DNA from: an uncultured Gammaproteobacteria bacterium
GTDB taxonomy: Bacteria > Patescibacteriota > Microgenomatia > CAYQLK01
Length of the DNA: 64,000 nt
Direction of reading: 5' to 3'
Assembly: GCA_964445355.1 (NCBI GenBank)
Contig: CAYUKQ010000003.1
Location: forward strand, 3,693-67,692
Notes under the pieces: generated by a model
Seen by the model: the letters and a program-made list of their open reading frames with translations, nothing else
Database searches by the model: none
What the model was told of the DNA's origin: nothing
In this document: positions 1 to 64,000 of the stretch, one piece after another
How positions within the stretch are numbered: position 1 is the first letter of the stretch
Layout: every line of letters starts with the position of its first letter
Made by a program: the position numbers and the translations under genes

Positions 1-88
1 GATGGCCAGACTTCCGAAGATCGAGTGATTTGGTGTGAAACGGAGGTTACTTAAGCCACAAACGGGGTGAAAGCTGCCTTTTTCGAAT

Positions 89-128
89 GGCATCTGATAC
101 GCAGAAATGTGTTTCGGATGCCTTTTTT
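89..128 (+). terminator. Rho-independent terminator (GGCATC...GGATGCC stem then T-run) ending an upstream unit that begins before the window
   Basis: Inverted repeat ggcatc/ggatgcc followed by TTTTTT, seen directly in the sequence. Confidence 0.5.
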
Positions 129-139
129 ATGAATAAAAT

Positions 140-180
140 ATCCCGTAGTATTTGATAAGAAAGAAATAAAATGTTAAAAT
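140..180 (+). promoter_or_regulatory. Motif-promoter module copy 1: ATCCCGTAGTA then TTGATA -35, 17-nt spacer, TAAAAT -10
   Basis: Hexamers and spacing read from the sequence; same module recurs at about 870, 2228, 5977(-), 41534(-), 46903(-), 59161 and 62961(-). Confidence 0.55.
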
Positions 181-225
181 ACTGCTTCGCAACTTCACAT
201 TTTCTGGCGAGGTGAGAGTGTAGCT

Positions 226-786
226 ATGGTTGCCGTGTCTGTTGACTTAGTCGGACATCGGTTCGACTGGGGTCACACTGACAGGGTGTGGCTCTATAAT
301 CAATTTATCACAGCTTGCCGTAAGGCAGGCCTTGATATTCGCATGACTGAGACCATGTTCAAGCTCAAGATCGGAACCCGGAACGAGTTTCTGGTTTTTG
401 ATTTTGCACGCTTTGTGACGGATCCGTCTCAGTCCCAGTACGTGCCGTTGGTTGCGGATGTCTACATCAGCTACTCAGACGATGAGGGAGTCGAGCATCT
501 CATCCGTCCAGCTGTTGTGGCTCGCGATCACAGCAAAGATCGGCACCCGATCGGGTGGGCATTCGAGACCGGCCGATTGATTCGGTACAACGGCCGTTTT
601 CAGACGTTCACTGTCGATTTTGGAGAACCGATCAGGTATATCCGTCCCAGAAAAAGTCGGCACCGTCCCAAGTATTTCGCTCTCGGTTCGGTAATTTTGG
701 CCTTTTACTGGGTCAAAAAATACCTTGCCAAACGAAGGAAAAAGAAACGATCCGAGCGTCATTTGTCGTCTAAGAGCGGCAAGTGA
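226..786 (+). CDS. Hypothetical protein, GC-rich (about 55% GC), C-terminal hydrophobic anchor plus basic tail (KRRKKKRSERH)
   Basis: ATG ORF of 186 aa, own promoter upstream and terminator downstream; composition differs from backbone; no recognisable domain. Confidence 0.6.
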   Translation: MVAVSVDLVGHRFDWGHTDRVWLYNQFITACRKAGLDIRMTETMFKLKIGTRNEFLVFDFARFVTDPSQSQYVPLVADVYISYSDDEGVEHLIRPAVVARDHSKDRHPIGWAFETGRLIRYNGRFQTFTVDFGEPIRYIRPRKSRHRPKYFALGSVILAFYWVKKYLAKRRKKKRSERHLSSKSGK

Positions 787-828
787 TCTGGGGGTTTCTG
801 ATTTTGAGTGGAGGTGTTAGCGACCTTT

Positions 829-862
829 GCGCTCTAGGTAATAACTAGGGCGCTTTTTTTTT
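829..862 (+). terminator. Rho-independent terminator (gcgctctag / ctagggcgc stem with one G-U pair, then T9)
   Basis: Hairpin followed by T-run immediately after the 226-786 stop. Confidence 0.65.
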
Positions 863-889
863 GCAAACTATCCTATAGTTTGATATAAT
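861..889 (+). promoter_or_regulatory. Promoter TTGCAA-N17-TATAAT with ATCCTATAGTT element (870-880) inside the spacer; GGAGG RBS at 915-919
   Basis: Consensus hexamers with 17-nt spacing; motif copy 2. Confidence 0.55.
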
Positions 890-925
890 CAGCCTTAAGA
901 ACGTTTAAATTCTGGAGGCTAGCTC

Positions 926-1345
926 ATGCCAACTTTGATGGTCATGGTCCACGACCATCGGCAGGTGTTCGTGAAGGGTGAGTTCGGGCTTCGCGCGGAT
1001 TTTGCTGCCAGCCTGGTCGACGGCGGGCTTGGGAATAGCTTCCGCTTCCATGGCCTGCCGATTACAGAAGCATACTTTCACATCGACGGAGATGCGGAGG
1101 TGCTAACGATCAGGTTGCACCCGCAAGATGATCGGGTCAACGGTGTTGATCGGCTTGAGTTGGTGTTCGATCACGACTCCAATAAGCCTTTCTATGCTGT
1201 TTACTCCCGCTTGTGTGCGTGTGGGGCTTACCAGTTCCGCGTACGCCATTCGGAGGCAGATTTGACTCACACTCTGAGTCGGATCGTGGTCTCGTATCGT
1301 GAAGTTCGCTTAGCAGAATCGGACGCCTCAACAGTAAAGCCGTAA
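926..1345 (+). CDS. Hypothetical protein, GC-rich cassette gene
   Basis: ATG ORF of 139 aa preceded by GGAGG 7 nt upstream and followed by a terminator; no recognisable domain. Confidence 0.6.
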   Translation: MPTLMVMVHDHRQVFVKGEFGLRADFAASLVDGGLGNSFRFHGLPITEAYFHIDGDAEVLTIRLHPQDDRVNGVDRLELVFDHDSNKPFYAVYSRLCACGAYQFRVRHSEADLTHTLSRIVVSYREVRLAESDASTVKP

Positions 1346-1361
1346 ACGCTCGTATTTCTCT

Positions 1362-1398
1362 GTGGCATCTGACTATTAGTCGGGTGCCACTTTTTTTA
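1362..1398 (+). terminator. Rho-independent terminator (GTGGCA...TGCCAC stem then T7)
   Basis: Inverted repeat plus T-run directly after the 926-1345 stop. Confidence 0.6.
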
Positions 1399-1415
1399 TG
1401 GTTTTTTCTTCAATC

Positions 1416-1444
1416 TGGACAAATTAGGCCTAGAGTATTAGAAT
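1416..1444 (+). promoter_or_regulatory. Promoter TGGACA-N17-TAGAAT followed by ATCCCGAG (partial element)
   Basis: Hexamers and 17-nt spacing read from the sequence. Confidence 0.45.
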
Positions 1445-1489
1445 ATCCCGAGCACTTTTGCAAAAAGAGAGGTTCGAAGCTAACTTGCC

Positions 1490-2107
1490 GTGGTTGAAGT
1501 GAAAACGGTTCGGATCCCGGTGTCGCAGGTTAACCGCGACAGATTCAGACACACGACCAGCAACGTTTTCGCGTGGCCGGACTTGGTGACTCAGCTCATC
1601 ATGTCCTCGTCGGCGGTCTTGGGGCGCAACAAGCCGGATGTCAACACTTTGGTGCTGGCCCGGGTCGAACAGGTCAGGCTGGATCAGCGGTTGCTGCTGC
1701 GATTCGTTGCGGCTGGCAACAACGAGGATTTGCACTTGGCGGGTGTGCGGATCGAGCACGGGAGCGAACGATTGGTTACTCCAATGGTTCTCGATTCGAT
1801 GCCGATGATGGCAGCCGTCAAGGGTGTGGCCGGCGTGCCTGGCCAGACCAAGCCACACCATGGTTTTGCCGTGGCATCGCTCAAGGGTATTCTGCCTCAG
1901 GCGCGTGCTTTGGTGCTTCAGCTGCAAGTCCCGCAAGGGGCGGAGGGGCACGTTTTCGGTTGTTTGGAGCCGGTGCGTGATTCGTCCGAGGGCGAAGAGG
2001 AAGTCGCGTTTTTCAGGCATCAGCGCAGATACCCGTCCGGCCAGGGGTACGCTCGGGTCCCTTCCGATGGACAGTATCCGTTGCGACGGCGGTTCACTCG
2101 GGACTAG
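1490..2107 (+). CDS. Hypothetical protein, GC-rich cassette gene (GTG start)
   Basis: 205-aa ORF co-oriented with flanking + promoters and terminators; the opposite-strand 241-aa ORF is R/H/Q-rich with no promoter and is judged spurious. Confidence 0.5.
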   Translation: MVEVKTVRIPVSQVNRDRFRHTTSNVFAWPDLVTQLIMSSSAVLGRNKPDVNTLVLARVEQVRLDQRLLLRFVAAGNNEDLHLAGVRIEHGSERLVTPMVLDSMPMMAAVKGVAGVPGQTKPHHGFAVASLKGILPQARALVLQLQVPQGAEGHVFGCLEPVRDSSEGEEEVAFFRHQRRYPSGQGYARVPSDGQYPLRRRFTRD

Positions 2108-2176
2108 CTCCGAGAAGACTGGTATTGCGATCGAGCAAGCAAGCCGCGTCTGCAACTTGTGCGGATCGAAACAAAG

Positions 2177-2214
2177 GGCGCCTCTGTAAAAAGAGGCGCT
2201 ATTTTTTATTTTAA
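2177..2214 (+). terminator. Rho-independent terminator (GGCGCCTCT...AGAGGCGC then TATTTTTTATTTT)
   Basis: Perfect 9-bp stem plus T-run after the 1490-2107 stop. Confidence 0.65.
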
Positions 2215-2227
2215 TGCTGATTTGGTT

Positions 2228-2268
2228 ATCCTGTAGTGTTGGATTTTTATTGTCGTTGTGGGTATAAT
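2228..2268 (+). promoter_or_regulatory. Motif-promoter module copy 3: ATCCTGTAGTG then TTGGAT, 18-nt spacer, TATAAT
   Basis: Read from the sequence; drives the 2351 gene. Confidence 0.55.
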
Positions 2269-2350
2269 CTCGGACTTAGTTCGTTAACAATCCTCGGGGC
2301 AGCCGAAAAAAGAAAGACAAAAATTCACCGCAAGCAAGGAGTATACGATC

Positions 2351-2800
2351 GTGGGAGTACAAACTCGGGTAAGTCATGTCGACTTTCACACACCTCTTGA
2401 TCACAGGACCAGAATGGTTCTGGAAGGGGGGCAGTTTGAGGCCTGGATTTCGGCCCTGGTCAGGGCAATCCAGGACAGTCAGCCGATTTGGCACAAATCG
2501 GTCGATGGCGTCAGAGTCGAGCCGATCTATCGGATGTATTTTCCTTACCGCAAGTGGCTGATCTTTGGCCTGAGTCTGCCTGAAGGCGGGTCGGGACTGA
2601 AGGTGGTCAACATTGAGTTCCAAACAGATCACCCCAACGTTCCCATCATCAATTCCAGGGTTTTCCCAGAAGGAATTTCGGGGGGAGACAAATTCGTCGG
2701 ATGGCGTTATTTTGACGCTGTCGAACTTCGCGACTACGCCAAGCAGCTGACCGGAATCCATTTTTCGGTTGAGCTGGTAACCACACAGGAGGAGGTCTAG
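2351..2800 (+). CDS. Hypothetical protein, GC-rich cassette gene (GTG start, AAGGAG RBS 7 nt upstream)
   Basis: 149-aa ORF with strong SD; preferred over the antisense 301-aa ORF 2276-3181, which has no promoter or RBS. Confidence 0.6.
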   Translation: MGVQTRVSHVDFHTPLDHRTRMVLEGGQFEAWISALVRAIQDSQPIWHKSVDGVRVEPIYRMYFPYRKWLIFGLSLPEGGSGLKVVNIEFQTDHPNVPIINSRVFPEGISGGDKFVGWRYFDAVELRDYAKQLTGIHFSVELVTTQEEV

Positions 2801-2891
2801 GTTTATCAAAACGTTACGCATTCCCCTGAGGAACCGGCGGTATTGGTGGGCACGCCAGCCGCAAGATCGAATTCCTGTACTGCTAAGCGAC

Positions 2892-3251
2892 ATGATCAAG
2901 CAGTCGGAAGATCCTGAAGGAGCGCTGCAAGGACTGATCCTGAGAGTCGAAGAAGCCAAGATTTTCGGAGCGCGAGCGGTTGCGTTCCGCTTGGAACGTG
3001 CTTTTAGTCGGGGGCCGAAGTTTGCGGCGAGAGTGTATCTCGAGTCTCTTGATGGGGTACGGTTGGAGGCTGCACCGTCAGCCGGCATCGACGGATCGGG
3101 AACGGGTAACCGGATTTTCATGTACAAGGAGTTCTTGACCGCTTTGGGTTCGGCAGATTGTCTGGTTTTTGAGGTCGACACTCTTGACTCTAATCCAGGC
3201 GTGTTTGTTCGAGCACTCCAGTCGGTCGGCAGCCGCCTCCGAAGATCTTGA
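2892..3251 (+). CDS. Hypothetical protein, GC-rich cassette gene
   Basis: 119-aa ATG ORF, co-directional and followed by a terminator. Confidence 0.55.
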   Translation: MIKQSEDPEGALQGLILRVEEAKIFGARAVAFRLERAFSRGPKFAARVYLESLDGVRLEAAPSAGIDGSGTGNRIFMYKEFLTALGSADCLVFEVDTLDSNPGVFVRALQSVGSRLRRS

Positions 3252-3269
3252 ACAGCAAAAGAGCAATAT

Positions 3270-3303
3270 GGGTACTTGTAGAAATACAGGTACCCTTTTT
3301 TTG
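3270..3303 (+). terminator. Rho-independent terminator (GGGTAC...GTACCC then T9) closing the five-gene GC-rich cluster
   Basis: Hairpin plus T-run; GC content falls to backbone level right after. Confidence 0.65.
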
Positions 3304-3511
3304 GATCAGGAGAGTGATGATTAAGACAAAGGATTTTGGTTGCATACTAAATATTGGTGTGGTTATATGAATATATGGGAGGAAATCTGTTGCAGGTTAC
3401 CCTAAATGTATTGTTGGAATTGATATTTTGCCTGGGTCTGGTAGTCGTGTTTTTCCTAAAATTGCGATTTTTTAGTTCAAGTCTATTATTTTCAAACAAA
3501 GGGAGAAAAAA

Positions 3512-5128
3512 ATGAAAAGAATGTTAAAAAAAGTATATTTTGCCTTGATTTCGGTTTTTGCGGGGACTGTGTTAGCCACAGTGGCTGTAAGGGCGGCAGA
3601 CACGACGATCGTGGTGTTACCGGGCGATATGGCGACGAGTGTGGCAGATGTGATTGCAGATCCCAGTAAGTGGATGTTTTATAACGATGAAACTGACACA
3701 ATTGACAATTCACTTGGGTCGTTTGTTTTGGGCCCGGGAGTTACCCCGCTTGGTAATGATAGTATCCAGATCTCAGTCAGCGGTACTCAGAGGCGTAATT
3801 TGGCGACTTATCAATTCAGCGGTACGACCTTGTCTTCAATTACCGAGCTTAAGTTTAGTACTTTTAACCCATCGGCAGGAAATGGCGGAAGTGCCAGTCG
3901 TTCAGGATACTTGCATTTCAACGCAGATTTTAACGGTTCGGATACTTGGCAGAGAAGGTTGGTCTATGTGCCGTCCGTGAATGGGGCAGTGATACAGGAT
4001 ACTTGGCAGGAATGGGATGCAATAGATGGGGGAAATGCAAAATGGCTGTATTCCGGTTCAACCTGGCCGGTGACCGGGGAGCCGGGTTCGACGACAAAGA
4101 CTTGGAGTCAAATATTAAGTGACTATCCGTCGGTCAGGATGCGGGTTACAGATTCATTCTTGGGAATTCGTGTCGGTGAGCCGTATGCTGACGGATATAC
4201 AGAAAATATTGACGGTTTTAAGTTAGGGGTGAGTGGAAATACTAAGATATTTGATTTTGAGGCTTCGGTAGCGCCGGGTGTTCCGACAATTATTTTGCCG
4301 GCAAATAATGCTACGGTGACGAGTTCGGCACTAGTTAAGATCGATTGGACGGATTCGACTGGCGGTTCTAATCCACCGTTTGAATATATGTATGAAGCAT
4401 TTAACGATGCCGGGTATACGACGAGTATTTATACCAGCGCGTGGTTGTCAGTCTCCGAAATACCCACGCCGGGTACGTCACCTGGGGTATATTACGTTCG
4501 AGTTAAGGCTAGAAATGCATTAGGTGATGAGACTGCTTGGAGTAATGACGCCGTTAATCCATACAAAATTACGGTCATTGCTGATGGTCCGGTCTTGGTT
4601 GGGCCACCAACAGATAAGAATCAGTGCAAGAGGAACGGTTGGAGGGTATTTAATAATCCAACGTTTATCAATCAAGGTCAATGTGAAAAGTACGTTAAAG
4701 ATCACAGAGATGATGGCAAGGCGGAGGGGGATTTGCGTTTGATCAATCCTAATCAGAGGATCAAGTTCAAATTATCAGAGAAGGATGTCTCAAACTCTAA
4801 CCATCACAAATCAAAACATAATTATGTTGAATACTGGAATTATGAATATCCTGGTATTTTGCACTACAAAGCAAATGTGATCTGTGCTGAGGTTGATAAG
4901 ATCACAAAAGAAGCGCGTTTTGTATTCCAAATTCCACCAGGTTGGCCAGGTCTAACGGGCTTATATGTAACTGCTTATGTTAAGGATACGAAACAAAAAG
5001 GTGTTGCTGATCTTTATGGTCATGCAGCAACCGGTGATCTGACGATAGCTACGGCTTGGTGTGATACTGGTGTTGGGTTTGCTCCGGCAATGTACTCAGT
5101 TGTAAAAGGTAAAGTTGAAGTGAAATAA
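3512..5128 (+). CDS. Large secreted or surface protein (538 aa) with N-terminal signal peptide, Thr/Ser/Gly-rich beta-type repeats and C-terminal cysteines
   Basis: Signal peptide MKRMLKKVYFALISVFAGTVLATVAVRAA; GGAGAAAAAAATG RBS; backbone GC. Confidence 0.7.
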   Translation: MKRMLKKVYFALISVFAGTVLATVAVRAADTTIVVLPGDMATSVADVIADPSKWMFYNDETDTIDNSLGSFVLGPGVTPLGNDSIQISVSGTQRRNLATYQFSGTTLSSITELKFSTFNPSAGNGGSASRSGYLHFNADFNGSDTWQRRLVYVPSVNGAVIQDTWQEWDAIDGGNAKWLYSGSTWPVTGEPGSTTKTWSQILSDYPSVRMRVTDSFLGIRVGEPYADGYTENIDGFKLGVSGNTKIFDFEASVAPGVPTIILPANNATVTSSALVKIDWTDSTGGSNPPFEYMYEAFNDAGYTTSIYTSAWLSVSEIPTPGTSPGVYYVRVKARNALGDETAWSNDAVNPYKITVIADGPVLVGPPTDKNQCKRNGWRVFNNPTFINQGQCEKYVKDHRDDGKAEGDLRLINPNQRIKFKLSEKDVSNSNHHKSKHNYVEYWNYEYPGILHYKANVICAEVDKITKEARFVFQIPPGWPGLTGLYVTAYVKDTKQKGVADLYGHAATGDLTIATAWCDTGVGFAPAMYSVVKGKVEVK

Positions 5129-5162
5129 CAGCGTCTAAACTAGCTTTTTAAGTTAAAAGTTA

Positions 5163-5200
5163 AGAAAAAACCCGCTCGTGCATGTAAGCATAAGCGGGTT
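5163..5200. terminator. Bidirectional intrinsic terminator (AACCCGCT...AGCGGGTT stem flanked by A-run and T-rich tail)
   Basis: Hairpin between convergent genes 3512-5128(+) and 5286-5819(-). Confidence 0.6.
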
Positions 5201-5285
5201 GTTGGTTGTTGTGGGGGTCAGAAGCTTGCTGATCTTTCGAGCGTTTCTGGCCCTCTAGGCTGAACGGCCCGGAGGAGTCGTGCTG

Positions 5286-5819
5286 CTAGGGATGGAAGAA
5301 GTGGGCGACGAGGTTGCCTTTGTGGCTCTCGGTCAGTACATGGTATTCCCACGTGCCCCAGATCGACCATTCGGGATTGCCGACGTAGCGCGGATCGTTT
5401 TGGCTAACGATTTGGTAGTGATACGCGCCGTTGCCGTCGTATCCGCTGCAGTGGATCATGTTCGAAATGACCCCATGGTCCATGTAGGGGTCGTTGTTGA
5501 AGTCGCCCTTGGTGTGGATGCGATAGAAGCAGGTCGAGAGTGTGTCGGCGTCGAGGTCGGCGATTTCGGTGATGCCGGGAGAAGTGTAGACTCGCCCATC
5601 GCCGAGATCCCAGTAGTAGTCACCTGTCGCGTCGTAGGCGTAGATGCTGTCGTACGTGCACACGACCTGGACACCGGCATCGCCGATGCCGTTATGGTCG
5701 GTGTCCCCGTTGCGGGGAATCATGCAGTTCGTGTTCTTGCCGCCGGCGGCCGAGACGGTCGCGGTTGTGACGAGCATGAGGCAGAAGAGTGCGGTGGTGA
5801 TCAGGATGAGTTTACGCAA
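5286..5819 (-). CDS. Secreted small Cys-, Asp- and Gly-rich protein, GC-rich cassette gene (TTG start, signal peptide)
   Basis: N-terminus MRKLILITTALFCLMLVTTATVSAAGG; about 58% GC; own promoter and terminator. Confidence 0.6.
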   Translation of the reverse strand: MRKLILITTALFCLMLVTTATVSAAGGKNTNCMIPRNGDTDHNGIGDAGVQVVCTYDSIYAYDATGDYYWDLGDGRVYTSPGITEIADLDADTLSTCFYRIHTKGDFNNDPYMDHGVISNMIHCSGYDGNGAYHYQIVSQNDPRYVGNPEWSIWGTWEYHVLTESHKGNLVAHFFHP

Positions 5820-5947
5820 GGTCAGAGTTACTCCTGTTTTTTGCAGAGATGTGAAAGATCAAAATGTTTCGCCCCCACGGCGGAACAAGTGCATTTTTGA
5901 CCAGAGCCAGCGGTTAAGCAGGTCCGGATCAATCAGTGCGATTGCGA

Positions 5948-5990
5948 ATTATAGGTTATAAATCTGTGATAATCAATCGTAAAAGGATAT
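5948..5990 (-). promoter_or_regulatory. Motif-promoter module copy 4 (minus strand): ATATCCTTTTACGA then TTGATT-N17-TATAAT
   Basis: Reverse complement of 5948-5990 read directly; drives 5819->5286. Confidence 0.5.
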
Positions 5991-6016
5991 TAGTAAATTT
6001 TTGCTGTGTTTGAAAA

Positions 6017-6697
6017 CTAGATCAGGTTTAATACTGCCTTTATGGTTTCTGAATCGAATAGGATTTTGTGATGACCTCGAACTGCAGAGGTTTGGTTAAT
6101 TAAGGCGGTGGGAAGCCTGCTTTTGCGCGGATGCCAAACATGATTATCAAAAGTCGGAATAATGGTGCATATTTTGCTGTCAAGATCACATTTGCTGCTT
6201 AGGTTAAGTATAGTTTCACTTTTTGGACGAAGTTCTTTGAATGGTTTGCCGATTAAATATTTTGTTAAGGTTGAGCCGTGAAATGGTGTGGCGATCGCGA
6301 TGACTTTTTTAATTCGAGGAGAAACTGAGGAGTGGTTAAGCAGGTGTTTAGCGATTAACCCCCCTTTGGAGTGGGCGACAATGACTACTTCGTCTAAGGA
6401 ATTATCAATAATTATTTTTTCGATAATTTTTGATTGAGCGGGGACAGATCCGAGATTATGTCCGAGTTCCGGGGCGATATAGACTGGGTGGCCGGTGAGA
6501 GAAATAGAGTCGCCTAATTTTTTCATAAACCCCCATTTGAGGGTGACACCCTGTATCAAAATGACTGGACTTTTGCCTCTGATTGTATGACCGAGATAGT
6601 GCTTGGGTGGTTTGCGGTATTGGTACATCATTCGCCAGCCGTTGGCCATATAAGCGTAGTCAATGGTCCAGTAGATTATTTTTTTAAGTTTTTTCAT
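6017..6697 (-). CDS. Alpha/beta-hydrolase lipase or esterase (class-2 lipase-like, AHSKGG nucleophile elbow)
   Basis: AHSxGG motif as in Bacillus LipA-type lipases; 226 aa. Confidence 0.6.
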   Translation of the reverse strand: MKKLKKIIYWTIDYAYMANGWRMMYQYRKPPKHYLGHTIRGKSPVILIQGVTLKWGFMKKLGDSISLTGHPVYIAPELGHNLGSVPAQSKIIEKIIIDNSLDEVVIVAHSKGGLIAKHLLNHSSVSPRIKKVIAIATPFHGSTLTKYLIGKPFKELRPKSETILNLSSKCDLDSKICTIIPTFDNHVWHPRKSRLPTALINQTSAVRGHHKILFDSETIKAVLNLI

Positions 6698-6793
6698 ATT
6701 TGTACTAAGTAGTCGTGTGAAATCAATTAATTATGAGTGTAACTTATTTTTATGTTAGTCTGAGCTATAAGGTGTGAAAATTATATAAGTGGA

Positions 6794-7552
6794 ATGGAAA
6801 ATGGATGGTCAGAGACAAATACTCCGAATCAGTTTAGCGGAAATCCTGATGGTGGTGTATTAAGAGGGTTACATTTTAATTTGATCGCAATATTATCCAT
6901 TGTTGTGGCAGTGATTTTTTTGGTGATGTCCTTTGTAATTTGGAGAGGTTTTTTTGTTGCTTATGAGACGGGTGGTGATATTTTCGAGTCGAACTCAAGG
7001 GCTATAAATAGTGAGTTAGACAAATCGGTTGAGTTGGCTAAGGTTGAAACGGGTGTCCCGTCTAATAAGGACCTGCTGCAGATCATGCAATATCAGGATT
7101 GGGAAATATTTGTTGATGAGCAGTACAAATTCCAACTGCAATATCCAAAAGGGTTCGCTGTGGTCAGGCAGGCGGTAGGTGCCAATGATGATACGGTCGA
7201 ATATCAGCGGCTGTTTGTTGGGGCTGGGGATCAGATCAACCCGCCATTTGCAACCAATGGAATAGGTATGACGGTTTTGCTTTTTAAGACTGACAAAAGT
7301 TTTGACGAAATAATTCAGGTAGTTACTGATCAGTTTTTGGGAAGTGAGGCGGTATTGTCTGACTATGAAATCGAAGATGGGGTGGTTGGTAAACAGCTCG
7401 AGTTTGTGACTCCGGACAAACAGAAAGTCATCCAAAGATATTTCAAAGCTCATCTTGATAATTATTATTATGAAGTCAAGGTGATAGTTGACGGAGAAAG
7501 TTTTGAATCGACTGCCAGAAAGATGATAAATACTTTCAGGATTGCAAAGTAA
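6794..7552 (+). CDS. Hypothetical membrane-anchored protein (single N-terminal TM helix)
   Basis: 252-aa ORF with TM segment IAILSIVVAVIFLVMSFVIW. Confidence 0.55.
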   Translation: MENGWSETNTPNQFSGNPDGGVLRGLHFNLIAILSIVVAVIFLVMSFVIWRGFFVAYETGGDIFESNSRAINSELDKSVELAKVETGVPSNKDLLQIMQYQDWEIFVDEQYKFQLQYPKGFAVVRQAVGANDDTVEYQRLFVGAGDQINPPFATNGIGMTVLLFKTDKSFDEIIQVVTDQFLGSEAVLSDYEIEDGVVGKQLEFVTPDKQKVIQRYFKAHLDNYYYEVKVIVDGESFESTARKMINTFRIAK

Positions 7553-7683
7553 TTAAATACCGAAAAATACCCGAACATGTGGTAGGATAACGGAATGCAA
7601 TCGCGAGCAGTAAAAAATAATCACTCAGGACTTTATATAAATCCCTACGTTTTATTTTTACTGCCTGAAGAGAATATAAATAT

Positions 7684-8832
7684 ATGATTCCGTTAGCAGC
7701 AAAAATCAGACCAGCTGATCTGAGTGGATTTGTCGGACAGAAACATCTTGTTGGCCGAGGCAAGCCACTAAGAGTCGCGATCGACAAAAAACACTTGTTT
7801 TCCTTTTTGTTATGGGGACCACCTGGAGTCGGTAAGACAACCTTAGCTAGAATTTATGCTAGAACTTTGGGTGCTGAGATTTTTGAATTATCTGCGGTTT
7901 CTGCCGGCAAGGATGACATTAAAAAAATCTTAGGAACTGATGAACGCCAGCAGTCTTTGGCACCTAAGGTGCTGTTTTTGGATGAAATTCATAGATTTAA
8001 TAAAAGCCAGCAGGATTTTTTGTTGCCTTATGTTGAGAGCGGAAGATTAACACTTATTGGTGCGACAACGGAAAATCCAAGTTTTGAAGTTATTCCAGCA
8101 TTGCTTTCAAGATGCAGAGTTTTTACCTTGACCGCTTTGAATGAAAAAGAGATGGATGAGATCATTAATCGGACAGGTATGGGTTTGGACGATGAGTCGA
8201 GACGGTGGCTGATCGCGATGTCTGATGGTGACGGACGTCAGGCAATAACAATGTTGGAGAATACGCACGATCTATATGGAAAGATCACTTTAGAAAATCT
8301 CAAAAAAACACTTCAGAATAAATTCCTCCGCTACGATAAGGCCGGGGAAGATCATTACAATACGATCAGTGCTTTTATTAAAAGTATGCGAGCAGGGGAC
8401 GCTGATGCGGCGATTTATTATTTAGCCAGAATGATCGATGCGGGTGAAGATCCGAAATTTATTGCCAGACGTATGGTGATATTTGCTTCTGAGGATGTCG
8501 GATTGGCGGTACCGACTGCATTGGTGGTAGCAAATGAAGTATTTAGAGCGGTTGAAACTATTGGTTATCCGGAGTGTGGAATTAATCTGGTTCATGGGGT
8601 GGCGTATTTGGCTTGCTGCAAAAAAGATAGAAGTGCATATGATGCTCTCCAGGAAGCACTACTTGATGTAAAGAAACTTGGTAATTTGCCAATACCACTT
8701 AAAGTTAGAAACGCTCCGACGAAACTGATGAAGGAAATGGGGTACGGGAAAAATTATGAGATGTACGACAAAGAATCTCTATTGCCTGGCGAGTTGAGTG
8801 GTAAGAAATATCTTAAGAGAAAATCTGATTAG
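7684..8832 (+). CDS. rarA: Replication-associated recombination protein A (AAA+ ATPase RarA/MgsA)
   Basis: Walker A LWGPPGVGKTT and RarA-like C-terminal region. Confidence 0.85.
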   Translation: MIPLAAKIRPADLSGFVGQKHLVGRGKPLRVAIDKKHLFSFLLWGPPGVGKTTLARIYARTLGAEIFELSAVSAGKDDIKKILGTDERQQSLAPKVLFLDEIHRFNKSQQDFLLPYVESGRLTLIGATTENPSFEVIPALLSRCRVFTLTALNEKEMDEIINRTGMGLDDESRRWLIAMSDGDGRQAITMLENTHDLYGKITLENLKKTLQNKFLRYDKAGEDHYNTISAFIKSMRAGDADAAIYYLARMIDAGEDPKFIARRMVIFASEDVGLAVPTALVVANEVFRAVETIGYPECGINLVHGVAYLACCKKDRSAYDALQEALLDVKKLGNLPIPLKVRNAPTKLMKEMGYGKNYEMYDKESLLPGELSGKKYLKRKSD

Positions 8833-9323
8833 ATCTTGAGGAGTAGGCCGACAGCGATACCGATTATTGCGGCGATGCCACCAACAACAAGCATTTCGAT
8901 TCCTGAGCGGTTACGATTGATCTTAACGATTTTACCTTTGGTGTAACCCAGCAAATATAAGCCGATGAATGCGCAGATAACTGAGATAAAACCGGCTTGA
9001 GGTAAGGGGAAAAACAGAATAGGTAGAACCGGAATAAGTCCGGCTAGGGCGTACGAAGAGAACATGATTATTCCGCCGAAGATGAAATTGTTAGTGGTCA
9101 GCTCATCCTTTTCAAGCTCATGGACGGCTCTTTCGGACAGAAATTCTCCGGCACCCATGCTACTGGCCTCGACGGCGATCGTAATTAGACTAGCGAGGAG
9201 AATGAATTCTTTAGTTGGGGAAGCAGCGATTAGGCCAACAATCATACCCGTGGTCGAAACCAACGCATCTTCGACACCAAAGAGTGAACTGCGAAGATAA
9301 TCATCCTGAGCGGTTGTGGCCAT
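8829..9323 (-). CDS. VIT1/CCC1-like (DUF125-type) small membrane protein
   Basis: GVEDALVSTTGMIVG motif typical of the VIT family; multiple TM helices. Confidence 0.5.
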   Translation of the reverse strand: MATTAQDDYLRSSLFGVEDALVSTTGMIVGLIAASPTKEFILLASLITIAVEASSMGAGEFLSERAVHELEKDELTTNNFIFGGIIMFSSYALAGLIPVLPILFFPLPQAGFISVICAFIGLYLLGYTKGKIVKINRNRSGIEMLVVGGIAAIIGIAVGLLLKI

Positions 9324-9397
9324 AGATGTATTTTAGCTTATTTGGAGTGGTTGTTATAATACCTGTGTGTGTTTGGTGCTAAATAAATACCAAAAAT

Positions 9398-11161
9398 ATG
9401 CTTGAATCTGAAAAGGTAAGAAGTATTGGCGGAATTGAGAGCCCATCGGCAGAAAATATCGAACGGGAGAGTAAGTTTTTGGTTCGTGATCTAGAGAGTG
9501 TGCCGTTTTCTGAAGCGAGTGGAGAGAAAATTCATCAGGGATATTTGTATATCGGTGAAAATGGGGATGAGCTGCGTGTAAGACAAAAGGGTGAAAAATA
9601 TTATTTGACTAGAAAAAGCGGTTCTGGGTTAGTACGTGAGGAGGAGGAAGAGCAGATTACAGAGGATGAATTTGAGCTTTTATATCAACAAACAGAAGGG
9701 TTAAGAGTCGAAAAGACCAGACATATTGTTAGGCATGGCGATTTTTTAATAGAAGTTGACGTATTTGAAGGCGGTTTGGATGGTTTGGTTACTGCGGAGG
9801 TGGAATTTGATGACGAGGCTAAAAGTTTGGGGTTTGTTGCGCCTAATTGGTTGGGAGAGGATGTCACTGAATCGGGTCTATATTCGAATCAAAGATTAGC
9901 AAAATTATCTCAACAACTTGATGCGACTGATGAAGGAGCTAGTGTTGAAGTTGTCAGACGTGATACCGAGCCGTATAGATTTGGACTGAAAGAAGGGATG
10001 AATTTGCTAGTTGAAAAAACGGGTAATGATATGAGATCCGGGCAGGTTGTTGTTGCAGTAGCTGGCGGTTCCGCTTCAGGGAAAACAAGTCAGGTTGCGG
10101 ATAAATTGGTTCATGCCTACCAAGGGAATTCAGTAATGCTGTCGATGGATGATTACAGTAGAGGAAGCAAGTATGTCGATCGTTTGAAACAGCAAGGAGT
10201 TGAGATCAATTACGACATGCCGGATTATATTGATATCGATCTGATGGCAAGGCATTTGGCACTTTTGAAAAACGGAATGAGTGTTTGGGTGCCGAAGTTT
10301 GATTTTTTGACCGGTGAGCCGTCTGAGCAAAGGCGCTTGATTAAGCCCGAGGACCTGATTGTTGTGGAGGGGTTGTTTGCACTTGATGAAAGAATCGCCA
10401 GGTTATCGGATACGAATGTGTTTGTTGATATTAGTATGCATGGTCGGGCGGTGAGGCGGTTTTTTCGGGATGTTAAAAGAACGAGCATGATACCTAAGGA
10501 TATAATTCGGTATTTTGCTGAGGTGGTTGAGCCGATGCATGATAGGTATGTGTTAAGCGGGATGAAGCAGGCGGATGTGGTGATCGAGAATGAATATGAT
10601 CCTCAGATTGAATCAGGTGATGCCGGTCATCGCGAGTTGCAGCTAAAGTTTGAATCCGCGCTGCGTGAAGAGGATGTGATAAAAGTTGGAGGAATCAAAA
10701 TGGACGAATATGAACAGGCGGACGGTTATTATGAGCCATTTGATCCGGTGCTCAGAGGAAGAGGGGAAAGTCTGAGGATTCGACGAGAAGGTGATAAGGT
10801 GCTGTTTACCTATAAAGGTCCAAGACGGGATTCTGGAGTGAGGAAACGTGACAGATTTGACGCAGTCATTGACGAGCAGACCGCAGAGATATTTGTGAAG
10901 AAGTATGGGGTATGTGTTATGGAGTTATTAAAAAAACGCAAAGTATTTAGCTTAGGATCAATGAGTGTGGCGATCGATCGGGATTTGATCAGAATGACCC
11001 AAGATGGGGCGGAGTTTTTGCCAGATCATGTAGAAATTTGCCTGGATAGAGAAGAGATCACTGAAAGTGATAGGATGTTATTAGATAGATTAGGGTTAAA
11101 TATGGCAGATGCAGTAATCGAATCTTATCAGGATTTGTTGAAAGGAACGGTGGAATTATGA
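9398..11161 (+). CDS. Tri-domain protein: CYTH (triphosphate tunnel) - uridine/cytidine kinase-family P-loop kinase - CYTH
   Basis: N-terminal IERESKFLV and LRVRQKGEKYYLTRK (CYTH); VVAVAGGSASGKTS, LSMDDYS, NYDMPDYIDIDLM, LIVVEGLFAL (Udk/PRK family); C-terminal ELQLKFES and LRIRREGDKVLFTYKGP (second CYTH). Confidence 0.75.
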   Translation: MLESEKVRSIGGIESPSAENIERESKFLVRDLESVPFSEASGEKIHQGYLYIGENGDELRVRQKGEKYYLTRKSGSGLVREEEEEQITEDEFELLYQQTEGLRVEKTRHIVRHGDFLIEVDVFEGGLDGLVTAEVEFDDEAKSLGFVAPNWLGEDVTESGLYSNQRLAKLSQQLDATDEGASVEVVRRDTEPYRFGLKEGMNLLVEKTGNDMRSGQVVVAVAGGSASGKTSQVADKLVHAYQGNSVMLSMDDYSRGSKYVDRLKQQGVEINYDMPDYIDIDLMARHLALLKNGMSVWVPKFDFLTGEPSEQRRLIKPEDLIVVEGLFALDERIARLSDTNVFVDISMHGRAVRRFFRDVKRTSMIPKDIIRYFAEVVEPMHDRYVLSGMKQADVVIENEYDPQIESGDAGHRELQLKFESALREEDVIKVGGIKMDEYEQADGYYEPFDPVLRGRGESLRIRREGDKVLFTYKGPRRDSGVRKRDRFDAVIDEQTAEIFVKKYGVCVMELLKKRKVFSLGSMSVAIDRDLIRMTQDGAEFLPDHVEICLDREEITESDRMLLDRLGLNMADAVIESYQDLLKGTVEL

Positions 11162-11709
11162 AGCGGGCGCCGGTGGGGGTAAAAATTCATCATATAAATA
11201 TTCGTCAGAGTATTTCGATCATTTTGCTTAAGCTGGTATTGCTGGAGCTGATTGCTTCTTCAGGGTTTTTGTTTGTGTATTTTAGTTTTGATAGTGAGCT
11301 TATCAGAATGAGTATGCTTAATTTGTTTGAGACTTTTTTCGGTTGGATATTTTTGGTACTGATGCTGGTTAAGATTTTTATTACGGTCTATATAATTCTG
11401 GACTGGCTGAATATGTATTACGAAGTTAATGGTGAATATATTTATATAAGAAAAGGAGTGATTTGGACGACCGAGCAGAAGTTTGCGATCGAAAATTTTG
11501 GTGATGTTACGCTTGAACAAAGCTTGATGGGGAGGATATTTAATTTCGGAAATATTAGGATCTTTGATAAGGAGCTGAAAAGAGACTTTTTGCTTTATCT
11601 GATTCATAATCCGAATAAATATTACGAAATATTAAGCTCGATTAATCCTGCCGGGGACAAAGAAAAGAGAGTGATTCGCCAACATTTCAGTTCGGATATT
11701 GATCTGTAA
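11158..11709 (+). CDS. Membrane protein with bacterial PH domain (bPH_2/YdbS-like), ATGA-overlapped with the upstream gene
   Basis: Two N-terminal TM helices followed by IRKGVIWTTEQKFAIENFGDVTLEQSLMGRIFNFGNIRI (bPH_2-like). Confidence 0.6.
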   Translation: MKRAPVGVKIHHINIRQSISIILLKLVLLELIASSGFLFVYFSFDSELIRMSMLNLFETFFGWIFLVLMLVKIFITVYIILDWLNMYYEVNGEYIYIRKGVIWTTEQKFAIENFGDVTLEQSLMGRIFNFGNIRIFDKELKRDFLLYLIHNPNKYYEILSSINPAGDKEKRVIRQHFSSDIDL

Positions 11710-11713
11710 GATA

Positions 11714-11751
11714 TTGACACCGAATTAGCACTGTTGTATATTGAGTGCTAA
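11714..11751 (+). promoter_or_regulatory. hsp20 promoter (TTGACA-N17-TATATT) overlapping a perfect CIRCE operator TTAGCACTG-N9-GAGTGCTAA (11725-11751)
   Basis: CIRCE consensus TTAGCACTC-N9-GAGTGCTAA matched 17/18 in the sequence. Confidence 0.8.
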
Positions 11752-11774
11752 TAGATAACTAAATTGCAAAGGAG

Positions 11775-12209
11775 GTGAAAGATATGGCGATTGTTAAGTG
11801 GAATCCATGGAATTTGTCCTCAATATTGGATGATGATTGGGATATGCCGACACTGCCTGCACGAGTGGGTCAGGGGTTAAATGTTTATGAAACTGAAGAT
11901 TCGATTGTGGCCGAGGCGGCTATGCCGGGCGTAAGTGAAAAAGACATCGAAGTCAGTGTTGACGATGGTGTTGTGCACGTAACCGGATCCTCTTCTTCGA
12001 CTAAAGAAAATAAAGAAGGTCGAAGATACTTCATGTCCAGTATGGCTTCGACATTTAATTATTCTTTCAGACTGCCTGAAGGTGTGGCTGGGAATAAGGA
12101 GCCAAAGGCTGAGGTAGAACACGGCGTACTTTACTTGAATTTTCCTAAAGCTGCTAAGACAGAACCGAAGAAGATCAAAGTAGGTGTTCGTGGAGAAAAG
12201 AAGGCTTAA
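11775..12209 (+). CDS. Hsp20/alpha-crystallin family small heat-shock protein
   Basis: Alpha-crystallin domain pattern; AAGGAGG RBS; CIRCE upstream. Confidence 0.85.
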   Translation: MKDMAIVKWNPWNLSSILDDDWDMPTLPARVGQGLNVYETEDSIVAEAAMPGVSEKDIEVSVDDGVVHVTGSSSSTKENKEGRRYFMSSMASTFNYSFRLPEGVAGNKEPKAEVEHGVLYLNFPKAAKTEPKKIKVGVRGEKKA

Positions 12210-12237
12210 AGGTAAAATTAAGTTAGGTTAGCTAAAA

Positions 12238-12280
12238 ACAAAACCGATGCAGTTTATTATTGACTGTGTCGGTTTTTGTA
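12238..12280 (+). terminator. Rho-independent terminator (AAACCGA...TCGGTTT then T-run)
   Basis: Inverted repeat plus T-run after the hsp20 stop. Confidence 0.6.
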
Positions 12281-12345
12281 AGTAAACGGTACCGGACAAA
12301 ATAATCCGTTGAAATAATATAAGTATTAAGGTTATATGGAGGTAT

Positions 12346-13152
12346 ATGGAAAACAAAACACCAACTGATCAGTTAATTAACTTAAAGGGTAAAACTGCAA
12401 TCGTTACCGGTGGGGCGGTAGGTATTGGCTTGGGTATCGTGACTAGACTGGCGGAAGCCGGAGCAAATGTGATGATCGCTGATGTTAATCAAGAAAAAGC
12501 TGATAAGTCGGCAAATGATCTATCGCAAACTGGATTGAGTGTTAAATCCAAACTTTGCAATGTAGCGGATGAGTCGGCTGTAGAGGCGTTGGTTGCTGAA
12601 ACGGTTGAAGTTTTTGGTTCGGTAGATATTTTGGTTAATAATGCCGGAATTTATCCAAATATTCCGCTTTCGAAGATGACGACTGAGGATTTTATGATGG
12701 TAATTGAAATTAATTTGAAAAGTGTTTATTTGACTACAAAGCATGTTTCTGAGCAGATGATTAAACAGGGTGGTGGAGGAAAGATCATTAATGTGACCTC
12801 GATCGATGCGCTTCACCCATCGATGATTGGTTTGGCTCACTATGATGCTTCGAAGCATGGTGTTTGGGGTTTTACAAAAAATTCCGCACTTGAGCTTGCT
12901 CAGCACAAAATTTGGGTCAATGCGATTGCGCCTGGTGGCATTGCCACTCCTGGTGTTCAAGCGGGGACTGGTGGTTCGGTACCGCCAGAGGAAATGGCTA
13001 AAATAATCGAGGCATTTATGGCAAATATTCCAATGCGTAGAATGGGCGATCCGGATGAGATCGGCAAAGTGGCGCTATTTTTGGCTTCAGAGATGTCTTC
13101 GTATATGACTGGTTCGCAAGTGGTGGTTGATGGCGGAGCATTGTTAAGCTAA
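12346..13152 (+). CDS. SDR-family NAD(P)-dependent oxidoreductase (3-oxoacyl-ACP reductase-like)
   Basis: TGGAVGIGLG cofactor motif, NNAG, YxxxK region. Confidence 0.8.
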   Translation: MENKTPTDQLINLKGKTAIVTGGAVGIGLGIVTRLAEAGANVMIADVNQEKADKSANDLSQTGLSVKSKLCNVADESAVEALVAETVEVFGSVDILVNNAGIYPNIPLSKMTTEDFMMVIEINLKSVYLTTKHVSEQMIKQGGGGKIINVTSIDALHPSMIGLAHYDASKHGVWGFTKNSALELAQHKIWVNAIAPGGIATPGVQAGTGGSVPPEEMAKIIEAFMANIPMRRMGDPDEIGKVALFLASEMSSYMTGSQVVVDGGALLS

Positions 13153-13241
13153 GAGTGGATCGATAGAGATTTTTTACTAATTAGGCTATTGAATAAGAGT
13201 TTGTGGATTATTTTGCCTGTTGGCTTTTATAATGGCGCGAT

Positions 13242-14321
13242 ATGAATCTATCAGTTGGACTTGTCGGATTTCCGAATGTAGGTAAATCAACATTGTTTAA
13301 TGCGCTTTTGGGGCGGGTCGTTGCTGATGCCAGTAATTATCCATTCTGTACGATTGAACCAAATGTCGGAATTGTTGAAGTTAATGATAGGCGATTAGAC
13401 GAGCTGAAAAAAATAACTGAAGAAACTGAAGGTTTGGATAATGGTTTTAAGTTGATTCCGGCTGTGGTGGAATTTGTTGATATTGCAGGATTAGTTCAAG
13501 GCGCATCAACTGGTGAGGGATTGGGAAATAAGTTTTTGTCGCATATACGGGAAGTAGATGCTATTGCTTTGGTTTTAAGGGATTTTGCGGATAACAATGT
13601 GATTAGGTCTGGATCAACTACGCCAAAAGATGACAAGGAAATATTAATGGCAGAACTGGCGATTAAAGATTTGGAAACAGTGACTGAGGCGATGTCGAGA
13701 CTTGCTGCAAAAACCAAGTCACCTGCTTTTGCTAAAGAAGAACGGGAAAAGCTGTCGATATTAGAAAAAGTTCAAGCCAATCTTAATCAGGGAAATTCGG
13801 GAATACTGGGATTAAGTGAGGAAGAAAAGTTAGCAATTAAAGAATTTAGCTTGTTAACTGCTAAGCCTGTTATTGAAGTAATTAATTGTGACGAGGCAGA
13901 TTTGAAAAAACCGCTTGAAGCGAATCAAATTAGACTTTGTGCCAAAACAGAATTCGAATTAACTGAGCTTAGTGAGGAGGAGCGAGAAATATTTAGACAA
14001 GATTGGACTAATTTGGATGGAGTTGGGCTAGATGCTCTAATTGCCAAAGCTTACGAAGTGTTGGGCTTTATTTCGTTTTTTACAGCTGGACCAAAAGAGG
14101 TGAGGGCTTGGACAATTCCAAATGGAGCAACAGCTCCGCAGGCAGCTGGGGTTATTCATACGGATTTTGAAAAGAAATTTATCAGGGCTGATGTTGTTAG
14201 CTATGATAATTTTATGGAGTGTAATGGTTATGCTGGGGCTAAGGAAAAAGGTAAGTCGCGAATGGAAGGTCGCGATTATGTGGTTCGGGATGGTGATGTG
14301 ATGATTTTTCATCATAGTTGA
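13242..14321 (+). CDS. ychF: Redox-regulated ribosome-associated ATPase YchF (Obg-family GTPase)
   Basis: GLVGFPNVGKSTLFNAL G1 motif, TGS-like C-terminal region. Confidence 0.9.
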   Translation: MNLSVGLVGFPNVGKSTLFNALLGRVVADASNYPFCTIEPNVGIVEVNDRRLDELKKITEETEGLDNGFKLIPAVVEFVDIAGLVQGASTGEGLGNKFLSHIREVDAIALVLRDFADNNVIRSGSTTPKDDKEILMAELAIKDLETVTEAMSRLAAKTKSPAFAKEEREKLSILEKVQANLNQGNSGILGLSEEEKLAIKEFSLLTAKPVIEVINCDEADLKKPLEANQIRLCAKTEFELTELSEEEREIFRQDWTNLDGVGLDALIAKAYEVLGFISFFTAGPKEVRAWTIPNGATAPQAAGVIHTDFEKKFIRADVVSYDNFMECNGYAGAKEKGKSRMEGRDYVVRDGDVMIFHHS

Positions 14322-14386
14322 ACTAGCCAAATATTCCTGATATGATGTGCGCCGTTTATATAAAGACAAAAATTAAATAAGAAATA

Positions 14387-14716
14387 ATGTTATTTAACTA
14401 CGAACTAACCTTAGTGACGCCTGGCGCGGTGTCTGAGGCTGATTCTAACAAGGTTATAGAAAAAGTTAAGAAACTTTTACCAAAGGATGTCAAAATTGTC
14501 CGTGAGGATGATTGGGGTGTTAAAGACTTGGCATATCATGTTCACAAAAACGATAAGGGTAGATTCGTACAGCTTGGTTTTGTGTGTGAATCGTCTCCAA
14601 TTGGTGAATTGAACAAAGCGCTTAATATCGAAGAAGGTTTGTTAAGATATCTGTTGCTTAAGCATGATGCGGTTAAGGATTCGGCGCCTGAGGTTAAGCC
14701 TAATAAGAAAAAATAA
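14387..14716 (+). CDS. rpsF: 30S ribosomal protein S6
   Basis: N-terminus MLFNYELTLV and conserved rpsF-ssb-rpsR order. Confidence 0.85.
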   Translation: MLFNYELTLVTPGAVSEADSNKVIEKVKKLLPKDVKIVREDDWGVKDLAYHVHKNDKGRFVQLGFVCESSPIGELNKALNIEEGLLRYLLLKHDAVKDSAPEVKPNKKK

Positions 14717-14780
14717 TTTTCAATTTTGATTAAAAGTGATAAAGTACACACAACTTATAAGTAACTAAAACATAAAACAT

Positions 14781-15350
14781 ATGGCAGCACGCGGTTCACT
14801 AAACAAAGTAATGTTAATCGGAAACTTAACCAGAGATCCGGAATTGAGATACACTCCTCAGGGAAATGCTGTTTGTAGTTTTACTGTTGCTACAAATCGA
14901 AGTTGGCAGCCGTCAGAAGGTGGCGAAAGGCGCGAAGAGACCGAATTTCATCGTGTAGTTGCCTGGAATAAATTGGGTGAATTGTGTTCACAGTTGCTTT
15001 CAAAGGGTAGAAAAGTTTATGTCGAGGGTCGTTTGCAGACCAGAAGCTGGCAGACTGCAGATGGTCAAACGCGTCAAACTACTGAGGTTGTAATTACTGA
15101 TATGAATTTGCTTGATTCGCGAAAGAATTATGAGCAGAGTGGTGGTGGGATGGGTGAAGTCGAGGAATTCGTCGCTGACGAGTCTGTGGCTGGAATGGGA
15201 GATTACAGTCAACTGGAAGATGTAACCGCTGAGGATCTTGATGAGGTACCGGTAGAAACAATTGATGAAGGCGGAGTAGCACCAGAAAAGCCTGCTAAAG
15301 CTTCGAAGTCCAAAAAATCAGAAGAAACTGATGACGATTTACCTTTTTAA
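14781..15350 (+). CDS. ssb: Single-stranded DNA-binding protein
   Basis: OB-fold N-terminus LIGNLTRDPELRYTPQGNAV and acidic tail ending DDDLPF. Confidence 0.9.
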   Translation: MAARGSLNKVMLIGNLTRDPELRYTPQGNAVCSFTVATNRSWQPSEGGERREETEFHRVVAWNKLGELCSQLLSKGRKVYVEGRLQTRSWQTADGQTRQTTEVVITDMNLLDSRKNYEQSGGGMGEVEEFVADESVAGMGDYSQLEDVTAEDLDEVPVETIDEGGVAPEKPAKASKSKKSEETDDDLPF

Positions 15351-15364
15351 GTAAAAATAAATAA

Positions 15365-15586
15365 ATGAGACCTAAACTAGAATTTAGAAAACCATCCAAG
15401 TCACCGATTACTGACGACAAAGAGATCGTGTGGAGTAATGTTGATCTTTTGAAGAAGTTTGTGTCCGATCGGGGTAAAATTTTCCCGGCAGCACGAACCG
15501 GTTTGACTGCCAAGCAGCAAAGGTTACTTACCAGGGCGATTAAAAATGCCCGATTCATGGCATTAATGAGCTACACGGAAAAGTAA
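15365..15586 (+). CDS. rpsR: 30S ribosomal protein S18
   Basis: [25 protein letters not shown]18 signature. Confidence 0.9.
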
Positions 15587-15698
15587 GTTTGTTTTTGATA
15601 CGTTTAGATAAAAATTTTTTTGTGCAAGGGTTATAATTTTTCTTTTGTTGATGTAGTATATTAGGATCTTGTAGTGATCTTTTGTAACTATAAAAAAC

Positions 15699-16961
15699 AT
15701 GCCCGAAAAAACTAAAAAACTGCCAGTTAAAACCCAGAATAGGCCTCAATTGAGGAGTTTTGGTTTGGTTAAGTACATTATTTTTATTTCCATTGTTTCG
15801 TTATTGTCTTTCGTTGCCGGCTATAAAGCGTCAGGTAAGGACTTGCCCGGAATAAGTGCTGTGGGTCAGGTCGCCTCGGGTCAGGTTTTGAATAAAGACC
15901 AGCGTGGGGATTTGGATTTTGCCAGGTTTTGGGAGGTTTGGGACAGGTTGAATACGACATATTATGATAAATCCAAAATCGATGGAGAAAAAATGCTGGA
16001 AGGGGCGATTTCTGGTATGGTACGGGCAGTAGGTGATCCTTATACGACCTATCTGCCAAAGGAGGATAATAAGGCGATTAACGAGGATCTGGATGGCAGT
16101 TTTGAGGGGGTGGGGATGGAGTTAGGTTATTCTGAAGATCAGCAGTTGATTGTCGTTTCGCCGATCGAGAATTCTCCGGCGATTCGGGCTGGTGTTAAGT
16201 CAAAGGATAGGATTTTAACAATCGATGGACAGGATACTAACGGGATTACCTTGCCTGAGGCAGTTAAGAAAATTCGCGGTAAGTCTGGTACAAAGGTGGT
16301 TTTGAAGATGCTAAGTGAGGGTGAGGTTCAGCCGAAAGATGTTGAGTTAACACGTGCGACAATTAATATTCCGTCGCTGGTTTTGAGTTACAGGGACGAT
16401 TATGGAATTATCAAAATCAACAAATTCGGTGAGAAGACTAATAGCGAGTGGGATAAGGCTGTGACAGAGTTGCTTAGTAAGAAGGTTAAGGGGGTTGTAG
16501 TAGATGTTAGAAATAATCCCGGCGGTTATTTGAATAGTGCGGTCTATCTTGGTGCGGAATTTACTGGGGGTACGATCGTTATTCAGGAAGGGATTAATAA
16601 TACACGTAAAGAATTTAAGGCAGAAAGAAAGGGACGTTTGATCGGTCTGCCGGTAGTTGTGTTGATCAACCAAGGCTCGGCTTCTGCGTCCGAGATATTG
16701 GCCGGAGCAATAAAAATTTCTGGTCAGGGTAGTTTGGTAGGGGAGAAATCGTTTGGCAAGGGAACAATTCAGGAAGTTGAAGATTTTGAAAATGGGGCTG
16801 GTTTGCATGTCACAATTGCCAAATGGTTGTTGCCAAACGCCGAATGGATAAACGGCAAGGGAATACTGCCTGATTATGAGGTTAAGATGACGGAAGATGA
16901 TATAAAAGACAAAAAGGATCCGCAATTAGATAAGGCTATAGAAGTAATAAGGTCGAAGTAG
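15699..16961 (+). CDS. Carboxyl-terminal processing (S41) protease with PDZ domain
   Basis: PDZ region and S41 catalytic region (GSASASEILAGA ... KSFGKG); N-terminal TM. Confidence 0.8.
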   Translation: MPEKTKKLPVKTQNRPQLRSFGLVKYIIFISIVSLLSFVAGYKASGKDLPGISAVGQVASGQVLNKDQRGDLDFARFWEVWDRLNTTYYDKSKIDGEKMLEGAISGMVRAVGDPYTTYLPKEDNKAINEDLDGSFEGVGMELGYSEDQQLIVVSPIENSPAIRAGVKSKDRILTIDGQDTNGITLPEAVKKIRGKSGTKVVLKMLSEGEVQPKDVELTRATINIPSLVLSYRDDYGIIKINKFGEKTNSEWDKAVTELLSKKVKGVVVDVRNNPGGYLNSAVYLGAEFTGGTIVIQEGINNTRKEFKAERKGRLIGLPVVVLINQGSASASEILAGAIKISGQGSLVGEKSFGKGTIQEVEDFENGAGLHVTIAKWLLPNAEWINGKGILPDYEVKMTEDDIKDKKDPQLDKAIEVIRSK

Positions 16962-16998
16962 ATAAGATATATGATAATAAGTAGCGCACTTAACTAAT

Positions 16999-18168
16999 AT
17001 GTTAAAAAAAGCTGACATGTTTTCGAAACTTAAGAGTCCGAGTTTTGTATTGATCGTTGTTGCCTTGGCAATTGTCGGATTGGTTGTTTTTTTGCAGAAT
17101 TCCGGCAGGGTGAATTTTAGGTCCATTCAGTCTGAACAGTCTGGAAATACAAAGAACGAAGTTAAGGAGAAGGTTAAGGTTTTGCCTGAGGAGTCTTTGG
17201 TTATTGATGTCGTTAAGAAGACCAGTCCGTCTATCGTTTCGATCGTTGTACAAAGAACAGGTGCTTCTTCATTTTTCTCACCATTTGGGGGTAGTAGTTT
17301 GCCGACGGAATCGGGGATTGGTACAGGGTTTGCAGTTGATAAAAATTTGATTTTGACCAATAAACACGTTGTGGCTAATGGTGGTAAATTTACGGCAGTG
17401 GCTAAGGATAAGGATGGGCAGGAAAAGGAATACAAGGTTACGGAAATAAATATGGATCCGTTTAACGATTTGGCAATTTTAAAAATCGAGGAGAATGATC
17501 TGTTGCCTTTGGAGTTAGGTGATTCTGATGGTTTGCAGGTCGGACAGCTGGTAATTGCGGTTGGAAATGCTTTAGGTCAGTTCGATAATACGGTAACGAC
17601 GGGTGTGGTTTCCGGCTTAGGTCGAGGAATTACTGCTTCGGATCCGTTGGAGTCAGTTGCTGAACGATTGGACAATCTGATTCAGACCGATGCAGCGATT
17701 AATCCCGGTAATTCCGGCGGTCCGTTATTGAATTCAAGCGGTGAAGTGATTGGTATTAATACAGCGGTGGCCGGTGCACAAAATATTGGGTTTGCAATCC
17801 CGATTAAGGTTGCTAGCGAATTGTTGGATGGGTTCAGGCGAGAAGGTGGACGAATTGTCCGTCCGTTTTTGGGAGTTAGCTACAGTGTGATCACCAGAGA
17901 AGTGGCAATATTAAATGAATTGCCTGAGGGTGTTTATATTGAGGCGATAACTCCAGACAGTGCTGCAGAAAAGTCAGGTCTTAAGGAGGGTGATATTATT
18001 ACAGCAATCGACGGGCAAAAATTGGATAAGGATAGTCAATTATCAGAGATCGTAAGAACAAAAAAAGTTGGAGATGTGATTACTTTGAGTCTGTACAGAG
18101 ATGATCAACGATCTGAGATAAAGGTTACGCTCGAAGCGGCACCTGAGGAAGTTACGAGATCGAATTAG
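16999..18168 (+). CDS. htrA: HtrA/DegP-family serine protease (trypsin-like domain plus PDZ)
   Basis: GNSGGPLLN catalytic Ser motif, HV..N His region, C-terminal PDZ. Confidence 0.85.
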   Translation: MLKKADMFSKLKSPSFVLIVVALAIVGLVVFLQNSGRVNFRSIQSEQSGNTKNEVKEKVKVLPEESLVIDVVKKTSPSIVSIVVQRTGASSFFSPFGGSSLPTESGIGTGFAVDKNLILTNKHVVANGGKFTAVAKDKDGQEKEYKVTEINMDPFNDLAILKIEENDLLPLELGDSDGLQVGQLVIAVGNALGQFDNTVTTGVVSGLGRGITASDPLESVAERLDNLIQTDAAINPGNSGGPLLNSSGEVIGINTAVAGAQNIGFAIPIKVASELLDGFRREGGRIVRPFLGVSYSVITREVAILNELPEGVYIEAITPDSAAEKSGLKEGDIITAIDGQKLDKDSQLSEIVRTKKVGDVITLSLYRDDQRSEIKVTLEAAPEEVTRSN

Positions 18169-19619
18169 ATCTTTTTCAATTCTTTGCGTGTTAATTTGAG
18201 TAATATTAGTTCGATCTTTTCTAAGGTTTTTTCGGCTTTTAGTCCTAAAATTCCACAAATAATTATTGTACCTCCGACCGTAAACAGAACGGATTGTACG
18301 CCAAAAATATCCGACAGTGCCCCGGCAGCAAAAACCGGTACGGCTGCAACGATTCCCATGACCATGATTTGTGTAGAAAAAACACGTCCACGTAAGTGAT
18401 TGGGTGTGAATTCTTGTAGTAGAGTTTGGGTGGGGATTATGACAAATGATCCGCCAAAACCAAGGATTAATGAGAACATTGAGATGAAATATGAGAGTTT
18501 AACGGCGTTTAAAAAGTGCACAGGTTTGGAGAAATTGATATCGTGTCCAACCATAAATCCGGCAATTATCGGTGCCAGAACAATCCCTATGATCCCAATT
18601 CCACTGATAAAAAAACCTGCGGCAATCAGTGTTCTTCTGGGTAGTAATTGACCAAATCTGCCGACTGACAGTGCTCCGGTTACCATACCAAGACCTAAGG
18701 GAAGAAGTAGTACAATACTGGCTCCTTCGGCGCGAATTTTCAGTACCTGCTCCATTAGTCCAGGTCCGACCGTTACTACTAGGTTTGCAAGTGCGTTGGC
18801 GATAGCCATGGTCAGAATCGTTGCCCAAACATAACGATTGCTGGTAATGAATTTCAGTCCTTCGGCGATATGCTGGTTAGTGAGTTTGACTAGTCCGGTT
18901 AGGCTGTTTGATTTTTGTTTTTTGGATTTTTCATTTGGAAGCGGAGGTAAAAATCGTCTGAGGGCGAAGCTGACAAGTAAGCTGGTTGAGCCGAAAATAA
19001 ATATGACGTTGTTACCAAATCGGTCAATTACTGGTCCGGCGATTGCGTAACCGCCGATCATGGCTCCAAAGAGTGTCATCTGAAAAAGAGAGTTAGCTGC
19101 GAGCAGATGTTTTTTGTCTACCAACATCGGAATCGTTGCGGATTCGGTTGGTTGAAAAAATTGCAGGATCGAGTTGAGTAAAAATGTCATTAAAATTATT
19201 TGGATCGGCAGATCGATAAAAAGATAGCTAAACATACAGATTCCCACTCCGATATCAGTGATTAATAAAATCTTGCGCCGGTCGAATTTGTCGGCGACGA
19301 CACCGGCGAACATCGCCAGCAAAGTGGAGGGGATTAAATTGGTTAGCAAAAACAATGCAGAAATGGTGTTGGAGTTGGTGAGGCGGAATAGTGTCACGAG
19401 CAGGGTAAAGGAGAGCATGTTATAAGAAAGCTGAAGCAGAATTTGGTTCGACCAGATGACCAAGAATGATTTGTTGTTGAGGACAGCGATTATCGAGCTT
19501 TGATTTGAGGTTTGCATACCAATTGTAAATAGATTATCGGCGTTAGCTTGTGAGTATGCAAGCGAAAAAAGAGTGGAGGGGTTATAGGTTGTCGGAGAGA
19601 ATCTGAACGATTGGGTCAA
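18165..19619 (-). CDS. MFS transporter (12-TM); true start probably an internal ATG near 19517 to avoid overlap with prfA
   Basis: Twelve hydrophobic segments and MFS-like loop motifs. Confidence 0.7.
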
Positions 19620-20628
19620 GGTTACCCTCCAGAATCAATGGAAGATTGTGCCAGTTTTTTTTGATTCTGTGATCAGTTAGCCGGTCTTGAGGGAAATTAT
19701 AAGTCCGGATCTTTTCACTGCGATCACCGGTACCTATTTGCTCGGATCGGGATTTGGCTGCTTCGGCGGCTTGTTTTTCTAGTTCGCGCTGGTAAAGTCG
19801 GGATCTTAGTATTTGTAATGCGATTTCTTTGTTTTGAGCTTGTTTTCGCTCTGCTTGAGAGGCAACTACTTCTCCGGTGGGGATGTGCCTGACACGGACG
19901 GCGGTTGACACTTTGTTAACATTCTGCCCTCCGGCACCGCCGCTGCGAAACGTTTCGAATTCCAGGTCTTTGGGGTCGAGGTGAAAATCAATATCAGAAA
20001 CTTCTGGCATGACCGCTACGGTTGCGGTGGAGGTATGAATTCTGCCGGAACTTTCTGTTGCAGGAACTCGTTGAACCCGGTGGACTCCTGATTCAAAACG
20101 GAATAGAGAGTAAACTTTTGGTCCTGTGATTTTAATGACAGCGTGTTTAATGTTGCCAATGGCACCTTCATTTGTTTCAATCTCTTCAACAGTTAGGTTG
20201 TGGAGTTGAGCAAAGCGCGTGTACATCTTGATCAGGTCATTACCAAAAATGCCTGCTTCGTCGCCGCCGGCAGCGGCACGAACTTCCAAAATAATTGAAG
20301 GTGAGGAAAAGAGGGCTTTGTCGGGCGAAGTTTCGAAGTTTAGTTTGGCTTTGGTTTGGGATAATTCTAATTCGAGCAATTGTATTTCATCTTTAGCCAT
20401 TTTGATGATCTCTTCGTCTTTTTCAGACTCGATCATTTTATTGGTGGAGTCGATGTTTTTGGTGATACGGTCAATGTTTTCTGCCAATTCAGCGATTGTT
20501 CTGAGTCTGGCGATAATTGATGAATATTCCTTGACCTGTTCCGGGTTGCTTGCGATGTCAGGATCTAGGAGTGCTTGTTGAGCTTGATAATATTTTTCCA
20601 GCAGTTCGGAGATGTTTTGTGAAAGCAT
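19582..20628 (-). CDS. prfA: Peptide chain release factor 1
   Basis: GGQ motif ([12 protein letters not shown]) and RF1-specific [10 protein letters not shown] (PxT). Confidence 0.9.
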
Positions 20629-20710
20629 AGTGAGGTTATTTTAGCGCACTATTTTAAAATAGTTGCGTTTGCTGCGTGGTTAGTTAGCCACAGAAATAGA
20701 GTGAAAGTGG

Positions 20711-21013
20711 TTATTTCTTGGATTGTGCAAGCATTTCGCGCAGTGACATTGGCGCATTTTGCCGTCTGATCTCTTGTTCTTTTTTCTTGACAACCTCTTT
20801 TTGTCGAAGTTTGGCTTTTTCTTGAAGGGCTTGGAATTTTTCAACCTTACCCTGAGTATCGACAAATTTCATTTGACCGGTAAAGAATGGGTGGCATTTT
20901 GAGCAGATTTCGAGATGGATCTCCTCTTTGGTCGATCCAGTATTCCAACTATTGCCACAAACGCAGGTAACTTTTGCGTCGGAGTGGTATTTAGGGTGTC
21001 CAGTAGGTTTCAT
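20711..21013 (-). CDS. rpmE: 50S ribosomal protein L31 (zinc-ribbon type) with about 30-aa C-terminal extension
   Basis: CVCGN...CSKCHP zinc ribbon and L31 N-terminus MKPTGHPKY. Confidence 0.8.
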
Positions 21014-21082
21014 AATGTGGCTTATCTAGGAATGGAATTCTATCAGAATGTGGCTTATTCTGGCAACAGCTGAGTTATAAAC

Positions 21083-22009
21083 TCAGTGACGCAGGTGGAT
21101 TTTCCTTAATAAGTGAATGTGTGTGGGGAGTGGAAAATCGGCAATCGTAACGCCCACTAGAATAAAGACCGAACCGAGGTAGAAGATCGCGTCAGGCTGT
21201 TCATTAAGAATAATGATCGACGCGATAACAGCAACGACCGGCTGGATATATCCAAAAACTGATTCAAAAGAAGCGTTTAGATATTTAAGTGATCTTTCGT
21301 AGAGGATGTAGGCGAGTATTCCGCCGATTAACGAATCGTAGAGAATAAACAGAGTAATTTTTGTGTTCAATTTGGATACCCAATCCACCCCGTTTGCCAT
21401 ATCTAGCATGACAAAAGGTAGGCTGGTTAGACTTGCCATAAAAAACGAAAAGACGATTAAGGTTTGGTAATTATATTCCTTGATGTATTTTTTAATGAAG
21501 ATCGTATAGAGGGCAATTGTGACATTGCTAGCAAATAATAAAAATTGTCCAAATATTTCCTGAATACTAATATTTTTGGGGTCAAGAAAAATAATTACTG
21601 TACCGACTAGTGCAACAAGTGACCCGAAGATCGTTACTCTGCGGACTTTTTCTTTTGTAATGAAGATGGAAAGAATGATGGTAATGATTGGAAATAATGC
21701 AAAAATCACAGCTGCGGTGGAGGCTTCAGTTCGTTGAAGTCCAGAATAGGTAAGGAGGTTTGAAGCAGCTGGACCAAGGAAGGTGATGATCAGGATTTTT
21801 GGCAGGTGTTTATTATCGACGGTTTTGAGATCACCCATCAGATAATAGATCGGAGTAATCAGAAGCAGTGCTAGAGAGAAGCGTAGGAAGATGAAGGTCG
21901 AAGGGGGGATTGTTTCAACTACTGTCTTGGCAATTGGGGTGCCAAAACCAAAAAAAACAAAACTGGTAATTACACTGATTACAGCAATTTTGGGCAGGTG
22001 TTTGTGCAT
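21083..22009 (-). CDS. DMT-superfamily (EamA-like) transporter
   Basis: Ten TM segments with duplicated EamA-like halves. Confidence 0.65.
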   Translation of the reverse strand: MHKHLPKIAVISVITSFVFFGFGTPIAKTVVETIPPSTFIFLRFSLALLLITPIYYLMGDLKTVDNKHLPKILIITFLGPAASNLLTYSGLQRTEASTAAVIFALFPIITIILSIFITKEKVRRVTIFGSLVALVGTVIIFLDPKNISIQEIFGQFLLFASNVTIALYTIFIKKYIKEYNYQTLIVFSFFMASLTSLPFVMLDMANGVDWVSKLNTKITLFILYDSLIGGILAYILYERSLKYLNASFESVFGYIQPVVAVIASIIILNEQPDAIFYLGSVFILVGVTIADFPLPTHIHLLRKIHLRH

Positions 22010-22011
22010 TT

Positions 22012-23301
22012 TTAACGTGAAAGTCGTTTTATTTGTTTAAGTATCTCAATTTTTCTGTCAGTTGTCTGGTGGTTACGGTCTAGGTCTTTGAGGGTGTAGG
22101 TTTTTTCGGCGAGTTCTTTATCGCCGATTACGAGAAGAAAGTTGAAGTGACTAGTGTTGGCGTATGTGAGAACATCACGCATTTGGATGACGTTTGGAAA
22201 AAAGCTGGTATTAAGTTTGGAATTAGATTGACGTAGCTTGTGGCTTATTTCTAGCGATTTTTCAATTGCATTTTCTGATAATGCTGCCACCAAAAGCCGT
22301 TTATTACCTCTGAGTTTGGAGGGGTAAAGGTCGAATTTTTCTAGTAAGTTGTTTATAACAACGTCGCCCATGCCAAAACCAACACCAGGTAAGGTTCGGT
22401 TCGAGAATTGTCCAATTAGGTTGTCGTACCGACCGCCTCCAGCAACCGCACGGGAGTTGAGGTCGGTAGGGAAAACTTCGAAGACGGTTGAGGTGTAGTA
22501 ATCTAGACCGCGGACGATCCTCCTGTCAATTTTGAGGTACCGATCGAACCCTAAGATCGATAGCTTTTCTAAAATCATGGAAATATTGCCGGACGTGCTC
22601 TCAATTGGTGAGTTGAGTTGAGTAATGAATTCCTGTATTTTTTGTGTGTCAAGCTTGGGGTAGGTTATTTTGAGATCGCGGATGGTGTTTTCCGGTCCAA
22701 TTTTTGGAAGTTTGTCAATCGATTTGAGTATCGGTGATTGTTTGTCTGGGGGCAAATCCAGGAATTGAGAAATAAAATCCTGAAGTATTTTTTTGTCGTT
22801 AATGTGGATTTTTATTTTATCGGGGCCGAGGCCGATTTTTTGTAGAAATCGACATAAAACTGCCAAAATATCGGTGTCTTGAAGTTCCGGATATTGGCTT
22901 GGTCCGATGATATCGACGTTCCATTGAAAATGTTCTCTTAAGCGACCTGATTGTGGTTTTTCATAACGCCAAAGGACCGGGATAGAGAACCATTTGACTG
23001 GGAATGCCAGGTGGTCTTGATTGGCAGAAACCATGCGGGCTAGTACCGGGGTCATTTCCGGGCGTAAGGTGACTTCCCGGCCGCCGCGATCGGTAAAACG
23101 GTACGATTGTTCATCAACTAGTTCCGAAGATGATTTGGTTTTGTAAGTTTCTAAACTTTCGAGAACGGGGGAGTCGTATTGTTCAAACCCGAATTCTTTG
23201 GCAGATTCGATCATTTGTTCGAAAAGCCATTGTCTTTTTAAAAAGTCGTTTGGAATAAAATCCCTGGCACCTTTGACTGGTTGAAGATCAGTTTTTTTCA
23301 T
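22012..23301 (-). CDS. hisS: Histidine--tRNA ligase (class II)
   Basis: VKGARDF N-terminal motif, GGRYD motif 3, anticodon-binding C-terminus. Confidence 0.85.
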   Translation of the reverse strand: MKKTDLQPVKGARDFIPNDFLKRQWLFEQMIESAKEFGFEQYDSPVLESLETYKTKSSSELVDEQSYRFTDRGGREVTLRPEMTPVLARMVSANQDHLAFPVKWFSIPVLWRYEKPQSGRLREHFQWNVDIIGPSQYPELQDTDILAVLCRFLQKIGLGPDKIKIHINDKKILQDFISQFLDLPPDKQSPILKSIDKLPKIGPENTIRDLKITYPKLDTQKIQEFITQLNSPIESTSGNISMILEKLSILGFDRYLKIDRRIVRGLDYYTSTVFEVFPTDLNSRAVAGGGRYDNLIGQFSNRTLPGVGFGMGDVVINNLLEKFDLYPSKLRGNKRLLVAALSENAIEKSLEISHKLRQSNSKLNTSFFPNVIQMRDVLTYANTSHFNFLLVIGDKELAEKTYTLKDLDRNHQTTDRKIEILKQIKRLSR

Positions 23302-24253
23302 TGGTTTGTGTTTGAGTGTTGTTTAGGATATCTCTGACGACAAGATTACCATAGCTGTTGGTGGTAGCGGTGAAAAGCAGTGATTGACCTTTTTTAGGAG
23401 CGGTGAAATTTTGATTGTTGATCGAGGTGTTTTTGTCCCAATAATATTTGGTTTTGTCGTTTTCGAGGGTAAATAATTCACGTTTGGTGTCAACGGATGA
23501 CACGATACCTGATTTGAGATCGGCAGATATTGTCTCAAAAGGGTTTTTGTTGGAGTAAGAAATTAATTTTTGCGTGTTTTGCACTGTGTCTTTGATTTGG
23601 CCAAAACCGATAATAATGTCGTCAACTTCGAGTTTTTCAACGCCTTTTAATCCCTGGTTTTGATTACCATCGTTTTCTTCTCTGGGATTAACGAATTCAA
23701 ATTCGGTTTTGGATTCGTCGGTTTCGAATGTGTAGGTATTTCCACTAATGAGGCTTTTTAGTTCGATATTGCCACCTAAAGTCGATAATACCTTGCCATA
23801 AATACCGATGCCGACGATTGGTGTTTGTGGTTGCGGGTTGCGGTAATAGATAAATGGAATTTCTTTGGTCGTTGAAAAGTCGTTTGGATCGAGTTGTGTT
23901 AAGCGAAAAAGGTTAATTCCGGGGTTAAGGGTTAGAGTGGTTTTGATGACAGAGTTGGAGCTGGTCAGGAGTTGTGGCGGGGATTCTTTGGATGAGATAA
24001 AGCTAATTTGATTATCAGCCAGGTTCTTGAATTCGATTTCGATTGTTTCTTGGTCGGTAATATATCCGCTGTCCGGATTAAGATCTTCAATTTCTTTGGT
24101 TGGTGCAAAAATGTTTACGGTTGACTGGATGATCTTTTGGGATAAGTCCGAAATTTTTTGATTGCGGATATAGAAGCCGGTAATAATGATCGTGATCAGT
24201 AAAAATAACAGGATAAAGAAAATTATCGGAAGTAGTCGGATCAAGATTTTCAT
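23288..24253 (-). CDS. Hypothetical membrane-anchored protein
   Basis: 321-aa ORF with N-terminal TM helix; no recognisable domain. Confidence 0.5.
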   Translation of the reverse strand: MKILIRLLPIIFFILLFLLITIIITGFYIRNQKISDLSQKIIQSTVNIFAPTKEIEDLNPDSGYITDQETIEIEFKNLADNQISFISSKESPPQLLTSSNSVIKTTLTLNPGINLFRLTQLDPNDFSTTKEIPFIYYRNPQPQTPIVGIGIYGKVLSTLGGNIELKSLISGNTYTFETDESKTEFEFVNPREENDGNQNQGLKGVEKLEVDDIIIGFGQIKDTVQNTQKLISYSNKNPFETISADLKSGIVSSVDTKRELFTLENDKTKYYWDKNTSINNQNFTAPKKGQSLLFTATTNSYGNLVVRDILNNTQTQTNEKN

Positions 24254-24357
24254 TATTTAATTCTACCAAAGCTAAATATGTTATTATTGTTTTCGTTAAT
24301 CGTAAGATTAGTTGGTTTGAAGGAAAAATAGTATTATCAGTAAACAAAATAAGGAAT

Positions 24358-25008
24358 ATGGCAGATATAACTTTTAATGGTCACTCGTGTTTTACGATCA
24401 AGTCAGCAGGTGGACAGACTATTGTTATTGACCCGTTCGACCCCGAGTCGACAGGAATTAAGTTACAGAAAATCAGTGCCAATCTTTTGTTAATTACTCA
24501 TAGCCACGCTGATCATAATTATTCTGCCGGAGTTAGTCCGGATGGGGAGATGTTTACGCTGACAGGGCCTGGTGAGTATGAGATCGGCGGTTCGTTGATC
24601 CGGGGTGTGAACAGTTATCATGACGAATCAAAAGGATCTGAGCGTGGCCGAAACACGATCTATGTAATAAATGTGGACGGTGTGAATATTTGCCACCTTG
24701 GGGATTTGGGTCAAAAGAAATTAACAGAAGCTCAGATGGAAGACATTGGAGACGTGGACGTGTTATTAGTGCCGGTTGGCGGAGTGTTTACGATTGATGC
24801 TAAAGACGCGACCGAAATTATTGCCCAGATCGAGCCAAAGATCGTCGTTCCAATGCACTATAAAGAAGATGGGTTGAAGTATGAGCTGGCAACGCTGGAT
24901 GAATTCGTGAAACAAATGGGACTGACTACGGTTGAGCCAGCGAAGAAGTTGACGGTGAAGAAAGATAGATTACCTGAGGAGCTTCAGGTTGTGGTTATTG
25001 AGAAATAG
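24358..25008 (+). CDS. MBL-fold metallo-hydrolase
   Basis: HSHADHN metal-binding motif. Confidence 0.75.
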   Translation: MADITFNGHSCFTIKSAGGQTIVIDPFDPESTGIKLQKISANLLLITHSHADHNYSAGVSPDGEMFTLTGPGEYEIGGSLIRGVNSYHDESKGSERGRNTIYVINVDGVNICHLGDLGQKKLTEAQMEDIGDVDVLLVPVGGVFTIDAKDATEIIAQIEPKIVVPMHYKEDGLKYELATLDEFVKQMGLTTVEPAKKLTVKKDRLPEELQVVVIEK

Positions 25009-25072
25009 CCATAAAAAGTTGTGCTATTTACAAAAATAGTCAAAAACTTAATAATACTTTTCCTAGATAATA

Positions 25073-26428
25073 TTGGTTATTTTTATGCCAAAAGTCGATG
25101 ATTTGAGACTACCCCCCCATAATTTGGACGCTGAAAAAAGTGTGCTTGGTGCATTGCTTATAGATAAGGATGCGATAACAGAAGTTGCGGAGTTTTTACG
25201 TCCAGAACATTTTTATAAGGAGGGACATGGTGATATTTACGAGGCAATTTTGGATCTTTTTGAGAAACGCGAGCCGGTCGATCTGATCACATTGACAGAG
25301 GAGTTAAAAAAGAAGAAGAACTTTGAGAAGATCGGTGCAGCTTATTTGGCAGAGTTGGCTAGTTTCGTACCAACTTCAGTCCATGTTGTGAAATATGCGC
25401 AGATCGTTAAACATCATGCGATTAAACGACAGCTTATTGGGACAGCGAACAAACTGTCGGAGTTGAGTTTTTCTGAGACGGGTGATGTCAATGATATTTT
25501 GGATGCGGCTGAGCAGGAGATATTTGGGATTTCTCAGGCACATTTAAAACAGAATTTTGTACATGTCAAAAGTGTTTTGACGGAAAGTTTTGACAGATTA
25601 GAGGAGTTATCGAGAAGTAAGGGTGTTTTTCGAGGTGTTCCGACCGGTTTTGGTGATCTGGATAAGATACTTTCTGGTATGCAGAAATCCAATCTGTTGA
25701 TCTTGGCGGCTCGTCCGGGTATCGGAAAAACTTCTTTTGCACTAAATATCGCCCAGTTTGCTGCAGTTAAGAAAAATGTTCCTGTTGGAATATTTAGCCT
25801 TGAAATGAGCAAAGAAGAGCTTATGGATAGGGTTTTGGCACACGAATCCGGGGTTAATGCGTCGAGAATAAAAAATGGCGATTTGGATGATGCGGCCTAC
25901 GAAAGTTTGAGTATGGCGATGGGGAGATTGGCTGAAGCGCCACTTTATATTGATGATACCCCTGCGCTTTCGATCATGGAGATGCGCACTAAAGCCAGGC
26001 GTTTGCAGATCGAAAATGGATTACAATTGCTGGTTGTTGATTATTTACAATTGGCTAAAGGAAGGAATCTTGAGAATAGGGTTCAGGAAATTTCTGAAAT
26101 ATCGCAAGGATTGAAAAACTTAGCCAGAGAATTAAATATTCCAGTTTTGGCTTTGTCGCAGTTGTCGCGTGCGGTGGAGCAGCGTGGTAGTAAACAGCCT
26201 CAATTATCAGACCTAAGAGAGTCGGGAGCGATCGAACAGGATGCTGATGTCGTAATGTTTATTTATCGTGACGATCATGAAGAGAATGAAGGAGAGAAGG
26301 TAAAAAAAGAGATTTTGGCAAAATTGACAATCGCCAAACACCGAAACGGACCAACGGGAGAAATTGATCTGGTCTTTGTTGGAGAAAAGGTGGCTTTTTT
26401 CCCGCGTGATTCTAGACACTCTCATTAG
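25073..26428 (+). CDS. dnaB: Replicative DNA helicase DnaB
   Basis: N-terminal LPPHNLDAEKSVLGALL, Walker A GARPGIGKTSFALN, RecA-like C-terminal fold. Confidence 0.9.
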   Translation: MVIFMPKVDDLRLPPHNLDAEKSVLGALLIDKDAITEVAEFLRPEHFYKEGHGDIYEAILDLFEKREPVDLITLTEELKKKKNFEKIGAAYLAELASFVPTSVHVVKYAQIVKHHAIKRQLIGTANKLSELSFSETGDVNDILDAAEQEIFGISQAHLKQNFVHVKSVLTESFDRLEELSRSKGVFRGVPTGFGDLDKILSGMQKSNLLILAARPGIGKTSFALNIAQFAAVKKNVPVGIFSLEMSKEELMDRVLAHESGVNASRIKNGDLDDAAYESLSMAMGRLAEAPLYIDDTPALSIMEMRTKARRLQIENGLQLLVVDYLQLAKGRNLENRVQEISEISQGLKNLARELNIPVLALSQLSRAVEQRGSKQPQLSDLRESGAIEQDADVVMFIYRDDHEENEGEKVKKEILAKLTIAKHRNGPTGEIDLVFVGEKVAFFPRDSRHSH

Positions 26429-26491
26429 GATTTTTTTGATTTTTTTGGTTATAATTCTTCAGCCTCGATATGGGATCAGTTTGAGGTTTAT

Positions 26492-26575
26492 GCCGGGGTG
26501 GCGGAATTGGTAGACGCGCACGTCTCAAACACGTGTGAAAGCAATTTCATGAGGGTTCAAGTCCCTCCTCCGGCA
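26492..26575 (+). tRNA. tRNA-Leu (anticodon CAA), class II with long variable arm
   Basis: Cloverleaf traced by hand: acceptor GCCGGGG/CTCCGGC, anticodon loop CTCAAAC, T-arm GAGGGTTCAAGTCCCTC, discriminator A. Confidence 0.85.
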
Positions 26576-26603
26576 CTTGATGGATTTGGTAAGTTGAAGG
26601 TTT

Positions 26604-27449
26604 GTGAGTGATAACTTGAAAATGCAACATTATATTAATGGTAATTGGGTTGGAGAGGATGGGTTGGTGGTCCCTGTGAGGGATTTGGGTTTTTTGAGAG
26701 GTTTTGCGGTTTTTGATTTTTTGAGAACTTACAATGGTAGACCTTTTAAGTTAGTCGAGCATGTTGATCGTTTGTATAATTCTGCTGGTCTGATCGGCTT
26801 GCGAATAAAGCAATCAAAAAAGGAGGTCGTAGAGTTGGTAGGTGAGGCTTTGGAGAGGAATGCGAATGGGCAGGAAAAGTTTATTAAAATAATTGTTTCC
26901 GGTGGGGTATCTAATTCTATGATCGCAAGTGGTGAATCGACGATCGTGATCATGATCGACAATTGTGTTGTTTATCCAGTAGACAATTATGAAAATGGGG
27001 TTGGAGTCATTACGGTTAAGTTTGAACGATATATTCCCGAGGCAAAGACTAATAATTACATTGAGGGTGTTCATCAGTCGCAAATTGCCAAAGAGTCTGG
27101 CGCTGTCGAGCCCGTGTATTATAACGATCAGCAGGTTTTTGAAGGGTCGAATAGTAATATTTTTGCTTTGATCGAAGGTAAATTACTTACCCCCAAGAGT
27201 AATATCCTTAAAGGAATTACTCGCCAGGTATTGTTGGAAATTCTAAACTTGGACGTAGATGTGGTAGAAAAAGATTTTGATATTGAACAATTAAGGTCGG
27301 CGAGTGAAGTATTTTTTACCGGCAGCGGAAAAGAAGTTACACCAATTACCAAGATAGATTTGGGGTTTGTCGGAGACGGTATGGTAGGGTCATTGACTCG
27401 AGAGGTGGTTAAGCAGTTTCGAGAATATACCCAAAGTAGAAGGTGGTAA
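26604..27449 (+). CDS. Fold-type IV PLP aminotransferase (branched-chain or D-amino-acid aminotransferase, or ADC lyase family)
   Basis: Class IV signature region EVFFTGSGKEVTPI and overall length and pattern. Confidence 0.7.
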   Translation: MSDNLKMQHYINGNWVGEDGLVVPVRDLGFLRGFAVFDFLRTYNGRPFKLVEHVDRLYNSAGLIGLRIKQSKKEVVELVGEALERNANGQEKFIKIIVSGGVSNSMIASGESTIVIMIDNCVVYPVDNYENGVGVITVKFERYIPEAKTNNYIEGVHQSQIAKESGAVEPVYYNDQQVFEGSNSNIFALIEGKLLTPKSNILKGITRQVLLEILNLDVDVVEKDFDIEQLRSASEVFFTGSGKEVTPITKIDLGFVGDGMVGSLTREVVKQFREYTQSRRW

Positions 27450-27513
27450 TGTTCTGAGAATAGACAGTTATAGGCTGTTGTAGTAGTATTTCCTGCAGCA
27501 CATTAACGGGAAG

Positions 27514-28386
27514 GTGGTAGAAAGAAAGGTCATGACGGTAACTCCCTGGGACGCGAAAAGCCGTATCGTTGTCGCGCTCGACACACAAAGGATCGAGGAG
27601 GTGACAGCAATCGTCACCGAGCTCGCTTCCTACGTCGGTTTGTTTAAAGCCGGATTCGAGTTGACGAATGCGGTTGGAACCGAACGGGCTCATCGAGCCA
27701 TCAGAACTGCCGGGGGCGAGGTCTTTGCAGATCTTAAGCTTCACGATATTCCCAACACGGTGTCAAAAGCCGTGCAGGCTGTTGTGGGCTTCGGTCCGCG
27801 GATGACCAACATGCACATCCAGTCCGGCGATGAAGCGATGCAGAAGGCGGTATCCGAGCGTGGTGAAAGTCAACTGCTTGGGGTATCCGTTCTGACGTCG
27901 TTGACACCACTCGAAGTTTTAGAGATGTTCGTCAGACCGTTCGTCCAGGCTATCGGCGGTGACGAGTCAGCGTTCGATCTTGCAGTTTACGGCAGTCTTG
28001 TCGACGAAGACAGGACAGTAAAACCTGTTGGGTCGACACTTCAGTCAGAGTACATGCAGAGGTTGGTGCTTGGTTTTGCCGAAAAGGCGGCCAAAGCTGG
28101 CCTTGACGGACTGATCTGCTCTCCAAAAGAGCTATCATACCTGAAGTCGCACGGATCACCTGCAGTACAGCGTTTGGTCAAGGTGGTACCGGGTATCCGT
28201 ATGGTTGACGGTCAGGTTGATGATCAGAACCGTGTCGGTACGCCATATCAGGCAATCGTCGACGGGGCGGATTATCTCGTGATCGGCCGTCCGATTTTGC
28301 AAGCATCCGACAAGGTGGCTGCGGCTCAGGCGTTTGCTCGCGAGATCGAGTCGGCGCTCAAAGACATGGAGACGGGACAAGATTAA
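27514..28386 (+). CDS. pyrF: Orotidine 5'-phosphate decarboxylase (long form), GC-rich; probable true start ATG 27532
   Basis: VVALD and FADLKLHDIPNTV OMP decarboxylase motifs; about 57% GC. Confidence 0.85.
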   Translation: MVERKVMTVTPWDAKSRIVVALDTQRIEEVTAIVTELASYVGLFKAGFELTNAVGTERAHRAIRTAGGEVFADLKLHDIPNTVSKAVQAVVGFGPRMTNMHIQSGDEAMQKAVSERGESQLLGVSVLTSLTPLEVLEMFVRPFVQAIGGDESAFDLAVYGSLVDEDRTVKPVGSTLQSEYMQRLVLGFAEKAAKAGLDGLICSPKELSYLKSHGSPAVQRLVKVVPGIRMVDGQVDDQNRVGTPYQAIVDGADYLVIGRPILQASDKVAAAQAFAREIESALKDMETGQD

Positions 28387-28413
28387 GCGAAGAAAGGTAG
28401 AGAGGAGTGGCAG

Positions 28414-29073
28414 ATGACAAGTGATGAACGGGTACTGCGCCAGCTTTTGACCGAGACGGGTGCGTTGGTTGTCAACACACACGTCAAATTGGCCTCGGGC
28501 AGACACAGTGACCGATACATCGAAAAAACAGCCCTTTTGAGAAGGGCGGATCATTGCCAGGTCATCGCTGACATGATCGTTCAAAACTTCATTAACAAAG
28601 GGGTCGAAGTGGTCATCGGGCCCGCCATTGGCGCGGTTGGACTAGCCGCTATTGTCGCCCTGAGAATGAGTCAGGGGCGGATTGGTTCGGCTAACGTCGA
28701 ATGGGGGTTTGCAGAGCCGGTTCGTGATTCCGGTGGCCAGCTGGTCCTCTACGAGCTGAAGCGCGGATTCGCGCAGATGGTTGAAGACAAACGTGTGCTG
28801 GTGGTCGAGGATATCGTAACCTCGGGCATATCGAGCAATCTGGTTGTCAAAGCCGTGCGAGCAAATCGTGGCAAGGTTGTAGGCTTGGGTGTCATTATCA
28901 ACCGTGGGAGAGTAACTTCTGCGGATGTTGGACATCCGGGCAGTTTTCGGCCGCTGATGACGGTTGATATGCCAAGCTATGATTCCGAGGACTGCCCTCT
29001 GTGCCTCAGAGGTCTGCCGATCAGTACGCAGTATGGTCACGGCGGCAAAGCCGTGCTGCCGGCCTCGATCTGA
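28414..29073 (+). CDS. pyrE: Orotate phosphoribosyltransferase, GC-rich
   Basis: PRTase motif VLVVEDIVTSG; about 57% GC. Confidence 0.85.
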   Translation: MTSDERVLRQLLTETGALVVNTHVKLASGRHSDRYIEKTALLRRADHCQVIADMIVQNFINKGVEVVIGPAIGAVGLAAIVALRMSQGRIGSANVEWGFAEPVRDSGGQLVLYELKRGFAQMVEDKRVLVVEDIVTSGISSNLVVKAVRANRGKVVGLGVIINRGRVTSADVGHPGSFRPLMTVDMPSYDSEDCPLCLRGLPISTQYGHGGKAVLPASI

Positions 29074-29140
29074 AAAAGCAGCCCATAAAAACCACTCTTG
29101 CCAATATGGTGAGATGTGGAAAGAATTCGTGTCGGGTAAA

Positions 29141-29192
29141 AAGAGAGCACCTGTGTCGGTTACGTGCCGATTAACGCTCTCTTATTTTTTAA
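29141..29192 (+). terminator. Rho-independent terminator (AAGAGAGC...GCTCTCTT then ATTTTTT) closing the pyrF-pyrE GC-rich patch
   Basis: 8-bp stem plus T-run; GC drops afterwards. Confidence 0.6.
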
Positions 29193-29234
29193 ATTTGTAA
29201 ATTAAACCTAAATTTGTTATTTTGACGGTCGAAT

Positions 29235-29798
29235 ATGATTAAACCAGTCACAGATCTTAAAAAAGGCGTCGTTTTCAGAGAAGACGGGGAGCTTTGGATT
29301 GTTGAAAATTACGAACATATTAAAGTTGCAAGAGGATCCGGAACCATTAAGGTCAAGGCTCAGAGTATGCGTACTGGGGCAATAACCGAAAAATCGTTTA
29401 TGACCGGAGCCAGAGTTGATATTGTTGATGTTTTCAAGCGAAAGGCGACATATCTTTATCAGGATGGGAACAAATATTATTTTATGGATACCGAGAGCTT
29501 TGAAAATTATGAAGTCGACCAGGTAATGATTAGTGGCGTAAAGTTTCTCAAAGACGGAATGGAAGTGCGGGTACTGATCGATGATTTAGGTAAATTGGTG
29601 GGTTTGGAGATGCCGAAGAATGAAACGTATGTTATTACTGAAACAGCAGTTGGAGTGAAAGGTAATACGGTTTCTAATACGAACAAAAAAGCAATTTTGG
29701 AGAATGGTTTTGAGGTTAGTGTGCCGTTGTTTGTTAATACCGGCGATACGGTTAAAATTGATACCAGAACAGGGGCATATCTTGAGCGCGTTCAGTAA
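29235..29798 (+). CDS. efp: Elongation factor P
   Basis: KKGVVFREDGELW ... KVKAQSMRTGA EF-P N-terminal domain pattern. Confidence 0.9.
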   Translation: MIKPVTDLKKGVVFREDGELWIVENYEHIKVARGSGTIKVKAQSMRTGAITEKSFMTGARVDIVDVFKRKATYLYQDGNKYYFMDTESFENYEVDQVMISGVKFLKDGMEVRVLIDDLGKLVGLEMPKNETYVITETAVGVKGNTVSNTNKKAILENGFEVSVPLFVNTGDTVKIDTRTGAYLERVQ

Positions 29799-29836
29799 GC
29801 TTTGGAGTAGAATTAAAGAAATCAATTAAGTTATTT

Positions 29837-30805
29837 ATGCATCCGATATTTTATTCATTTGGAGATTTTTCGATCTATACCTGGGGAGTAATGCTGGCGA
29901 TTGCGGTTTTGGGGGGCGTGTTTATTTTTTGGAAATCAGCGGTTAAAGATGATAATGACGCTGAGGAGGCAATTGATATTGCGGTAGCGAGTTTGTTGGG
30001 TGGAATATTGGGTGCAAGATTGGTGTGGATCCTGATCCATTTTAATGATTTTGGAACGAATTTTATTAAATGGGTTTTGGTAAATAGATTCTCCGGATTG
30101 GATTTTTGGGGAGGGATTTTTGGGGCAATTATCTTGGGAGGTTTTGTAGCGAGGAGAAAGAAATGGAAGTTACTTAGAACTTTGGATTTGGCTGCTGTGC
30201 CATTGTTGTTCGGTTCAATTTGGGTCTGGTTGGGGCATTTTTTTAACGGTTCGGCTTATGGAGCGCAAACTGATTGGTTTGTCGGAGTGCTAGCGCCGGG
30301 ATTGGTTGGTAAGCGTCATCCGGTGCAATTGTATATTGTATTTTTGCTGATCTTGGCATTTCTTGCTTTCAAAGCCTTTGTGCGCAAGAGAAGGTTTGCT
30401 GGCGCAAAGGTATTGTTTAGTTTGGTATGGGTGGGTCTAATTATTTTTGGAACGGATTATTTCAGAGCCGAGCGGGATATGACTTTAAAGGTGATAAGTT
30501 TTACTCAGTTGGAAGCTCTGGGGTCAGTAACGATTTTGGTGGTTTGGGGATATTGGATATCTGGGCGCAATATTATTAAAGATTTTGTTTCTGTTTTGAA
30601 ATTCTTTAGAGGGATTATTGTCGGTACTGGTAATTTCTTTTTGTCGACAAGATATAGGAAGAAGATTTCTAAGAAATTTTTTAGGTCACCGGCCAAGATC
30701 GGGCAGCGAGCTATTAATGACAGTTTTGAATTGAAAAGCAGGTTAGTGTGGAAACTTACGCATTTGAAAAGTCAGAAAAAATACAGACGTAAAAGGAAAA
30801 AGTGA
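29837..30805 (+). CDS. lgt: Prolipoprotein diacylglyceryl transferase with extended basic C-terminal tail
   Basis: Lgt signature region near the N-terminus; 7 TM; lgt-lspA order. Confidence 0.85.
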   Translation: MHPIFYSFGDFSIYTWGVMLAIAVLGGVFIFWKSAVKDDNDAEEAIDIAVASLLGGILGARLVWILIHFNDFGTNFIKWVLVNRFSGLDFWGGIFGAIILGGFVARRKKWKLLRTLDLAAVPLLFGSIWVWLGHFFNGSAYGAQTDWFVGVLAPGLVGKRHPVQLYIVFLLILAFLAFKAFVRKRRFAGAKVLFSLVWVGLIIFGTDYFRAERDMTLKVISFTQLEALGSVTILVVWGYWISGRNIIKDFVSVLKFFRGIIVGTGNFFLSTRYRKKISKKFFRSPAKIGQRAINDSFELKSRLVWKLTHLKSQKKYRRKRKK

Positions 30806-31260
30806 AGATAAATAAGTTGCGGGATAAGGGGTTTCTGTTGGTGCTTTTTTTTATGGTTGTGATTATAGCGGTCGATCGGGTCAGCAAAGAGATCGCGTGG
30901 CGTAATTATCGTGATTTGGTAGTTTGGAATTCCGGAATTACTTTGGGTTTTCTGACTCCTGGTGGAATTTTTGGTAAGGTATTTTTACAATCAATAATTG
31001 TTTTGGCCATTATTAGTTTTGTGTTTTGGTTGAGCGGGGAATTCAAGAAGAAGTCCAGAAATTATTTCATTATTTTGCCGTTAGGAGTGGTTGTTGCGGG
31101 TGGAGTGAGTAATTTATTTGATCGGGTATTTTGGGGAAGTGTATTGGATTTTATTCCGTTTTTAAACCTTTGGACATTTAATATCGCGGATCTTTCTATA
31201 AGTTCTGGGATCATAGCGCTTATTTTGGGTAAGCTTTTTTATGGATCAAAAAACGCTTAA
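30802..31260 (+). CDS. lspA: Lipoprotein signal peptidase II
   Basis: FDRVFWGSVLDF and NIADLSI conserved Asp boxes. Confidence 0.85.
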   Translation: MKINKLRDKGFLLVLFFMVVIIAVDRVSKEIAWRNYRDLVVWNSGITLGFLTPGGIFGKVFLQSIIVLAIISFVFWLSGEFKKKSRNYFIILPLGVVVAGGVSNLFDRVFWGSVLDFIPFLNLWTFNIADLSISSGIIALILGKLFYGSKNA

Positions 31261-32014
31261 GGTTTTGTTTGAAGACGAAAGTATGATGGTAGTTGATAAG
31301 CCGTACGGTGTGGTGGTTAATCGGGCTGATACGACAACTAGTTTTACCTTACAAGAGATGCTTGAGAAGTATTTTGGATATGCAGGTTTGGGCGGGCCGG
31401 GTGATCGGGCGGGGATTGTTCACAGGTTAGATAAGGATACGAGTGGGGTGATGTTGGTTGCAAAGACCGATGAGGCGATGATGGAGCTACAGAGCCAATT
31501 CAAACAAAGAGTAGTGAAAAAAACGTACATTGCTTTGGCTCATGGTTTTACTAAGCCATTGTTTAAAGTTGAATTACCACTGATCAGATCTCGGGCGAAT
31601 AGATTGAGATACACGATTGACCGCAGTGTGGGAAGGTCTGCTGAAACTGACTTTAAAACGCTCAAGACCTTAGTTATTGGTGGTGAAGTCGAGGGTGAAA
31701 TTAAGAAAAAGCTGTCTAGGGATTTTTGGGTTAGTTATAATAAGTTTAGCCTTGTTGAGGCATATCCCAAAACAGGCAGAACTCACCAGATCAGGGTACA
31801 TTTGCATAGTATTTTTTCGCCAATCGTGGCAGATGAAATATATGGAGGCAGAAAGTCATTGAGGATCGACAGGATTTGGGCTACGAGAATGTTTTTACAC
31901 GCTAAAAGAATCGAATTCTATCATCCGAGAACAAAAGAGCTAGTCGCTTTTGAAAGTGAATTGCCGGAGGCGCTAAATGATATCTTGGACAAAATGGTCG
32001 AGGTTGAAGTTTAG
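31241..32014 (+). CDS. RluA-family 23S rRNA pseudouridine synthase (RluD-like)
   Basis: HRLDKDTSGV catalytic Asp motif. Confidence 0.85.
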   Translation: MDQKTLKVLFEDESMMVVDKPYGVVVNRADTTTSFTLQEMLEKYFGYAGLGGPGDRAGIVHRLDKDTSGVMLVAKTDEAMMELQSQFKQRVVKKTYIALAHGFTKPLFKVELPLIRSRANRLRYTIDRSVGRSAETDFKTLKTLVIGGEVEGEIKKKLSRDFWVSYNKFSLVEAYPKTGRTHQIRVHLHSIFSPIVADEIYGGRKSLRIDRIWATRMFLHAKRIEFYHPRTKELVAFESELPEALNDILDKMVEVEV

Positions 32015-32070
32015 ATTGCTTCAAACTAATAATAGAAACAGGTCGTAAGTTTTGCGGTTATTAGTTTTTT

Positions 32071-33135
32071 ATGCAAAAAATCGGTAAATCTAAGATAAGA
32101 AAAGCCTCTCCAGTTATAAAGAAACGTAAACGGAATAGAATGGTGTTTTTTGCGGTTCTGATTCTGGTGAGTTTGGCGACGGCGAATGGGATTTTTAAAT
32201 TTGTGAAATTTAATGACTATGTAACCAAACCGATCGATGGGACGGAGAAGAAAATGTCTAGTAGTAGTTGGAAGGGTGACAGGATTATTACAGTAGCGGT
32301 TGATTCTAATCCGGTGGTTTTGGTCGTTTTTGATCCTTCGACGCGCAAGGTTGGAATTATATCGATGCCTCGAGATACATATAGTGTAGTGCCGGCAGAT
32401 TTGGGATTGTACCCGGTCTACTCAGTCAGGGAGTTGGGCGAGCTTAAGGGGGTGCATGGTGGTGAATTATTTGAAAATACTTTGTCAAATTTTATTAATG
32501 CTCCAGTTGAAAGGTACCTGTTTTTTCCTAAGAATGAAATGGTTTTAGGTGACAATAAAGATCAGATTTTGGCACGCGTGCAAACTGCATTCTCCATCAA
32601 GAATTTAATCCAGGCACCATTTAAGGTGAACGAGAAAGAGATGGTTAGTAATCTAAGTTGGTCGGAGTCGCTTAAGCTGTGGTGGTTTGCTAGGGGGGTA
32701 AGAAGTGATAGGTTTGAATATTACGATCTAAGCAAGAACGGGGTTATTTCGCCAATTATCTTGGCGGATGGTACACCGGCTTTTGGTGCGGATGATGTGG
32801 GAGTAGCTGATTTTACGCGCAAGGTGTTTACCGAGGAAGAGATATTATCAGAAAAGCTGAAGATCGAGATACTTAACGGTACAGACTCGCCCGGAAGGGG
32901 TAATAAGATCGCTAATATTTTGGATAACATCGGTTGTGATGTTGTTAGGGTCGGTAATTATACCGGAGAGGAATTTGAGGAGACAAAAATTACGATCGGT
33001 CAGGATACGACGGAAACCTTGACGGTTAAGCGGTTAGAGGAGATTTTGGATTCGAAAGCTGAGATCGGTGATTTTGAGGCGCGTGATGTTGACATCACAA
33101 TTATTCTGGGGCAAGATATCCTGAAGAGATTTTAG
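32071..33135 (+). CDS. LytR-CpsA-Psr (LCP) family cell-envelope glycopolymer ligase
   Basis: N-terminal TM, LCP core VGIISMPRDTY, C-terminal LytR_C-like region. Confidence 0.75.
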   Translation: MQKIGKSKIRKASPVIKKRKRNRMVFFAVLILVSLATANGIFKFVKFNDYVTKPIDGTEKKMSSSSWKGDRIITVAVDSNPVVLVVFDPSTRKVGIISMPRDTYSVVPADLGLYPVYSVRELGELKGVHGGELFENTLSNFINAPVERYLFFPKNEMVLGDNKDQILARVQTAFSIKNLIQAPFKVNEKEMVSNLSWSESLKLWWFARGVRSDRFEYYDLSKNGVISPIILADGTPAFGADDVGVADFTRKVFTEEEILSEKLKIEILNGTDSPGRGNKIANILDNIGCDVVRVGNYTGEEFEETKITIGQDTTETLTVKRLEEILDSKAEIGDFEARDVDITIILGQDILKRF

Positions 33136-33151
33136 TGGGAATTTAAAAAAT

Positions 33152-33604
33152 ATGTTTACGATTTGGATAATTGCTGCAATTGTTGTTTTTGCTGTTTCGT
33201 TAGTCATCGCAGTAATCAGTGTCGAGAAAGATAAAAAGTTAGAGGCACTACAGGAGGATGTTTCTGAGCGTGGTGATGCGATGTTTCTTGATAAAGAAGA
33301 GGAAGCTCCGAAGCTCGGCCATGGAGCAACCAGGCAGGAGATCGAGCCCGGTGAAAGCAGAGAGCTTTTAGATGATACACAACATAGTCATGCTACGATC
33401 GTAGGCTCTGATACAGTAGGAGCTGGTCATGTCAGTACAAATCAGCCGGCTGTTCATTCTGGTCCCGCGGTTGCCGGGGGTTTTGAGTCTGCAGCCGCAG
33501 TTAAGAGTGAGGATGAAGAGGATGAAATAATTCCAAGATATTTGGAAGAAGAAATGAATGACAAGGAGCAGTCTAAGAAGTTAGCCGGGGAGATCGATCT
33601 CTAG
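33152..33604 (+). CDS. Hypothetical membrane-anchored acidic protein
   Basis: N-terminal TM helix then acidic low-complexity region. Confidence 0.5.
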   Translation: MFTIWIIAAIVVFAVSLVIAVISVEKDKKLEALQEDVSERGDAMFLDKEEEAPKLGHGATRQEIEPGESRELLDDTQHSHATIVGSDTVGAGHVSTNQPAVHSGPAVAGGFESAAAVKSEDEEDEIIPRYLEEEMNDKEQSKKLAGEIDL

Positions 33605-33650
33605 GCTTAAGCTAAGAGTTTAAATGTAATTATTTTTGAGCAGGGTTTAT

Positions 33651-34286
33651 TTATTCCGTAAAAGAAGGTTGATGAGAGAGAGATTTGCTGCGAGAAAGCT
33701 CAAACAAAATTACCTGAACTGTTTTCTGTGTAACAGACTTAATACAACAGTCGTAAGTGTTACCTGCAGCGATTAATTTAAGAAGTCGAAAAGATAGGTC
33801 GTCTGGTAGATTACCAACGTGTTTGTTCTCGTATGTAGCTAATTCAATAGTATGTTTTTTAGGACAAATTTTTAGTTTGTCGCCTGATGCTAATTTGGAA
33901 AGTAGAATCGGATCACCAATTTTTACCAGCTCGACAACTTTGGTTTTTCCGGGTTCAGAAGCGAGTTTTTGGAATAATTCACGAAAGTTCTGCTTATCCC
34001 CATCCAAAGTCGGAGTTTTTTGATCAGAGGCTAAGCGGTTGAGCCGGTTAAGGTTTTTTTTGGCGATTACATTAAATCCATCAAGATCTGTGACAGTTTT
34101 GTATGTTTGTCTAGATTTGGTGATATTGCCAGTTTCGAAATAAGCCCTGGCTAGGCGATTAAGGGTTTCGATGTCGTCCGGGTTATCTTTGAGAATTTTT
34201 TTGTTTAGCTCAATTGCCAGTTCCCAATTGTAATCAAGTGCCGCTGAGACTGCTTGTCCTTCAAGCATTTTGTTCTCGTTTGTCAT
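33651..34286 (-). CDS. Hypothetical protein with N-terminal TPR-like repeats
   Basis: TPR-like helices (LARAYFETGNITKS). Confidence 0.5.
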   Translation of the reverse strand: MTNENKMLEGQAVSAALDYNWELAIELNKKILKDNPDDIETLNRLARAYFETGNITKSRQTYKTVTDLDGFNVIAKKNLNRLNRLASDQKTPTLDGDKQNFRELFQKLASEPGKTKVVELVKIGDPILLSKLASGDKLKICPKKHTIELATYENKHVGNLPDDLSFRLLKLIAAGNTYDCCIKSVTQKTVQVILFELSRSKSLSHQPSFTE

Positions 34287-34443
34287 TAAGTTCTAAAGTA
34301 TATTGAATAAAAAACAAATGTCAATTTGATTATTGAAACCCGCAGATTTGAAGGGTGGAATTGCGAAGATAAATCTGACAGTTTTGACAAAAGTGTTTGA
34401 ATCGACTTTAATTTAGCTTTGATTAAACAATAATATTTGAAGA

Positions 34444-35187
34444 ATGTCAGGACATAGTAAATGGTCGACGATCAAACGCCAAAAAGGGGCAAATGACGCA
34501 AAAAAAGGTGCGGTCTTTACACGGCTGGCAAACGCGATTATGATCGCCGTAAAGGAAGGTGGTTCTGGTGATCCGGATACTAATTTTAAGCTGAGGCTGG
34601 TTCTGGATCAGGCTAAGGCAGTTAATTTTCCGAAGGAAAATATTTCCAGAGCAATCGATAAAGCTTTGGGTAAGGGTGGTGGTCCGGCGATGGAGGCGGT
34701 GATTTATGAAGGGTTTGCACCACATGGTGTGGCAATTGTGGTAGAAGCGATCACCGATAATCGCAACCGAACAGCTTCAGAGGTAAAGAGTACGATTGAG
34801 AAGTCGGGTGGAAGTCTGGGTGGTCCTGGTTCAACTCAGTGGATGTTTGAAAAGAAGGGGTTAATTGAAGTGGAGGTTGGTAGTGAGGGCTCGGACGAGT
34901 TTTTTTTGAAAGTTGCAGATTTTGGAGCCGATGATGTTGAGGTGGTCGATGGGGCGACGGTTGAGGTTGTGACAAAACAAACTGAATTAAAAAAAGTTGA
35001 AGATCAGTTAAGGGAGGCAGGTTATAATGTGAAGTCAGCCGATTTTGATTTTGTGGCAAAGAATGGAGTTAGTCTTGATGATTCGGATAAGATCAATTCA
35101 GTGCTTGGATTGATCGAAAGACTTGAGGATCTAGGTGATGTAGTTAAGGTTAGTTCGAATCTTGAACTGCGGGAAGATTTTGGTTGA
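34444..35187 (+). CDS. yebC: YebC/PmpR-family transcriptional regulator
   Basis: MSGHSKWSTIKRQKG N-terminus is diagnostic. Confidence 0.9.
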   Translation: MSGHSKWSTIKRQKGANDAKKGAVFTRLANAIMIAVKEGGSGDPDTNFKLRLVLDQAKAVNFPKENISRAIDKALGKGGGPAMEAVIYEGFAPHGVAIVVEAITDNRNRTASEVKSTIEKSGGSLGGPGSTQWMFEKKGLIEVEVGSEGSDEFFLKVADFGADDVEVVDGATVEVVTKQTELKKVEDQLREAGYNVKSADFDFVAKNGVSLDDSDKINSVLGLIERLEDLGDVVKVSSNLELREDFG

Positions 35188-35221
35188 TATTTTTTACAAT
35201 TAGAAATAAAAAAAGGATTAA

Positions 35222-35773
35222 ATGCAGGATTTGATTATTGGAATTGACCCCGGTACTGCAACAACCGGATTTGGGGTGTTGGATGTGGCCGGTATTAAGC
35301 CTGTTTTGGTTGAGTATGGTTGTATTTCGACTCCAAAGAATATTTTTATGCCGGATCGGTTGTTAATGCTGATGATGGGGTTGGATAACTTGTTTAGCAA
35401 ATATATGCCTCAGGCTGTCGTGATCGAAAACTTGTTTTTTGGAGTTAACGCTAAAACTGCGATCACCGTTGGTCAGGGTCGTGGGGTTGTTATGGTAACA
35501 GCGGCAAAATATGGATTGCCTTGTTTTGAATATCAGGGTTTGAGTATTAAAAAAGAAATTACCGGAAGCGGTAAGGCGGATAAATTGATGATCCAGGATG
35601 CAGTAGCGAAAATACTTGGAGTTGATGAGTGGACTAAGCCTAAGGAAGGTTATTTGGATGATGCCGTAGATGCATTGGCGATAGGGCTTTTTCATTACCG
35701 TCAAGTGACCGGAACAATAAATAAAAGTTTAGAGTCAGATAAAAAACCAAAACAAAAGGGGAGAGGAAAATGA
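35222..35773 (+). CDS. ruvC: Crossover junction endodeoxyribonuclease RuvC
   Basis: IIGIDPGTATTGFGV N-terminus with catalytic Asp and RNase H-like fold pattern. Confidence 0.85.
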   Translation: MQDLIIGIDPGTATTGFGVLDVAGIKPVLVEYGCISTPKNIFMPDRLLMLMMGLDNLFSKYMPQAVVIENLFFGVNAKTAITVGQGRGVVMVTAAKYGLPCFEYQGLSIKKEITGSGKADKLMIQDAVAKILGVDEWTKPKEGYLDDAVDALAIGLFHYRQVTGTINKSLESDKKPKQKGRGK

Positions 35774-36630
35774 AATTTTTGATCAAGAAGAAAATCAGAC
35801 GAGCGAAAAATCCGATGGCGGTAAGGACAAGCAAAATTAGGGTGTCTGAGAAGTTGGGAATTTCTAAAAGGCAGATTTTGGTCTTTTTTTCAATATTAAT
35901 GACTGGTGGTTTAACGGTTTCGTTACTGTCAGAAGGCAGAAGTCTGTATCTGCTGTCTTTTTTGCTGGCAGTGGCGGCAAGTTTGGTAACAATATGGGTG
36001 TTAAGAAGAGATCTGGCCGGAATTAAATATTTTGTATTGCCGATCTTGCCGTTTTTCTTCACGTTTGCAATGGCGTTGTTTTTTCAGTTACTACCGGAAA
36101 GATGGTTGACCAGATTGCCGTTTATGGCAGTGTATGGGGTGTCGATATATTTAATATTTCTTAACCAGAATGTCTACAATATTGCGGCTATCAGGACGAT
36201 TGCGTTACTGCGTGCAGCTCATTCTGTGGGGCTATTATTTACACTTATTTCGGTTTTTATTATTGCCAACGTCACATTCTCTTTAAGATTTAATTTTGTA
36301 TTTCTAACGCTGATTTTGACGACAATTTGCGGATTGATGATTTTTCAGACCCTCTGGTCATTCGAGTTGGAGGATTTGCTAACTAAGCGACTGCTTAAGA
36401 TGACGTTGGTTTTGACATTGATCGTTTCACAAGTCGTGCTGACTTTGTCCTTTTGGCCAGCTGAGCCAACGGTTCAGGCTATAGCAGTCACAACGGCGGT
36501 GTATATGTTACTGGGTTTAAGTCAGGCTTATTATTCGGAACGTTTGTTTCGACGAACGGCGATTGAATATATTTTGTTGGGAGCAGGGGTTTTTGTTCTG
36601 CTATTTCTGACGACCAGCTGGATCAGCTAA
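35770..36630 (+). CDS. Hypothetical polytopic membrane protein (about 8 TM), ATGA-overlapped with ruvC
   Basis: Multiple hydrophobic segments; no recognisable domain. Confidence 0.55.
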   Translation: MKFLIKKKIRRAKNPMAVRTSKIRVSEKLGISKRQILVFFSILMTGGLTVSLLSEGRSLYLLSFLLAVAASLVTIWVLRRDLAGIKYFVLPILPFFFTFAMALFFQLLPERWLTRLPFMAVYGVSIYLIFLNQNVYNIAAIRTIALLRAAHSVGLLFTLISVFIIANVTFSLRFNFVFLTLILTTICGLMIFQTLWSFELEDLLTKRLLKMTLVLTLIVSQVVLTLSFWPAEPTVQAIAVTTAVYMLLGLSQAYYSERLFRRTAIEYILLGAGVFVLLFLTTSWIS

Positions 36631-36639
36631 CGCCCGTTT

Positions 36640-37990
36640 AGCTTTCTGTATATCCTATAGTAATTAAATAAAATTAATTCTCATTGATCGTAATGGGTCT
36701 TGCGGATTGAGAGAAATTTCTATTGAGATCAAGACAATTAGAAAAGATAAGAGAAGGGGTGAAAAGAGAAAAATTGGATACCGATATTGAGATAGGGAAG
36801 TAAGGCGATTTAGCTTTAATGTTTGAATTTTTGATATAGTTTGATATACTTGTGAAAAATAGCGTGAAAACAAGTGTGAAAACTGATGACAGTTAAAGGC
36901 GGGGAGTGACAAACGTGTGTTTGTGGATAACTTATTTTGATCGTAGCTGGTCTTCGTCTGTTTAAGTAGGTGGTCATCTTGCCCTGTGTGATGCTTACAA
37001 GTATTGTTCTCTGTCAATTAGGTTGGAGTATGAAAATAGCTTTAAAATTGAGTGTTTATCCTATTGTAACAATCTAAATTATTAACATAAGACTCGAATA
37101 TTATAGGGTCTATTTAGCCTTGAATGCAGAGGTGTGTTGGTATCAGGTAGTAAGGGTGTAGGGACTAATAGCATTAATCAAGAACAAGGTAAAAGGATAG
37201 ATTGATTGAGCTTGTTATCTAGATCTGCACTGCTCCCAAGATAAGTGAGTCAGAAGTAAAAAATGATATGTCGTACAATATAACTTTTGCGACGTAAAAT
37301 AAAAAAAATGGAGTGGGGTTGAAAACCAATAAAAATTAGAAAAAACTTAAAAAAATGTTTTTTGAAAATTTTTTTTCTTTGATATATTTTGATTCTGCTT
37401 TCTTTTTTTCTGGGCCTATGATGATTAATTTGATATAGTTTTATACAATTGTGTAAATTTATATATTTTTTGCGGGATTTATGAGGTAAATGGCTGTAAA
37501 AATTAAAATTTATCCGATAGACTACCCTGCCCGACTAATAAAAAGCCGTTTTAGGCCCAATCAGGGGCTTTTAGCCTCAAATACTCGGTATTTTACAGCT
37601 GAGGTGGTATAAATCTTACTTGATTCCTGGACATTAAATATTCGGAGGCCAAATACTTGTTTGTTAAAAGGATTGTTTCGGAGATTATCGGTTTCTTGGC
37701 AAAATTATCCATAATCAGGCGGATTGTCTTGCTGAGTCTAGTCGTTGCAGTGCTTGCAAGCGCGACCGCTTGGATTGTGACTCAGGATGTGTCGTGGGCT
37801 TATGTAACGTTGTTCCTTGGAGCTTTTGCTTGGGCGGCTTTTGGTACCTCTGTTACACAAATCTCTCGGCTTGATTAAGGTTTTCGTCGCCTTGTACCGG
37901 TTTTTTAAATCTTAACCCACTATTTTTTGATGGGTTTAAGAATTGACTGACCGGTTTTTCTTAAAAAGTGATATGTCGCACAATGTGATA
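36640..37990. other. 1.35-kb AT-rich non-coding region with a perfect DnaA box (36922-36930 TGTGGATAA), several 7-8/9 DnaA-box-like sites, AT-tract (37320-37410), repeated TTGATATAGTTT and GTGAAAA elements and two copies of GATATGTCG(T/C)ACAAT
   Basis: No ORF over 75 aa on either strand; motifs read directly from the sequence. Confidence 0.5.
37657..37878 (+). CDS. Possible small two-TM membrane protein (TTG start, GGAGG RBS)
   Basis: 73-aa ORF with two hydrophobic helices; weak. Confidence 0.3.
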   Translation: MFVKRIVSEIIGFLAKLSIIRRIVLLSLVVAVLASATAWIVTQDVSWAYVTLFLGAFAWAAFGTSVTQISRLD

Positions 37991-38000
37991 GAGTGGATAT

Positions 38001-38972
38001 ATGGAGACTCCCAAAAACTCGTTAAAAGAAAAAACTGATAAGTTTGAGAAAGAGATTAGGGAGTTTTTGGAGTATTTGGAGGTTGAGCGTAATGTCTCTC
38101 CCCTAACGATTAGGGACTATAAACATTATTTGGAAGTATTTGCCAGCTGGGCAAACGAAAATAATATTAGTGACATCGAAAGTGTTGATATTAAACAGAT
38201 AAGGTCGTTTCGATTGTTTTTATCAAGAAAATTAACGCAGGACGGCGAGCCTATTAAAAAAATAACCCAGAATTATTATGTGATTGCCCTAAGGGCAATG
38301 TTAAGGTTTTTGGTCAAGAATGATCGGGAGGTCTTGTCTCCAGACAAGATCGAGCTCGGTAAGCAGGAGGGTCGACAGGTAAAGTTCTTGACTCAGGATC
38401 ATTTGAATCGGTTGTTGAACAGTCCGAATATTAATAGTTTAAGCGGGTTAAGGGATAAGGCTATTTTGGAGATGCTTTTTTCGACCGGATTGCGTGTTTC
38501 TGAGATGGTTAGTTTGGACCGTGATTCGATAGATTTAAATTCGGGTGAATTTGGAGTTATGGGAAAGGGCCGCAGGGTTCGAGTGGTGTTTTTGTCGCCA
38601 GATTCTGCCACTTGGATTGCAAGATACCTCAATGCTCGGGATGATCATTACGAGCCGTTATTTGTTAGATTTAAGGGTAAAAAGTCGATTGTGGATGATG
38701 ATGAGAGCCACAGGTTAACCTCTAGGAGCATTCAAAGAATCGTTGAAAGTTATGTTAAAAAAGCACAGCTACCAATAAAAGCAACTCCGCACACTTTAAG
38801 GCATTCTTTTGCGACGGATCTATTGAATAATGGTGCTGATATTCGAAGTGTACAGGAGATGTTGGGACATAAAAATATTGCGACCACTCAAATATATACC
38901 CACGTAACGAATCGTCAGCTTAGGGAGGTGCATCAGGCTTTTCATTCAAGAAAAAAGAATGCGGACGAATAG
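38001..38972 (+). CDS. xerC: Tyrosine site-specific recombinase, XerC/XerD family
   Basis: C-terminal catalytic region HTLRHSFATDLL ... LGHKNIATTQIYTHV with the tyrosine nucleophile. Confidence 0.85.
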   Translation: METPKNSLKEKTDKFEKEIREFLEYLEVERNVSPLTIRDYKHYLEVFASWANENNISDIESVDIKQIRSFRLFLSRKLTQDGEPIKKITQNYYVIALRAMLRFLVKNDREVLSPDKIELGKQEGRQVKFLTQDHLNRLLNSPNINSLSGLRDKAILEMLFSTGLRVSEMVSLDRDSIDLNSGEFGVMGKGRRVRVVFLSPDSATWIARYLNARDDHYEPLFVRFKGKKSIVDDDESHRLTSRSIQRIVESYVKKAQLPIKATPHTLRHSFATDLLNNGADIRSVQEMLGHKNIATTQIYTHVTNRQLREVHQAFHSRKKNADE

Positions 38973-39053
38973 AAATAAAGATTATGGTCTGTGAAAACCC
39001 CACCTTACCAGGCCAAGTGCCCAGGGTAAGGTGGGAGTATAAAATGATTTCTT

Positions 39054-39386
39054 TCAGCACCAGAGTGATGTTTGGCAGACCAGAATGGTTGGCATAAACA
39101 AGAGGTCGTCGAGGTGCCATCGAGGCTGGGCATGCCTGACGCTTTTTGCAGCGCCAGTCAGCAGTTCGTAAGCCAGTTCGGGGGCCATGGTCAGGTCCTT
39201 GCCGGGTTCGCGCTTGGACACGATTGGGATCTGATCCAGGTCGAAATTGATTTGTGCAAGGCGATAGGTGGGTTTGTCCGGGCTTGGCTGGACTGGTTGG
39301 CCGTTAAAGTCGGTAAATATCGGGCGATGACGGAAAAGAACCAGACTCAGTCCGCGGCGGTTGGTACTGTTTTCAAAAAACACCAA
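39054..39386 (-). CDS. GC-rich hypothetical ORF; reading frame stays open upstream to about 39546 (directly after the SIMPL gene stop) with no canonical start before TTG 39386
   Basis: Protein-like 110-164-aa frame in a 57% GC patch; start unresolved. Confidence 0.4.
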   Translation of the reverse strand: MVFFENSTNRRGLSLVLFRHRPIFTDFNGQPVQPSPDKPTYRLAQINFDLDQIPIVSKREPGKDLTMAPELAYELLTGAAKSVRHAQPRWHLDDLLFMPTILVCQTSLWC

Positions 39387-39576
39387 CCTTGCAGCTGTCG
39401 GGTACTGTGTGAGGAGTGATTCAACTAGCCCGTCGAGTTGGGGGTGGCGCTTAAAAACTTTCGCGAACAGAGTCTTTCTCCCCTTTCCCTTCGGCGGTTT
39501 TTTGGTATACCACCGAATTTGTTTTTTTGGATTAAGGTGCTTAATCTAAGATATTATCAAATCGGGAAGGTATTTA

Positions 39577-40359
39577 TTAGAGTGTTTTGTATGTTAGGGT
39601 TACCTCAAGCTTGATCTCTCCCCCACCGGGATTAATTTCGGTATTTTTATTAACTGTTTGTTCACTGCCACCTATTCCCTGTTTAGAGAAGCCCGTGTCG
39701 TAATACGGTTCCGGGTATGATGTGCCTGGTTCATATTCGTTGTAGTAGGTTATTTTGCCTAATGAAATTCCGGCAGTATCTGCTGCGGTTTGAGCCTTGC
39801 GTTTCGCGTCAGCGACAGCAAGTTTGCGAGCTTCATCGAGGGCTTTTTGGCGGTCAGTAAGACTAAATTCCAGACTGTTAACCGTATTAAGACCACCGGC
39901 AGTTGCTGTGTCGATCACGGTACCAACCTTGCTCAGGTCTTTGACTTTGATACCAAGGGTGATGTTGACCGTGTAGTCTTTGATCGCTCTTGTCGGTAGT
40001 GTGAAGTCATAGTTGGGGTTGATATTGTAGTTATTTGTTTTGATATCTTCGGATTTAATTCCCATTTTGATCAAATCTTGCTTGACTAAGTTAATGCGTT
40101 CGTTAGCTTTGGTCTGGGCAGATTTGACACTAAGGTCGTTGATTAGGATACCAAGAGATATTTCGGCTTGATCAGGTACGACGGCGACGGATCCTTCGCC
40201 TGTTACCGAAAAGTCGTTACTGATTGACTGGGTGGTGTGAAAAACGGGCGCAAGCTTTGTTTGAAAAACTGCAACAATCGATCCGACAGTGATAAGTATC
40301 AAAAGAACTGGTTTGGCACAACTGACAATAAATGTTCTCATATATTTTGATTGTAGCAC
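39577..40359 (-). CDS. SIMPL-domain (DUF541/BP26-like) periplasmic or surface protein; possibly leaderless from ATG 40341 (TACAAT 8 nt upstream)
   Basis: N-terminal TM or signal, then the SIMPL-family pattern of DUF541 proteins. Confidence 0.7.
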   Translation of the reverse strand: MLQSKYMRTFIVSCAKPVLLILITVGSIVAVFQTKLAPVFHTTQSISNDFSVTGEGSVAVVPDQAEISLGILINDLSVKSAQTKANERINLVKQDLIKMGIKSEDIKTNNYNINPNYDFTLPTRAIKDYTVNITLGIKVKDLSKVGTVIDTATAGGLNTVNSLEFSLTDRQKALDEARKLAVADAKRKAQTAADTAGISLGKITYYNEYEPGTSYPEPYYDTGFSKQGIGGSEQTVNKNTEINPGGGEIKLEVTLTYKTL

Positions 40360-40703
40360 GCATAAGTTATGTAAAAAAAAATTGGGATAAGGATCTCAGG
40401 TGAAGACGACCGACTCGCATCTTTTGCTTCGAGCTAGCGCACTCTGAAGCTATAAAAATGCTAACGCCTATTGTTGAGCCGTCTTCACCTGATGTGACAC
40501 CTTCACTCGCTGTATATCCATAAGGTTGCGTGACTGGAGAGGTTTTTCCGTGAACGCTTTTTATGGGGACGCAGTTTGTGAAGGATAATCACCTTAAGGA
40601 TGGGGACTTTCTGCTCTTGTTTCGCTGTTGAGACTCAAGCAGAGAAAAGCTCTGGTGATTAGTGAGCTGGATTGTAGCAAATTGTGGTTAATAGTCAATG
40701 AAT

Positions 40704-40739
40704 AAGAAAAAGGCCCTGGTGCGTTTTGCACCAAGGCCC
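40704..40739 (-). terminator. Rho-independent terminator on the minus strand (GGGCCTTGGTGC-aaaac-GCACCAGGGCC then TTTTTCTT)
   Basis: 11-bp stem with one mismatch plus T-run on the reverse complement. Confidence 0.6.
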
Positions 40740-41497
40740 AGAGTTGTGGTCGGGGCGCAGTCCGTCAGGACCGAGCCCCGTCTATTTGCGGGTGGCATTT
40801 TCCGCTGCCGGCTTTGGCTCGCGATTGAGCCGGTGCCCACAGTCGGGGTTCATGCCCCCATGGTTTTACCTCGCGATCGAGGCCGCTGCCTTGTGCGTCA
40901 CGGCAGAAACGGTGGCGGCTGTTTTAAGGCGGCCACTTTTGGTCAATCGCAACGAGACTTTGTATCTCGGTGCGGGCCGGCCATATTCGCGGGCGGCCTT
41001 CGCTAGTGCCAGAGGATGACGGCACATTTTTGACATCTCCGGGGAGCGCGGACGGGCTGTCCGCGCTCCTTGCGGTCCCGAAAGCCCTCGGGACAACAGG
41101 TGAAAAAGGACAGGCACGGATAAGCCATAACCACTTTTTGCGCAGGTGGGTACCCGAGTCTCATGCGTAGAGACGCGAAGCCTGAACACCAGTGCTTGGT
41201 TGGTTTTGGCAGAGAGACACCAATTCTCTTCGTCCCCCCCCCAGAATAGGGAGTTCAGAGGAGTTATTAGTGTCAGCAAATCGTTCTCCTTGTCGATTCC
41301 GTGACGCATCCTGCCCCGCGCCCCTTTTCCCGACTAATCGGTAGGATCCCAGTGTGGGTAGTCCAGGGGGAAGCGCTTAGAGATATCAGTGTAAAAAACT
41401 GGATATTCCTAAGTGTTTCTCCCTGGATGGCTTTTGAAGCAGGAGTGCAAAGTCCTGATGATTTTTATATGTGCACAGCTAAAACAAATTAACTGCG
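40740..41497 (-). ncRNA. GC-rich (about 58%) transcribed unit of about 0.76 kb with no credible ORF: candidate structured ncRNA or decayed cassette. Contains a G9/C9 homopolymer (41234-41242) and two perfect hairpins (41043-41069, 41075-41094)
   Basis: Bounded by the consensus promoter (41504-41543) and the terminator (40704-40739); only ORF-like frames are low-complexity and overlap on both strands. Confidence 0.4.
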
Positions 41498-41503
41498 GGA
41501 GCC

Positions 41504-41543
41504 ATTATATATTATAGATGATTAATTGTCAAATACTATAGGG
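41504..41543 (-). promoter_or_regulatory. Motif-promoter module copy (minus strand): CCCTATAGTA then TTGACA-N17-TATAAT (perfect consensus)
   Basis: Reverse complement read directly; points into the GC-rich 40740-41497 unit. Confidence 0.6.
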
Positions 41544-41679
41544 TTCTCCAGATTACGCTGTAATCTTCGTGTCTTCTCTTCGAGCAGGCGTTGCTTTAGT
41601 TATGCGAATTATTCTCTGGGTTTAAGCTTGGGTTTTTCAGCTACGGGGCTGGATTTGGGTTTTGTGATCTTAGTTTTAG

Positions 41680-44202
41680 CTACTTTGGCAGTTTTTGTCT
41701 CTGAAGCTGGAAGGGGGGGGCTGATTTTTCCTCTTGCTCTTCTTTGGCGATAGTTGCTGTTGCTGAGACGGTATCGCCAGCTTTGCTAAAACGCATTAAG
41801 GTAACGCCTTGAGTGTCTCTACCGAGCCGGGGAATGTTTTTGATCGGCAGGCGGATGATCTGACCTTTTTTGGAAGTTAAGACCAGAGACTCATCGGACG
41901 AATTAATTAGTTCTGCAGAGACAATTTTACCAGTTTTGCTGGTAATATTGGCAGCTTTTACTCCTTTGCCTCCCCTACCCTGCATTGTCCAGACCGATGA
42001 GAAAGATTTTTTACCAAATCCGTTCTCAGTGACAATCAGTAGTTCGTCTTTATCATTATCGATGTGGCCTACTGTTAGTCCGATGACTGAGCCGTCGTTT
42101 TTGAGGTTGATTCCCCTAACCCCCCGAGTGTCCCGGGCGGTTGGGCGGATGTTTTTTTCATTGAACTTAATTGATTGTCCGTTATCAGCAACGATAAGAA
42201 TGTAGTCTGAGCCGCTGGTTAATTTGGCCCAACGGAGTTCGTCGCCGTTGTCGAGATTGATAGCGATAATACCAGTACGGCGGATATTGCTGAACTTAGA
42301 GATGGTCGTTTTTTTGACAATACCTTTTTTGGTTACCAGTAAAATATTGGCATCAGGCGATGTGGTCTTGGCGATCGGTAGTATAGATAATATTTCTTCC
42401 CGTTGCTCAATATCGATAAGATTAATGATCGCTTGACCTTTGGCGGTTCGTGAGCTTTCCGGTACTTCGTGCGTTTTAAGCTGGAAAACCCGGCCGCGAT
42501 TAGTAAAGAACATCAATGAATCGTGGGTTTGGCAGCGGATTAAGTGTGAGACGACGTCTTCTTCTTTGGTGGTAATACCGGAGATACCCTTGCCGCCACG
42601 GCGCTGAGTTTTGAAAGTATTGGGTAATTGGCGCTTGATGTAGCCTGTTTTGGTGATGGTTACGATGGTTGGTTCGTTAGCAATGAGGTCTTCTTCAGAA
42701 AATTCACCAATCTTGTTTTTGATGATCTTGGTGCGACGGGCATCACCATATTTTTCTTTGATCTCGATCAGTTCGGTCTTGGCGAGTTGAAGGATTTTTT
42801 CTGGATGCGCAAGTAGGTCTTCTAAATAAGCAATCAATTCACGAACCTGCTTAAGCTCTTCTTCGATCTTGAGCCTTTCCAGTGCAGCTAAACGTCTTAG
42901 TTGCATATCCAAAATCGCCACAGCTTGAAGTTCTGAAAGTTTGAATTTGGACATTAATTGGGTTTTGGCTGTTTCGACATCAGCAGCGGCTCGAATAATA
43001 CGGATCACTTCGTCAATGTTGTCGACGGCAATTTTTAGCCCCTCGAGGATATGTTCTCTGGCTTTGGCCGCTTTGAGATCGAATTCACTGCGTTTGGTAA
43101 TTACATTCTGACGGTGCTTAATAAACTCGTGAAGCATGATGTTAAGAGTCATAGTTTGGGGAATTCCGTCGATCAGTCCAACCGCATTGACCGAAAAACT
43201 CTGTTGCATACTGGTGAGTTTGAAGAGATTGTTTAGGGTGGATTGTGGTTTGGCATCGCGTCGGAGTTCGATCGTAATACGCATACCCTTGCGATCGGAG
43301 TCGTCACGCAGATCGGCGATACCCTGAATCTTTTTGTTGCGTACGAGATCAGCGATTTTTTGGATCAAGACTGATTTGTTGACCTGGTACGGAAGTTCGG
43401 TAACTACAATTTGGAATTTGCCGTTTTTCCGCTCTTCAATATCGGCTTTGGCTCGGGTAATTATTCGGCCACGACCGGTAGCGTAAGCAGCGGTGATCTC
43501 TGTTTGGTCGTAGACGATTCCTCCGGTTGGAAAATCGGGTCCTTTGATAAATTGCAGCAGATCTTCGACTGAAGCTTCCGGGTTGTCGATTAGGTGCGTG
43601 GTCGCGTCAATGACTTCGCTTAAGTTGTGAGGAGGAATACTGGTGGCCATACCGACGGCAATACCATTCACCCCATTAAGTAAGAGATTCGGAATAACGG
43701 CCGGAAGCAGATCCGGTTCTTTGAGTGTACCGTCGAAGTTGTCGGTCCAGGTGACAGTGTCTTTGTCGATATCGCGTAAAAGTTCGTTGGAGATTGCAGC
43801 CATACGGCATTCTGTATAACGCATTGCAGCTGCAGGATCCCCGTCGATTGAGCCGAAGTTGCCTTGGCCATCGATCAATGGATAGCGGAGTGAAAAATCC
43901 TGAGCCATTCTAACTAGGGCTTCGTAAACCGGACTATCGCCGTGGGGGTGATATTTACCCAGTACCTCGCCGACAACCTTGGCACATTTTGAGTAGTGAG
44001 CTGAATGTGTTAAGCCAATCTTATACATGGCGTAGATGATGCGGCGTTGCACTGGTTTGAGACCGTCGCGTACGTCAGGAAGTGCACGTGCGACAATAAC
44101 ACTCATGGCGTAGTCGAGATATGAGCGTTTCATCTCGGCGACAATGCCACTTTCGATGACTTTGCCGATATAATCGATGTTGGTTACAGTATTTTCTGCC
44201 AT
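41680..44202 (-). CDS. gyrA: DNA gyrase subunit A
   Basis: Near-full-length match to the GyrA pattern (AAMRYTE active-site Tyr region, C-terminal beta-pinwheel repeats). Confidence 0.95.
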
Positions 44203-44205
44203 AGT

Positions 44206-46143
<1,938 letters not shown>

Positions 46144-46250
46144 TTAATCTGGTTGTTTAGTATTGATTAGATCAATTTAAGGGTGTAATTTAGCCTCGAA
46201 TGAGACTAAAAGATTCTAGCATAGGCCTAAGCTTTAAGGCAAATTGACAA

Positions 46251-46293
46251 TAAAAAAAGACCCGAATTTACCGTTTATAGATAAATGCGGGTC
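46251..46293 (-). terminator. Rho-independent terminator on the minus strand (GACCCG...CGGGTC then T7) after the Nudix gene
   Basis: Hairpin plus A-run on plus, i.e. T-run on minus. Confidence 0.55.
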
Positions 46294-46319
46294 GGTGGTC
46301 GGGTTCTGTTTCGGCGTTG

Positions 46320-46841
46320 TTACTTCATCCGCCTGGTTTTTGCAATCACTGTTTGCCGGATGAAGACCGCCTGTTCTTGGATGATGTCTTCGGGCAGTCT
46401 GCTTACCGGGAAAAACTGTCCGACTGTGGGTGTGCTTTGAGCCAGTGCCGTGTGAATGATCGAGAGACCAACGCCGCGGGTAACTCCATGGAAGTACATA
46501 CCGGTGTGTGTCGGACGGCTGATGGACATGCCACCGAGCTCTTCGCTGACGATTCGGTTGATGGCCAGATCGAAGCGGTCGCCCGGCTTGTCGAGGTCTG
46601 TTGCACGCAGGAGCGTGCCCGGTACGTGCCATAGTCCCGGGAAGTAGGGGTCGTCCTCTTCCCTTTTGGTTAGGAGGACTTCCGACTGCTTCGCTGTCGG
46701 GTGGAAGATTACCAGTTCGATGTACGGCAGGGCCATTGTTTCTGCAATCGCGTAGAAAACTTGCGGTGGCAGAAGTTGGCCGTGAAAGCTGCGCAGGTAC
46801 TCTGCGACAGCATCATCAGACGGCTTGTGGTCTGTTCCCAA
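46320..46841 (-). CDS. Nudix-family hydrolase, GC-rich cassette gene
   Basis: Nudix box G(X5)E(X7)REUXEEXGU matched by GTLLRATDLDKPGDRFDLAINRIVSEELGG; about 58% GC. Confidence 0.7.
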   Translation of the reverse strand: MGTDHKPSDDAVAEYLRSFHGQLLPPQVFYAIAETMALPYIELVIFHPTAKQSEVLLTKREEDDPYFPGLWHVPGTLLRATDLDKPGDRFDLAINRIVSEELGGMSISRPTHTGMYFHGVTRGVGLSIIHTALAQSTPTVGQFFPVSRLPEDIIQEQAVFIRQTVIAKTRRMK

Positions 46842-46872
46842 AACTCCTCCGATTTAATGAGCTATGGGTCTT

Positions 46873-46913
46873 ATTGTACGATATTTTGGCTCAAAAATCA
46901 AATACTATAGGAT
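46873..46913 (-). promoter_or_regulatory. Motif-promoter module copy (minus strand): ATCCTATAGTA then TTGATT-N17-TACAAT, GGAGG RBS before ATG 46841
   Basis: Reverse complement read directly; abuts the holB stop. Confidence 0.55.
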
Positions 46914-47599
46914 TATGGATGAATTTGTTGGTCGAGTGCGATGATTAGATTGTCCAGAGCCAGTCGCAAGCGAATATTGATCTTGGTTAGATTGTTAATA
47001 TCAAGTAGGGATTTCGCCAGAAAGATCTCATTTTTGGTAAGGTCAGTTCGGTTGAGTGCTAGCAGCATAAATTTGAGTAGAAATCTCAGTTCCGCTTCTT
47101 TATATGGGGTGATTAGATTAAGTTTTTGACCCAGATCAAGTTTGGGTGAAACCAGTTGACTGATAAGCGTTGATGCTTGTTGAATCTGAGCCTGGTCAGC
47201 AACCGCGGACTTTGCAGGTGATCGGGTGACGGTGATTACACGGGAAAGAATTGTTGGCAGAATGTTGTTTTTGGTTTCTGAGCGAATAATGATCAAAGTG
47301 GAGGCTGGTGGCTCTTCGAGTATTTTGAGCAGGCTATTTTGAGCTTCGATCGAGGCGTTGGTGAAGTTTTCGATCAAAATTACTTTGTGGCTGGCAAAAA
47401 GCGGACTAAGTGAGGCCTTTTTGATGACGAGGCGTGCGTCTTCGATTGAGAACTCCTTGGCTGGCGTGATTTTAATGACATCAGGGCTGGAGAGATTAAG
47501 GTCAATATTGAGTGTACGAAAAATATTAAGTATGACCCCATCGTCTAATTGGTTGACTAGAAGACGTGGTTGAAAGAGGTTGGTATCAGAATTCGACAT
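46913..47599 (-). CDS. holB: DNA polymerase III delta-prime subunit (clamp-loader AAA+)
   Basis: LLKILEEPP and ILSRV motifs typical of HolB. Confidence 0.75.
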   Translation of the reverse strand: MSNSDTNLFQPRLLVNQLDDGVILNIFRTLNIDLNLSSPDVIKITPAKEFSIEDARLVIKKASLSPLFASHKVILIENFTNASIEAQNSLLKILEEPPASTLIIIRSETKNNILPTILSRVITVTRSPAKSAVADQAQIQQASTLISQLVSPKLDLGQKLNLITPYKEAELRFLLKFMLLALNRTDLTKNEIFLAKSLLDINNLTKINIRLRLALDNLIIALDQQIHP

Positions 47600-47729
47600 A
47601 TTACCCTTTATATTGTTGACAGCTATAACAGTGATGAAGGATATTATATGTTAAGAGGTTTAGCAAAAAGTGATGAAGTTACCCTTAGATAAGGCCAATA
47701 TATAAGTTTGCTTCTTCCATAGACTTTGT

Positions 47730-49505
47730 TTGCTAACCAAAAAATTTATGCCTGCTACTGCCCCCAATTTGGTTGGAGCGATGCAATCCGCTCCGGCTAA
47801 GACGCTTACGACAATCGAAGACATTCTGCTTAGTCAGAATATTCTCAAGAAAAAAGATTACGACCAGCTAAAGCTAGAGGTTGTTTCGACCGGTAAGAAG
47901 GTTGACGATCTTTTGAAAGAAAAAGAGCTGGCGACAGATCAACAAATAGCCGAGGCGAAATCGATCCTTTTTGGTGTCCCATATGTGCAGATCGCCGGTA
48001 AGACGATCTCGCCGGATGTTTTGACCCTGGTTCCTGAGCAGGTTGCCAGGCAGTACGGAATGATTCCATTTGAGAGACATTTGAATGATCTTTGGGTTGC
48101 GCTGGACGACCCGCTTAATCTTCAGGTTGTGAAATTCCTTGAGCAGCGGACAAATATGGGTATTAAGGTCTTTTTGTCCGGTGAGAATGAGATCAAGGAT
48201 GCGATTGCGCTTGCCTACTCCCAAAGTTTGACTGGTGATATTGGCGAGGTCTTGAAAGAGGCAAATACAAGTGTAGTCGCAAGTGAAGCTGGGGTTAATA
48301 AGGTCAAGGCTGAAACGCTTTATAATGCTCCAATTGCTAAGGTTGTTTCACAGCTTTTGGAATATGGAATCAAAATCAAGGCTTCAGATATTCATATTGA
48401 ACCAATGGAAGATAAAGTTCGCGTGCGATACCGAATTGATGGAATTTTGCATGAGAAATTGATTCTTCCGAAAAAGGTTCATGAAGCGATCACAACACGT
48501 ATCAAAATTCTGGCAAAACTAAAAATTGACGAAAAGCGTCTGCCACAAGATGGAAGATTTGATTTTGAATCGGGACAGGAGGCAATTGATTTGCGTGTAT
48601 CGAGTTTGCCGACGACTTGGGGAGAGAAAGTGGTTATGAGACTTCTTAAAAAGTCCGGAGGTATACCGACTTTGTCCGATTTGGGATTGAGAGGTTCGGC
48701 ATTAAAAAACGTTGAAACGCAATTGACACGTCCGCACGGCGTTATGCTTATTACCGGACCAACCGGGAGCGGTAAAACGACCACACTCTACTCTGCTTTG
48801 GCACGACTGAATACAGCAAAAGTCAACATTCTTACGCTTGAAGATCCGGTCGAGTACCAGATCGCCGGGGTTAATCAGGTACAAATCAATACCTTAGCCG
48901 GTCTTACTTTTGCTTCCGGACTGAGGTCTTTTTTGAGACAAGATCCCAACATTATTATGGTTGGTGAAATTCGAGACGAGGAAACCGCCGATTTGGCTGT
49001 GCAGGCGGCGCTGACTGGGCATATGGTTTTTTCGACTGTTCATACAAATAATGCCGCAGGGGCATTACCGAGACTGTTGGATATGAAAATTGAGCCTTAT
49101 TTGATCGCCAGTTCGATTACAGCCGTTATCGGTCAGAGGGTTGTACGTAAGATCTGTGTAAGTTGCCGGGAACAGTATATGCCGGTTCCGGAGGTGGCGA
49201 CGGATATCAGAAATGTTTTAGGTAAGCTTTTGGATATCAAATTAAGTCAGGGACAGATGATTCTCTATCGGGGAAAGGGCTGCGAGGAATGTAACGGCAC
49301 CGGTTATTTAGGGCGAATCGGTATTTATGAAGTATTAATTCTTAATGAAAAAGTCGGCAGATTGATTCTCGAACGGGAAACCAGCGAGTCGATCGAGCGA
49401 CAAGCAATTGAGGATGGAATGGTGACGATGAAGCAGGATGGGTATTTGAAGGTTGTCGAGGGTATTACGACGATCGAAGAAGTATTAAGGGTGGCCCAAG
49501 AATAA
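47730..49505 (+). CDS. pilB: Type IV pilus assembly ATPase PilB (GspE family) with N-terminal GSPII_E_N domain
   Basis: Walker A GPTGSGKTTT, Asp box, His box, tetracysteine CVSC...CEEC motif. Confidence 0.9.
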   Translation: MLTKKFMPATAPNLVGAMQSAPAKTLTTIEDILLSQNILKKKDYDQLKLEVVSTGKKVDDLLKEKELATDQQIAEAKSILFGVPYVQIAGKTISPDVLTLVPEQVARQYGMIPFERHLNDLWVALDDPLNLQVVKFLEQRTNMGIKVFLSGENEIKDAIALAYSQSLTGDIGEVLKEANTSVVASEAGVNKVKAETLYNAPIAKVVSQLLEYGIKIKASDIHIEPMEDKVRVRYRIDGILHEKLILPKKVHEAITTRIKILAKLKIDEKRLPQDGRFDFESGQEAIDLRVSSLPTTWGEKVVMRLLKKSGGIPTLSDLGLRGSALKNVETQLTRPHGVMLITGPTGSGKTTTLYSALARLNTAKVNILTLEDPVEYQIAGVNQVQINTLAGLTFASGLRSFLRQDPNIIMVGEIRDEETADLAVQAALTGHMVFSTVHTNNAAGALPRLLDMKIEPYLIASSITAVIGQRVVRKICVSCREQYMPVPEVATDIRNVLGKLLDIKLSQGQMILYRGKGCEECNGTGYLGRIGIYEVLILNEKVGRLILERETSESIERQAIEDGMVTMKQDGYLKVVEGITTIEEVLRVAQE

Positions 49506-49546
49506 ATAGATATGCAAGAATTGAATTACAAGTTAAAAACAAAAAT

Positions 49547-50608
49547 ATGATGTCGATACAGCAACTATTAGAGACGGTAATTAAAAAAGATGCAAGTGAT
49601 CTGCACCTGGTAGTTGGTCAGCCTCCGATGTATCGGGTCGATGGTGATTTGACGGCAATTCCAGGTGAGGATATTTTGACATTAGAAGCGGCTCAGGTGT
49701 TGATATTTGATCTGTTGACTAGCGAGCAAAAGGAGTTGATCTTGGTAAATAAGGAGTTAGATTTTTCTTTTGGATTGGGTGATGTAGCGAGATTTAGGGT
49801 GAATGCCTATTATCAAAAAGGTTATCTATCGGCTTCTTTGAGGTTGATTCCGTCTAATATTAAGACGATCGAAGAGTTACAGCTACCGAAGAGTTTGCAT
49901 AATTTTGCCAAGATGAGGCAGGGTTTTGTGCTGGTAACTGGTCCAACCGGCCATGGAAAATCGACAACTTTGGCTTCGATCATTAATGAGATTAATCTTG
50001 ACAATCCGATGCATATTTTGACGATCGAGGATCCGATCGAGTATGTCTATCCCCGAGGAAGGGCACTGGTTTCACAGCGTGAATTGCATTTGGACACGCA
50101 TTCCTGGGATATTGCCTTGCGTTCTGCTCTGCGTGAGGATCCTAATGTAGTTTTGGTTGGTGAGATGCGAGACTATGAAACGATTGCGGCGGCATTGACA
50201 ATTGCCGAGACCGGACATTTAGTGTTTGCGACGTTACACACTAATTCTGCTTCACAGACTATCGATAGAATTGTGGACGTTTTTCCCGAGAACCAGCAGG
50301 AGCAGGTCAGGATTCAACTTAGCAATACCCTAGCCGGAATTGTTTCGCAGCGATTGATGCCGGCAATGGGCGGAGGGCGAGTTCCGGCGGTTGAAATATT
50401 AATCGGAACGCCGGCGATCAGGAATCTGATTCGCGAGGGTAAAACTCACCAAATTGATTCAGCACTTCAAACGTCGAGTGAGCAAGGCATGGTTACGCTT
50501 GATGCTTCACTTGCAACTCTTATTAAGGCTGGCAGGATTTCTGAAGAGGTTGGACTTTCCTACTCGACCAGGCCAGATCAGTTAATGAGATTAGTTAGAG
50601 GCGTATAA
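49547..50608 (+). CDS. pilT: Type IV pilus retraction ATPase PilT
   Basis: GPTGHGKSTT Walker A, PilT-type AIRNLIREGK motif. Confidence 0.9.
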   Translation: MMSIQQLLETVIKKDASDLHLVVGQPPMYRVDGDLTAIPGEDILTLEAAQVLIFDLLTSEQKELILVNKELDFSFGLGDVARFRVNAYYQKGYLSASLRLIPSNIKTIEELQLPKSLHNFAKMRQGFVLVTGPTGHGKSTTLASIINEINLDNPMHILTIEDPIEYVYPRGRALVSQRELHLDTHSWDIALRSALREDPNVVLVGEMRDYETIAAALTIAETGHLVFATLHTNSASQTIDRIVDVFPENQQEQVRIQLSNTLAGIVSQRLMPAMGGGRVPAVEILIGTPAIRNLIREGKTHQIDSALQTSSEQGMVTLDASLATLIKAGRISEEVGLSYSTRPDQLMRLVRGV

Positions 50609-50617
50609 AAATAATTA

Positions 50618-51829
50618 ATGGCAAATTTTTTATATACAGCTAAGGCGGTCAACGGAGATACCGTTAAGGGTTCGGTCGAGGCGAGTAATGTCGACCAGGC
50701 ACTTAACGTCATTCGTCAGAATAATCTAACCCCGATTACGATCACGGAGAATAAAAAAGGCGGACTGAGCAACCTGTCGTTTGGCAGTTTGTTCGGGAAG
50801 GTAAGCGAGGGTGATGTGGCGGTATTTACCAGACAGCTTTCAAGTATGGTTAATGCAGGCCTGCCTTTTGCTGAGAGCATGAATATTCTCAAAAAACAGA
50901 CTAAGAATGCGCATTTTTCTGCGGTTTTGGATCAAGTCGGAAAGGATGTTGAGGGTGGAATGAGTTTGGGGGGTGCGATGGGTAAGCATCCAGATGTATT
51001 CAGCCGTGTTTATGTAAATTTGGTTAAGGCTGGTGAGGCCGGTGGTGTGATTGATAAAATCTTTGCCAGACTGGCAGACTCTTTGGAAAAATCGCGAAGC
51101 TTCCATAGTAAAGTAAGAGGAGCTCTACTCTATCCGGCTATTTTGTTAGTACTGATGTTTGTAGTTATATTTGTGATGATGGTTTTTGTGATTCCTAAGC
51201 TAGCAGATCTTTACAAGGACATTGGTGCGGATCTGCCGCTGCCGACATTGATACTGATCGGAGTGTCTGAGTTTTTTGTTAATTTTTGGTATCTGATTAT
51301 TGGTGGTGTGGTGGGGTTGGTATTTTTTTATCAATATTGGGGTAAGACCGAATCGGGACGGGCGTTCTTTGATGATTTGAAGCTGAAAATTCCGGTATTT
51401 GGAAGAATAAATCGGGGAATAATCTTAGTGGAATTTACCAGAACTTTAGGATTATTGCTTGAGGCCGGAGTGCCGATAATTGAGTCATTAAGAATCAGCA
51501 CAGGCATTGTAAACAATGTTAATTATGAGAAGGAGCTCTATTTGTCGATCGACAAGATCGAAAAGGGAGCACAATTGTATGATCAGATCGATCAGTCCGA
51601 TATTTTCCCTCCGATCGTTTCGCAGATGGTAAAAGTGGGTGAAGAAACCGGTAAGCTGGATGACGTATTGAATCGTTTGGCGAATTATTTTGAAGCCGAG
51701 GCTGATCAGCTGGTGAAAAATGTCACTACGGCTCTGGAGCCGTTTATTTTGGTTATCTTAGGATTAGGGGTGGGGTTATTGGTTATTTCGATTATTCTGC
51801 CAATCTACAATCTTACAAGCAAATTTTAG
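50618..51829 (+). CDS. pilC: Type IV pilus platform protein PilC (GspF family)
   Basis: Duplicated GspF domain, three TM segments. Confidence 0.9.
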   Translation: MANFLYTAKAVNGDTVKGSVEASNVDQALNVIRQNNLTPITITENKKGGLSNLSFGSLFGKVSEGDVAVFTRQLSSMVNAGLPFAESMNILKKQTKNAHFSAVLDQVGKDVEGGMSLGGAMGKHPDVFSRVYVNLVKAGEAGGVIDKIFARLADSLEKSRSFHSKVRGALLYPAILLVLMFVVIFVMMVFVIPKLADLYKDIGADLPLPTLILIGVSEFFVNFWYLIIGGVVGLVFFYQYWGKTESGRAFFDDLKLKIPVFGRINRGIILVEFTRTLGLLLEAGVPIIESLRISTGIVNNVNYEKELYLSIDKIEKGAQLYDQIDQSDIFPPIVSQMVKVGEETGKLDDVLNRLANYFEAEADQLVKNVTTALEPFILVILGLGVGLLVISIILPIYNLTSKF

Positions 51830-51857
51830 AAAAATTCTTGAAAGGAGGTGAAATATT

Positions 51858-52409
51858 ATTAATAAGCAAATAAAAAGAGGTTTTACCTTAATTGAACTTC
51901 TGGTTACTATCGCGATTATTGGTGTGTTAGCTGGTGTCGTTTTGATTGCAATCGACCCTGCAAAGCAGATCCAGCGCGCTGGTGATGCCGGACGTAAATC
52001 TGATATTTCACAGATTGCCGGAGCCTTAGAGGCGTATGGTGTTTCACACAATGCGATCTATATTCAAGGTGTAACCGGTTCGTTGTCCGGTGCGGTTGAA
52101 GGCGCGGCAAGCGCGGGTACCTGGGATTCTACCTTAGTTACTTCGGGTGAGATCAAAAACGTGCGTGATCAAACGGTTGTTTATGATTCAACAGCCGCAG
52201 GTACGACATTTAGGGTCTATCGTCAGTTAGCAGCGACCCAATTGGCCTGGGAAGAAGGCGCTAATGACCAAGCAGGTGGTGGAGCAACTACGACTTGTTC
52301 AGCTGCTTACCCTGGTGGTTCAGCTGCGGTGTTCTATGTCTATGACACCACGGCCGGAAAGCCATACTGGCACTGTCATGCGTCTGGTACGGCTCCAACT
52401 GCCCTGTAA
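51858..52409 (+). CDS. Type IV (major) pilin with class-III prepilin leader (M)NKQIKRG|FTLIELLV and C-terminal Cys pair. Apparent ATT start (ORF track starts at internal GTG 51924)
   Basis: In-frame TGA at 51849-51851; GGAGG RBS at 51844-51848; only ATT/AAT codons precede the conserved G|FTLIE cleavage motif. Confidence 0.7.
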   Translation: MNKQIKRGFTLIELLVTIAIIGVLAGVVLIAIDPAKQIQRAGDAGRKSDISQIAGALEAYGVSHNAIYIQGVTGSLSGAVEGAASAGTWDSTLVTSGEIKNVRDQTVVYDSTAAGTTFRVYRQLAATQLAWEEGANDQAGGGATTTCSAAYPGGSAAVFYVYDTTAGKPYWHCHASGTAPTAL

Positions 52410-52490
52410 AGGTATGTATAGAAAAACTGCCCGTTTTCTATGGGTTCTAGGTATTGAGTTGTTCATAGGATAGACACTTACTTAGAATCC

Positions 52491-53111
52491 ATGGCTTGGG
52501 GCGGAAGTAATAATAGAATGCATAAGGGTTTTACATTAATTGAATTATTAATAACCATATCCTTGGTTGGGGTTTTGTCTGGGATCGCCTTTAGTTTGGT
52601 CGATCCGGCTTCACAAATTGCCAAAGCAAAAGATACTTCGATAAAGGCTGAAATAAGTCAGATCGCTGGCGCGATGGAGGCTTACGGAGCGGAAAATAAC
52701 GGGAAATATATTCTGGGTGTCACGACTGCGCCGGCAAACCCAGGTACACTTTCGGCTCCAAACGAGGGATGTGCGGGTACTTCGACCATGTGTCCAGGAG
52801 GTGTAAGCGGAGATCGGGGTTGGGACGAAATATTGGTCGCAAGCAAAATCGTTAAAGAGGTAAGAAATAAGGGGCTAGTTTATGATTCGGATAGTAGCGG
52901 ATCAAGATTCAGGATTTATGCTCTGCTTAATGCGACAAAGATCGAAGGCGAAAAAGGTCGTGAGGACACAACATTTTCGCCAAGCTGTTCGTCTGCTACA
53001 TATACTTACGGAAATAATTCCGAAGTATATTTTGTATACGATTCGTTGATTCGTAAAACCTACTGGTGGTGTACTTCAGCCGGTCCAGTTTGGCCGAGAC
53101 CAAGTTTATAA
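52491..53111 (+). CDS. Second type IV pilin paralogue (leader ...MHKG|FTLIELLI; alternative start ATG 52518), C-terminal disulfide pair
   Basis: Prepilin N-terminal motif and hydrophobic alpha1 helix. Confidence 0.8.
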   Translation: MAWGGSNNRMHKGFTLIELLITISLVGVLSGIAFSLVDPASQIAKAKDTSIKAEISQIAGAMEAYGAENNGKYILGVTTAPANPGTLSAPNEGCAGTSTMCPGGVSGDRGWDEILVASKIVKEVRNKGLVYDSDSSGSRFRIYALLNATKIEGEKGREDTTFSPSCSSATYTYGNNSEVYFVYDSLIRKTYWWCTSAGPVWPRPSL

Positions 53112-53142
53112 AATACTTCAAAAAGTTATAATCGCATTTAAT

Positions 53143-53922
53143 ATGGAAATTGGTTTTTTGATCTGGTTTATGTCTTTTGCTTTTGTATTTGGGGTGGTAA
53201 TGGCGAGTTTTTTTGGATCGTTATCCTATCGGCTTGAGACAAATAAGAAGTTTTTGCTAAAAAAAAGATCATTTTGTCCGAAATGTGAACATGATCTTAA
53301 TTATCGGGATTTGGTGCCGATACTAAGTTTTTTGTTTACAAAAGGTAGATGCAGGTATTGCAGTGTAAGGATCGATCGGAGCTATTTTGTCAGCGAGTTA
53401 AGTGTTGGGTTATTATGGGTGATTTTTGCATGGGGAATTTGGACTAGATTGGAATTTTTCGAGATATCAAATCTTATTCTGTTAGTTTTTTTACTTTTGA
53501 TTATGAGTTTTTTGATGGTGATTGATATTTTTTATTACATACTTCCCCATCAACTTAATGCTTTAGGCTTATTTGTTTTATTAGTAATAACGGGTTTTGA
53601 TCTTTCAGCTAGCAGATTGTTGGGTATGCTGGTCGCGGTTGGATTTTTTGTAATTTTGTGGCTGATAACGAAGTTCAAAGGGATAGGATTAGGTGATGTG
53701 GGTTTGGCTTTCTGGATGGGATATGGTTTGGGGGCTCCAGTTGTTATTTTGGGGTTAATGCTCTCGTTTATTTTTGGTGCGGTTTTTGGGGTCGGATTAA
53801 TGAGTGTTAATAAGAAAGGTTTGAAACAAGCAGTGCCCTTTGGTCCATTTTTGATTTTTGGTTTTGTAATTGCATGGTTCTGGGGTAAGGAGATTTTGAG
53901 TTGGTATGTCGCAAGACTATAG
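53143..53922 (+). CDS. pilD: Prepilin peptidase (A24 family) PilD
   Basis: CPKCEHDL ... CRYC zinc-finger and polytopic membrane domain with catalytic Asp. Confidence 0.85.
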   Translation: MEIGFLIWFMSFAFVFGVVMASFFGSLSYRLETNKKFLLKKRSFCPKCEHDLNYRDLVPILSFLFTKGRCRYCSVRIDRSYFVSELSVGLLWVIFAWGIWTRLEFFEISNLILLVFLLLIMSFLMVIDIFYYILPHQLNALGLFVLLVITGFDLSASRLLGMLVAVGFFVILWLITKFKGIGLGDVGLAFWMGYGLGAPVVILGLMLSFIFGAVFGVGLMSVNKKGLKQAVPFGPFLIFGFVIAWFWGKEILSWYVARL

Positions 53923-53978
53923 TTGCATAAGTTGGTGTTTGGACAAAAGCAGAAGTAAAAACTAATATTAAGTTAATT

Positions 53979-54572
53979 ATGCAACGATATCTGCCCAGAA
54001 ATAAAAAAGGTTATTCCATAATTGAATTACTGGTTGTGGTAGTGATCATGGGGTTTTTGGCGGCATTGGTTATTCCTTCGTTTACGAGTTTTCAACAAAA
54101 TCAGGATCTTAAGCTGTCGGCGGAGGAGTTAAAAAGTGATATTAGGTTAGCTCAAAGCCGGTCCTTGTCGGGATCGAAAGGTGCGACCTGTGCGGTGACG
54201 GACACGCTTTTTGGTTGGTATTTTTCAATGCAGGCTGGTGCTGGTCAGAATACTTACAGTATTTCCGGTGCCTGTAAAAACGCTGTAAATAATATCGTTG
54301 CATTTAATACCGAGAGCAAGGCAACGAAAAATAGTCGAGTTGAAATAAGCAGTATTCGTATCGATGGGGTGTCACAGCCAAGTTTGATTTTTGGACTTTT
54401 TGCTCCGGTTAATGGCAGAATTAGTTACTATCCGATTTCGTTTGCTTCAATTCCGGTGATCGCGACCCAGCAGGTGGAGATTACTTTAACCAATACTAGC
54501 ATTAGTGATCCTAGCGATAATACGTATCGGGTTATTATCACTAGATCAGGAGAGGTTTATGCGACCAAGTAG
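53979..54572 (+). CDS. Minor pilin or pseudopilin (GspH/FimT-like), prepilin N-terminus KKG|YSIIELLVVV
   Basis: Class-III signal motif. Confidence 0.7.
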   Translation: MQRYLPRNKKGYSIIELLVVVVIMGFLAALVIPSFTSFQQNQDLKLSAEELKSDIRLAQSRSLSGSKGATCAVTDTLFGWYFSMQAGAGQNTYSISGACKNAVNNIVAFNTESKATKNSRVEISSIRIDGVSQPSLIFGLFAPVNGRISYYPISFASIPVIATQQVEITLTNTSISDPSDNTYRVIITRSGEVYATK

Positions 54573-55116
54573 ATTAACGAAAATTAATGATCGTGGACAA
54601 ACGCTTATAGAAGTTTTGATCGCCTCTGCGATTGTTGTCTTGATATCCGTGTCGTTGATTTCGGCATCACTGATTTCGGTAAAAGATTCAAGATTTTCTC
54701 AGAATCAGTCGATCGCTTCGGAGTTGAGTCAAAAAATGATTGAGGAAGTTCGGGCGGAACGTGACCGAAGAATCACGGCTGATGACTGGACAGGTTTTAA
54801 TGCACTGGCTGGAGCATGCTATGGTTTTTCGGGAACACCGGCAGATTTTAATTTGACGGTTGCTGTTTCGTGTGCTTCATTACCGGTGGCAGTAAATATT
54901 GATAATACTGATTTTTATCCAAAGGCCAGAATTGAGAGGATCAATACTAATTTAGGGCAGTATGCAGTTTGTGTCTACGCAACGGTTAGGTTTGATGACG
55001 CCACCGGGGCGAGATACTCAAAAAAGAAGACGATTTTAACTGACTGGACTCAGGGTAGTTTGACTTATACCGCGGCTGATGTGAATAGTTGTAATACAGG
55101 AGATTTTAGTTTTTAG
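54559..55116 (+). CDS. Minor pilin (PilV-like), prepilin N-terminus DRGQ|TLIEVLIA; start ATG 54559 with GGAGAGG RBS (ORF track start 54505 is an upstream extension)
   Basis: Class-III signal motif. Confidence 0.65.
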   Translation: MRPSRLTKINDRGQTLIEVLIASAIVVLISVSLISASLISVKDSRFSQNQSIASELSQKMIEEVRAERDRRITADDWTGFNALAGACYGFSGTPADFNLTVAVSCASLPVAVNIDNTDFYPKARIERINTNLGQYAVCVYATVRFDDATGARYSKKKTILTDWTQGSLTYTAADVNSCNTGDFSF

Positions 55117-55118
55117 GT

Positions 55119-55667
55119 ATGAGCAATTCACTTAAAAGTGCCGGTTTTACGATCGTTGAAGTTTTGGTGGTGATGGCGATCTTGGGTATTGTGCTTACGG
55201 CGGGAACTTCAGTATTTATTTCAACGGTTTCGACCAGTAACAAGACTCAGGCACAGATCAACGTTAAAGAGGCAGGCAGAAACGCGTCTGAGCAGATTAC
55301 AAGGAAGATCCAGTCCGCGAGGGATCTAGTTTTGGTCAGTGCGACTCAAGTGACGATTATTGACGCTGACGGTGTCAGTTCCCTGTTGAGTTGTGTCAAC
55401 GGTACTTCATCGACAAACGGTCGTTTGGAAATAACAAACAGCGGTGTAACGACCGGTCTTACTTTTTATAGCGCGAGTGATAATACCATTGGGGTCAATG
55501 TGACCGGTTGTGATTTTGAAGTGGTAAACGGTGCAAGTGGCAAAGAACCACCTGCTTTGAAATATTCATTTAATATCAGTCAGCCAGTCGGTTCACCTAA
55601 TCGGCCGGAGTATCAGGCTAGTATAAAAATCGAATCAGCTGTGGTGTCTAGAACTTATGAATTTTAA
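55119..55667 (+). CDS. Minor pilin (PilW/GspJ-like), prepilin N-terminus KSAG|FTIVEVLVV
   Basis: Class-III signal motif. Confidence 0.7.
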   Translation: MSNSLKSAGFTIVEVLVVMAILGIVLTAGTSVFISTVSTSNKTQAQINVKEAGRNASEQITRKIQSARDLVLVSATQVTIIDADGVSSLLSCVNGTSSTNGRLEITNSGVTTGLTFYSASDNTIGVNVTGCDFEVVNGASGKEPPALKYSFNISQPVGSPNRPEYQASIKIESAVVSRTYEF

Positions 55668-55720
55668 GGATTTGACATTGATACACATTTGACTCTATGC
55701 TGAGGATGTAACTAATAAAC

Positions 55721-56596
55721 ATGCCCAAACGATCGAATTCTCAAGGACAAATTTTGATTGTGATTTTGCTGATAATGGTAGTGGCGTTGGCAATCGGTTT
55801 GTCTGTAGCAACAAGGTCCCTAACTAATTTAAGAGTATCTACCCAGTCAGAGTTTTCTCAACGAGCTTTCAGTGCGGCTGAGGCTGGTATTGAAAAGGCG
55901 CTAGGTAGTGGAAATGCGAGTTTTGCGGAAAGTTTTAATGTTGATGTAGGTGGTAGCTCGGTAGCTGTGGATGTAACCAGTCAAAGTTTGAGTTATGTTG
56001 AAACAGTGTTGAGCAGTGGCGGGGTTCAGGAAATTAAGGTTGATACTGCCCAAGGTAGAACTGCCAGCAGTATTATTTTGTATTGGGGTAATAGTGCGTC
56101 GGGTTCCGATGAGCTGACCAATCCCCCTTCGGTTGAGTTTACGTTAATTGATGTCGACGCCTCAAGTAATGTGATCATTCCGCCGAATGCAGGTTCGGTC
56201 CGTGGTAAGGCGGCACTAAATCCTCCGGGTTCATCCAGGGCAAATGGTTTTGCATCGGCTTCTGCACCGGCTGCAGGGTTTACTTCTCCTGGCGGTAAGT
56301 CATTCCAGGCAAGAACTGAGATATTTTTGAACCCGAATACTAAACTGGTAAGAATCAGGGCAATTTATAATACAGCGACGATTTATGTTGAAAGCGGTAC
56401 CACTTCTATAAATGCTAGCCCGGCTATAATTCCCCAACAGGTTGATGTAACCGTGTCCGAAGCCCGTGTACCAATTGGTGAACAGGGCGGTCAAAGTAAT
56501 TTGACCCGTGCTGTTCAGGTGGTTAAAAGTAAGCCGGCTTTGCCTGCAATATTTGATTATGTATTGTTTGGGGCGAACGGAATAATTAAACAGTAG
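55721..56596 (+). CDS. PilX-like minor pilin or pilus-tip protein with prepilin-like N-terminus
   Basis: SQGQILIVILLIMVVALAIGLSVA N-terminal helix. Confidence 0.6.
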   Translation: MPKRSNSQGQILIVILLIMVVALAIGLSVATRSLTNLRVSTQSEFSQRAFSAAEAGIEKALGSGNASFAESFNVDVGGSSVAVDVTSQSLSYVETVLSSGGVQEIKVDTAQGRTASSIILYWGNSASGSDELTNPPSVEFTLIDVDASSNVIIPPNAGSVRGKAALNPPGSSRANGFASASAPAAGFTSPGGKSFQARTEIFLNPNTKLVRIRAIYNTATIYVESGTTSINASPAIIPQQVDVTVSEARVPIGEQGGQSNLTRAVQVVKSKPALPAIFDYVLFGANGIIKQ

Positions 56597-56650
56597 GTTT
56601 GGGGAAATTTTTAGAGGAAAGTTTTTTTCATAACAGTTATAGTAAATGTA

Positions 56651-57670
56651 ATGAGCGCGAATATTTGTGTTGGTCTTGATATCTCTTCTACGACGGTTAA
56701 AGTAATTGCTCTGACCGATGACAAACCTAGGAAGCTATCTGGTTGGGGTAAAGTAGATTTGCCTCTGGGTATCAATCCTCTATCAGAAGCCCCAGAGCAT
56801 ACTGCGCCGGTTATTGATGCGCTTAAAAAGCTTTTTTCTGCATCAAAAGTTCAAAAAGACAATATCTATCTGTCTCTGCCTGAGTCTCAAGTTTTTAGCC
56901 GTATTATTGAGATGCCAAATTTGACCGAGCGTGAATTATCTTCCGCGATCAAGTGGGAAGCAGAGCAGTATCTGCCATTTCCGATCAAGGATGTGTCGAT
57001 AACCTGGGAAATTGTTTCACGCCCAGAGAATCCGGCGGAAAAAATGAAGGTTTTTTTGGTAGCTGCCCCGCTAAAAATAGTTAATCATTTTTTTGAACTT
57101 TGTACCCATGCGGGTTTAAAAATAACTTCGATGGAAAGCGAAGGTACGGCTTCAGCCAGAATAGTTGCTCCGCCGGGGTCGCCGGTGACTTTGGGGGTTT
57201 CACTTAAAGAGGATGGGGCCGATTTTTTTGTTTTTCGTGACGGTAAAACGACGTATTCAAGATCGATAACTACTGGAGCAAAAGCGTTAAGTCGGGCTCT
57301 GGTGGCCGAGCTGGGTTTGTCTGAGTTGCAAGCAAAAGAATATCGTGACGCTTACGGGTTACTGAAAGATCAGATGGAGGGTAAAATTGCCGCAACAATT
57401 GCTCCGGTTTTTGAATTAGTTGTCGCAGAAATTGGCCGAACAGTCGCACTTGCTTCGGCGACGGAACCGCTTTTTCCCGTCAAAAGAATTAGTGTTTTTG
57501 GACCGGGTGCTAACTTGCCCGGTTTGACCCAGTATTTGACCGAACGTTTAGGACTTGAGGCTGAATTGACCGATCCGTTTATCCAAATTGATCCCAGCAA
57601 TATTCCTTCGGACCTGGCCGCGATCAAGAGTATATTCGTTACGCCGGCGGGGCTTGCTCTACGAAGCTGA
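56651..57670 (+). CDS. pilM: Type IV pilus assembly protein PilM (actin-like ATPase fold)
   Basis: VGLDISSTTVKVIAL N-terminus and PilM pattern. Confidence 0.8.
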   Translation: MSANICVGLDISSTTVKVIALTDDKPRKLSGWGKVDLPLGINPLSEAPEHTAPVIDALKKLFSASKVQKDNIYLSLPESQVFSRIIEMPNLTERELSSAIKWEAEQYLPFPIKDVSITWEIVSRPENPAEKMKVFLVAAPLKIVNHFFELCTHAGLKITSMESEGTASARIVAPPGSPVTLGVSLKEDGADFFVFRDGKTTYSRSITTGAKALSRALVAELGLSELQAKEYRDAYGLLKDQMEGKIAATIAPVFELVVAEIGRTVALASATEPLFPVKRISVFGPGANLPGLTQYLTERLGLEAELTDPFIQIDPSNIPSDLAAIKSIFVTPAGLALRS

Positions 57671-57709
57671 AAATGTATATGATTAGTTTATTAATATTAA
57701 CTGAATAAG

Positions 57710-58258
57710 ATGTCCGACATTAACTTGCTGCCCCAGGATGTATTGGCGGCACAGTCCAGAAAAGCGTCCCCTCTACAGAAATTAGTGATTGGTTTATTGA
57801 TTTTGTTTGCGATCTTTATTGCGCTTATTTTTGGTGCAAGCTTTTGGGTAAATGGTCAGCTTGCTAGCTTGGCGGCCAAGACCAAAACTTTGGAGGATCA
57901 AATTGTTTCCAAACAGACCACAGAATCGAAGTTGCTAGTTAGGAATGAAAAAGCAGTTGGTGTAAAGAATATTCTCAATCAAAGGATTGATTACATAGGC
58001 ATGTTTAGGACACTAAAAAGTATCCTGCCGGATGGCGTTCGTTTTACTGATTTTAATTTTAAGGAAGGAAATTCGATCACCATCAATGGTAAGGCTTTGT
58101 CTGCTCAAGACCTGTCTACATTCACATCTTTACTGCTTGATCCGTCTAAAGGTGGCAAGATGTTCAGTGAGGTTAATCTGAGCTCTCTACAGGGCCGTGA
58201 AGACGGTAGTTTTGATTTTACGGTTAGTGCCATAGTAGCGACATTAGGAGGGAAATAA
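57710..58258 (+). CDS. pilN: Type IV pilus assembly protein PilN
   Basis: INLLPQD N-terminus plus single TM, typical of PilN. Confidence 0.75.
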   Translation: MSDINLLPQDVLAAQSRKASPLQKLVIGLLILFAIFIALIFGASFWVNGQLASLAAKTKTLEDQIVSKQTTESKLLVRNEKAVGVKNILNQRIDYIGMFRTLKSILPDGVRFTDFNFKEGNSITINGKALSAQDLSTFTSLLLDPSKGGKMFSEVNLSSLQGREDGSFDFTVSAIVATLGGK

Positions 58259-58260
58259 AT

Positions 58261-59085
58261 ATGGATTTTACGCCCGCAATTAACAATAATCCGATCATTA
58301 AAAAAGAGGCAAAAAGGGCCAAGGGGGTGTTAATTCCCGCGTTGGCGCTGTTGGTGATGGTTGTAGTGTTGTTTACTGTAGGTTTTCCGAAACTGAACGA
58401 GACTATAGATTTGTATAAAAGTATTAGTACAACCAATCAGGATCTGAAAAATCTTGAAGAGAAAAATAAGCTTTTGACCTCGGAAAATTCTTCTCAGTTG
58501 TCGAGCGAAATAACATTATTAAACTCAGCCGTTCCCTCTTCTAAGGATGCGATTGGTCTGGTGGCAGGAATGCAAAGATTGGCCGCTGAAAATGGGTTAT
58601 TGATGCAGACTATTCAAGTTGCTCCTGGAAAACTTAGATATGTTCAGAAAGAATCCTCAGGCTCGGCTACGATTCAGCCTGTTTCTCAAGAAACAGCGGC
58701 TCAGATATCCGCTGATGAAGCAAGTGTGCCGAATGGATCGAAGTATGTCGATGGAGTGGAAACCTTTGATTTTCAATCAACAATGACCGGGCCTTATGCT
58801 CAAGTCGAGCAATTTTTAGCATCATTTCCTTTGACATTAAGACTAATTGATCTTAATCAAATAAATATTTCTACCGAAGGTGACGCTGCGTTAGGTATTG
58901 TAAGAGTGTTGGTTTCTGGTGTGGCCTATTACAAGAGCTTGCCGGCGACGTTACCTGATCCGAAAACACCGTTAGTCAAGCTGACAAAAGACGAGACTGA
59001 TGCGATTGCTAAGATCAAAGGTTATCGCGTGGTTTCTACTCTGCCGGATCTCAAATCAACAGGTTCTGTTGAAAATCCGTTTTAA
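58261..59085 (+). CDS. pilO: Type IV pilus assembly protein PilO-like
   Basis: Single TM, coiled-coil, position after pilN. Confidence 0.6.
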   Translation: MDFTPAINNNPIIKKEAKRAKGVLIPALALLVMVVVLFTVGFPKLNETIDLYKSISTTNQDLKNLEEKNKLLTSENSSQLSSEITLLNSAVPSSKDAIGLVAGMQRLAAENGLLMQTIQVAPGKLRYVQKESSGSATIQPVSQETAAQISADEASVPNGSKYVDGVETFDFQSTMTGPYAQVEQFLASFPLTLRLIDLNQINISTEGDAALGIVRVLVSGVAYYKSLPATLPDPKTPLVKLTKDETDAIAKIKGYRVVSTLPDLKSTGSVENPF

Positions 59086-59160
59086 TTTTTCCTAAATTTT
59101 GTCGGAATTTTATATTAGTTTTACTGTTTAGATAGTGTGTTAATAATTAAGGATTATATC

Positions 59161-59201
59161 ATCCTATAGTATTTGAATTAATGTCTAAATAATGATATAA
59201 T
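59161..59201 (+). promoter_or_regulatory. Motif-promoter module copy: ATCCTATAGTA then TTGAAT-N17-TATAAT
   Basis: Read directly; followed by AAGGAG at 59217. Confidence 0.6.
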
Positions 59202-59207
59202 CAAGGG

Positions 59208-59456
59208 AGTTAGCTTAAGGAGAAGCATCTTTTTGGTTGATGAAGAGTTGGTTTGGGTAGGTCGAGGTTTTCATCGAGATCTTCGGAGAATCCGATTCCC
59301 CTGCCGCTCTGATCGCAGAGCCGGATGCTGAGTTCGTGAGGTTCGTTCTGGCTCAGCGTGCCAGCGAATTACCGAAAGAGCTTGTCTCTGCATTGCAGAA
59401 GATCGCGTCAAGCCACGGTGTTACGCTGTAGCTGGGCACAAGGGCTCTCATTAATT
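59208..59456 (+). other. GC-rich (about 56%) mini-transcription unit of about 0.25 kb: candidate small ORF (longest ATG/GTG/TTG frames about 31-33 aa, none with a convincing start) or sRNA
   Basis: Bounded by the consensus promoter and the terminator; an AAGGAG element follows the predicted transcription start. Confidence 0.4.
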
Positions 59457-59491
59457 CCCCGTTTCAGGTTTTACCTGGCGGGGATTTTTTT
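59457..59491 (+). terminator. Rho-independent terminator (CCCCG...CGGGG with inner CAGG/CCTG, then T7) overlapping the 3-prime end of convergent trmD
   Basis: Hairpin plus T-run. Confidence 0.55.
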
Positions 59492-60118
59492 GCGATTTTT
59501 TTGGCGAAATTCCTTAATGATTTTGTGATGGCCTGTAAGAAGTACCTCAGGCACTTTTTGGTTTTTGAAATTAACAGGTTCGGTATAAAGTGGTGCTTCA
59601 GTCAAATCATCCTGAAAGGTTTCGTCAATTAATGAGTCCGGGTTAAGTACTTCCGGCTGAAGTCGTGTCACTGAGTCAAGGATTGCGAGTGCGGCTATTT
59701 CACCACCGGTAGTGATATAGTCGCCTATTGAGATTGTTTGGTCAGCCAAACCGTAAACGCGTTGGTCGTAGCCCTGGTAGTGGCCGCAAATTAAGGTAAT
59801 CGACTTAATCTTGGAGAATTTTGTCGCTGTTTCTTGGTTATATGTTTCTCCAGTTGGACAAAGAAGAATTATTTTGGTTTTTGGGTCTGACTGGCGAATA
59901 TGCCGGATGGCGGAGTCGATCACGTCTACCCTAAGAACCATTCCTCCGCCGCCTCCGTATGGTTTGCCGTCAACCATTTTTCTTTGTTTTATACCAAAAT
60001 CACGCAAATTAAATACATTAATGTTGATTTTATTGTCTTTGATCGCTCGACCAATAATCGAGGTTTGGGTATAGGTATTAATTATTTCTGGAAAAAGTGT
60101 AAGAACGTTGATCGTCAT
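59471..60118 (-). CDS. trmD: tRNA (guanine37-N1)-methyltransferase
   Basis: SPOUT-class TrmD N-terminus INVLTLFPE and the rpsP-KH-trmD gene context. Confidence 0.9.
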   Translation of the reverse strand: MTINVLTLFPEIINTYTQTSIIGRAIKDNKININVFNLRDFGIKQRKMVDGKPYGGGGGMVLRVDVIDSAIRHIRQSDPKTKIILLCPTGETYNQETATKFSKIKSITLICGHYQGYDQRVYGLADQTISIGDYITTGGEIAALAILDSVTRLQPEVLNPDSLIDETFQDDLTEAPLYTEPVNFKNQKVPEVLLTGHHKIIKEFRQKNRKKIPAR

Positions 60119-60197
60119 AGTGGTTTTTTACTTATACAAAAATCCGAATATAGAGATTGTGTAGTCTGTAAGGAGGTAGTATTTACTGCGTAAAAAA

Positions 60198-60427
60198 TTA
60201 CTCGGCGATTTCAACACGGCAGTATGTACCCTGCTGAGTAGCTAGAATACCTACCAGTGACCTGATCGAGCGGATAATGCGGCCGTTTTTCCCGATCACC
60301 TGGCCAATATCGTCCTGATGGACGGTGATTGTGAGCTTGGTTTCGCTATCGGTCGTTTCTTCGTTGACATTGACTGATTCTGGATGGTCGACAATTGATT
60401 CTAAAATAAACAGGACGAAATCTTTCA
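60198..60427 (-). CDS. KH-domain RNA-binding protein (YlqC/UPF0109-like); real start ATG at about 60427, overlapping the rpsP stop (TAATG)
   Basis: GKNGRIIRSIRSLVGILATQQ KH motif; ORF track start 60485 is an upstream extension into rpsP. Confidence 0.75.
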
Positions 60428-60655
60428 TTATTTTGCCATTAGTGAGCGTACAGTAGGAGAAAGTTGAGCGCCGTTTTTGACCCAATTTTCAATTCGTTCC
60501 TTATTAAGTTCGATAGATGCCGGTTGGGTTTTGGGATTGTAAGTGCCAAGGATCTCAAGGAATTTTCCGTCTCTTGGGCCACGAGAATCCACCGCAATTA
60601 CTCGGTATGTTGGATTGCCTCTTTTGCCGGTTCTAGTAAGTCTAATTTTTACCAT
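60428..60655 (-). CDS. rpsP: 30S ribosomal protein S16
   Basis: MVKIRLTRTGKRGNPTYRVIAVDSR S16 signature. Confidence 0.9.
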   Translation of the reverse strand: MVKIRLTRTGKRGNPTYRVIAVDSRGPRDGKFLEILGTYNPKTQPASIELNKERIENWVKNGAQLSPTVRSLMAK

Positions 60656-60706
60656 AATTAAGTTAGTATTTATGCTTAAGCGATTATACTGGCAATTGAA
60701 GCTGTG

Positions 60707-61456
60707 TCAAGCTTGGCTTTTTGTATTATTACTTAGGTTTTGAAGCGCAGCTTTAGCTGCTTCCTGCTGGGCTTCTTGTTTACTGTTGCCGGTTCCTGTA
60801 CCTGATACGACTCGATTGATCGAAACTTCAACTGTGAATGTTTTGGCGTGATCAGGACCGCTTTCGGATACGGTTTTGTAAAAAGGTGAACTTTTGAAGC
60901 GTTTTTGTACGGTTTCTTGTAGCCGGCTTTTAGGGTCGAGCAGTGAATTTTCTAAATCTTCGGACGGTTTTTTGAGTAAGGTTCGGAAAACGAATTTTTT
61001 GGCTGTGGAGATGCCGGAATCGAGAAAAATTGCTCCAAGTACCGCTTCGTATGTGTTGGCCAGAATCGATTTTGTCTTTACTCCGCCCCGTTCATGCTCT
61101 CCTTTAGAGAGGAATAGGAATTTGGCTAAATCCAGTTGAGTCGTCATGTCGGCCAGACTTTCGGTGCGGACTAGAACTGAGCGGTAGTGAGTGAGTATTC
61201 CCTCTTTTTGGTCCGGGTAAGTTAAATATAGCTGTTCAGAGACAATTAGTGACAGGACACTGTCGCCGAGGAATTCTAGTCGTTCGTTGTCGTGAGTAAA
61301 AACCGTATCCGGTGCCGATACTTCGTTAAGGTAAGATCGATGTACAAATGCATTAGCAAGAAGTTTTGGATTTTTAAACTTAACTCCGATTGCCTTTTCT
61401 GCTTCAGCGACTGGGAAATTGTCGTAAAGAAGTTCGGTATTGGTTTTTTTGGTCAC
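60707..61456 (-). CDS. rnc: Ribonuclease III
   Basis: NERLEFLGDSVL RNase III signature plus C-terminal dsRBD. Confidence 0.9.
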   Translation of the reverse strand: MTKKTNTELLYDNFPVAEAEKAIGVKFKNPKLLANAFVHRSYLNEVSAPDTVFTHDNERLEFLGDSVLSLIVSEQLYLTYPDQKEGILTHYRSVLVRTESLADMTTQLDLAKFLFLSKGEHERGGVKTKSILANTYEAVLGAIFLDSGISTAKKFVFRTLLKKPSEDLENSLLDPKSRLQETVQKRFKSSPFYKTVSESGPDHAKTFTVEVSINRVVSGTGTGNSKQEAQQEAAKAALQNLSNNTKSQA

Positions 61457-61473
61457 AATAAAATTTTTGTAAT

Positions 61474-61704
61474 TTAAAGTTTGTCCTCAACTTCCGATGC
61501 CAAATCGTGAACGGTATTGATCTCCTCAATGTCAGAGTGGGTTAAGTCGATGTCAAACTCTTCCTCCAGAGCGGTAAGGATATCTTTTATTTCGAGTTCT
61601 GATAGATTAAGGTCAATTCTGAGGTCGGAGGTTTCGTTAACATCCTCAATGAGATTGCCTGTTACTTCTGCAACGATTTTGATAACTTGGTTTAGTGTTT
61701 CCAT
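61474..61704 (-). CDS. acpP: Acyl carrier protein-like
   Basis: 76-aa acidic four-helix pattern with a Ser in the DLNLSELE region; position in rnc-acpP-nusB neighbourhood. Confidence 0.6.
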   Translation of the reverse strand: METLNQVIKIVAEVTGNLIEDVNETSDLRIDLNLSELEIKDILTALEEEFDIDLTHSDIEEINTVHDLASEVEDKL

Positions 61705-61749
61705 AGCTAAACTGTATCTTACAGGAAAAAAATATCAAAAAACAACCCT

Positions 61750-62157
61750 TTATTTTTCTACTTTATCAACTTCTGTTTGTTCCTTTGGTTGGCTTTCAGG
61801 CTGAGGAATTTCCTTGACGACCGATCCAAGTACACCATTAACGAATGAGCTGGTATGTTCATTGCCAAATTCTTTGCCAAGTTCGATCGCTTCATCAATA
61901 ACAACCTTTTGCGGTTGGGTCTTGTCGAGTGTTAATTCATAGACAGCCAGACGTAAAACAGCTAGGTCGATTTTGGAGATTTGGTCAATCGGCCAGGCGG
62001 GTGCATTTTTTGCGATTAGTTCGTCAATTTGGTCGAGATGTTTAGTAATCGGGATAATTTCGGAAAAATCTGCCTGAGTATTGTCAAATTCGTAAGCAAA
62101 GAGCATGCGTACAAGTCTGATTCTGTGCTTGTGGCGCGGATCGGTTTTTGATTTCAT
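61750..62157 (-). CDS. nusB: Transcription antitermination factor NusB
   Basis: NusB-family helical pattern (RHKHRIRLVRMLFAYEF, LAVYEL). Confidence 0.8.
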   Translation of the reverse strand: MKSKTDPRHKHRIRLVRMLFAYEFDNTQADFSEIIPITKHLDQIDELIAKNAPAWPIDQISKIDLAVLRLAVYELTLDKTQPQKVVIDEAIELGKEFGNEHTSSFVNGVLGSVVKEIPQPESQPKEQTEVDKVEK

Positions 62158-62494
62158 CGCTTAGCTTGTTTGGCTTATCTTAATTACGATTATACCTGAA
62201 TTAGACAAAATAAATCCTATTGCCGAAGTGATTATTTAAGTGATTTTGGGAAAAACTGATAACAAAGGTTAATAGCTGCGTGTTTTGTACGTATTGCAGC
62301 TTGGGCAAATACGGTGAGGAAGTTTGGGTGAGTTACAATTTTTGCACAGGACGGTTTTGACGCCTGCAACTGATAATGTTGCTCGTCTTTTGCCTTGTCT
62401 GACGTTCGATAAATGTTTTTTTGGTACTGGTGCCATTTATTTTGTTAGTTTGTTTGCTGGGGAATTATATACAAGGCTAATTTTTAAGTCAAAC

Positions 62495-62531
62495 ATAAAA
62501 AATCCCCGCGAACTAATAAAAGTTGCGGGGA
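62495..62531 (-). terminator. Rho-independent terminator on the minus strand (CCCCGCAACT...AGTTCGCGGGG then ATTTTTTAT)
   Basis: Perfect hairpin plus T-run on the reverse complement, right after the 62542 stop. Confidence 0.6.
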
Positions 62532-62541
62532 GGATTGTGTT

Positions 62542-62889
62542 TTATACACAAAGGCGGGTGAGGACTTGGACAACCTCGTGAAGGTGTTGACGGTTGGTCT
62601 CGCCGAGCTGGCTGCGGCGAAGGATTGGGTTCAAGTGCTCTTCAACTAAATGCTGAGAGAGCAGTCGAACGCATTCGGGGTCGCGACGGTCAGGTTGGGC
62701 CAGACAATGCTGCAGTTCACGCTCATAGTTCCTGACGTTGGGATCGGGATTGACCAGTGAGTTCAGATCAAGCGCTGGGGTTTTTGGTGGGGTGTAGGTA
62801 TGTTTTGGCTGTTCTGCTGTTGGGGTAACCGTAGCAGCGACTGGGAGGCGCTTTGTTTTTTTGACTCTTTTTTTGTCTTTCTTAGACAC
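62542..62889 (-). CDS. Hypothetical basic protein, GC-rich cassette gene (GTG start, AAAGGAAAT RBS)
   Basis: 115-aa ORF, about 57% GC, own motif-promoter and terminator. Confidence 0.55.
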   Translation of the reverse strand: MSKKDKKRVKKTKRLPVAATVTPTAEQPKHTYTPPKTPALDLNSLVNPDPNVRNYERELQHCLAQPDRRDPECVRLLSQHLVEEHLNPILRRSQLGETNRQHLHEVVQVLTRLCV

Positions 62890-62931
62890 GAATCTTATTT
62901 CCTTTGCAAGGTGCTGGTTTGTCAGTCCGGA

Positions 62932-62971
62932 ATTTTAGACTCTTTATGAGGTATTTTCAATACTAGAGGAT
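62932..62971 (-). promoter_or_regulatory. Motif-promoter module copy (minus strand): ATCCTCTAGTA then TTGAAA-N17-TAAAAT
   Basis: Reverse complement read directly; drives 62889->62542. Confidence 0.55.
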
Positions 62972-62977
62972 ATATTG

Positions 62978-64000
62978 TTAATCAATCGGGTCTGTGGTAG
63001 CGAATGAGCGCAGGTATTCTTTGATATACGGATTGGATAATTTTGGATCGTTTTGGAGAATTTTATCGGCGATGTTCGTAGCAAGATTAATGTTGTTAAC
63101 TGATGACAGGTCGGCAATTTTGAAGTTGCCCTTGCCGTGTTGAAGGTAGCCGTATGTTTCACCAGCCCCGCGAAGCTTAAGATCAAGCAGGGCAAGTTTG
63201 GCACCATCGTGTTCTGTGACAAAATGCTTAAGTCTTTGATTTTCTACCTTGTCTTCGGTGTGGAATAAAAAGCAGTAAGCCCGTTGACCTTTTCTGCCGA
63301 TACGGCCACGAAGTTGATGAAGTTGTGAAAGACCAAATCTTTCAGCTGAACTGATAACGACAATCGAAAGATCTGGAATATCGATTCCAACTTCGACAAC
63401 AGGGGTCGAGACCAGAATTGAACCTGGATTTTTGCTGAAATCTCTTAGAATCTGATCTTTCTCGTTCCCCTTTTGCTTACCATGTAACAAATATACTTTT
63501 GTACCAGCGAAGGCCTTTTCTATTTCGGAGTGAAGTTTTTTGACGGAGACGATCGGATTATTAATTGTTTCAGATTCTTCGATGATCGGGGCGATAAAAA
63601 GTGCACTATTGCCAAGAGCAAGCTGAGTTTTAATGAATTTATAAGTTTGAGGTTTTTGTGTTGAATTAAGAATATGGCTGGAAACTTCGCGGTGCCCTTT
63701 TGGGAAGCTTTTGATCTGACTGAGATTGACATCTCCATAGATCGTCAAGGCAATGGTTCTTGGTATTGGTGTTGCAGTTAACGAAATAAAGTGGGGATAT
63801 ATGAAGTTTTTGGCTCCTAGACTGAATATTTTGGCACGTTGATTGACGCCAAAACGGTGTTGTTCGTCTACAATGACCAGGCCGGTTTTTGGTCTGAAAT
63901 ATTTGGCGGCTGATTTTTCTAGCATAGCATGGGTGCCGACGGTAAGGTTTTTGCCCCATTTTTTGTTTTGGGATGTAAAAATTCCGATATCAAGATCTGG
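62978..64000 (-). CDS. recG: ATP-dependent DNA helicase RecG, C-terminal part; the gene continues beyond the window end
   Basis: DEQHRFGV (DEAH box), helicase C-terminal motifs QLRGRIGR; frame open to position 64000. Confidence 0.8.
   Translation of the reverse strand, partial: PDLDIGIFTSQNKKWGKNLTVGTHAMLEKSAAKYFRPKTGLVIVDEQHRFGVNQRAKIFSLGAKNFIYPHFISLTATPIPRTIALTIYGDVNLSQIKSFPKGHREVSSHILNSTQKPQTYKFIKTQLALGNSALFIAPIIEESETINNPIVSVKKLHSEIEKAFAGTKVYLLHGKQKGNEKDQILRDFSKNPGSILVSTPVVEVGIDIPDLSIVVISSAERFGLSQLHQLRGRIGRKGQRAYCFLFHTEDKVENQRLKHFVTEHDGAKLALLDLKLRGAGETYGYLQHGKGNFKIADLSSVNNINLATNIADKILQNDPKLSNPYIKEYLRSFATTDPID

Follow-up and report, generated by a model that had tools for sequence, protein, structure and literature searches.

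How did two adjacent genes predicted to catalyse consecutive steps of UMP synthesis come to stand as a GC-rich block in a genome of the Patescibacteria, and how long have they been there? Patescibacteria are thought to depend on their hosts for nucleotides. De novo nucleotide synthesis is absent from 93% of the Patescibacteria genomes examined, and genes for nucleotide biosynthesis are scattered over the phylogeny of the group (bioRxiv 10.64898/2026.06.21.733656). A literature search on orotate, orotate phosphoribosyltransferase (OPRT) or pyrE in Patescibacteria/CPR returned nothing specific. We analysed a stretch of 64 kb that carries the pair (the window), together with related loci. With a probability of roughly 0.7, we read positions 27461–29190 as a self-contained, laterally acquired unit that an ancestor of one clade received between its tRNA-Leu(CAA) gene and efp, and that has been kept since under purifying selection.

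A compact pyrF-pyrE unit with its own boundaries

Profile matches to Pfam and NCBIfam identify the interval 27532–29073 as two co-directional ORFs on the forward strand, PyrF and PyrE. The pair named in the initial annotation is therefore upheld, with PF00215 matching pyrF at 3e-41 and OPRT models ranking best among NCBIfam models for pyrE. The pyrF gene (27532–28386) encodes a predicted orotidine-5'-phosphate (OMP) decarboxylase of 284 residues from its ATG, or of 290 from an alternative GTG start at 27514. It is followed after an intergenic gap of 27 nt by pyrE (28414–29073, 219 residues). GC is 0.545 in pyrF and 0.553 in pyrE, with GC3 at 0.59 and 0.605, respectively, the window median GC3 being 0.42; GC1 (0.62–0.64) and GC2 (0.41–0.43) are raised too. 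The genes on either side, for an aminotransferase (0.400) and elongation factor P (0.399), have the GC of about 40% first reported for them, and recomputation lowers the figure for the block 27500–29195 from the 57% first given to 53.8%. Its description as a GC-rich island holds for the sharp step in GC but not for its singularity, as a second GC-rich block is present in the window. Equally GC-rich segments of 1696 bp make up 0.9% of those across the 64 kb, and the sole other such region lies at ~500–2500.

Pfam annotation of the window ORFs revealed no pyrB, pyrC, pyrD or carAB in the 64 kb, in agreement with the earlier statement that further pyr genes are missing here. Judged by co-location of these genes, the pair does not belong to a pyrB-C-D-F-E operon within this span; a uridine-kinase-type salvage enzyme is encoded at 9398–11161. 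The junctions of the block were reproduced in five independent Logan assemblies and are shared by at least ten related contigs. Since five independent assemblies have identical junctions, an assembly chimera or contamination was ruled out.

Upstream of pyrF, a sigma-70 scan listed a promoter-like element on the forward strand (27461–27510), with a −35 hexamer TAGACA (27461–27466), a spacer of 17 nt and a −10 hexamer TAGTAT (27484–27489), followed by conserved sequence that includes GCAGCACATTAA. This element is nearly identical across all clade members, whereas the PyrF proteins are only ~63% identical. The conserved ~45 nt occur once in the window, where none would be expected, and were matched only twice in metagenomes, both times with the same synteny. 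The stretch TAGTATTT (27484–27491), which the initial annotation took for the degenerate core of a cassette promoter, lies inside this intact, highly conserved single-copy element. A recurring ‘cassette promoter’ in the window was rejected, as the 29-nt core occurs once and the 14-nt core gives three loose matches with 0.7 expected. The element at 27461–27510 may act as the promoter of the cassette. Searches of Rfam with the element and leader gave no relevant match even at E ≤ 10, and the leader (27490–27560) folds less stably than shuffled controls (z +2.5). Given this lack of an Rfam match and the unstructured leader, a riboswitch, PyrR site or attenuator 5' of pyrF was discarded; in having neither a PyrR site nor an attenuator-type leader, the locus differs from bacterial pyr leaders.

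At the downstream end, an intrinsic-terminator-like hairpin with a U-run (29141–29190, forward strand) closes the cassette, confirming the earlier remark that the block has its own terminator. The hairpin (29141–29183) has a folding energy of −19.9 kcal/mol (z −2.8), and a single one of 200 shuffled sequences folds as well. It is conserved in L173, the closest relative, and a comparable stem-loop with a T-run can be made out in L095. The spacer that precedes it (29074–29140, forward strand) is a remnant that stands in place of orf90, the third cassette gene of the relatives. This gene encodes an orphan protein of ~90 residues with four CxxC motifs, of zinc-ribbon type. By tblastn, orf90 is intact in L006, L009, L012, L013, L015, L016 and L095 but gone from the window, and L173 is likewise without it. 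These comparisons indicate that orf90 was once part of the cassette and has been lost from the window. Only seven clusters of the protein exist among 5.8 billion proteins, all confined to the clade, and it was thus of no use for tracing a donor. The unit would comprise the promoter-like element, pyrF, pyrE and the terminator, and formerly also the zinc-ribbon ORF.

The genes on both sides place the borders of the unit. The gene for tRNA-Leu(CAA) (26492–26576, forward strand), found by ARAGORN and Rfam, lies outside the cassette as an ancestral upstream landmark. It stands between the DnaB gene and efp in all clade members and in five out of five scanned cassette-free outgroup loci, and is inverted relative to the window in L006, L009 and L013. 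Between it and the cassette is a class IV aminotransferase gene of host-like GC (26604–27449, forward strand; PF01063 at 1e-41), with a junction confirmed by an independent assembly, L001. The aminotransferase is absent from L006, L009, L012, L013 and L015–L017, in which the tRNA gene abuts the upstream element of pyrF; it is a secondary insertion between tRNA and cassette, found only in the lineage of the window. The downstream host boundary is efp (29235–29798, forward strand; TIGR00038 at 187.7 with a cut-off of 185.8). In several outgroups efp directly follows DnaB and tRNA-Leu, with a gap of ~160–210 bp in L033, L068 and L058.

One chromosomal slot in one clade

The gene order DnaB-tRNA-pyrF-pyrE-(orf90)-efp-lgt is found in L006, L009, L012, L013 and L015–L018. 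L103 and L104 agree with it in their ORFs from MBL and DnaB up to and including orf90, and L095 and L173 have partial versions of the order. Altogether the cassette occupies the identical slot (DnaB, tRNA-Leu, cassette, efp) in at least ten diverged relatives. A tblastn search of 76 further Patescibacteria loci placed neither PyrF nor PyrE between DnaB and efp; many of these cassette-free loci keep MBL-DnaB-tRNA-Leu-efp, and in some DnaB and efp are only ~160 bp apart. Cassette carriers have DnaB proteins that are >90% identical, while identity does not exceed 64% for the 76 cassette-free loci. The neighbours of the window DnaB are all Patescibacteria, mostly Microgenomates groups, which bears out the suggestion of a reduced-genome host.

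Divergence of the flanking genes gives a sense of the age of the insertion. Fourfold-site differences between the flanks of the window and those of every relative are 0.66–0.69, which is near saturation, and NG86 dS values for the same comparisons were not computable because silent sites are saturated. The closest relatives of the PyrF and PyrE proteins of the window, at only 57–78% identity, are all members of the clade. A slot that is shared by at least ten relatives and empty in 76 other loci dates the insertion to the ancestor of one clade. The insertion is thus old and common to one genus-level clade of Patescibacteria. Of the horizontal acquisition originally proposed, the insertion itself stands, with 76 loci lacking it, but its attribution to this genome does not, as the slot is shared by at least ten relatives.

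Composition and exchange of the cassette

The cassette is GC-rich relative to its host in every carrier. In seven of seven genomes both cassette genes have a higher GC3 than every gene in the flanks, with an offset over the flank median of +0.08 to +0.29 at host GC3 values of 0.31–0.51. G-ending codons are enriched besides C-ending codons, which ruled out translational codon selection for high GC3. A U- or pyrimidine-sparing mRNA was also dismissed, since the coding-strand C+T of the cassette equals that of the flanks (0.47) and A declines as much as T. Both genes are under purifying selection, with dN/dS ratios of 0.07–0.14 for pyrF and 0.11–0.15 for pyrE (0.07–0.15 for the cassette).

We compared silent divergence in two subgroups of the clade. 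In group A, comparison of L012 with L015 gives a dS of 1.30 for the flanks and of 1.15–1.23 for the cassette, and the cassette is vertically inherited. In group B, fourfold differences are 0.65–0.67 in the flanks, 0.44–0.48 in pyrF and 0.36–0.62 in pyrE, and the two cassette genes disagree with each other in the same genome pair. A cassette younger than its flanks within one subgroup implies exchange between species; the cassette has therefore been exchanged within the clade in at least one subgroup and is otherwise mostly vertical. The refuting outcome named in the initial annotation, congruent trees and uniform GC3, applies only by half: GC3 is clearly not uniform; among relatives with unsaturated silent sites cassette divergence matches that of the flanks except in one subgroup.

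In our reading, the GC-richness of the old insertion is a foreign signature yet to equilibrate, which is fading from an origin of very high GC or is upheld by a GC-favouring force. Such a force could be GC-biased gene conversion associated with recurrent recombination between species, or synonymous selection, and might act on pyr genes CPR-wide; we consider it possible but less likely than not. It concerns the persistence of the signature and is compatible with an old insertion. Polarised synonymous changes imply an equilibrium GC3 of 0.52–0.59 in the cassette versus 0.36–0.51 in the flanks in seven of seven triplets, and relative to flank rates the cassette has fewer GC-to-AT or more AT-to-GC changes in all five of five triplets. 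Maintenance would also fit the C-fraction of NNY codons, which is ~0.60 in every host regardless of host GC, and the recombination of the cassette between species, which is seen directly. Moreover, a GC3 that surpasses that of the host by 0.07–0.15 is seen elsewhere in CPR, where three other lineages have it in pyrF-pyrE genes that stand alone or are fused, and a fourth in a complete pyr operon.

However, only three out of ten Fisher tests for GC maintenance reached p < 0.05 (p = 0.0002, 0.001 and 0.02), the cleanest vertical triplet was non-significant (p = 0.15 and 0.36), and parsimony polarisation, which is unreliable at such divergences, weakens the test. By a rough calculation, the clade is about twice as deep as the L012–L015 distance, and a donor GC3 of ~0.9–0.95 that decayed neutrally would still stand at ~0.58 after such a time. 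The fused gene of L101, at 0.46 in a host at 0.61, better fits foreign genes moving both ways than a GC-raising force, and its value below that of the host also disposes of any general rule that CPR pyr genes surpass their host in GC. For active GC maintenance the triplet test is no more than suggestive. A tentative extension is that pyrF-pyrE units form a recombining gene pool of the Patescibacteria in which biased conversion or selection holds synonymous GC at ~50–60% in any host, an idea that we find less probable than its negation. If true, the locus would offer a datable natural case of a bacterial island that resists host composition past the saturation of silent sites in its flanks. With its known site, empty outgroup sites, diverged carriers and documented exchange, the locus is a natural experiment on the composition of foreign DNA.

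Origin of the pair

Among 5.8 billion proteins, the best match to PyrF outside the clade is a fused Paceibacterota protein at 42% identity, and the best matches to PyrE, at 37–38%, come from Zambryskibacteria and Vogelbacteria. CPR matches exceed non-CPR matches by only 2–4% identity. As the matches outside the clade are barely above those of other phyla, no donor can be named, and the high-GC donor that had been proposed is not borne out. The initial annotation had called for phylogenies of PyrF and PyrE; a PyrF distance tree recovers the clade as monophyletic on a long, isolated branch, with both CPR and non-CPR proteins among the nearest outgroups (37–42%), and points to no donor. A sister group read from this tree was not accepted, the apparent grouping looking like a long-branch effect. 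With no donor lineage found, the case for lateral origin is built on where the cassette occurs and on its composition, not on a donor-recipient phylogeny.

We found no att-like direct repeats at the cassette borders, and the unit itself contains no integrase or mobility genes; the closest gene of the integrase family, at 38001–38972, is conserved in relatives. Integrase-type insertion at the tRNA gene was rejected on account of the missing flanking repeats and of the orientation of the tRNA gene, which varies between subgroups. A phage vector was likewise rejected, as the PyrF proteins encoded on 68 viral contigs are at most 37% identical.

Other CPR lineages also carry the two genes. Stand-alone pyrF-pyrE pairs like that of the window are present in Zambryskibacteria MHWL01 (L098) and Patescibacteria JBHPEM01 (L102), and fused PyrF-PyrE proteins, in the same order, in L096 (Paceibacterota) and in L101. 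All four resemble the window in having no other pyr genes within 8–10 kb and a composition unlike that of the host. They differ from it in identity (only 34–42% for PyrF and 29–38% for PyrE), in their unrelated chromosomal contexts, and in lacking the conserved upstream element, the insert in PyrF and orf90. In contrast, pyrB-C-K-D-F are co-located in Buchananbacteria L100.

These loci bear on the possibility that the pair is ancestral to the Patescibacteria, was inherited vertically and lost nearly everywhere, and was retained here. The recurrence of the pyrF-then-pyrE order in other CPR lineages would be expected under such a history, as would the Paceibacterota affiliation of the nearest outside PyrF and the Zambryskibacteria and Vogelbacteria affiliations of the nearest named PyrE. 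Yet we consider it improbable. The DnaB-tRNA-efp slot is without the pair in 76 other loci, the contexts in other CPR lineages are unrelated, the genes are compositionally foreign in every host, and the advantage of CPR over non-CPR matches is slight. The scattered distribution of biosynthesis genes in the literature also speaks against it (bioRxiv 10.64898/2026.06.21.733656).

Predicted activities of PyrF and PyrE

PyrF matches PF00215 with 142.1 bits (cut-off 27, E = 3e-41) and TIGR01740 with 139.5 bits (cut-off 92.3). Its score against the full-length equivalog NF001273 is 187.9, just below the cut-off of 193, because the alignment is broken in two by an insert. This insert of ~40–50 residues is specific to the clade and absent in every outgroup. 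The best PDB matches are the bacterial OMP decarboxylases 3ldv, 3tr2 and 1eix, and the PyrF motif DLKLHDIPNT aligns with DLKFHDIPNT of 3ldv. Residues D17, K39, D67-x-K69-x-x-D72, T122, S123, Q232, R234 and G252-R253-P254 vary neither within the clade nor among the outgroups.

PyrE is a probable OPRT of Thermus type. It passes the cut-off only of the general phosphoribosyltransferase (PRT) domain PF00156 (42.1, cut-off 26.3). The best NCBIfam model, TIGR01367 (pyrE_Therm), gives 108.6 bits, under its cut-off of 150.25, and TIGR00336 gives 60.9, under 106.8. In a single-sequence search all eight PDB matches were OPRTs or an OPRT-like PRT. A profile built from clade and outgroup PyrE sequences matched the OPRT 4paw at 4e-38; its 13 best PDB matches were all OPRTs, with adenine PRTs at 1e-13. 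The PRPP motif VLVVEDIVTSG is conserved and intact, and a CPxC motif is present at the C-terminus. In an alignment to yeast OPRT, VRDSG of PyrE lies opposite AKDHG of the template, with Arg replacing the Lys that we take to be the flexible-loop catalytic lysine of OPRT. The flexible loop of PyrE also bears a clade-specific insertion. The gene is directly 3' of pyrF in every clade member, as it is in L098 and L102.

A different assignment would make the two proteins a PRT of other specificity and an enzyme of the OMP decarboxylase fold, such as a hexulose-phosphate synthase or a KGPDC-like enzyme, and not UMP enzymes. The subthreshold scores of PyrE against the NCBIfam OPRT models and of PyrF against NF001273 would suit this assignment, as would the unusual insert in PyrF. 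We judge it very unlikely, as all catalytic residues of OMP decarboxylase are invariant, and as PyrF clears the TIGR01740 cut-off but reaches no more than 20.5 bits with the hexulose-phosphate synthase model. The rank of 13 OPRTs ahead of adenine PRTs in the PyrE profile search argues the same way, and adjacency of the genes in the clade and in two CPR loci, with fusion in two more, is as expected for consecutive steps.

As UMP enzymes, by analogy with their families, PyrE would convert orotate and PRPP into OMP and the PyrF of the window would turn OMP into UMP by decarboxylation. Since further pyr genes are missing from its surroundings, the unit would allow UMP to be formed from orotate that the cell imports, and this route would run alongside the salvage enzyme of uridine-kinase type. 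From the gene content, we infer orotate salvage as the physiological role. If the conversion of orotate to UMP holds, the lineage would tap a specific host metabolite rather than finished nucleotides.

Comparison with genomic islands and known UMP enzymes

Like tRNA-adjacent genomic islands, the cassette is compositionally distinct, lies beside a tRNA gene and is confined to one clade, with the orthologous site empty in relatives. The slot also resembles the insertion hotspots of such islands, having received the aminotransferase gene in the window and a gene of another kind in L095. Unlike typical islands, the cassette is small (~1.7–2.2 kb) and has no integrase, att repeats or mobility genes. 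The tRNA gene is ancestral to the slot and occurs in either orientation, and the cassette is old and fixed, not strain-variable. Recent acquisition by this genome from a high-GC donor, which could account for the sharp GC step at both borders and for GC1 and GC2 raised as in a protein evolved in a GC-rich genome, is hardly credible, being contradicted by at least ten relatives that carry the cassette at this site and whose flanks are near saturation, and by closest PyrF and PyrE matches (57–78%) that are all in the clade, with none above 42% and 38%, respectively, outside it in 5.8 billion proteins. A sharp GC step alone does not imply recent transfer.

The folds and enzymes are known, and the cassette in this Patescibacteria clade is a new instance of them. 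The pair shares folds and motifs with the bacterial pyrF and pyrE of the UMP pathway, including the DxKxxD motif and GRP loop of PyrF and the PRPP loop of PyrE; it departs from them in standing alone in 64 kb, in the insert of PyrF and in the scores of PyrE below the equivalog cut-offs. The trypanosomatid fusion of OMP decarboxylase and OPRT (PDB 3qw4, among the PyrE profile matches) physically joins these two successive steps, as do the fused CPR proteins. In contrast to that UMP synthase fusion, with which there is no sign of a specific eukaryotic relationship, the window holds the two activities in separate genes.

A GC-rich pyrF-pyrE cassette with its own promoter-like element

The composition profile rises in a sharp step from a GC content of about 0.40 to 0.54-0.56 between ~27,450 and 29,150, then returns to 0.40. 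Two ORFs in the same direction occupy this block: pyrF (27514 or 27532 to 28386, + strand; GC 0.545, GC3 0.59), which matches OMP decarboxylase PF00215 at 3e-41 and passes TIGR01740, and pyrE (28414-29073, + strand; GC 0.553, GC3 0.605), which encodes a phosphoribosyltransferase domain and has as its top NCBIfam match the Thermus-type orotate phosphoribosyltransferase TIGR01367 (108.6 bits, under the cut-off of 150.25). Across the window the median GC3 is 0.42. The initial annotation had described the pair as a GC-rich island of 57% GC with its own terminator, neighbours of about 40% GC and no other pyr genes in the window. The island is real and the neighbours are as described (aminotransferase 0.400, efp 0.399), but the GC content measured for the limits then given is 53.8%, a value reached by just 0.9% of equal-sized windows, with the sole other such region at ~500-2500. 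The terminator is also borne out, as a hairpin (29141-29183, + strand; fold -19.9 kcal/mol, z -2.8) with a U-run after it, and Pfam annotation of the ORFs in the 64 kb revealed no pyrB, pyrC, pyrD or carAB. An assembly chimera is ruled out, since an identical PyrE and the same pyrF and efp junctions recur in five independent assemblies. In L001, an independent assembly of the locus, a partial upstream ORF lies where the window has the aminotransferase.

Immediately 5' of pyrF is an element of ~45 nt, CGACAGTTATAGGCTnTTGTAGTAGTATTT..GCACTTTAA, common to all members of the clade (the genus-level group of the window's relatives) and conserved far better than coding sequence. It resembles a promoter (27461-27510, + strand), with a -35 TAGACA, a 17-nt spacer and a -10 TAGTAT, and the leader that follows is unstructured; conservation of the spacer sequence hints at a putative operator. 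The element matched no Rfam family, and its only two matches in a metagenome collection came from additional members of the clade, in which the synteny is the same. As it is conserved clade-wide and occurs once in the window, the TAGTATTT core, previously considered degenerate, is a piece of an intact, cassette-specific promoter-like element.

The cassette once had a third gene alongside this element and the terminator. Seven relatives encode 3' of pyrE an intact protein of ~90 aa, orf90, which is GC-rich and whose four CxxC motifs make up two zinc ribbons (L006 11551-11829; L013 3218-3490; L095 about 2012-2300; between pyrE and efp in L009, L012, L015 and L016). Against Pfam it gave sub-threshold zinc-ribbon matches only, and it accounts for no more than seven clusters in a set of 5.8 billion proteins; it is therefore a clade orphan and provides no pointer to a donor. 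The gene is gone from the window and from its closest relative, L173, where a spacer of 161-183 bp with the conserved terminator remains.

The cassette was inserted once, in the ancestor of the clade

DnaB, encoded directly upstream, matches four species representatives at 91-93% identity and, after a gap, Patescibacteria only, at ≤64%, in agreement with the reduced-genome host initially proposed. The distant matches include Curtiss-, Woyke-, Woese-, Beckwith-, Gottesman- and Amesbacteria, which established taxonomy counts as Microgenomates-type CPR lineages. Many 'binchicken' TPA records, among them L015-L018 (CAYOLO01, CAYQLK01, CAYROP01, CAYGIG01), are titled 'uncultured Gammaproteobacteria' or 'Pseudomonadales'; the other named records among the DnaB matches are mostly Patescibacteria and the 'binchicken' loci have the same metallo-beta-lactamase-DnaB(-efp) arrangement, and these names look like placeholders or mislabels.

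The order metallo-beta-lactamase, DnaB and, further on, efp is common across 76 more distant loci, in some of which the DnaB-efp gap is merely ~160-210 bp, and tRNA-Leu(CAA) lies within it in all five scanned for tRNAs. In none of these 76 Patescibacteria loci does this slot contain a homologue of PyrF or PyrE. In contrast, every tight-clade member has the order DnaB, tRNA-Leu, pyrF, pyrE, efp, lgt, lspA, rluD; the relatives L103 and L104 share the clade's ORF order from metallo-beta-lactamase and DnaB through orf90, and L095 and L173 have partial versions of the clade's gene order. The pair is thus a single insertion in the common ancestor of the clade. Classical tRNA-targeted integration is unsupported: the cassette borders carry no att-like repeats, no integrase adjoins the cassette, and the orientation of the tRNA varies, that of the window's subgroup (window 26492-26576) being opposite to L006 (9775-9859), L009 (9774-9858), L013 (1468-1552) and four of the five scanned outgroups. 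The flip in the window's subgroup is a small local inversion beside the insertion site.

In the window's lineage only, a gene of host-like GC at 26604-27449 separates tRNA-Leu from the promoter-like element of the cassette; it encodes an aminotransferase of class IV (branched-chain or D-amino-acid). L095 has a different gene, of undescribed kind, at the equivalent place, which marks this junction as a local insertion hotspot.

Vertical descent, exchange and base composition of the cassette

At fourfold-degenerate sites of 15 flanking genes the window differs from every relative by 0.66-0.69, near saturation, and NG86 dS is not computable for these comparisons. Among L012, L015 and L016, which belong to one subgroup of the clade, silent divergence is alike in cassette (dS 1.15-1.23) and flanks (1.30), indicating vertical descent, and the cassette proteins evolve 2-3 times faster than the flank average. 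In the second subgroup (L006, L009, L013) the flanks are saturated (fourfold differences 0.65-0.67), whereas the cassette is not, with pyrF differing at 0.44-0.48 and pyrE at 0.36-0.62; the two genes can be discordant within one genome pair, as for L009-L006 (pyrE dS 0.50, pyrF dS 1.34). This lesser and discordant divergence shows mosaic replacement of the cassette between clade species. dN/dS is 0.07-0.15 for pyrF and pyrE against 0.03-0.04 for the flanks, so the cassette genes are functional and under somewhat weaker constraint. The horizontal acquisition initially proposed stands as far as an inserted cassette is concerned, but it is neither recent nor particular to this genome: the insertion is old, common to the whole clade and under selection, with occasional swaps of the cassette between species.

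pyrF and pyrE exceed every flanking gene in GC3 in each of the seven genomes analysed (cassette 0.48-0.66; flank median per host 0.31-0.51). Polarised synonymous changes imply that GC3 would equilibrate at 0.52-0.59 in the cassette and at 0.36-0.51 in the flanks in seven of seven triplets, and flank rates overpredict GC-to-AT or underpredict AT-to-GC changes in the cassette in all five triplets tested, a test that is individually significant in 3 of 10 cases and not in the cleanest vertical triplet. By rough calculation from silent-change rates the clade is about twice as deep as the L012-L015 distance, and at that depth a cassette decaying neutrally from a donor GC3 of 0.9-0.95 could, again roughly, still have ~0.58; the high GC3 may thus be either a relic in slow decay or a state that is actively held up. 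Translational selection is argued against by the enrichment of G-ending and C-ending codons alike and by an NNY C-fraction of ~0.60 in every host, and nucleotide sparing by the sum of base frequencies, coding-strand C+T being unchanged between cassette and flanks.

The pair very probably encodes the final two UMP-synthesis enzymes

The closest solved relatives of PyrF are the bacterial OMP decarboxylases 3ldv, 3tr2 and 1eix, the match being split into two blocks by an insert of ~40-50 residues that the outgroup alignment places in this clade alone. Invariant in that alignment are the catalytic D17, K39, D67-x-K69-x-x-D72, T122/S123, Q232/R234 and the G252-R253-P254 loop. As a single sequence PyrE matched only orotate phosphoribosyltransferases (OPRTs) in the PDB, and weakly; a profile of clade and outgroup sequences matched the OPRT 4paw at 4e-38, and 13 of 13 top matches were OPRTs. 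PyrE retains the PRPP loop VLVVEDIVTSG and has a C-terminal CPxC motif in common with outgroup sequences. When it is aligned to yeast OPRT, its VRDSG faces AKDHG of the template, placing an Arg opposite the flexible-loop catalytic Lys, and for this reason OPRT specificity is put no higher than probable. Orotate salvage is the likeliest role of the cassette, depending on genome-wide pyr gene content. The same genome encodes, at 9398-11161, a 587-aa fusion of a phosphoribulokinase/uridine-kinase-family domain and a CYTH domain (Pfam), possibly a pyrimidine nucleoside salvage enzyme.

Other CPR pyr loci and the donor

Stand-alone pyrF-pyrE pairs were found in a Zambryskibacteria and a Patescibacteria genome, and PyrF-PyrE fusions of 435-457 aa in two other CPR genomes (L096 10001-11308; L101 8001-9374). 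Each of these four loci lies in an unrelated context, with no further pyr gene close by. A full pyrB-C-K-D-F operon occurs at a Buchananbacteria locus. The fusions have the OMP decarboxylase N-terminal and the phosphoribosyltransferase C-terminal; in animal UMP synthase the two domains stand in the opposite order. At four of these five loci pyr GC3 is above that of the host by 0.07-0.15, and the exception is the fused gene of the only GC-rich host (0.46 vs 0.61), so pyr genes in Patescibacteria tend to stand out as foreign, whether through higher or lower GC3. [quoted passage not shown]

The best PyrF outside the clade is a fused Paceibacterota protein at 42% identity and the best PyrE relatives are from Zambryskibacteria and Vogelbacteria at 37-38%, with proteins of other phyla trailing by only a few percent. 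In a PyrF distance tree the clade comes out monophyletic, on a long branch, with no sister group that could be interpreted, and no close homologue was found on viral contigs. The high-GC donor suggested earlier thus finds no backing, and no donor, high-GC or other, can be named.

Further features of the window

A gene-poor gap of ~1.3 kb (36631-38000; L006 19323-20649; L013 10830-12133) is flanked by a DUF5656 gene and, on its other side, by a conserved XerC/D-like integrase-family gene. Its non-coding blocks are conserved far better than adjacent silent sites and include a ~38-nt invariant stretch, AATGATATGTCGTACAATATAACTTTTGCGACGT, repeated GTGAAAA motifs and the DnaA-box-like TGTGGATAA; the gap has no Rfam match at E≤1 and no GC skew flip. 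Further GC-rich stretches (GC 0.51-0.60, GC3 up to 0.72) lie at 226-3181 and 5280-5900, and others at 39054-39386, 40866-41309, 46234-46632 and 62542-62889. No ORF in them matches Pfam significantly, and overlap of ORFs on both strands (1430-2155 and 1490-2107) blurs the real coding frame; these stretches may be foreign insertions or non-coding GC-rich DNA. Finally, 47730-59085 holds a complete-looking type IV pilus cluster, typical of CPR genomes, which encodes two T2SSE ATPases, a T2SSF platform protein, a prepilin peptidase, four N-methyl pilin-like genes, a PilX-like gene and PilM/N/O.

Follow-up and report, generated by a model that had tools for sequence, protein, structure and literature searches.

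A probable Xer/dif locus in a conserved non-coding module of a Microgenomates chromosome

The gene-poor stretch described here is part of a Microgenomates (CPR), Curtissbacteria-like chromosome and lies in a window of 64 kb, the whole stretch of DNA that was analyzed. From left to right, its non-coding module is made up of tandem rightward promoter-like elements, GTGAAAA repeats, a DnaA box, a 28-bp dif-like core, a G-rich cluster, and an AT-rich tract. All elements named in an earlier, sequence-only reading of this DNA were found at their coordinates when the sequence was re-checked. The same reading had called the stretch gene-free, which holds for most of it with the exception of a membrane-type ORF of 73 aa at 37657-37878 (plus strand) that is kept in the genus. 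One further element of the module, ATATTATAGGGTC at 37098-37110, reads CCTATAAT on the minus strand and is invariant in close relatives, and throughout the class the module again contains the CCTATAAT/ATTATAGG motif.

To the right of the non-coding gap, a Xer-family tyrosine recombinase of 323 aa is encoded at 38001-38972 on the plus strand, with the Pfam Phage_integrase domain and a SAM-like N-terminal domain. It is the only integrase gene in the 64 kb. Against the NCBIfam models, the protein scored 253, 246, and 213 bits for XerC, XerD, and XerA, respectively, all below the equivalog cut-offs, and only 131 bits for XerS. Its entire length can be aligned with E. coli XerD (1a0p). It is 55-61% identical across Microgenomates with conserved synteny and, as judged by the retained catalytic motifs (GLRVSE, GKG, HTLRH, LGH, and IYTH), catalytically intact. 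A cognate Xer-family recombinase with intact catalytic residues, as expected beside a dif site, is thus present, and single-recombinase Xer systems are described as characteristically having the recombinase gene linked to its own dif (PMC5357621, PMC1914069).

The core consists of the left arm ATGTCGTACAA (37268-37278), the centre TATAAC (37279-37284), and the right arm TTTTGCGACGT (37285-37295) on the plus strand. It combines the first of two 15-mer copies pointed out by the sequence-only reading with the "inverted partner" of that copy and forms a 28-bp imperfect palindrome of 11-6-11 layout, which agrees with the definition of dif sites as a pair of imperfect inverted arms, each about 11 bp long, with a centre of 6-8 bp between them. 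Across the class, the consensus is ATGTCGCACAA-TAATAC-TTTTACGACGT, in which the arms are near-invariant and the centre is variable. Copy number was counted per 64-kb window and per locus of 13-21 kb. The full core occurs once in the window, and 65 of 81 Microgenomates loci, spanning Levy-, Gottesman-, Woese-, Shapiro-, Pace-, and Curtissbacteria, carry one copy each, in constant orientation upstream of the Xer gene. The distance from core to xer ranges from 0.3 to 4.2 kb, occasionally with genes inserted between them.

In the alignment of close relatives, the core lies within an invariant block (~37258-37301), which is followed by few substitutions up to a G-rich cluster at 37310-37318. This block is the best conserved part of the gap, the rest of which is only ~60% identical, and it is also more strongly conserved than the neighboring coding DNA. 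Conservation far above that of the surrounding non-coding DNA, a further property of dif sites, is therefore found here. The hairpin formed by the core is weak (-3 kcal/mol, z = -0.6), no pairing covariation was detected between the arms, and the commonest state at arm positions 7 and 22 is a C/A mismatch. The weak hairpin and the arms without covariation indicate that the core is a protein-binding site and not a structure; as a hairpin or terminator it was ruled out on the same values.

The sequence-only reading had named a dif site as one possibility and suggested searching relatives for the 15-mer as a conserved dif. For the first 15-mer copy, a dif site is supported by the 28-bp core, which was recovered once per locus in the 65 of 81 Microgenomates loci, beside a catalytically intact Xer-family gene. 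The region is, with good confidence, an Xer/dif locus for chromosome-dimer resolution of the Microgenomates chromosome. By analogy with XerS/difSL, XerH/difH, and XerCD/dif, one Xer monomer would bind each 11-bp arm, two sister cores would be brought into synapsis within a chromosome dimer, and strands would be exchanged across the 6-bp centre.

The 15-mer copies are located at 37265-37279 and 37970-37984. The two direct copies of the sequence-only reading were upheld and extend to a 23-nt direct repeat, identical at 21 of 23 positions and spaced by 705 bp. With up to three mismatches, the 15-mer matched 7 times in the window where 2.57 matches were expected, a number reached by none of 100 shuffles. 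The second copy was correctly placed near the xer start, its end being 16 nt before the ATG at 38001. It belongs to the xer promoter region (37962-37994, plus strand), in which the 23-nt repeat of the left flank and left arm of the core includes the half-site ATGTCGCACAAT (37973-37984) and is followed by the extended -10-like element TGATAGAGT (37986-37994, plus strand). This copy is a left half-site only, with neither centre nor right arm.

In 58 of 77 relatives, a half-site in the same orientation is found no more than about 150 nt from the xer start, and it is kept class-wide regardless of the distance to the core (0.3-4.2 kb); in close relatives, the xer promoter region as a whole is conserved. 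As a general promoter motif the half-site was ruled out, since GTCGYANAAT occurs just twice in the 64 kb, in the core and in the xer promoter. Its presence in the xer promoter of 58 of the 77 genomes ties the core motif to Xer. Bound to the lone left half-site, Xer would repress its own gene.

Left of the core, the perfect DnaA box TTATCCACA lies on the minus strand at 36922-36930 (TGTGGATAA on the plus strand), as the sequence-only reading had noted. Up to 1 kb left of the core, 39 of 62 relatives have a perfect box in this orientation and 55 have one with at most one mismatch, whereas in the opposite orientation, used as a control, the numbers are 0 and 8 of 62, respectively. The box is always found 134-958 bp from the core, even where extra genes are inserted on either side. 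The additional variants matching 7-8 of 9 positions, also put forward in that reading, were at chance level, with 20 matches at up to one mismatch where 17.4 were expected, and relaxed TTWTNCACA boxes were likewise not enriched in the window (5 found, 7.5 expected). With the box count at chance, the perfect box gains its weight solely through being conserved in relatives.

Two tandem extended -10 promoter-like elements (TGATATAGT and TGATATACT), 10 nt apart and directed rightward, are located at 36832-36850 on the plus strand and are kept in relatives immediately upstream of the DnaA box. Such elements matched 20 times in the window, of which five matches are in the gap, all on the plus strand; other copies lie 36-45 nt upstream of ORF starts. 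The pair is followed by three GTGAAAA repeats with 12-nt spacing (36852, 36864, and 36876, within 36851-36882), all kept in close relatives, the first of which overlaps a relaxed minus-strand DnaA box, TTTTTCACA, at 36851-36859. Near the box, TTTTCAC/GTGAAAA motifs occur at 5.5 per kb in the 62 relatives, 32-fold above the background of 0.17 per kb. These repeats, as well as the TTTGATATAGTTT...TTGTG element (36830-36858 and 37429-37457), were present as first described. A G-rich cluster, AGGCGGGGAGTGAC at 36897-36910 (plus strand), is invariant in the alignment with Curtissbacteria relatives, and purine-rich clusters are found at the equivalent place in wider relatives.

Immediately right of the core, a second G-rich cluster, GGAGTGGGG (37310-37318, plus strand), is near-invariant and reads GG(A/G)GTGGGG in close relatives. 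Across 65 relatives, a GGGAGAAGTGG-like cluster is a general feature between +35 and +55 from the core, where G makes up 31%. It is followed by the AT-rich tract at 37320-37471 (82% A+T), a candidate unwinding element that contains the promoter-like elements TGATATATT (37380-37388) and TGATATAGT (37431-37439). The T/A-rich, unwinding-like tract proposed at 37320-37410 proved to be 83.5% A+T, and 37321-37471 is the least stable 150-bp duplex of the 64 kb. In the 65 relatives, A+T reaches 71-78% at +75 to +125 from the core against a background of ~64%, with 47% T and 11-13% G. A small peptide gene in this T-rich tract was ruled out, as the conserved motif CCCCTACTATAGG falls in differing frames between genomes.

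The core was also detected in at least 120 viral contigs with unrelated flanks. These carriers are mostly tailed-phage-like, with the core in intergenic DNA upstream of packaging genes; the viral cores sit near terminase or portal genes or on small Zot-like contigs. The flanking DNA showed no AT-rich or G-rich pattern, no Xer-like integrase was found within reach of the viral cores, and no integrated copy between two cores was seen in the loci and viral contigs examined. An origin as host fragments or prophages was ruled out by the single sites, the lack of host neighbor genes, and the nearby terminase, portal, or Zot-like genes. Phages with the same core would exploit the host Xer. This resembles IMEX such as the CTX phage (PMC5357621), in that phage and inovirus-like contigs carry the host core with no Xer-like integrase in reach. 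The difference is that the carriers here are mostly tailed-phage-like and that integration between two sites was not seen. The many phage contigs with the core point to exploitation of Xer by far more than the filamentous phages, its best-known users.

Among characterized Xer systems, canonical XerCD/dif shares the 28-bp 11-6-11 layout, and E. coli XerD can be aligned along the whole length of the present recombinase. Read on the reverse strand, the core arms match the B. subtilis dif sequence at 14 of 22 positions, which is to be taken as a lead. In contrast to XerCD/dif, one recombinase gene was seen in the 64 kb, its XerC and XerD scores are about equal, neither reaching the cut-off, the recombinase gene and its site are linked, and no skew switch occurs at the site. 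XerS/difSL of streptococci and lactococci (PMC1914069) is alike in that an Xer-family recombinase is linked to its own atypical dif, built from a central region between two imperfect inverted arms, and in that comparisons among genomes revealed the site as a short stretch of high conservation ahead of the recombinase gene. However, difSL is 31 bp long with an 11-bp centre, as opposed to 28 bp and 6 bp here, and lies immediately upstream of its gene, as opposed to 0.3-4.2 kb; the present core is away from any GC-skew shift, and the enzyme has the length of XerC/D (323 aa) and scored just 131 bits against XerS. XerH/difH of Helicobacter and Campylobacter (PMC5357621, PMC3325230) likewise has asymmetric arms and a site near an Xer-family gene but, compared at the family level, differs in the length of XerH (354-362 aa) and in the arms of difH.

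The GC skew is positive throughout the 64 kb, independent of gene strand. At four-fold sites, its replication component is +0.23 left and +0.14 right of the module, and 20 of 22 relatives likewise have positive values on either side, so that no skew switch was found at the module in the window or in these 20. This same-sign skew is equally well explained by a position in the middle of a replichore. A dif site is further expected at the terminus, at a GC-skew shift, and no sign change occurs in the window. This departure counts only if replication is bidirectional, and related complete genomes lack any skew shift (PMC7143001). For the same reason, the skew extremes elsewhere that the sequence-only reading would have taken as refutation are not simply applicable. 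Cumulative skew is monotonic in three complete Microgenomates chromosomes, for which Kadnikov et al. (2020; PMC7143001) proposed a co-located origin and terminus, with no locus named, and invoked plasmid-like unidirectional theta replication. In the set of genomes of that study, among them Ch65, MFAS01000001, and CP011210, one from Microgenomatia, CP011212, shows the usual V shape (PMC7143001), which speaks against the junction reading given below. Asymmetric skew has been described for many complete metagenome-assembled genomes, mostly of CPR (PMC7111523).

That the region could be origin-like had also been suggested. The conserved and oriented DnaA box and the AT-rich tract after the core speak for this, and the missing skew switch and the lack of dnaA within 64 kb speak against it. 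As in a chromosomal oriC, there is a conserved perfect DnaA box with box-like repeats, a G-rich cluster, an easily melted AT-rich tract, and a conserved intergenic position. Different from oriC, and counting against an origin, there is a single strong box, separated by a few hundred bp from the AT-rich tract (median ~390 bp, farther than in characterized origins). Where oriC has a cluster of boxes, the module has a perfect box, a relaxed one, and the three GTGAAAA repeats, with the window count at chance level. Neither a GC-skew minimum (negative to positive) nor linkage to dnaA/dnaN, which is common but not universal, was seen, and tblastn with a B. subtilis DnaA query found no dnaA within the 64 kb or in 84 related loci.

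The best reading of the module, a strong possibility that stops short of being probable, is the co-located origin/terminus junction proposed for Microgenomates. The conserved module around the core would be the replication origin, and the same G-rich strand on both flanks implies that forks would leave it rightwards only. They would then circle the chromosome and return from the left, so that origin and terminus would coincide with dif exactly at the junction. More tentatively, Microgenomatia as a whole may replicate by a one-way theta mechanism, with DnaA box, dif, and unwinding tract within ~1 kb and with CPR phages using the site through the host Xer. No factor enforcing one-way replication was identified in this analysis, and gyrB and gyrA would run head-on to the proposed replication. 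ColE1-type plasmids have a unidirectional theta origin, promoters that fire towards the start site, and an Xer site (cer) nearby. The module is comparable in its proposed one-way theta replication, its promoter-like elements directed towards the proposed start, and its probable Xer site close by. It differs in being part of a chromosome of ~0.7-1.3 Mb with core genes, in having a DnaA box, and in giving no evidence of an RNA II-like primer.

In the textbook bacterial chromosome, replication is bidirectional and dif lies opposite the origin. Here, the module may be the sole start and end point of one-way chromosome replication, which makes it a concrete, class-wide, and testable candidate locus for this mode in Microgenomates. 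Among the closed or near-closed records with the module are CAYOLO010000001.1 (at 463.8-484.8 kb), JACPKY010000002.1, CAZDOJ010000001.1, CAZFRF010000001.1, CAWGXL010000011.1, and DAITMO010000001.1. No earlier description of a dif site for CPR/Patescibacteria was found in the literature searched, and the 28-bp core gives a large class of uncultivated bacteria its hitherto missing candidate Xer target. It could also serve as a marker to orient and check Microgenomates assemblies and, once genetic tools are developed, as a candidate site for integration.

The main rival to the junction reading is a true but position-independent Xer resolution site, like plasmid cer or psi, on a bidirectionally replicated chromosome with the locus in mid-replichore, which we consider possible but rather doubtful. 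All evidence on the core and Xer fits it equally, same-sign skew on either side is expected in mid-replichore, and there is only one strong DnaA box with no dnaA nearby. The flanks (DnaA box, GTGAAAA, GAGGCTAA, and AAAATACGAA motifs) would then be accessory or regulatory sequences, for resolution selectivity or for control of xer. The accessory sequences around cer and psi keep a fixed order, and the flanking motifs hold a fixed order across ~0.7-1 kb around the core in relatives. Archaeal XerA, moreover, works without FtsK (PMC5357621). Against a cer-like site, characterized chromosomal dif sites belong to the terminus region, as for the dif of XerA (PMC5357621) and for difSL, which was located by a search at the GC-skew shift (PMC1914069). 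DnaA boxes are not known to act as Xer accessory sites, the conserved AT-rich tract and the tandem promoters are left unexplained, and the monotonic skew of related complete genomes (PMC7143001) requires a separate explanation.

It is unlikely that the gap is a regulatory or promoter region, or a non-coding RNA, for xer and the small ORF, with the palindrome as a transcription-factor operator or RNA hairpin that has no role in recombination or replication. The five rightward promoter-like elements in the gap, the DnaA box just past a -10-like element, as at DnaA-repressed promoters, the -10-like TACAAT/CACAAT within the left arm, and the half-site in the xer promoter are compatible with it. 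A structured RNA would be expected to match a known family or to show covariation, and neither was found, Rfam having no match in the gap, the 64-kb window, or 10 relatives; the order and orientation of the GTGAAAA/TTTTCAC motifs differ from genome to genome. The weak hairpin (-3 kcal/mol, z = -0.6) and the prevailing C/A mismatch at 7/22 argue against it as well, as do the occurrence of the core alone in diverse phages with unrelated contexts and the 11-6-11 layout with variable centre, which is that of a tyrosine-recombinase site.

Very unlikely is an origin alone, in which the palindrome binds an initiator or replication factor also recruited by phages and Xer is a mere neighbor. The palindrome does occupy the classical place of a DnaA box, directly left of the G-rich cluster and AT-rich tract, and its phage copies are intergenic. 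On the other side stand the absent skew switch, the phage flanks without AT-rich or G-rich pattern, and the half-site in the xer promoter (58 of 77), by which the motif is tied to Xer.

Least probable by far is that the two 15-mers are attL and attR of an integrated element of ~700 bp, as the sequence-only reading had considered. The 23-nt direct repeat at 705-bp spacing and the adjoining integrase-family gene would fit this, but the right copy lacks centre and right arm and is conserved as a promoter half-site (58 of 77) at any core distance, the 700 bp between the copies are syntenic and footprinted in related genomes, and the indel anticipated between strains is absent from four near-identical strain contigs, so that two sites flanking presence/absence DNA are not seen here.

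The small ORF, genus-specific and hydrophobic, has a TTG start and a GGAGG ribosome-binding site and is annotated as a gene on related contigs. Its substitutions per codon position amount to 27/13/32; profile searches gave no family match, and it was not found in wider relatives. Ahead of it, a block at 37470-37615 (plus strand) that includes TTTAGCCTCAAAT and the -10-like GGTATAAAT is strongly conserved within the genus, with no codon periodicity in its substitutions and no Rfam match. A second, similar ORF-poor stretch is located at 40360-41680.

The DNA is chromosomal and derives from a bacterium of the Microgenomates (CPR), whose Xer protein clusters at 90% identity with, among others, a Candidatus Curtissbacteria protein. 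Genes are arranged in the order TPR gene (minus strand), yebC, ruvC, a DUF5656 membrane-protein gene, a largely non-coding gap (about 36640-37990), xer, and then the SIMPL gene, gyrA, and gyrB, all on the minus strand. The same order was found in 80 species-level genomes of Levy-, Gottesman-, Woese-, Shapiro-, Pace-, and Curtissbacteria, across which the gap measured 0.8 to 4.7 kb, with extra metabolic genes in the longer gaps. The k-mers most widely common to the gaps of these relatives all came from one 28-bp element, the core, which lies at 37268-37295 and in which a 6-bp centre separates two 11-bp arms that are imperfect inverted repeats (ATGTCGTACAA-TATAAC-TTTTGCGACGT). It is the single such site in the whole 64 kb. 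The core occurred in the gap of 65 out of 81 loci, in one copy each and in constant orientation, while most loci without it in the gap were truncated upstream and two more had a copy just outside the assumed gap limits. Across the class, a single oriented 28-bp site of the recombinase type is linked to an intact Xer gene. The sequence-only reading had described a dif-like 15-mer with an inverted partner, and both are parts of this one element.

In a logo built from sites chosen by likeness to the consensus, the arms are near-invariant and their asymmetry (GTCGCACAA vs GTCGTAAAA) is conserved too, while the centre varies among relatives (TAATAC, TATAAC, TGATAC). In Curtissbacteria relatives, no position varies across the core and the DNA directly beside it (about 37258-37301), with the rest of the gap about 60% identical. 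This block continues with few substitutions up to the G-rich cluster at 37310-37318 and is more conserved than neighbouring coding DNA in the same alignment. On the reverse strand, the arms agree at 14 of 22 positions with those of B. subtilis dif, a possible likeness. The Xer-family tyrosine recombinase encoded beside it got equal scores from the XerC (253 bits) and XerD (246 bits) models and a lower one from the XerA model (213 bits), all below the equivalog cut-offs; it aligns full-length with E. coli XerD and has the catalytic motifs. The core thus agrees with a dif/Xer site in its architecture, in its conservation, and in having an intact recombinase gene linked to it, but it does not lie at a skew shift, a criterion that presupposes bidirectional replication. 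Xer probably recombines the core and thereby resolves chromosome dimers.

Within the relatives, the core is located inside a non-coding unit, the module, which spans about 0.7-1 kb and has a fixed order of elements: CCTATAAT, tandem TGATATAGT elements, TGTGGATAA(C), TTTTCAC repeats, AAAATACGAA, TTGAGGCTAA, the core, a G-rich cluster (+35 to +55), a T/AT-rich tract (+60 to +150), CCCCTACTATAGG, and TTGAGGCTAAATGAAGCTAAA near +197. Elsewhere in the window, TGATATAGT stands 36-45 nt upstream of ORF starts; five of its 20 matches are in the gap, all rightward, and it behaves as a putative extended -10 promoter. All elements listed in the sequence-only reading were recovered, including the perfect DnaA box TGTGGATAA at 36922-36930, the T/A-rich tract at 37320-37410 (83.5% A+T), and repeated TTTGATATAGTTT...TTGTG and GTGAAAA, found twice and three times, respectively (12-nt spacing). 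Its 7-8/9 DnaA-box variants were not enriched in the window, with 20 sites of at most one mismatch against 17.4 expected and five TTWTNCACA sites against 7.5 expected. Among relatives, the DnaA box was perfect in the window's orientation in 39/62 and had at most one mismatch in 55/62, compared with 0/62 and 8/62 in the opposite orientation. Its distance from the core is 134-958 bp, even with genes inserted on either side, and TTTTCAC/GTGAAAA is 32-fold enriched around it in relatives. The least stable 150-bp duplex of the window is 37321-37471. The DnaA box, promoters, and AT-rich tract are tightly linked to the core.

Every 1-kb bin of the window had a GC skew above zero, regardless of gene strand. 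Gene-strand and replication effects were separated at four-fold degenerate sites in the relatives (loci L005-L084). To the left of the gap, plus- and minus-strand genes had skews of +0.09 and +0.38, giving a replication component of +0.23; to the right, the values were -0.07 and +0.35, with a component of +0.14. The coding strand favours C over G at these sites, so the gene-strand component (about -0.15 to -0.21) opposes the replication component in plus-strand genes and adds to it in minus-strand genes. The replication components of both sides were positive in 20/22 loci, so the module does not qualify as a classical skew extreme, whether minimum or maximum; no skew switch was found at it in the window or in these 20 of the 22 loci. 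Cumulative skew is monotonic chromosome-wide in the closed genomes of Microgenomates Ch65, one Collierbacteria, and one Beckwithbacteria, for which Kadnikov et al. 2020 proposed an origin near the terminus (unidirectional theta replication) and located neither (PMC7143001). Asymmetric skew was also reported by Chen et al. in many complete metagenome-assembled genomes, the majority of them CPR (PMC7111523). Our literature search returned no later paper locating a Microgenomates origin or terminus, and none on dif in CPR.

If the dif site marks the end of replication and skew does not invert there, forks would reach it from one side only, and by this geometric argument would have to start just beyond it, at the place of the DnaA box and the tract prone to unwinding. 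We tentatively propose, as a reading that falls a little short of an even chance, that the module is also the origin, with forks leaving rightwards and returning from the left, so that origin and terminus would coincide in a single locus, and dif would mark their junction. Such a module would be a chromosome-scale version of a ColE1-type replicon, which combines a one-way origin with a Xer site. Of the features of oriC, the module has a conserved DnaA box and, at a median of about 390 bp from it in relatives, an AT-rich tract; its boxes are one perfect and one relaxed copy with three GTGAAAA repeats instead of a clear multi-box cluster. It lacks a skew minimum and, in the window and 84 related loci searched with B. 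subtilis DnaA, linkage to dnaA. The main alternative, possible although on balance doubtful, is that the core is a resolution site similar to cer/psi, whose action does not depend on its position; it would be served by accessory sequences and lie in the middle of a replichore of a normally replicating chromosome.

A regulatory region or non-coding RNA is an unlikely explanation of the gap, given the results from Rfam, folding, covariation, and phages. A 146-bp block at 37470-37615, strongly conserved among Curtissbacteria and containing the class-wide motif TTTAGCCTCAAAT, had no codon periodicity, no Rfam match, and, by inspection, no convincing conserved hairpin. The potential hairpin of the core is weak (-3 kcal/mol, z = -0.6) and no base-pair covariation was found in its arms, where positions 7/22 are most often a C/A mismatch; the core thus behaves as a predicted protein-binding site, not a structure. 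Motifs of the module change order and orientation between lineages, which would fit DNA-binding sites better than RNA.

IMG/VR was scanned with GTCGYACAA-N6-TTTTRCGAC, which matched at least 120 contigs, and 80 loci were fetched (L096-L175). Positions left free in the pattern also agreed in these loci, e.g., T at position 12 and the outer A(T/C)...(A/G)T. The viral core was single in all but one locus and intergenic in 71/80, near genes for the large and small terminase subunits and portal, or, in contigs of 4-5 kb, near a Zot-like protein instead (e.g., L104, L115, L119, L124). Neither chromosomal neighbour genes nor Xer-like integrases were near the core in the 80 loci, and its flanks there resembled the chromosomal ones neither in motifs nor in composition. 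The core is thus an autonomous unit common to hosts and mobile genomes. The pattern would be expected for elements exploiting host Xer, and phages may use the host enzyme via the core. One contig, L106, has an extra left half-site (GTGTCGCACAAT) about 40 nt to the right of its full core, a layout resembling the chromosomal core-plus-half-site arrangement.

On the chromosome, two GATATGTCG(T/C)ACAAT copies, at 37265 and 37970 as first read, extend to a 23-nt repeat with 21/23 identical positions. The second copy (37962-37984) repeats the left flank and left arm of the core and nothing more. It is part of the xer promoter, with an extended -10-like TGATAGAGT and then the xer ATG downstream. GTCGYANAAT occurs in the window at these two sites only, and a half-site of the same orientation is present no more than about 150 nt from the xer start in 58/77 relatives, independent of the distance to the full core. 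The simplest inference is that xer is autoregulated by its own product, which would repress the promoter from this half-site. For XerS/difSL and XerH/difH, which work with a single recombinase, linkage of the gene to its site is a described hallmark (PMC1914069, PMC5357621), and the XerS/difSL module is the closest likeness in the working of core and xer. That the module is an origin only is very unlikely, since the promoter half-site ties the motif to Xer. The proposal that the two copies are an att pair bracketing a small element was rejected with hardly any doubt because the second copy is this conserved half-site and four near-identical strain contigs had no indel.

The gap, described in the sequence-only reading as the largest gene-free stretch, is not entirely without genes: a membrane-type ORF of 73 aa, preceded by a ribosome-binding site of its own, lies at 37657-37878 and is kept in the genus. 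The interval between core module and xer contains 2-4 kb of additional genes in many relatives (L010, L015, L027, L036, L050, L061). Most of these genes are on the minus strand, a protein of about 460-490 aa recurs among their products, and the interval looks like a putative hot spot of gene gain and loss. The DnaA box and core were never separated in these relatives. Directly after xer, 38973-39576 is GC-richer (about 50%) with no convincing ORF, and relatives have a minus-strand ORF of 137-143 aa with no assigned function at this position. The window's other least-stable AT-rich spot, 59105-59205, is intergenic and has TGATATAAT promoter-like elements on both strands (59153, minus; 59193, plus). 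The Xer protein also matched chain 14 of PDB 9i5v over its full length (E = 1e-31); its label, 'Ribosome-associated translation inhibitor RaiA', suggests an oddity of that entry. A stretch at about 40700-41400 (minus strand), flanked by the SIMPL gene and gyrA, is GC-rich (about 50%) and ORF-poor, with no consistent ORF and no Rfam match at E up to 1. It folds far better than shuffled sequences (minus strand, z = -8.5; plus strand, z = -6.3), and a strong terminator-like hairpin near 40705-40740 closes it. Identity with Curtissbacteria relatives is about 70%, and compensatory changes were found in 37/179 predicted pairs across five sequences; the minus strand of this stretch may encode a large structured non-coding RNA.

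Follow-up and report, generated by a model that had tools for sequence, protein, structure and literature searches.

Between gyrA and the gene of a SIMPL/DUF541 protein in a bacterium of the Patescibacteria (CPR) lies a GC-rich transcription unit which raises the question of what kind of gene, if any, it represents. The first-pass annotation of the 64-kb window (the whole stretch of DNA analysed here) had proposed two options, either a structured non-coding RNA or a cassette gene with a slippage-prone tract that had only recently become a pseudogene. We find it very probable that the locus harbors a genuine, conserved and structured RNA gene belonging to a new, lineage-restricted family. The evidence for such a gene, its possible roles and the alternative explanations are discussed below.

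Predicted Gene Limits, Promoter and Terminator

Positions 41497-40703 of the window (minus strand) are best read as an independent non-coding RNA gene of ~795 nt, its transcription being predicted from the promoter and the terminator that enclose it (Table 1). The perfect consensus promoter seen in the first-pass annotation, with CCCTATAGTA upstream of it, is indeed present, with a -35 box TTGACA (41532-41527) and a -10 box TATAAT (41509-41504) separated by a 17-nt spacer and matching the consensus at all 12 positions. Exact sites of the type TTGACA-N16-18-TATAAT occur twice in the 64-kb window compared to 0.01 expected from shuffles, and the other site drives the rpsP-KH-trmD operon; the promoter of the RNA gene equals that of the rpsP operon in quality. 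Both boxes and the 17-nt spacer are kept in 7/7 copies (the window and its homologues, see below), each homologue possessing its own TTGACA or TTGACT -35 box, 17-nt spacer, TATAAT-like -10 box and terminator (hairpin and U-run). The motif CCTATAGTAnTTGA is found at five sites in the window (1.3 expected), each with a -10 box at the proper distance downstream, and accompanies promoters of this genome in general rather than being special to the RNA unit.

The strong minus-strand terminator annotated at 40704-40739 likewise stands, with 12 pairs followed by a U-run; its helix (helix 25) comprises 11 pairs in the consensus structure, four of them with compensatory changes. As stated before, the unit is GC-rich compared to its flanks (~40-45%) and to the genome (roughly 42%), although the value for the whole unit is 56% and not 58%, while the 3' 460 nt reach 61%.

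Table 1. Coordinates of the predicted RNA gene, its structural elements and the neighboring unit in the 64-kb window.
Feature	Position	Strand	Description
RNA proper	40703..41497	-	~795 nt; starts ~7 nt past the -10 box and includes the whole terminator U-run; ends predicted
Promoter, sigma-70-type TTGACA-17-TATAAT	41504..41532	-	12/12 match
Promoter-upstream motif CCCTATAGTA	41534..41543	-	read in the sequence; upstream of 7/7 RNA copies
Intrinsic terminator (helix 25 and U-run)	40703..40739	-	hairpin 40739-40711, 12 pairs (8 G-C), then U-run
5'-terminal hairpin, helix 1	41476..41495	-	6 pairs, 3 with compensatory changes
Conserved single strand ACAUAUAAAAA	41462..41472	-	ACATATAAAA invariant in the 8-sequence alignment; ACATATACAAA in L117
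Long irregular hairpin, helices 3 and 4, core GGGAAACACUUGG / AAGCGYUUCCC	41362..41427	-	inverted repeat I1
Central multi-helix domain	41099..41332	-	closed by long-range helices 6-8
6-nt bulge AUGCGY, candidate pseudoknot 5' half	41304..41309	-	AUGCG invariant in six species
Hairpin loop RCGCAU, candidate pseudoknot 3' half	41163..41168	-	97% of cells paired, one compensatory change
G9 run	41234..41242	-	3' strand of small helix 9; GGG or GGGG in other species
Pair of near-perfect hairpins with stems of 7 and 11 bp	41043..41094	-	inverted repeat I11 (11-bp)
Block GGCACUAGCG-AAGGCCGCCCGCGAAUAUGGCCGGCCCG	40973..41010	-	hairpin with conserved 13-nt loop
Helix 17	40948..40974	-	97% of cells paired; compensatory changes in 6 of its 9 pairs
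3' domain, helices 19-23	40789..40859	-	GGGGAGURUGAACCCCGACUG-GGGCACCGGCUC...GAGCC...GCCGG...GGAAAAUGCUACCCC
Helix 24 hairpin and conserved C/A-rich single strand	40743..40780	-	10 pairs, 7 with compensatory changes
Separate neighbor unit, not part of the large RNA	40372..40698	-	TTGACT-16-TACAAT promoter; 13-bp inverted repeat and U9 at the end

Homologues, Distribution and Loss

Six further species-level lineages within this CPR clade (GyrA 86-92% identical) were found to carry homologues of the RNA; the copies are L094, L095/L096, L098, L099/L100, L106, L113/L108, L117 and the partial L118. They were found via relatives of the downstream SIMPL gene and by one metagenome pattern scan that matched 15 stretches, three of which are true members of the family. 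The other 12 were rejected as chance matches, 11 of them located in DNA of high GC content that for the most part looks coding, and the last one (L107) in a region of iteron-like repeats. In every homologue whose contig extends far enough, the RNA occupies the same position between gyrA and the SIMPL gene. Including the window, the family spans seven or more species-level lineages, all from one narrow clade, with sizes of 600-800 nt.

Profile (nhmmer) and covariance model searches covered the loci gathered for this analysis; among these, neither blastn nor nhmmer nor the covariance model detected a homologue in Woykebacteria (60% GyrA identity) and about 30 other CPR loci. Synteny was followed via GyrA using one genome per GTDB species, and the closest genome contig by GyrA (L002, 91%) stops short of the RNA. 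The tail of this contig consists of one of the small upstream elements that are also present in L095.

Features of a mobile or repeated element were not found, as the RNA is single-copy in the window and in every locus searched, keeps its fixed position between gyrA and SIMPL, and has no true match in phage, plasmid and viral collections. Within the window, blastn detected no similarity to the GC-rich islands at 27.5-29.1 kb, 46.3-46.8 kb and 5.3-5.8 kb, which are real genes or unrelated sequence.

In a sister lineage (L088-L093) with a GyrA 98.6% identical to that of the window, only the last ~100 nt of the RNA and its terminator are left, and in L088 the surviving terminator now directly follows gyrA. 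Populations with the RNA and sister populations in which it is deleted occur in the same sample. Because the closest sister lineage has deleted all but this remnant at the locus, the RNA is probably accessory rather than essential.

Conserved Secondary Structure

The predicted transcript folds at -339 kcal/mol with z = -10.6 (z = -8.6 in a separate run with 15 shuffles), in line with the fold check suggested in the first-pass annotation, and all seven members of the family fold with z between -5.5 and -10.7. An alignment of homologues, also suggested there, comprises seven species-level sequences of one shallow clade and reveals structural covariation. The RNAalifold consensus holds 154 pairs in 25 helices, in which 92.0% of the cells are paired (41-48% in slid controls) and 49 pairs show compensatory changes (8-12 in slid controls, with 0/500 shuffles reaching the observed values). 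These counts are inflated, since the alignment in which they were made had also supplied the consensus structure, but they still exceed the slid controls by a large margin. The helices appear to have been maintained through compensatory changes while the sequence of the RNA drifted to 52-71% identity between lineages (84% in one close pair), compared to 86-92% for the GyrA of the hosts. With seven lineages, a promoter and terminator of its own in each of them, and compensatory changes in the helices, the structured-RNA option of the first-pass annotation is well supported.

All copies share a predicted multi-domain fold. From 5' to 3', it opens with a hairpin and a conserved A-rich single-stranded stretch, continues with a long irregular hairpin and with the central and 3' domains, and ends in another hairpin to which a C/A-rich tail is attached. 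The long irregular hairpin (helices 3 and 4, 41362..41427) contains 21 pairs, six of them with compensatory changes, and 92% of its cells are paired; a covariance model that includes these helices (R1) recovers every member at 94-134 bits. In the long-range helices 6-8 that close the central domain, GGGAAAA...GGGGCAGG-[AUGCGY]-CAYGG pairs with CCRUG-CCUGUCC...UUUU, and helix 8, in which C-G/U-A and A-U/U-A exchanges occur, is 100% paired. The bulge between these strands might form a pseudoknot with a hairpin loop of the same domain: in L117 the bulge reads AUGUG and is matched by CACA in the partner loop, while an equally good pairing was reached by 64/500 shuffles, and we therefore regard this pseudoknot as suggestive.

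The hairpins and the homopolymer that had drawn attention in the first place were all recovered, the perfect 11-bp hairpin at 41043-41069, the 7-bp hairpin at 41075-41094, and the C9/G9 tract as a G9 run on the transcript strand (41242-41234). The two-hairpin insertion is found in the window, L099 and L106/L113, and corresponds to a gap in L094, L095 and L098. In L082 (SRR14932482) the G9 run is replaced by G7, i.e., two fewer G. Judging from the alignment, neither the perfect hairpins nor the G9 run belong to the conserved core; they are lineage-specific embellishments. Strain-level changes in L082 sit in the terminal loop and the junction of the 3' domain (40789..40859). The stem of the hairpin at 40973..41010 changes from GGCCG/CGGCC to CCAC/GUGG in L106 (as read from the alignment), and the C/A-rich tail following helix 24 reads ACCACAAC in the window and CCAACCAACAACAG in other species.

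Possible Functions and Comparison With Other Large RNAs

Very few non-coding RNAs of bacteria are known that exceed about 500 nt and possess a conserved, intricate fold: the rRNAs, RNase P, tmRNA, group I/II introns, OLE, GOLLD, ROOL and a few others. Almost every one of these has proved to be a ribozyme, the core of a ribonucleoprotein or an unexpected RNA-only assembly. The OLE RNA (ornate, large, extremophilic) of about 610 nt is found in Bacillota. Similar to OLE, which is highly expressed and was without obvious function at its discovery, the RNA described here possesses a large conserved multi-domain fold, stands alone, has a narrow taxonomic range and is apparently not essential. Unlike OLE, it resides in Patescibacteria, does not match the Rfam model of OLE, and is flanked by gyrA and SIMPL with no oapA-like partner gene adjacent. 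GOLLD (about 800 nt) and ROOL (about 580 nt) form RNA-only multimeric cages (PMC12286853). Our RNA resembles these two in its 600-800 nt size class, its many GC-rich helices with A-rich linkers, its orphan function and its patchy presence between close relatives, but it matches neither covariance model, and its chromosomal position is fixed with no association to phages or tRNA clusters.

Based on these comparisons, the RNA may act in trans via its fold or as a ribonucleoprotein, a proposal to which we give somewhat less than an even chance. It would then be a stable, abundant and folded molecule, serving as core or scaffold of a ribonucleoprotein or being itself an RNA-only machine, much like the orphan "ornate" RNAs OLE, GOLLD and ROOL, and we do not expect it to function as an mRNA, as a leader or by simple antisense pairing. 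More tentatively, it is possible that it represents the founding member of an undescribed class of "ornate" large RNAs in an ultra-small, probably host-dependent CPR lineage, with a fold that does a biochemical job of its own. This job could be catalysis, the scaffolding of ligands or proteins, or self-assembly into an RNA particle (as for GOLLD, ROOL and OLE), rather than simple antisense pairing. If this were true, the comparison of sister populations with and without the RNA would offer a direct handle on its function.

Members of the CPR/Patescibacteria have tiny genomes that are under strong reduction. That an RNA of ~0.8 kb has been kept behind a promoter of ribosomal-operon grade in seven lineages with such reduced genomes implies a real balance of costs and benefits. 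The family opens a new route to the biology of uncultivated CPR organisms; as it is small and shallow, its immediate impact is modest. It does represent a concrete and testable candidate, as the alignment supports a covariance model and both natural deletion variants and public samples exist. Contigs with the DNA of the organism derive from SRR14932482, SRR32555621, SRR8893623, SRR29948353/55 and SRR25722605, and those of relatives from JGI 3300007580, 3300007465 and 3300015360.

With a size of 600-800 nt, long-range pairings and as many as 25 helices that are conserved, the RNA goes far beyond the needs of known bacterial base-pairing sRNAs or sponges, and we therefore consider it rather unlikely that the molecule is a trans-acting regulator working through its conserved single strands (the 5' ACAUAUAAAAA, the 3' CCAACCAACAAC tail and conserved loops), in which these segments would pair with mRNAs or titrate an RNA-binding protein and the fold would merely present them. 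Such a role would be compatible with the strong promoter and with the conservation of two segments, A-rich at the 5' side and C/A-rich in the 3' tail, that every member is predicted to leave unpaired, as well as with the dispensability of the RNA in the sister lineage, as is common for regulators. A CsrB-like sponge is not suggested by the GGA motifs, which are about as frequent as composition predicts in our own informal count.

Relation to the SIMPL Gene and the Neighboring Unit

The fixed place of the RNA upstream of SIMPL could reflect a link in cis, or merely a gene order that is conserved in close relatives. In the former case the RNA would be a giant cis-acting leader of the SIMPL operon, comparable to a riboswitch or an attenuator, with regulated read-through of its terminator setting the expression of SIMPL. 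All seven lineages carry the RNA upstream of SIMPL in the same orientation, and in L094, L099 and L106 the SIMPL start is located within about 30 nt of the terminator. The terminators, however, are strong (8-12 bp, G+C-rich, U5-8), a non-exhaustive look revealed no conserved alternative pairing or antiterminator, and SIMPL has its own extended -10 box (TGCTACAAT) 8 nt ahead of the ATG. Moreover, a unit of ~300-480 nt with its own promoter and terminator intervenes in the window, L095, L098 and L117, the sister lineage that lacks the RNA still has SIMPL, and no such RNA is found upstream of more distant SIMPL genes. Altogether this makes a cis-acting leader improbable, and a free-standing RNA gene remains the preferred reading.

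The neighboring unit of the window is itself a candidate for a second structured RNA of ~290 nt (z = -5.6). Among the relatives, L088, L095, L098 and L117 possess this unit as well, and L094, L099 and L106 lack it.

Comparison With Known RNA Families

Searching the window with the 4227 families of Rfam 15 (cmscan), as the first-pass annotation had advised, identified no known RNA that explains the region: nothing was obtained for the RNA at the gathering threshold (whole window) or at E<=10 (40300-41700), the latter scan giving chance miRNA- or sRNA-like hairpin matches far below threshold, and at E<=0.1 no family matched the seven homologous loci. Models of OLE, GOLLD, ROOL, HEARO/omega RNA and raiA gave no covariance-model match in the window or the seven homologous loci. 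A group I or II intron is not indicated either, with no match to an intron model and no ORF for a reverse transcriptase or homing endonuclease in the unit, which is intergenic and has its own promoter; its 11-bp hairpin has neither a bulge nor a GNRA loop and is missing in three species. In the literature on structured or large non-coding RNAs of CPR/Patescibacteria we found nothing relevant.

A very divergent housekeeping RNA overlooked by standard models, i.e., a tmRNA or an RNase P RNA, is most improbable. The closest parallels to tmRNA are the unit's own strong, housekeeping-grade promoter and its terminator, GGGG...GGAAUCGACAAGG, which is loosely similar to a tmRNA 5' end, a G-rich segment followed by UCGAC near a long-range helix, a potential for pseudoknots, and ACCA after the last hairpin in the copy of the window. 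However, the RNA is twice the usual length of a tmRNA, and ARAGORN found no tRNA or tmRNA in the window or eight homologous loci. A tRNA-like domain (G3-U70 acceptor stem, GGUUCGAAUCC-type T-loop, 3' CCA) was not recognized: both the T-loop and the G-U acceptor pair are missing, the two ends do not combine into an acceptor stem, and the last hairpin is local, with a loop that varies among homologues (UGAC, UUCG, UAAAAAA and others). Nor does the aligned region past the CGAC..GG block contain a conserved ORF or stop codon that could provide a tag frame. A tmRNA-like pairing of the two ends (GGGGCGC/GCGCCCC and ACCA) was considered and rejected, as it is not conserved in the homologues and comes without a T-loop.

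With bacterial RNase P RNA the unit shares the appearance of a structured, GC-rich island in an AT-rich genome, the long-range helices and a GGCUUA hexamer, which lies in the central domain and recalls CR-V. But of the P4 pseudoknot signature, CR-I (GGAAAGUCC) together with CR-IV/V (ACAGAA...GGCUUA), only this hexamer was found in our reading of the alignment, without a partner, the pair GGAAAGUCC/ACAGAA being absent. An RNase P RNA split between AGAAAGUCC in the ~290-nt neighbor and GGCUUA in the large RNA was also rejected, since AGAAAGUCC is not conserved in L095/L098 and three species lack the neighbor. The models of tmRNA and RNase P gave no hit, either in the window (E<=10) or in the homologues (E<=0.1), so that the distrust of both resemblances already voiced in the first-pass annotation was justified. 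Finally, the gene has been deleted in the closest sister lineage, which argues against an essential RNA, unless a second copy exists.

Coding Potential

The RNA unit is not protein-coding. Its period-3 signal is 1.1, compared to 5.6-23 in the real genes of the window, GC-rich genes included, and the local ORFs of the region have no Pfam match. A 147-aa ORF found no homologue among 5.8 billion proteins, and no ORF is common to the homologous loci, the open stretches differing in every one of them. The earlier statement that the unit contains no convincing ORF is therefore correct.

A decayed protein gene, i.e., a horizontally acquired GC-rich cassette frameshifted at the G-run and only seeming to be structured, might have been suspected from the 147-codon frame, the slippage-prone G9 run whose length differs between samples, and the other GC-rich islands of the window that are real genes (pyrF/pyrE, NUDIX), but this second option of the first-pass annotation is effectively refuted already and has next to no chance of being correct, given the lack of periodicity, of protein homologues and of a common open stretch, the indels between aligned homologues that are not multiples of three, the G-run forming the 3' strand of a small hairpin, and the double changes that keep 49 base pairs between a promoter and a terminator conserved in seven lineages.

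A structured RNA gene between gyrA and the SIMPL gene

Our comparisons show that the region between gyrA and the SIMPL/DUF541 gene encodes a large RNA that is conserved, non-coding and highly structured and falls outside all Rfam 15 families; that it is transcribed on its own is predicted from promoter and terminator. When the minus strand of 40300-41800 is read, these signals enclose a G+C-rich body of ~795 nt, and the upstream motif, perfect promoter and strong terminator reported in the first-pass annotation were all recovered in place (promoter 12/12, terminator 12 pairs with 8 G-C, in the consensus scan). The transcript folds at -339 kcal/mol (z = -10.6). GC enrichment, likewise proposed before, holds at 56% for the whole unit and 61% for its 3' part vs ~40-45% in the surroundings, the 58% originally quoted being corrected to 56%. 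Exact TTGACA-N16-18-TATAAT promoters occur twice in the 64-kb window (0.01 expected). The other one, with a 16-nt spacer, overlaps the final codons of the gene upstream and serves as promoter for rpsP, trmD and the KH-domain gene between them, which places the promoter of the large RNA in the ribosomal-operon class. The motif CCTATAGTAnTTGA, with its palindromic core CTATAG, is a genome-wide promoter feature (5 sites in the window, 1.3 expected) and resembles a promoter extension particular to this lineage. Just upstream of the promoter of the large RNA lies an element, CTCGAAGAGAAGACACGAAGATTACAGCGTAATCTGGAG, containing a 7-bp hairpin and present as two tandem copies in the related locus L117.

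Features of the large RNA, its surroundings and related loci (window coordinates unless a locus is named)
Feature	Position	Strand	Remark
Element CTCGAAGAGAAGACACGAAGATTACAGCGTAATCTGGAG	41552-41590; L117:1-95 (two copies)	minus (window)
Upstream motif CCCTATAGTA	41543-41534	minus	read from sequence
-35 TTGACA, 17-nt spacer, -10 TATAAT	41532-41527, 41509-41504	minus	read from sequence
5' hairpin	41495-41476	minus	well supported
Long hairpin	41427-41362	minus	well supported
Long-range helices closing central domain	41332-41298 with 41120-41099	minus	well supported
Two perfect hairpins	41094-41043		insertion
Helix 17	40974-40948	minus	well supported
3' domain	40859-40789	minus	well supported
Helix 24	40780-40751	minus	well supported
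Terminator helix		minus	well supported
Terminator hairpin and U-run	40739-40711	minus	closes the unit
CCTATAGTAnTTGA sites	142, 36654, 41527, 46896, 59163		directly upstream of or overlapping -35 of several promoters
Second perfect promoter	60683-60710	minus
Second candidate RNA gene	40372-40698	minus
SIMPL extended -10 TGCTACAAT	40341-40358; L094:5985-6003; L118:255-284	minus (window)
Extra small units	L094:4580-5280, L095:3480-3940, L099:3800-4030, L002:3785-3963		related loci
Post-SIMPL small protein	39057-39473	minus
DUF5656-xerC gap	36630-38001
GC-rich block	1430-3250

Homologues and conserved structure

GyrA assigns the organism to the Patescibacteria (best genome 91% identical, a Woykebacteria genome 60%), and of the 80 gyrA loci retrieved in the GyrA scan, not one showed similarity downstream of gyrA. 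The successful route was the downstream SIMPL/DUF541 protein, whose homologues (58-84% identity) were traced to contigs that all share the order gyrB, gyrA, gap, SIMPL and small ORF, followed on the opposite strand by xerC, DUF5656, ruvC and yebC. A homologue of the large RNA lies within the 1.2-1.5-kb gyrA-SIMPL gap of L094, L095/L096, L098, L099/L100 and L117; more distant SIMPL genes (42-46% identity) have other surroundings and no such gap. Scanning a metagenome collection with the most conserved block, CAGGATGCGYCAYGG-N3-5-CGACNNGG, yielded three further true contigs (L106, L108 and L113), the other 12 matches being due to chance. In every copy (606-797 nt, 52-56% GC) the upstream motif is of the CCTATAGTA type, the -35 reads TTGACA or TTGACT, the spacer is 17 nt long and the -10 reads TATAAT, TACAAT or TATACT; each also has a terminator of its own. 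Searches with an nhmmer profile built from seven sequences and with a covariance model for the 5' domain returned every member of this small, phylogenetically shallow family (seven species-level sequences so far) and no further hit in the window, in ~35 other gyrA loci from CPR bacteria or in the loci that have lost the RNA.

Host GyrA proteins are 86-92% identical and the RNAs 52-71%, L099 and L106 (84%) excepted. RNAalifold predicted 154 pairs in 25 helices from the eight-row alignment. With pairs counted in the alignment from which the structure came, 92.0% of cells form a standard pair vs 41-48% in controls with the partner slid by 1-3 columns, and 49 pairs are changed on both sides vs 8-12, neither value being reached in 500 shuffles; together with the promoter and terminator of every copy, these counts bear out the structured-RNA reading. 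All seven members are predicted to fold much more stably than their dinucleotide shuffles (z from -5.5 to -10.7). A 6-nt bulge, AUGCGY (41309-41304), is complementary to a hairpin loop, CGCAU (41167-41163), both invariant except in L117, the sole species with a changed bulge (AUGUG), where the loop has likewise changed to CACA; this single compensatory event, equalled in 64 of 500 shuffles, is suggestive of a pseudoknot.

The 11-bp (I11) and 7-bp hairpins and the G9 run described earlier were all found. The hairpins form an insertion limited to the window, L099 and L106/L113, and the run, the 3' strand of a separate small hairpin, is GGG or GGGG elsewhere and G7 in L082, from another sample of the same species. 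The G9/G7 difference may come from a sequencing error or from slippage; in a stem that codes for nothing, neither does harm. Apart from this, L082 differs only within one hairpin of the 3' domain, at its loop and its junction.

Possible functions and alternative explanations

We rate the RNA, from comparative sequence data, as a genuinely new class that matches no described family; searches of open-access text found no earlier account of an RNA of this kind from CPR bacteria. Tentatively, it would act in trans by means of its fold, either as the core or scaffold of a ribonucleoprotein or as a machine made of RNA, by analogy with OLE, GOLLD and ROOL, large RNAs of orphan status (for their assemblies, PMC12286853). 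A regulator working through conserved single strands seems rather unlikely. Still less probable is a giant leader of SIMPL, as that gene has its own extended -10 and, in four lineages, a separate transcription unit intervenes. That the RNA is a tmRNA or RNase P RNA in disguise, already doubted in the first-pass annotation, is very improbable: their defining features were looked for and are absent, and ARAGORN found no tmRNA. At the gathering threshold, Rfam 15 gave no match in the window other than a tRNA-Leu outside this region, and at E<=10 its matches in 40300-41700 were limited to hairpin look-alikes below threshold. Phage and plasmid collections searched by blastn also returned no match. 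Least credible is a pseudogene, formerly suggested as a cassette gene with a slippery tract: in agreement with the earlier finding of no convincing ORF, the period-3 signal-to-noise is 1.1, whereas genuine genes of the window, among them pyrF, pyrE and NUDIX with their equally high GC, give 5.6-23; ORFs of the region have no Pfam match; a search of 5.8 billion proteins returned nothing related to the 147-aa ORF; and the seven members share no open stretch.

Loss in a sister lineage

In L088-L093 (GyrA 98.6% identical to that of the window) the gyrA stop codon is directly followed by the last ~100 nt of the RNA and its terminator, the promoter and about 700 nt being deleted. The large RNA is therefore probably accessory, unless these genomes carry a second copy elsewhere. 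Sample SRR25722605 yields both RNA-containing and RNA-deleted contigs. The SRR14932482 assembly breaks inside the RNA promoter (L001 ends at 41531, L082 starts at 41556), and breaks at 41196, 40855, 40847 and 40732 occur in further contigs of the species; all of these may stem from variants that co-exist, the RNA-deleted sister type among them.

Neighboring elements and other observations

Directly after the terminator lies a second candidate RNA gene, a separate unit of ~290 nt (z = -5.6) with a TG-extended TTGACT-16-TACAAT promoter, a 13-bp perfect inverted repeat plus U9 at its end, and no Rfam match; it is present in L088, L095, L098 and L117 and missing in L094, L099 and L106. The extended -10 of SIMPL, its placement kept in relatives, lies only 8 nt before the ATG, and the mRNA is therefore predicted to be leaderless or nearly so. 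Relatives carry extra small units between gyrA and the large RNA that the window lacks, each with a consensus promoter, hairpins and a CCCCGC...GCGGGG terminator, one hairpin bearing GUUCUCG/GUUCC-type repeats. Small RNA genes seem to accumulate in the gyrA-SIMPL spacer.

SIMPL is always followed by a conserved protein of ~139 aa with a non-ATG start and no Pfam match (74% identity to a 153-aa ORF of L089, 40% to an L099 ORF), whose region looks non-coding because the mechanical ORF list gives only a truncated 110-aa TTG ORF. A GC-rich block (53-60% GC) with long overlapping ORFs on both strands, weak-to-moderate codon periodicity and no Pfam match may represent a novel gene, an RNA or DNA of foreign origin. 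The AT-rich gap of ~1.37 kb between the DUF5656 gene and xerC, with no convincing ORF, is kept at similar size in L088, L095, L098 and L099; it starts with a CCTATAGTA-type promoter motif (plus strand) and might harbor an uncalled gene or a further RNA.

Follow-up and report, generated by a model that had tools for sequence, protein, structure and literature searches.

The window analysed here, a stretch of 64,000 nt, contains a miniature GC-rich unit in the 385-nt gap between a rightward 274-aa gene and the leftward trmD gene. The locus raises a simple question: does this mini-unit encode a small protein such as a toxin or short regulatory peptide, does it specify an sRNA, or is it an empty cassette, the options named by a sequence-only reading of the DNA? 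In our analysis the unit is likely a monocistronic gene that codes for a small acidic protein of lineage-restricted distribution and that, in the window, has become a pseudogene while keeping promoter and terminator intact.

Layout and expression signals of the mini-unit

Table 1. Features of the mini-unit and of its two neighbouring genes, in window coordinates
Feature	Position	Strand	Remarks
274-aa gene	58261..59085	+	behind pilM and pilN (pilO position); no Pfam match
promoter module ATCCTATAGTAT, 12-bp near-palindrome	59161..59172	+	abuts the −35 hexamer
sigma-70-type promoter TTGAAT-N17-TATAAT	59173..59201	+	score 10/12
Shine-Dalgarno sequence AAGGAG	59217..59222	+	10 nt 5′ of TTG 59233
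ancestral TTG start and now out-of-frame reading, 32 aa	59233..59331	+	
stretch with one extra base relative to all orthologues	59246..59257	+	GAGTTGGTTTGGG vs GAACTGA-TTGCG (alignment)
in-frame TAG in the conserved frame	59258..59260	+	polymorphic among strains
conserved frame, 56 codons and stop TAG	59261..59431	+	hmmsearch E 1.3e-31 to the family profile
intrinsic terminator, hairpin and T7	59456..59491	+	MFE fold; hairpin kept in four species
trmD, 215 aa	59471..60118	−	PF01746; convergent with the mini-unit

The order PilM_2, PilN, 274-aa gene is kept in all related loci, and 76 nt lead from the end of the 274-aa gene to the promoter module (ATCCTATAGTA at 59161-59171). Both the module and the promoter behind it are present as the sequence-only reading had described them, and both are conserved across species. 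The −35 hexamer occupies 59173-59178 and the −10 hexamer 59196-59201, the latter preceded by the TG of an extended −10 element (TGATATAAT). In the surrounding 3 kb, 6 promoter-like matches were found vs 5.4 in shuffled sequences, that is, no enrichment; the case for the promoter rests on its conservation across species and not on the promoter scan. Over four species, 8 of 11 columns of the module, 5 of 6 of the −35 hexamer and all 8 of TGnTATAAT are invariant, and none of 23 in the 3′ UTR; the regulatory signals are the best-conserved parts of the unit.

The AAGGAG reported earlier is also in place, and its counterpart in orthologues, AGGGAG or ACGGAG, is found at the same position. The stretch described as 56% GC has a GC content of 55.7% over 59250-59450, compared with 43.3% for the window, which ranks the body of the unit in the top ~4-5% of 200-nt windows. 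The terminator hairpin claimed to overlap the trmD stop forms in the MFE fold, with an outer stem of TCCCCG (59456-59461) and CGGGGA (59479-59484), an inner stem CAGG-TTTTA-CCTG and a T-run at 59485-59491; the trmD stop codon (complement of 59471-59473) lies in the hairpin loop. A simple terminator scan did not list this hairpin because of its internal bulge. Scans for tRNA and tmRNA revealed none at the locus. A transcription start near 59208 and use of the terminator are predicted from these signals.

The last trmD codons (KKIPAR*) constitute, on the opposite strand, the T-run and the 3′ arm of the terminator of the unit (59471-59495). Relatives of the same clade that have no unit retain both the hairpin and the IP(A/V)R ending of trmD; both features are missing from L018 and L020, where TrmD identity is lowest.

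The neighbourhood is also informative about the organism. The gene order is rpsP-KH-trmD without rimM, plus pilMN, and named relatives of the TrmD protein belong to the Patescibacteria group (47% identity). Two of the related loci, L012 and L013, come from the GTDB representative genomes CAYOLO01 and CAYQLK01. Gene content and order, together with the TrmD relatives, point to a small-genome lineage resembling the candidate phyla radiation.

A reading frame conserved in relatives and interrupted in the window

Syntenic loci were gathered from relatives whose TrmD is 62-80% identical to that of the window, and three more loci were reached through the small protein. A search of genome contigs with TrmD alone yielded no loci, and the same search with the small-protein alignment yielded 2. 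Three groups of loci carry an intact ORF: 65 aa in L005-7 (TrmD 80%, gap between the 274-aa gene and trmD 459 nt), 67 aa in L010-12 (TrmD 74%, gap 346 nt) and 68 aa in L013/14. Every intact ORF begins at TTG, 7-9 nt 3′ of GGAG, and all carriers hold the unit at one and the same chromosomal site. The unit is absent from L008/9 (TrmD 78%, gap 38 nt), L015-17 (76%, 60 nt), L018/19 (69%, 7 nt) and L020/21 (62%, 14 nt). A scar is present in L015-17, where the promoter module ATCCTATAAC-TTTG is still present and, behind it, the 3′ half of the terminator, which indicates that this lineage once had the unit and lost it by deletion. Since the loci with the lowest TrmD identity (62-69%, L018/19 and L020/21) are without both unit and hairpin, the distribution suggests gain in a common ancestor of the closer lineages and subsequent losses. 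Between the 274-aa gene and the promoter module, L005-7 have ~110 extra, relatively GC-rich bases (L005 3990-4107, minus strand) that are absent from the window and from L010.

The sequence-only reading had found no frame with a canonical start in the unit. This does not hold: TTG 59233 is conserved as the start in all orthologues, and GTG 59336 starts a 31-aa frame. A further frame had also been overlooked, which begins at ATG 59240, ends with the stop at 59429-59431 and comprises 63 codons, one of them an internal TAG (59258). Translated from TTG 59233, the window sequence begins with MVDEELVW, eight residues that match MDSEELIA or MDCEELIE of the orthologues, and continues with an unrelated basic tail up to the stop at 59329-59331. 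The change of frame is due to one extra base, whose exact site within the stretch given in Table 1 is ambiguous (the alignment reads GAGTTGGTTTGGGTAGGTC in the window species vs GAACTGA-TTGCGCAGGTC). The insertion is present in all five assemblies of the window species.

Downstream of the insertion, the conserved frame covers most of helix 1 and helices 2 and 3 of the ancestral protein; within it, GTG 59336 is the first start codon. The only alternative entry to it is ATG 59240, 17 nt from the Shine-Dalgarno sequence, and in four of the five assemblies (the window and L001-L003, which are 99.9-100% identical to it) this route is closed by the TAG at 59258. The fifth strain, L004, has CAG instead. 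In orthologues the corresponding codon is CAG (L005, L010) or ACG (L013). TAG is an ordinary stop in this genome, used by 17 of 49 long ORFs, and it is the own stop of the small-protein gene. In a word-indexed search of 5.8 billion proteins the 56-codon frame had a sole match, P0001, a 63-aa protein identical to the window frame except for Gln at codon 7; its contig is L004, a strain of the same organism with an open 63-aa frame. With ATG 59240 as its start, the allele of L004 may still be functional, although this codon lies 17 nt from the Shine-Dalgarno sequence. Both lesions were seen by alignment and were reproduced in assemblies of four different sequencing runs. The picture is thus of promoter, Shine-Dalgarno sequence with TTG, and terminator that are present and conserved, around a frame that is intact in orthologues and carries disabling lesions in independent assemblies of the window species.

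Over 1050 nt the window and L004 differ by seven SNPs, five of which lie inside 59162-59263, in the promoter and 5′ region. L001 and L004 have in common a CA/TG dinucleotide polymorphism immediately behind the −10 hexamer (59202-59203). It is combined differently with TAG and CAG, giving three haplotypes, which suggests recombination or recurrent mutation.

To compare codon positions, the frames of the window, L005, L010 and L013 were aligned. First, second and third positions are invariant in 30, 40 and 8 of 56 codons, respectively, third-position differences dominate in pairwise comparisons, and the Nei-Gojobori dN/dS is 0.17 for the window vs L005 and 0.06 for L010 vs L013. Such codon-position bias and dN/dS well below 1 among orthologues identify a protein-coding gene, not an sRNA. 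Conservation is therefore not limited to promoter and terminator, as it might have been, but extends to the body of the unit at the amino-acid level.

The window branch shows a relaxed pattern. Four otherwise invariant acidic residues are lost, the motif DSSDAEF, invariant in the orthologous lineages, reads DSPAALI, and dN to the outgroup is 0.40 for the window vs 0.29 for L005. Window-specific replacements number 10 vs 4 for L005, an excess that is not significant (binomial p 0.18). With dS to the outgroups saturated, the time of inactivation is not estimable.

These data support the following course of events. A gene with its own strong sigma-70-type promoter, Shine-Dalgarno sequence and intrinsic terminator, lying between the pilM/pilN cluster and trmD, would have encoded a protein like the 65-68-aa, TTG-initiated product of the intact orthologues, a predicted three-helix bundle. 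The 1-nt insertion just behind codon 6-8 cut the Shine-Dalgarno sequence and TTG start off from the conserved frame, and the CAG-to-TAG change in the window strain also closes ATG 59240. With promoter and terminator both intact, a transcript of ~285 nt is probably still produced from the locus, and its translation from the TTG start would yield only the 32-aa out-of-frame peptide. Low-level read-through of the TAG or re-initiation at GTG 59336 is possible. The frameshift and its out-of-frame product argue for a recently inactivated accessory gene; in combination with the nonsense codon, the signs of relaxed constraint and the loss of the unit elsewhere, they indicate that the gene is dispensable and was inactivated here.

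Properties of the protein and competing explanations

The intact protein has 65-68 aa, a pI of 4.0-4.7, a net charge of −7 to −12.5 and a GRAVY of −0.2 to +0.3, with no hydrophobic helix. AlphaFold2, run with a five-member alignment, predicted a three-helix bundle (residues 3-17, 29-41 and 48-60; mean pLDDT 84.5, pTM 0.67). The family comprises five 90%-identity clusters among 5.8 billion proteins and is itself undescribed. Neither the window peptide nor any family member had a significant match among Pfam, NCBIfam, PHROGs and PADLOC profiles. Searches of the PDB by sequence, with the single protein and with a profile, gave a best E of 0.1-0.3, to a condensation domain and not to a carrier domain. 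HMMER, applied exhaustively to 1.84 billion representatives, recovered the family and, beyond it, only P0122, a spurious repeat protein; Foldseek with the AlphaFold2 model gave best E values of 0.68 in the PDB and 1.3 in BFVD. No relatives were found in viral contigs, no further family member in the rest of the window and no partner gene for the small protein at the locus.

Several known types of protein were considered and rejected. The string ELPKELVSALQKIA..GVTL had suggested a truncated ribbon-helix-helix antitoxin, but there is no RHH match and the model is all-helical. A type II antitoxin more generally (RHH, HTH or HicB-like) is not supported by a Pfam or NCBIfam match, an N-terminal strand or a neighbouring toxin gene. 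Acyl and peptidyl carrier proteins (PP-binding, PF00550) are likewise small acidic helical bundles and share with the present protein a conserved D-S in the loop that precedes helix 2; however, no PF00550 match was obtained even at E 10, and the present protein has three helices instead of four. AsiA, Ocr and ArdA are examples of anti-sigma or anti-restriction proteins, small acidic helical protein-binding modulators or DNA mimics. The present protein (~65 aa, charge −7 to −12.5, predicted all-helical) resembles them in bulk properties only, there being no sequence or structural similarity and no phage context. On account of its charge and simple helical fold, the intact protein of the relatives may, tentatively, act as a nucleic-acid mimic or as a small protein-binding modulator, by attaching to a basic surface on a partner.

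Intact and conserved signals around a broken ORF could also be those of a functional small non-coding RNA of ~285 nt, the frame being incidental or the mRNA having been co-opted after the ORF broke. A GC content above the genome mean, an MFE slightly below that of shuffled sequences (z −2.2) and the complete absence of SNPs in 59264-59470 among the five strains are compatible with this, but the z-score lies within the range of ordinary coding sequence (−2.4 for the GC-rich stretch 1400-2200, −1.4 for a piece of gyrA) and far from the −10.6 of a structured region described below, and the absence of SNPs says little because the strains are 99.3-100% identical overall. RNAalifold gave only −29.9 kcal/mol over ~300 columns, with the terminator alone robust, in an alignment whose four sequences offer limited power. 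The Rfam scan that had been proposed, run on the entire window at gathering score and on the region with E values up to 10, produced nothing but terminator-shaped chance matches, the best of them with E about 2 and covering the terminator only. The families rdlD and NsiR1 share with the locus a terminal GC hairpin followed by a U-run, but their 15-16 bits fall below the gathering scores (39-50), and the alignment is confined to the terminator. With substitutions that follow the codon pattern, an sRNA is very unlikely. A gene that still functions, through programmed +1 frameshifting or TAG read-through, or from ATG 59240 with the TAG allele leaky and tolerated, is distinctly unlikely too. The ATG 59240 frame is open in L004 (63 aa), a +1 shift after GTA 59257-59259 would make the product exactly co-linear with the orthologues, and the overall dN/dS vs L005 is still 0.17; against this, GTA-G-GTC offers no slippery or hungry-codon context, which makes frameshifting or read-through improbable, no Shine-Dalgarno sequence stands within 5-10 nt of ATG 59240, the TAG is found in most assemblies and is a regular stop that the small-protein gene itself uses, and the DSSDAEF motif has been replaced.

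The small size of the gene, its own promoter and its patchy distribution would also fit a toxin, a component of a type I or II toxin-antitoxin system or a mobile gene cassette, and PADLOC returned weak matches to PDC-S12 (12-14 bits, E 0.008-0.03). The protein is, however, acidic and soluble, and strongly so in charge, without a hydrophobic helix; no partner ORF accompanies it, no antisense promoter is better than chance, Pfam, NCBIfam and PHROGs are without matches, and viral relatives are lacking. A type I toxin peptide, short, hydrophobic and paired with an antisense RNA, was rejected on these grounds, as was a known anti-phage defence protein, the best PADLOC match (14.1 bits, E 0.008) being to an internal part of PDC-S12. 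An integron-type or other mobile cassette is contradicted by the single chromosomal site in all carriers and by the failure to find flanking recombination repeats. We regard this group of explanations as highly improbable. Of the options named at the outset, the small protein was right in kind, given that the orthologues encode a conserved protein under purifying selection, while the soluble three-helix product without a partner gene speaks against a toxin or short regulatory peptide. The empty cassette comes close to the truth for the window strain as far as the intact promoter and terminator are concerned; the ORF, however, is present, broken by a frameshift and a nonsense codon.

The preferred reading, a pseudogenised small-protein gene, has ready parallels. 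Orphan small ORFs that become pseudogenes are common in bacterial genomes. Like the decaying orphan ORFs of reduced genomes, the mini-unit is a short gene that stands alone between a promoter and a terminator of its own and has a very narrow range, present in some close relatives and absent from others, with a deletion scar and with frameshift and nonsense lesions. It differs from such ORFs in that conservation is higher in the regulatory signals than in the coding sequence; these signals are intact in the broken copy, unlike those expected of a long-dead pseudogene. This preservation of the promoter around a broken ORF is perhaps the one point that might surprise a specialist.

The promoter module at other sites of the window

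The module is not confined to the mini-unit. The window has 3 exact copies of the 14-mer CCTATAGTATTTGA, and allowing up to 3 mismatches there are 14 sites vs 5.6 expected. Besides the mini-unit, the module precedes GC-rich units at 226-786, 926-1345, ~40.7-41.5 kb (−), 46320-46841 (−) and 62542-62889 (−); the rpsP operon has a consensus promoter at 60710 (−) that lacks it. Sites of the form (A)TCCTATAGTAT-TTGA were noted at 142, 872, 2230, ~36652-36654, 37058, 37107 (−), 41542 (−), 46911 (−), 59163 and 62969 (−), most of them preceding units with a high GC content for this genome. Three copies, on both strands (36652+, 37058+, 37107−), fall in an ORF-poor region of ~1.4 kb at 36630-38000. With a transcription start near 59208 the centre of the module would lie at about −41.5, and the module may be an activator or transcription-factor site that defines a regulon. 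A search of the literature on promoter motifs in Patescibacteria found nothing relevant.

The best module promoter of the window, ACCCTATAGTAT-TTGACA-N17-TATAAT at ~41543-41504, stands upstream of a region of ~800 nt at 40700-41500 (−) that adjoins gyrA, lies directly downstream of the promoter and reaches 64% GC. The region contains only compositionally odd ORFs, overlapping in several frames, and its MFE z-score is −10.6, vs −1.4 to −2.4 in the comparison stretches. Rfam searches, whether at gathering score or with E values up to 1, gave no match, and no tmRNA was identified. The region is a candidate for a large structured non-coding RNA.

A bolder combination of these observations would be a small regulon of GC-rich accessory units, the structured ~800-nt region included, that share ATCCTATAGTAT near −41.5, the classical class II activator position, with the acidic protein a new kind of regulatory or mimic protein, or with the broken mRNA kept for a role at the RNA level. 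We consider this scenario unlikely.

The mini-unit is best placed, then, as a conserved but dispensable orphan small-protein gene in decay, and not as a new RNA or toxin. It adds to the dark matter of an uncultured lineage with small genomes a family of small, highly acidic proteins, predicted to be well folded and without known relatives. Genes of this kind, with a TTG start and a length of ~65 aa, are missed by gene callers, and this one was called in only a few assemblies. The shared promoter module is the more useful lead, as it links the mini-unit to other GC-rich units and could define a regulon.
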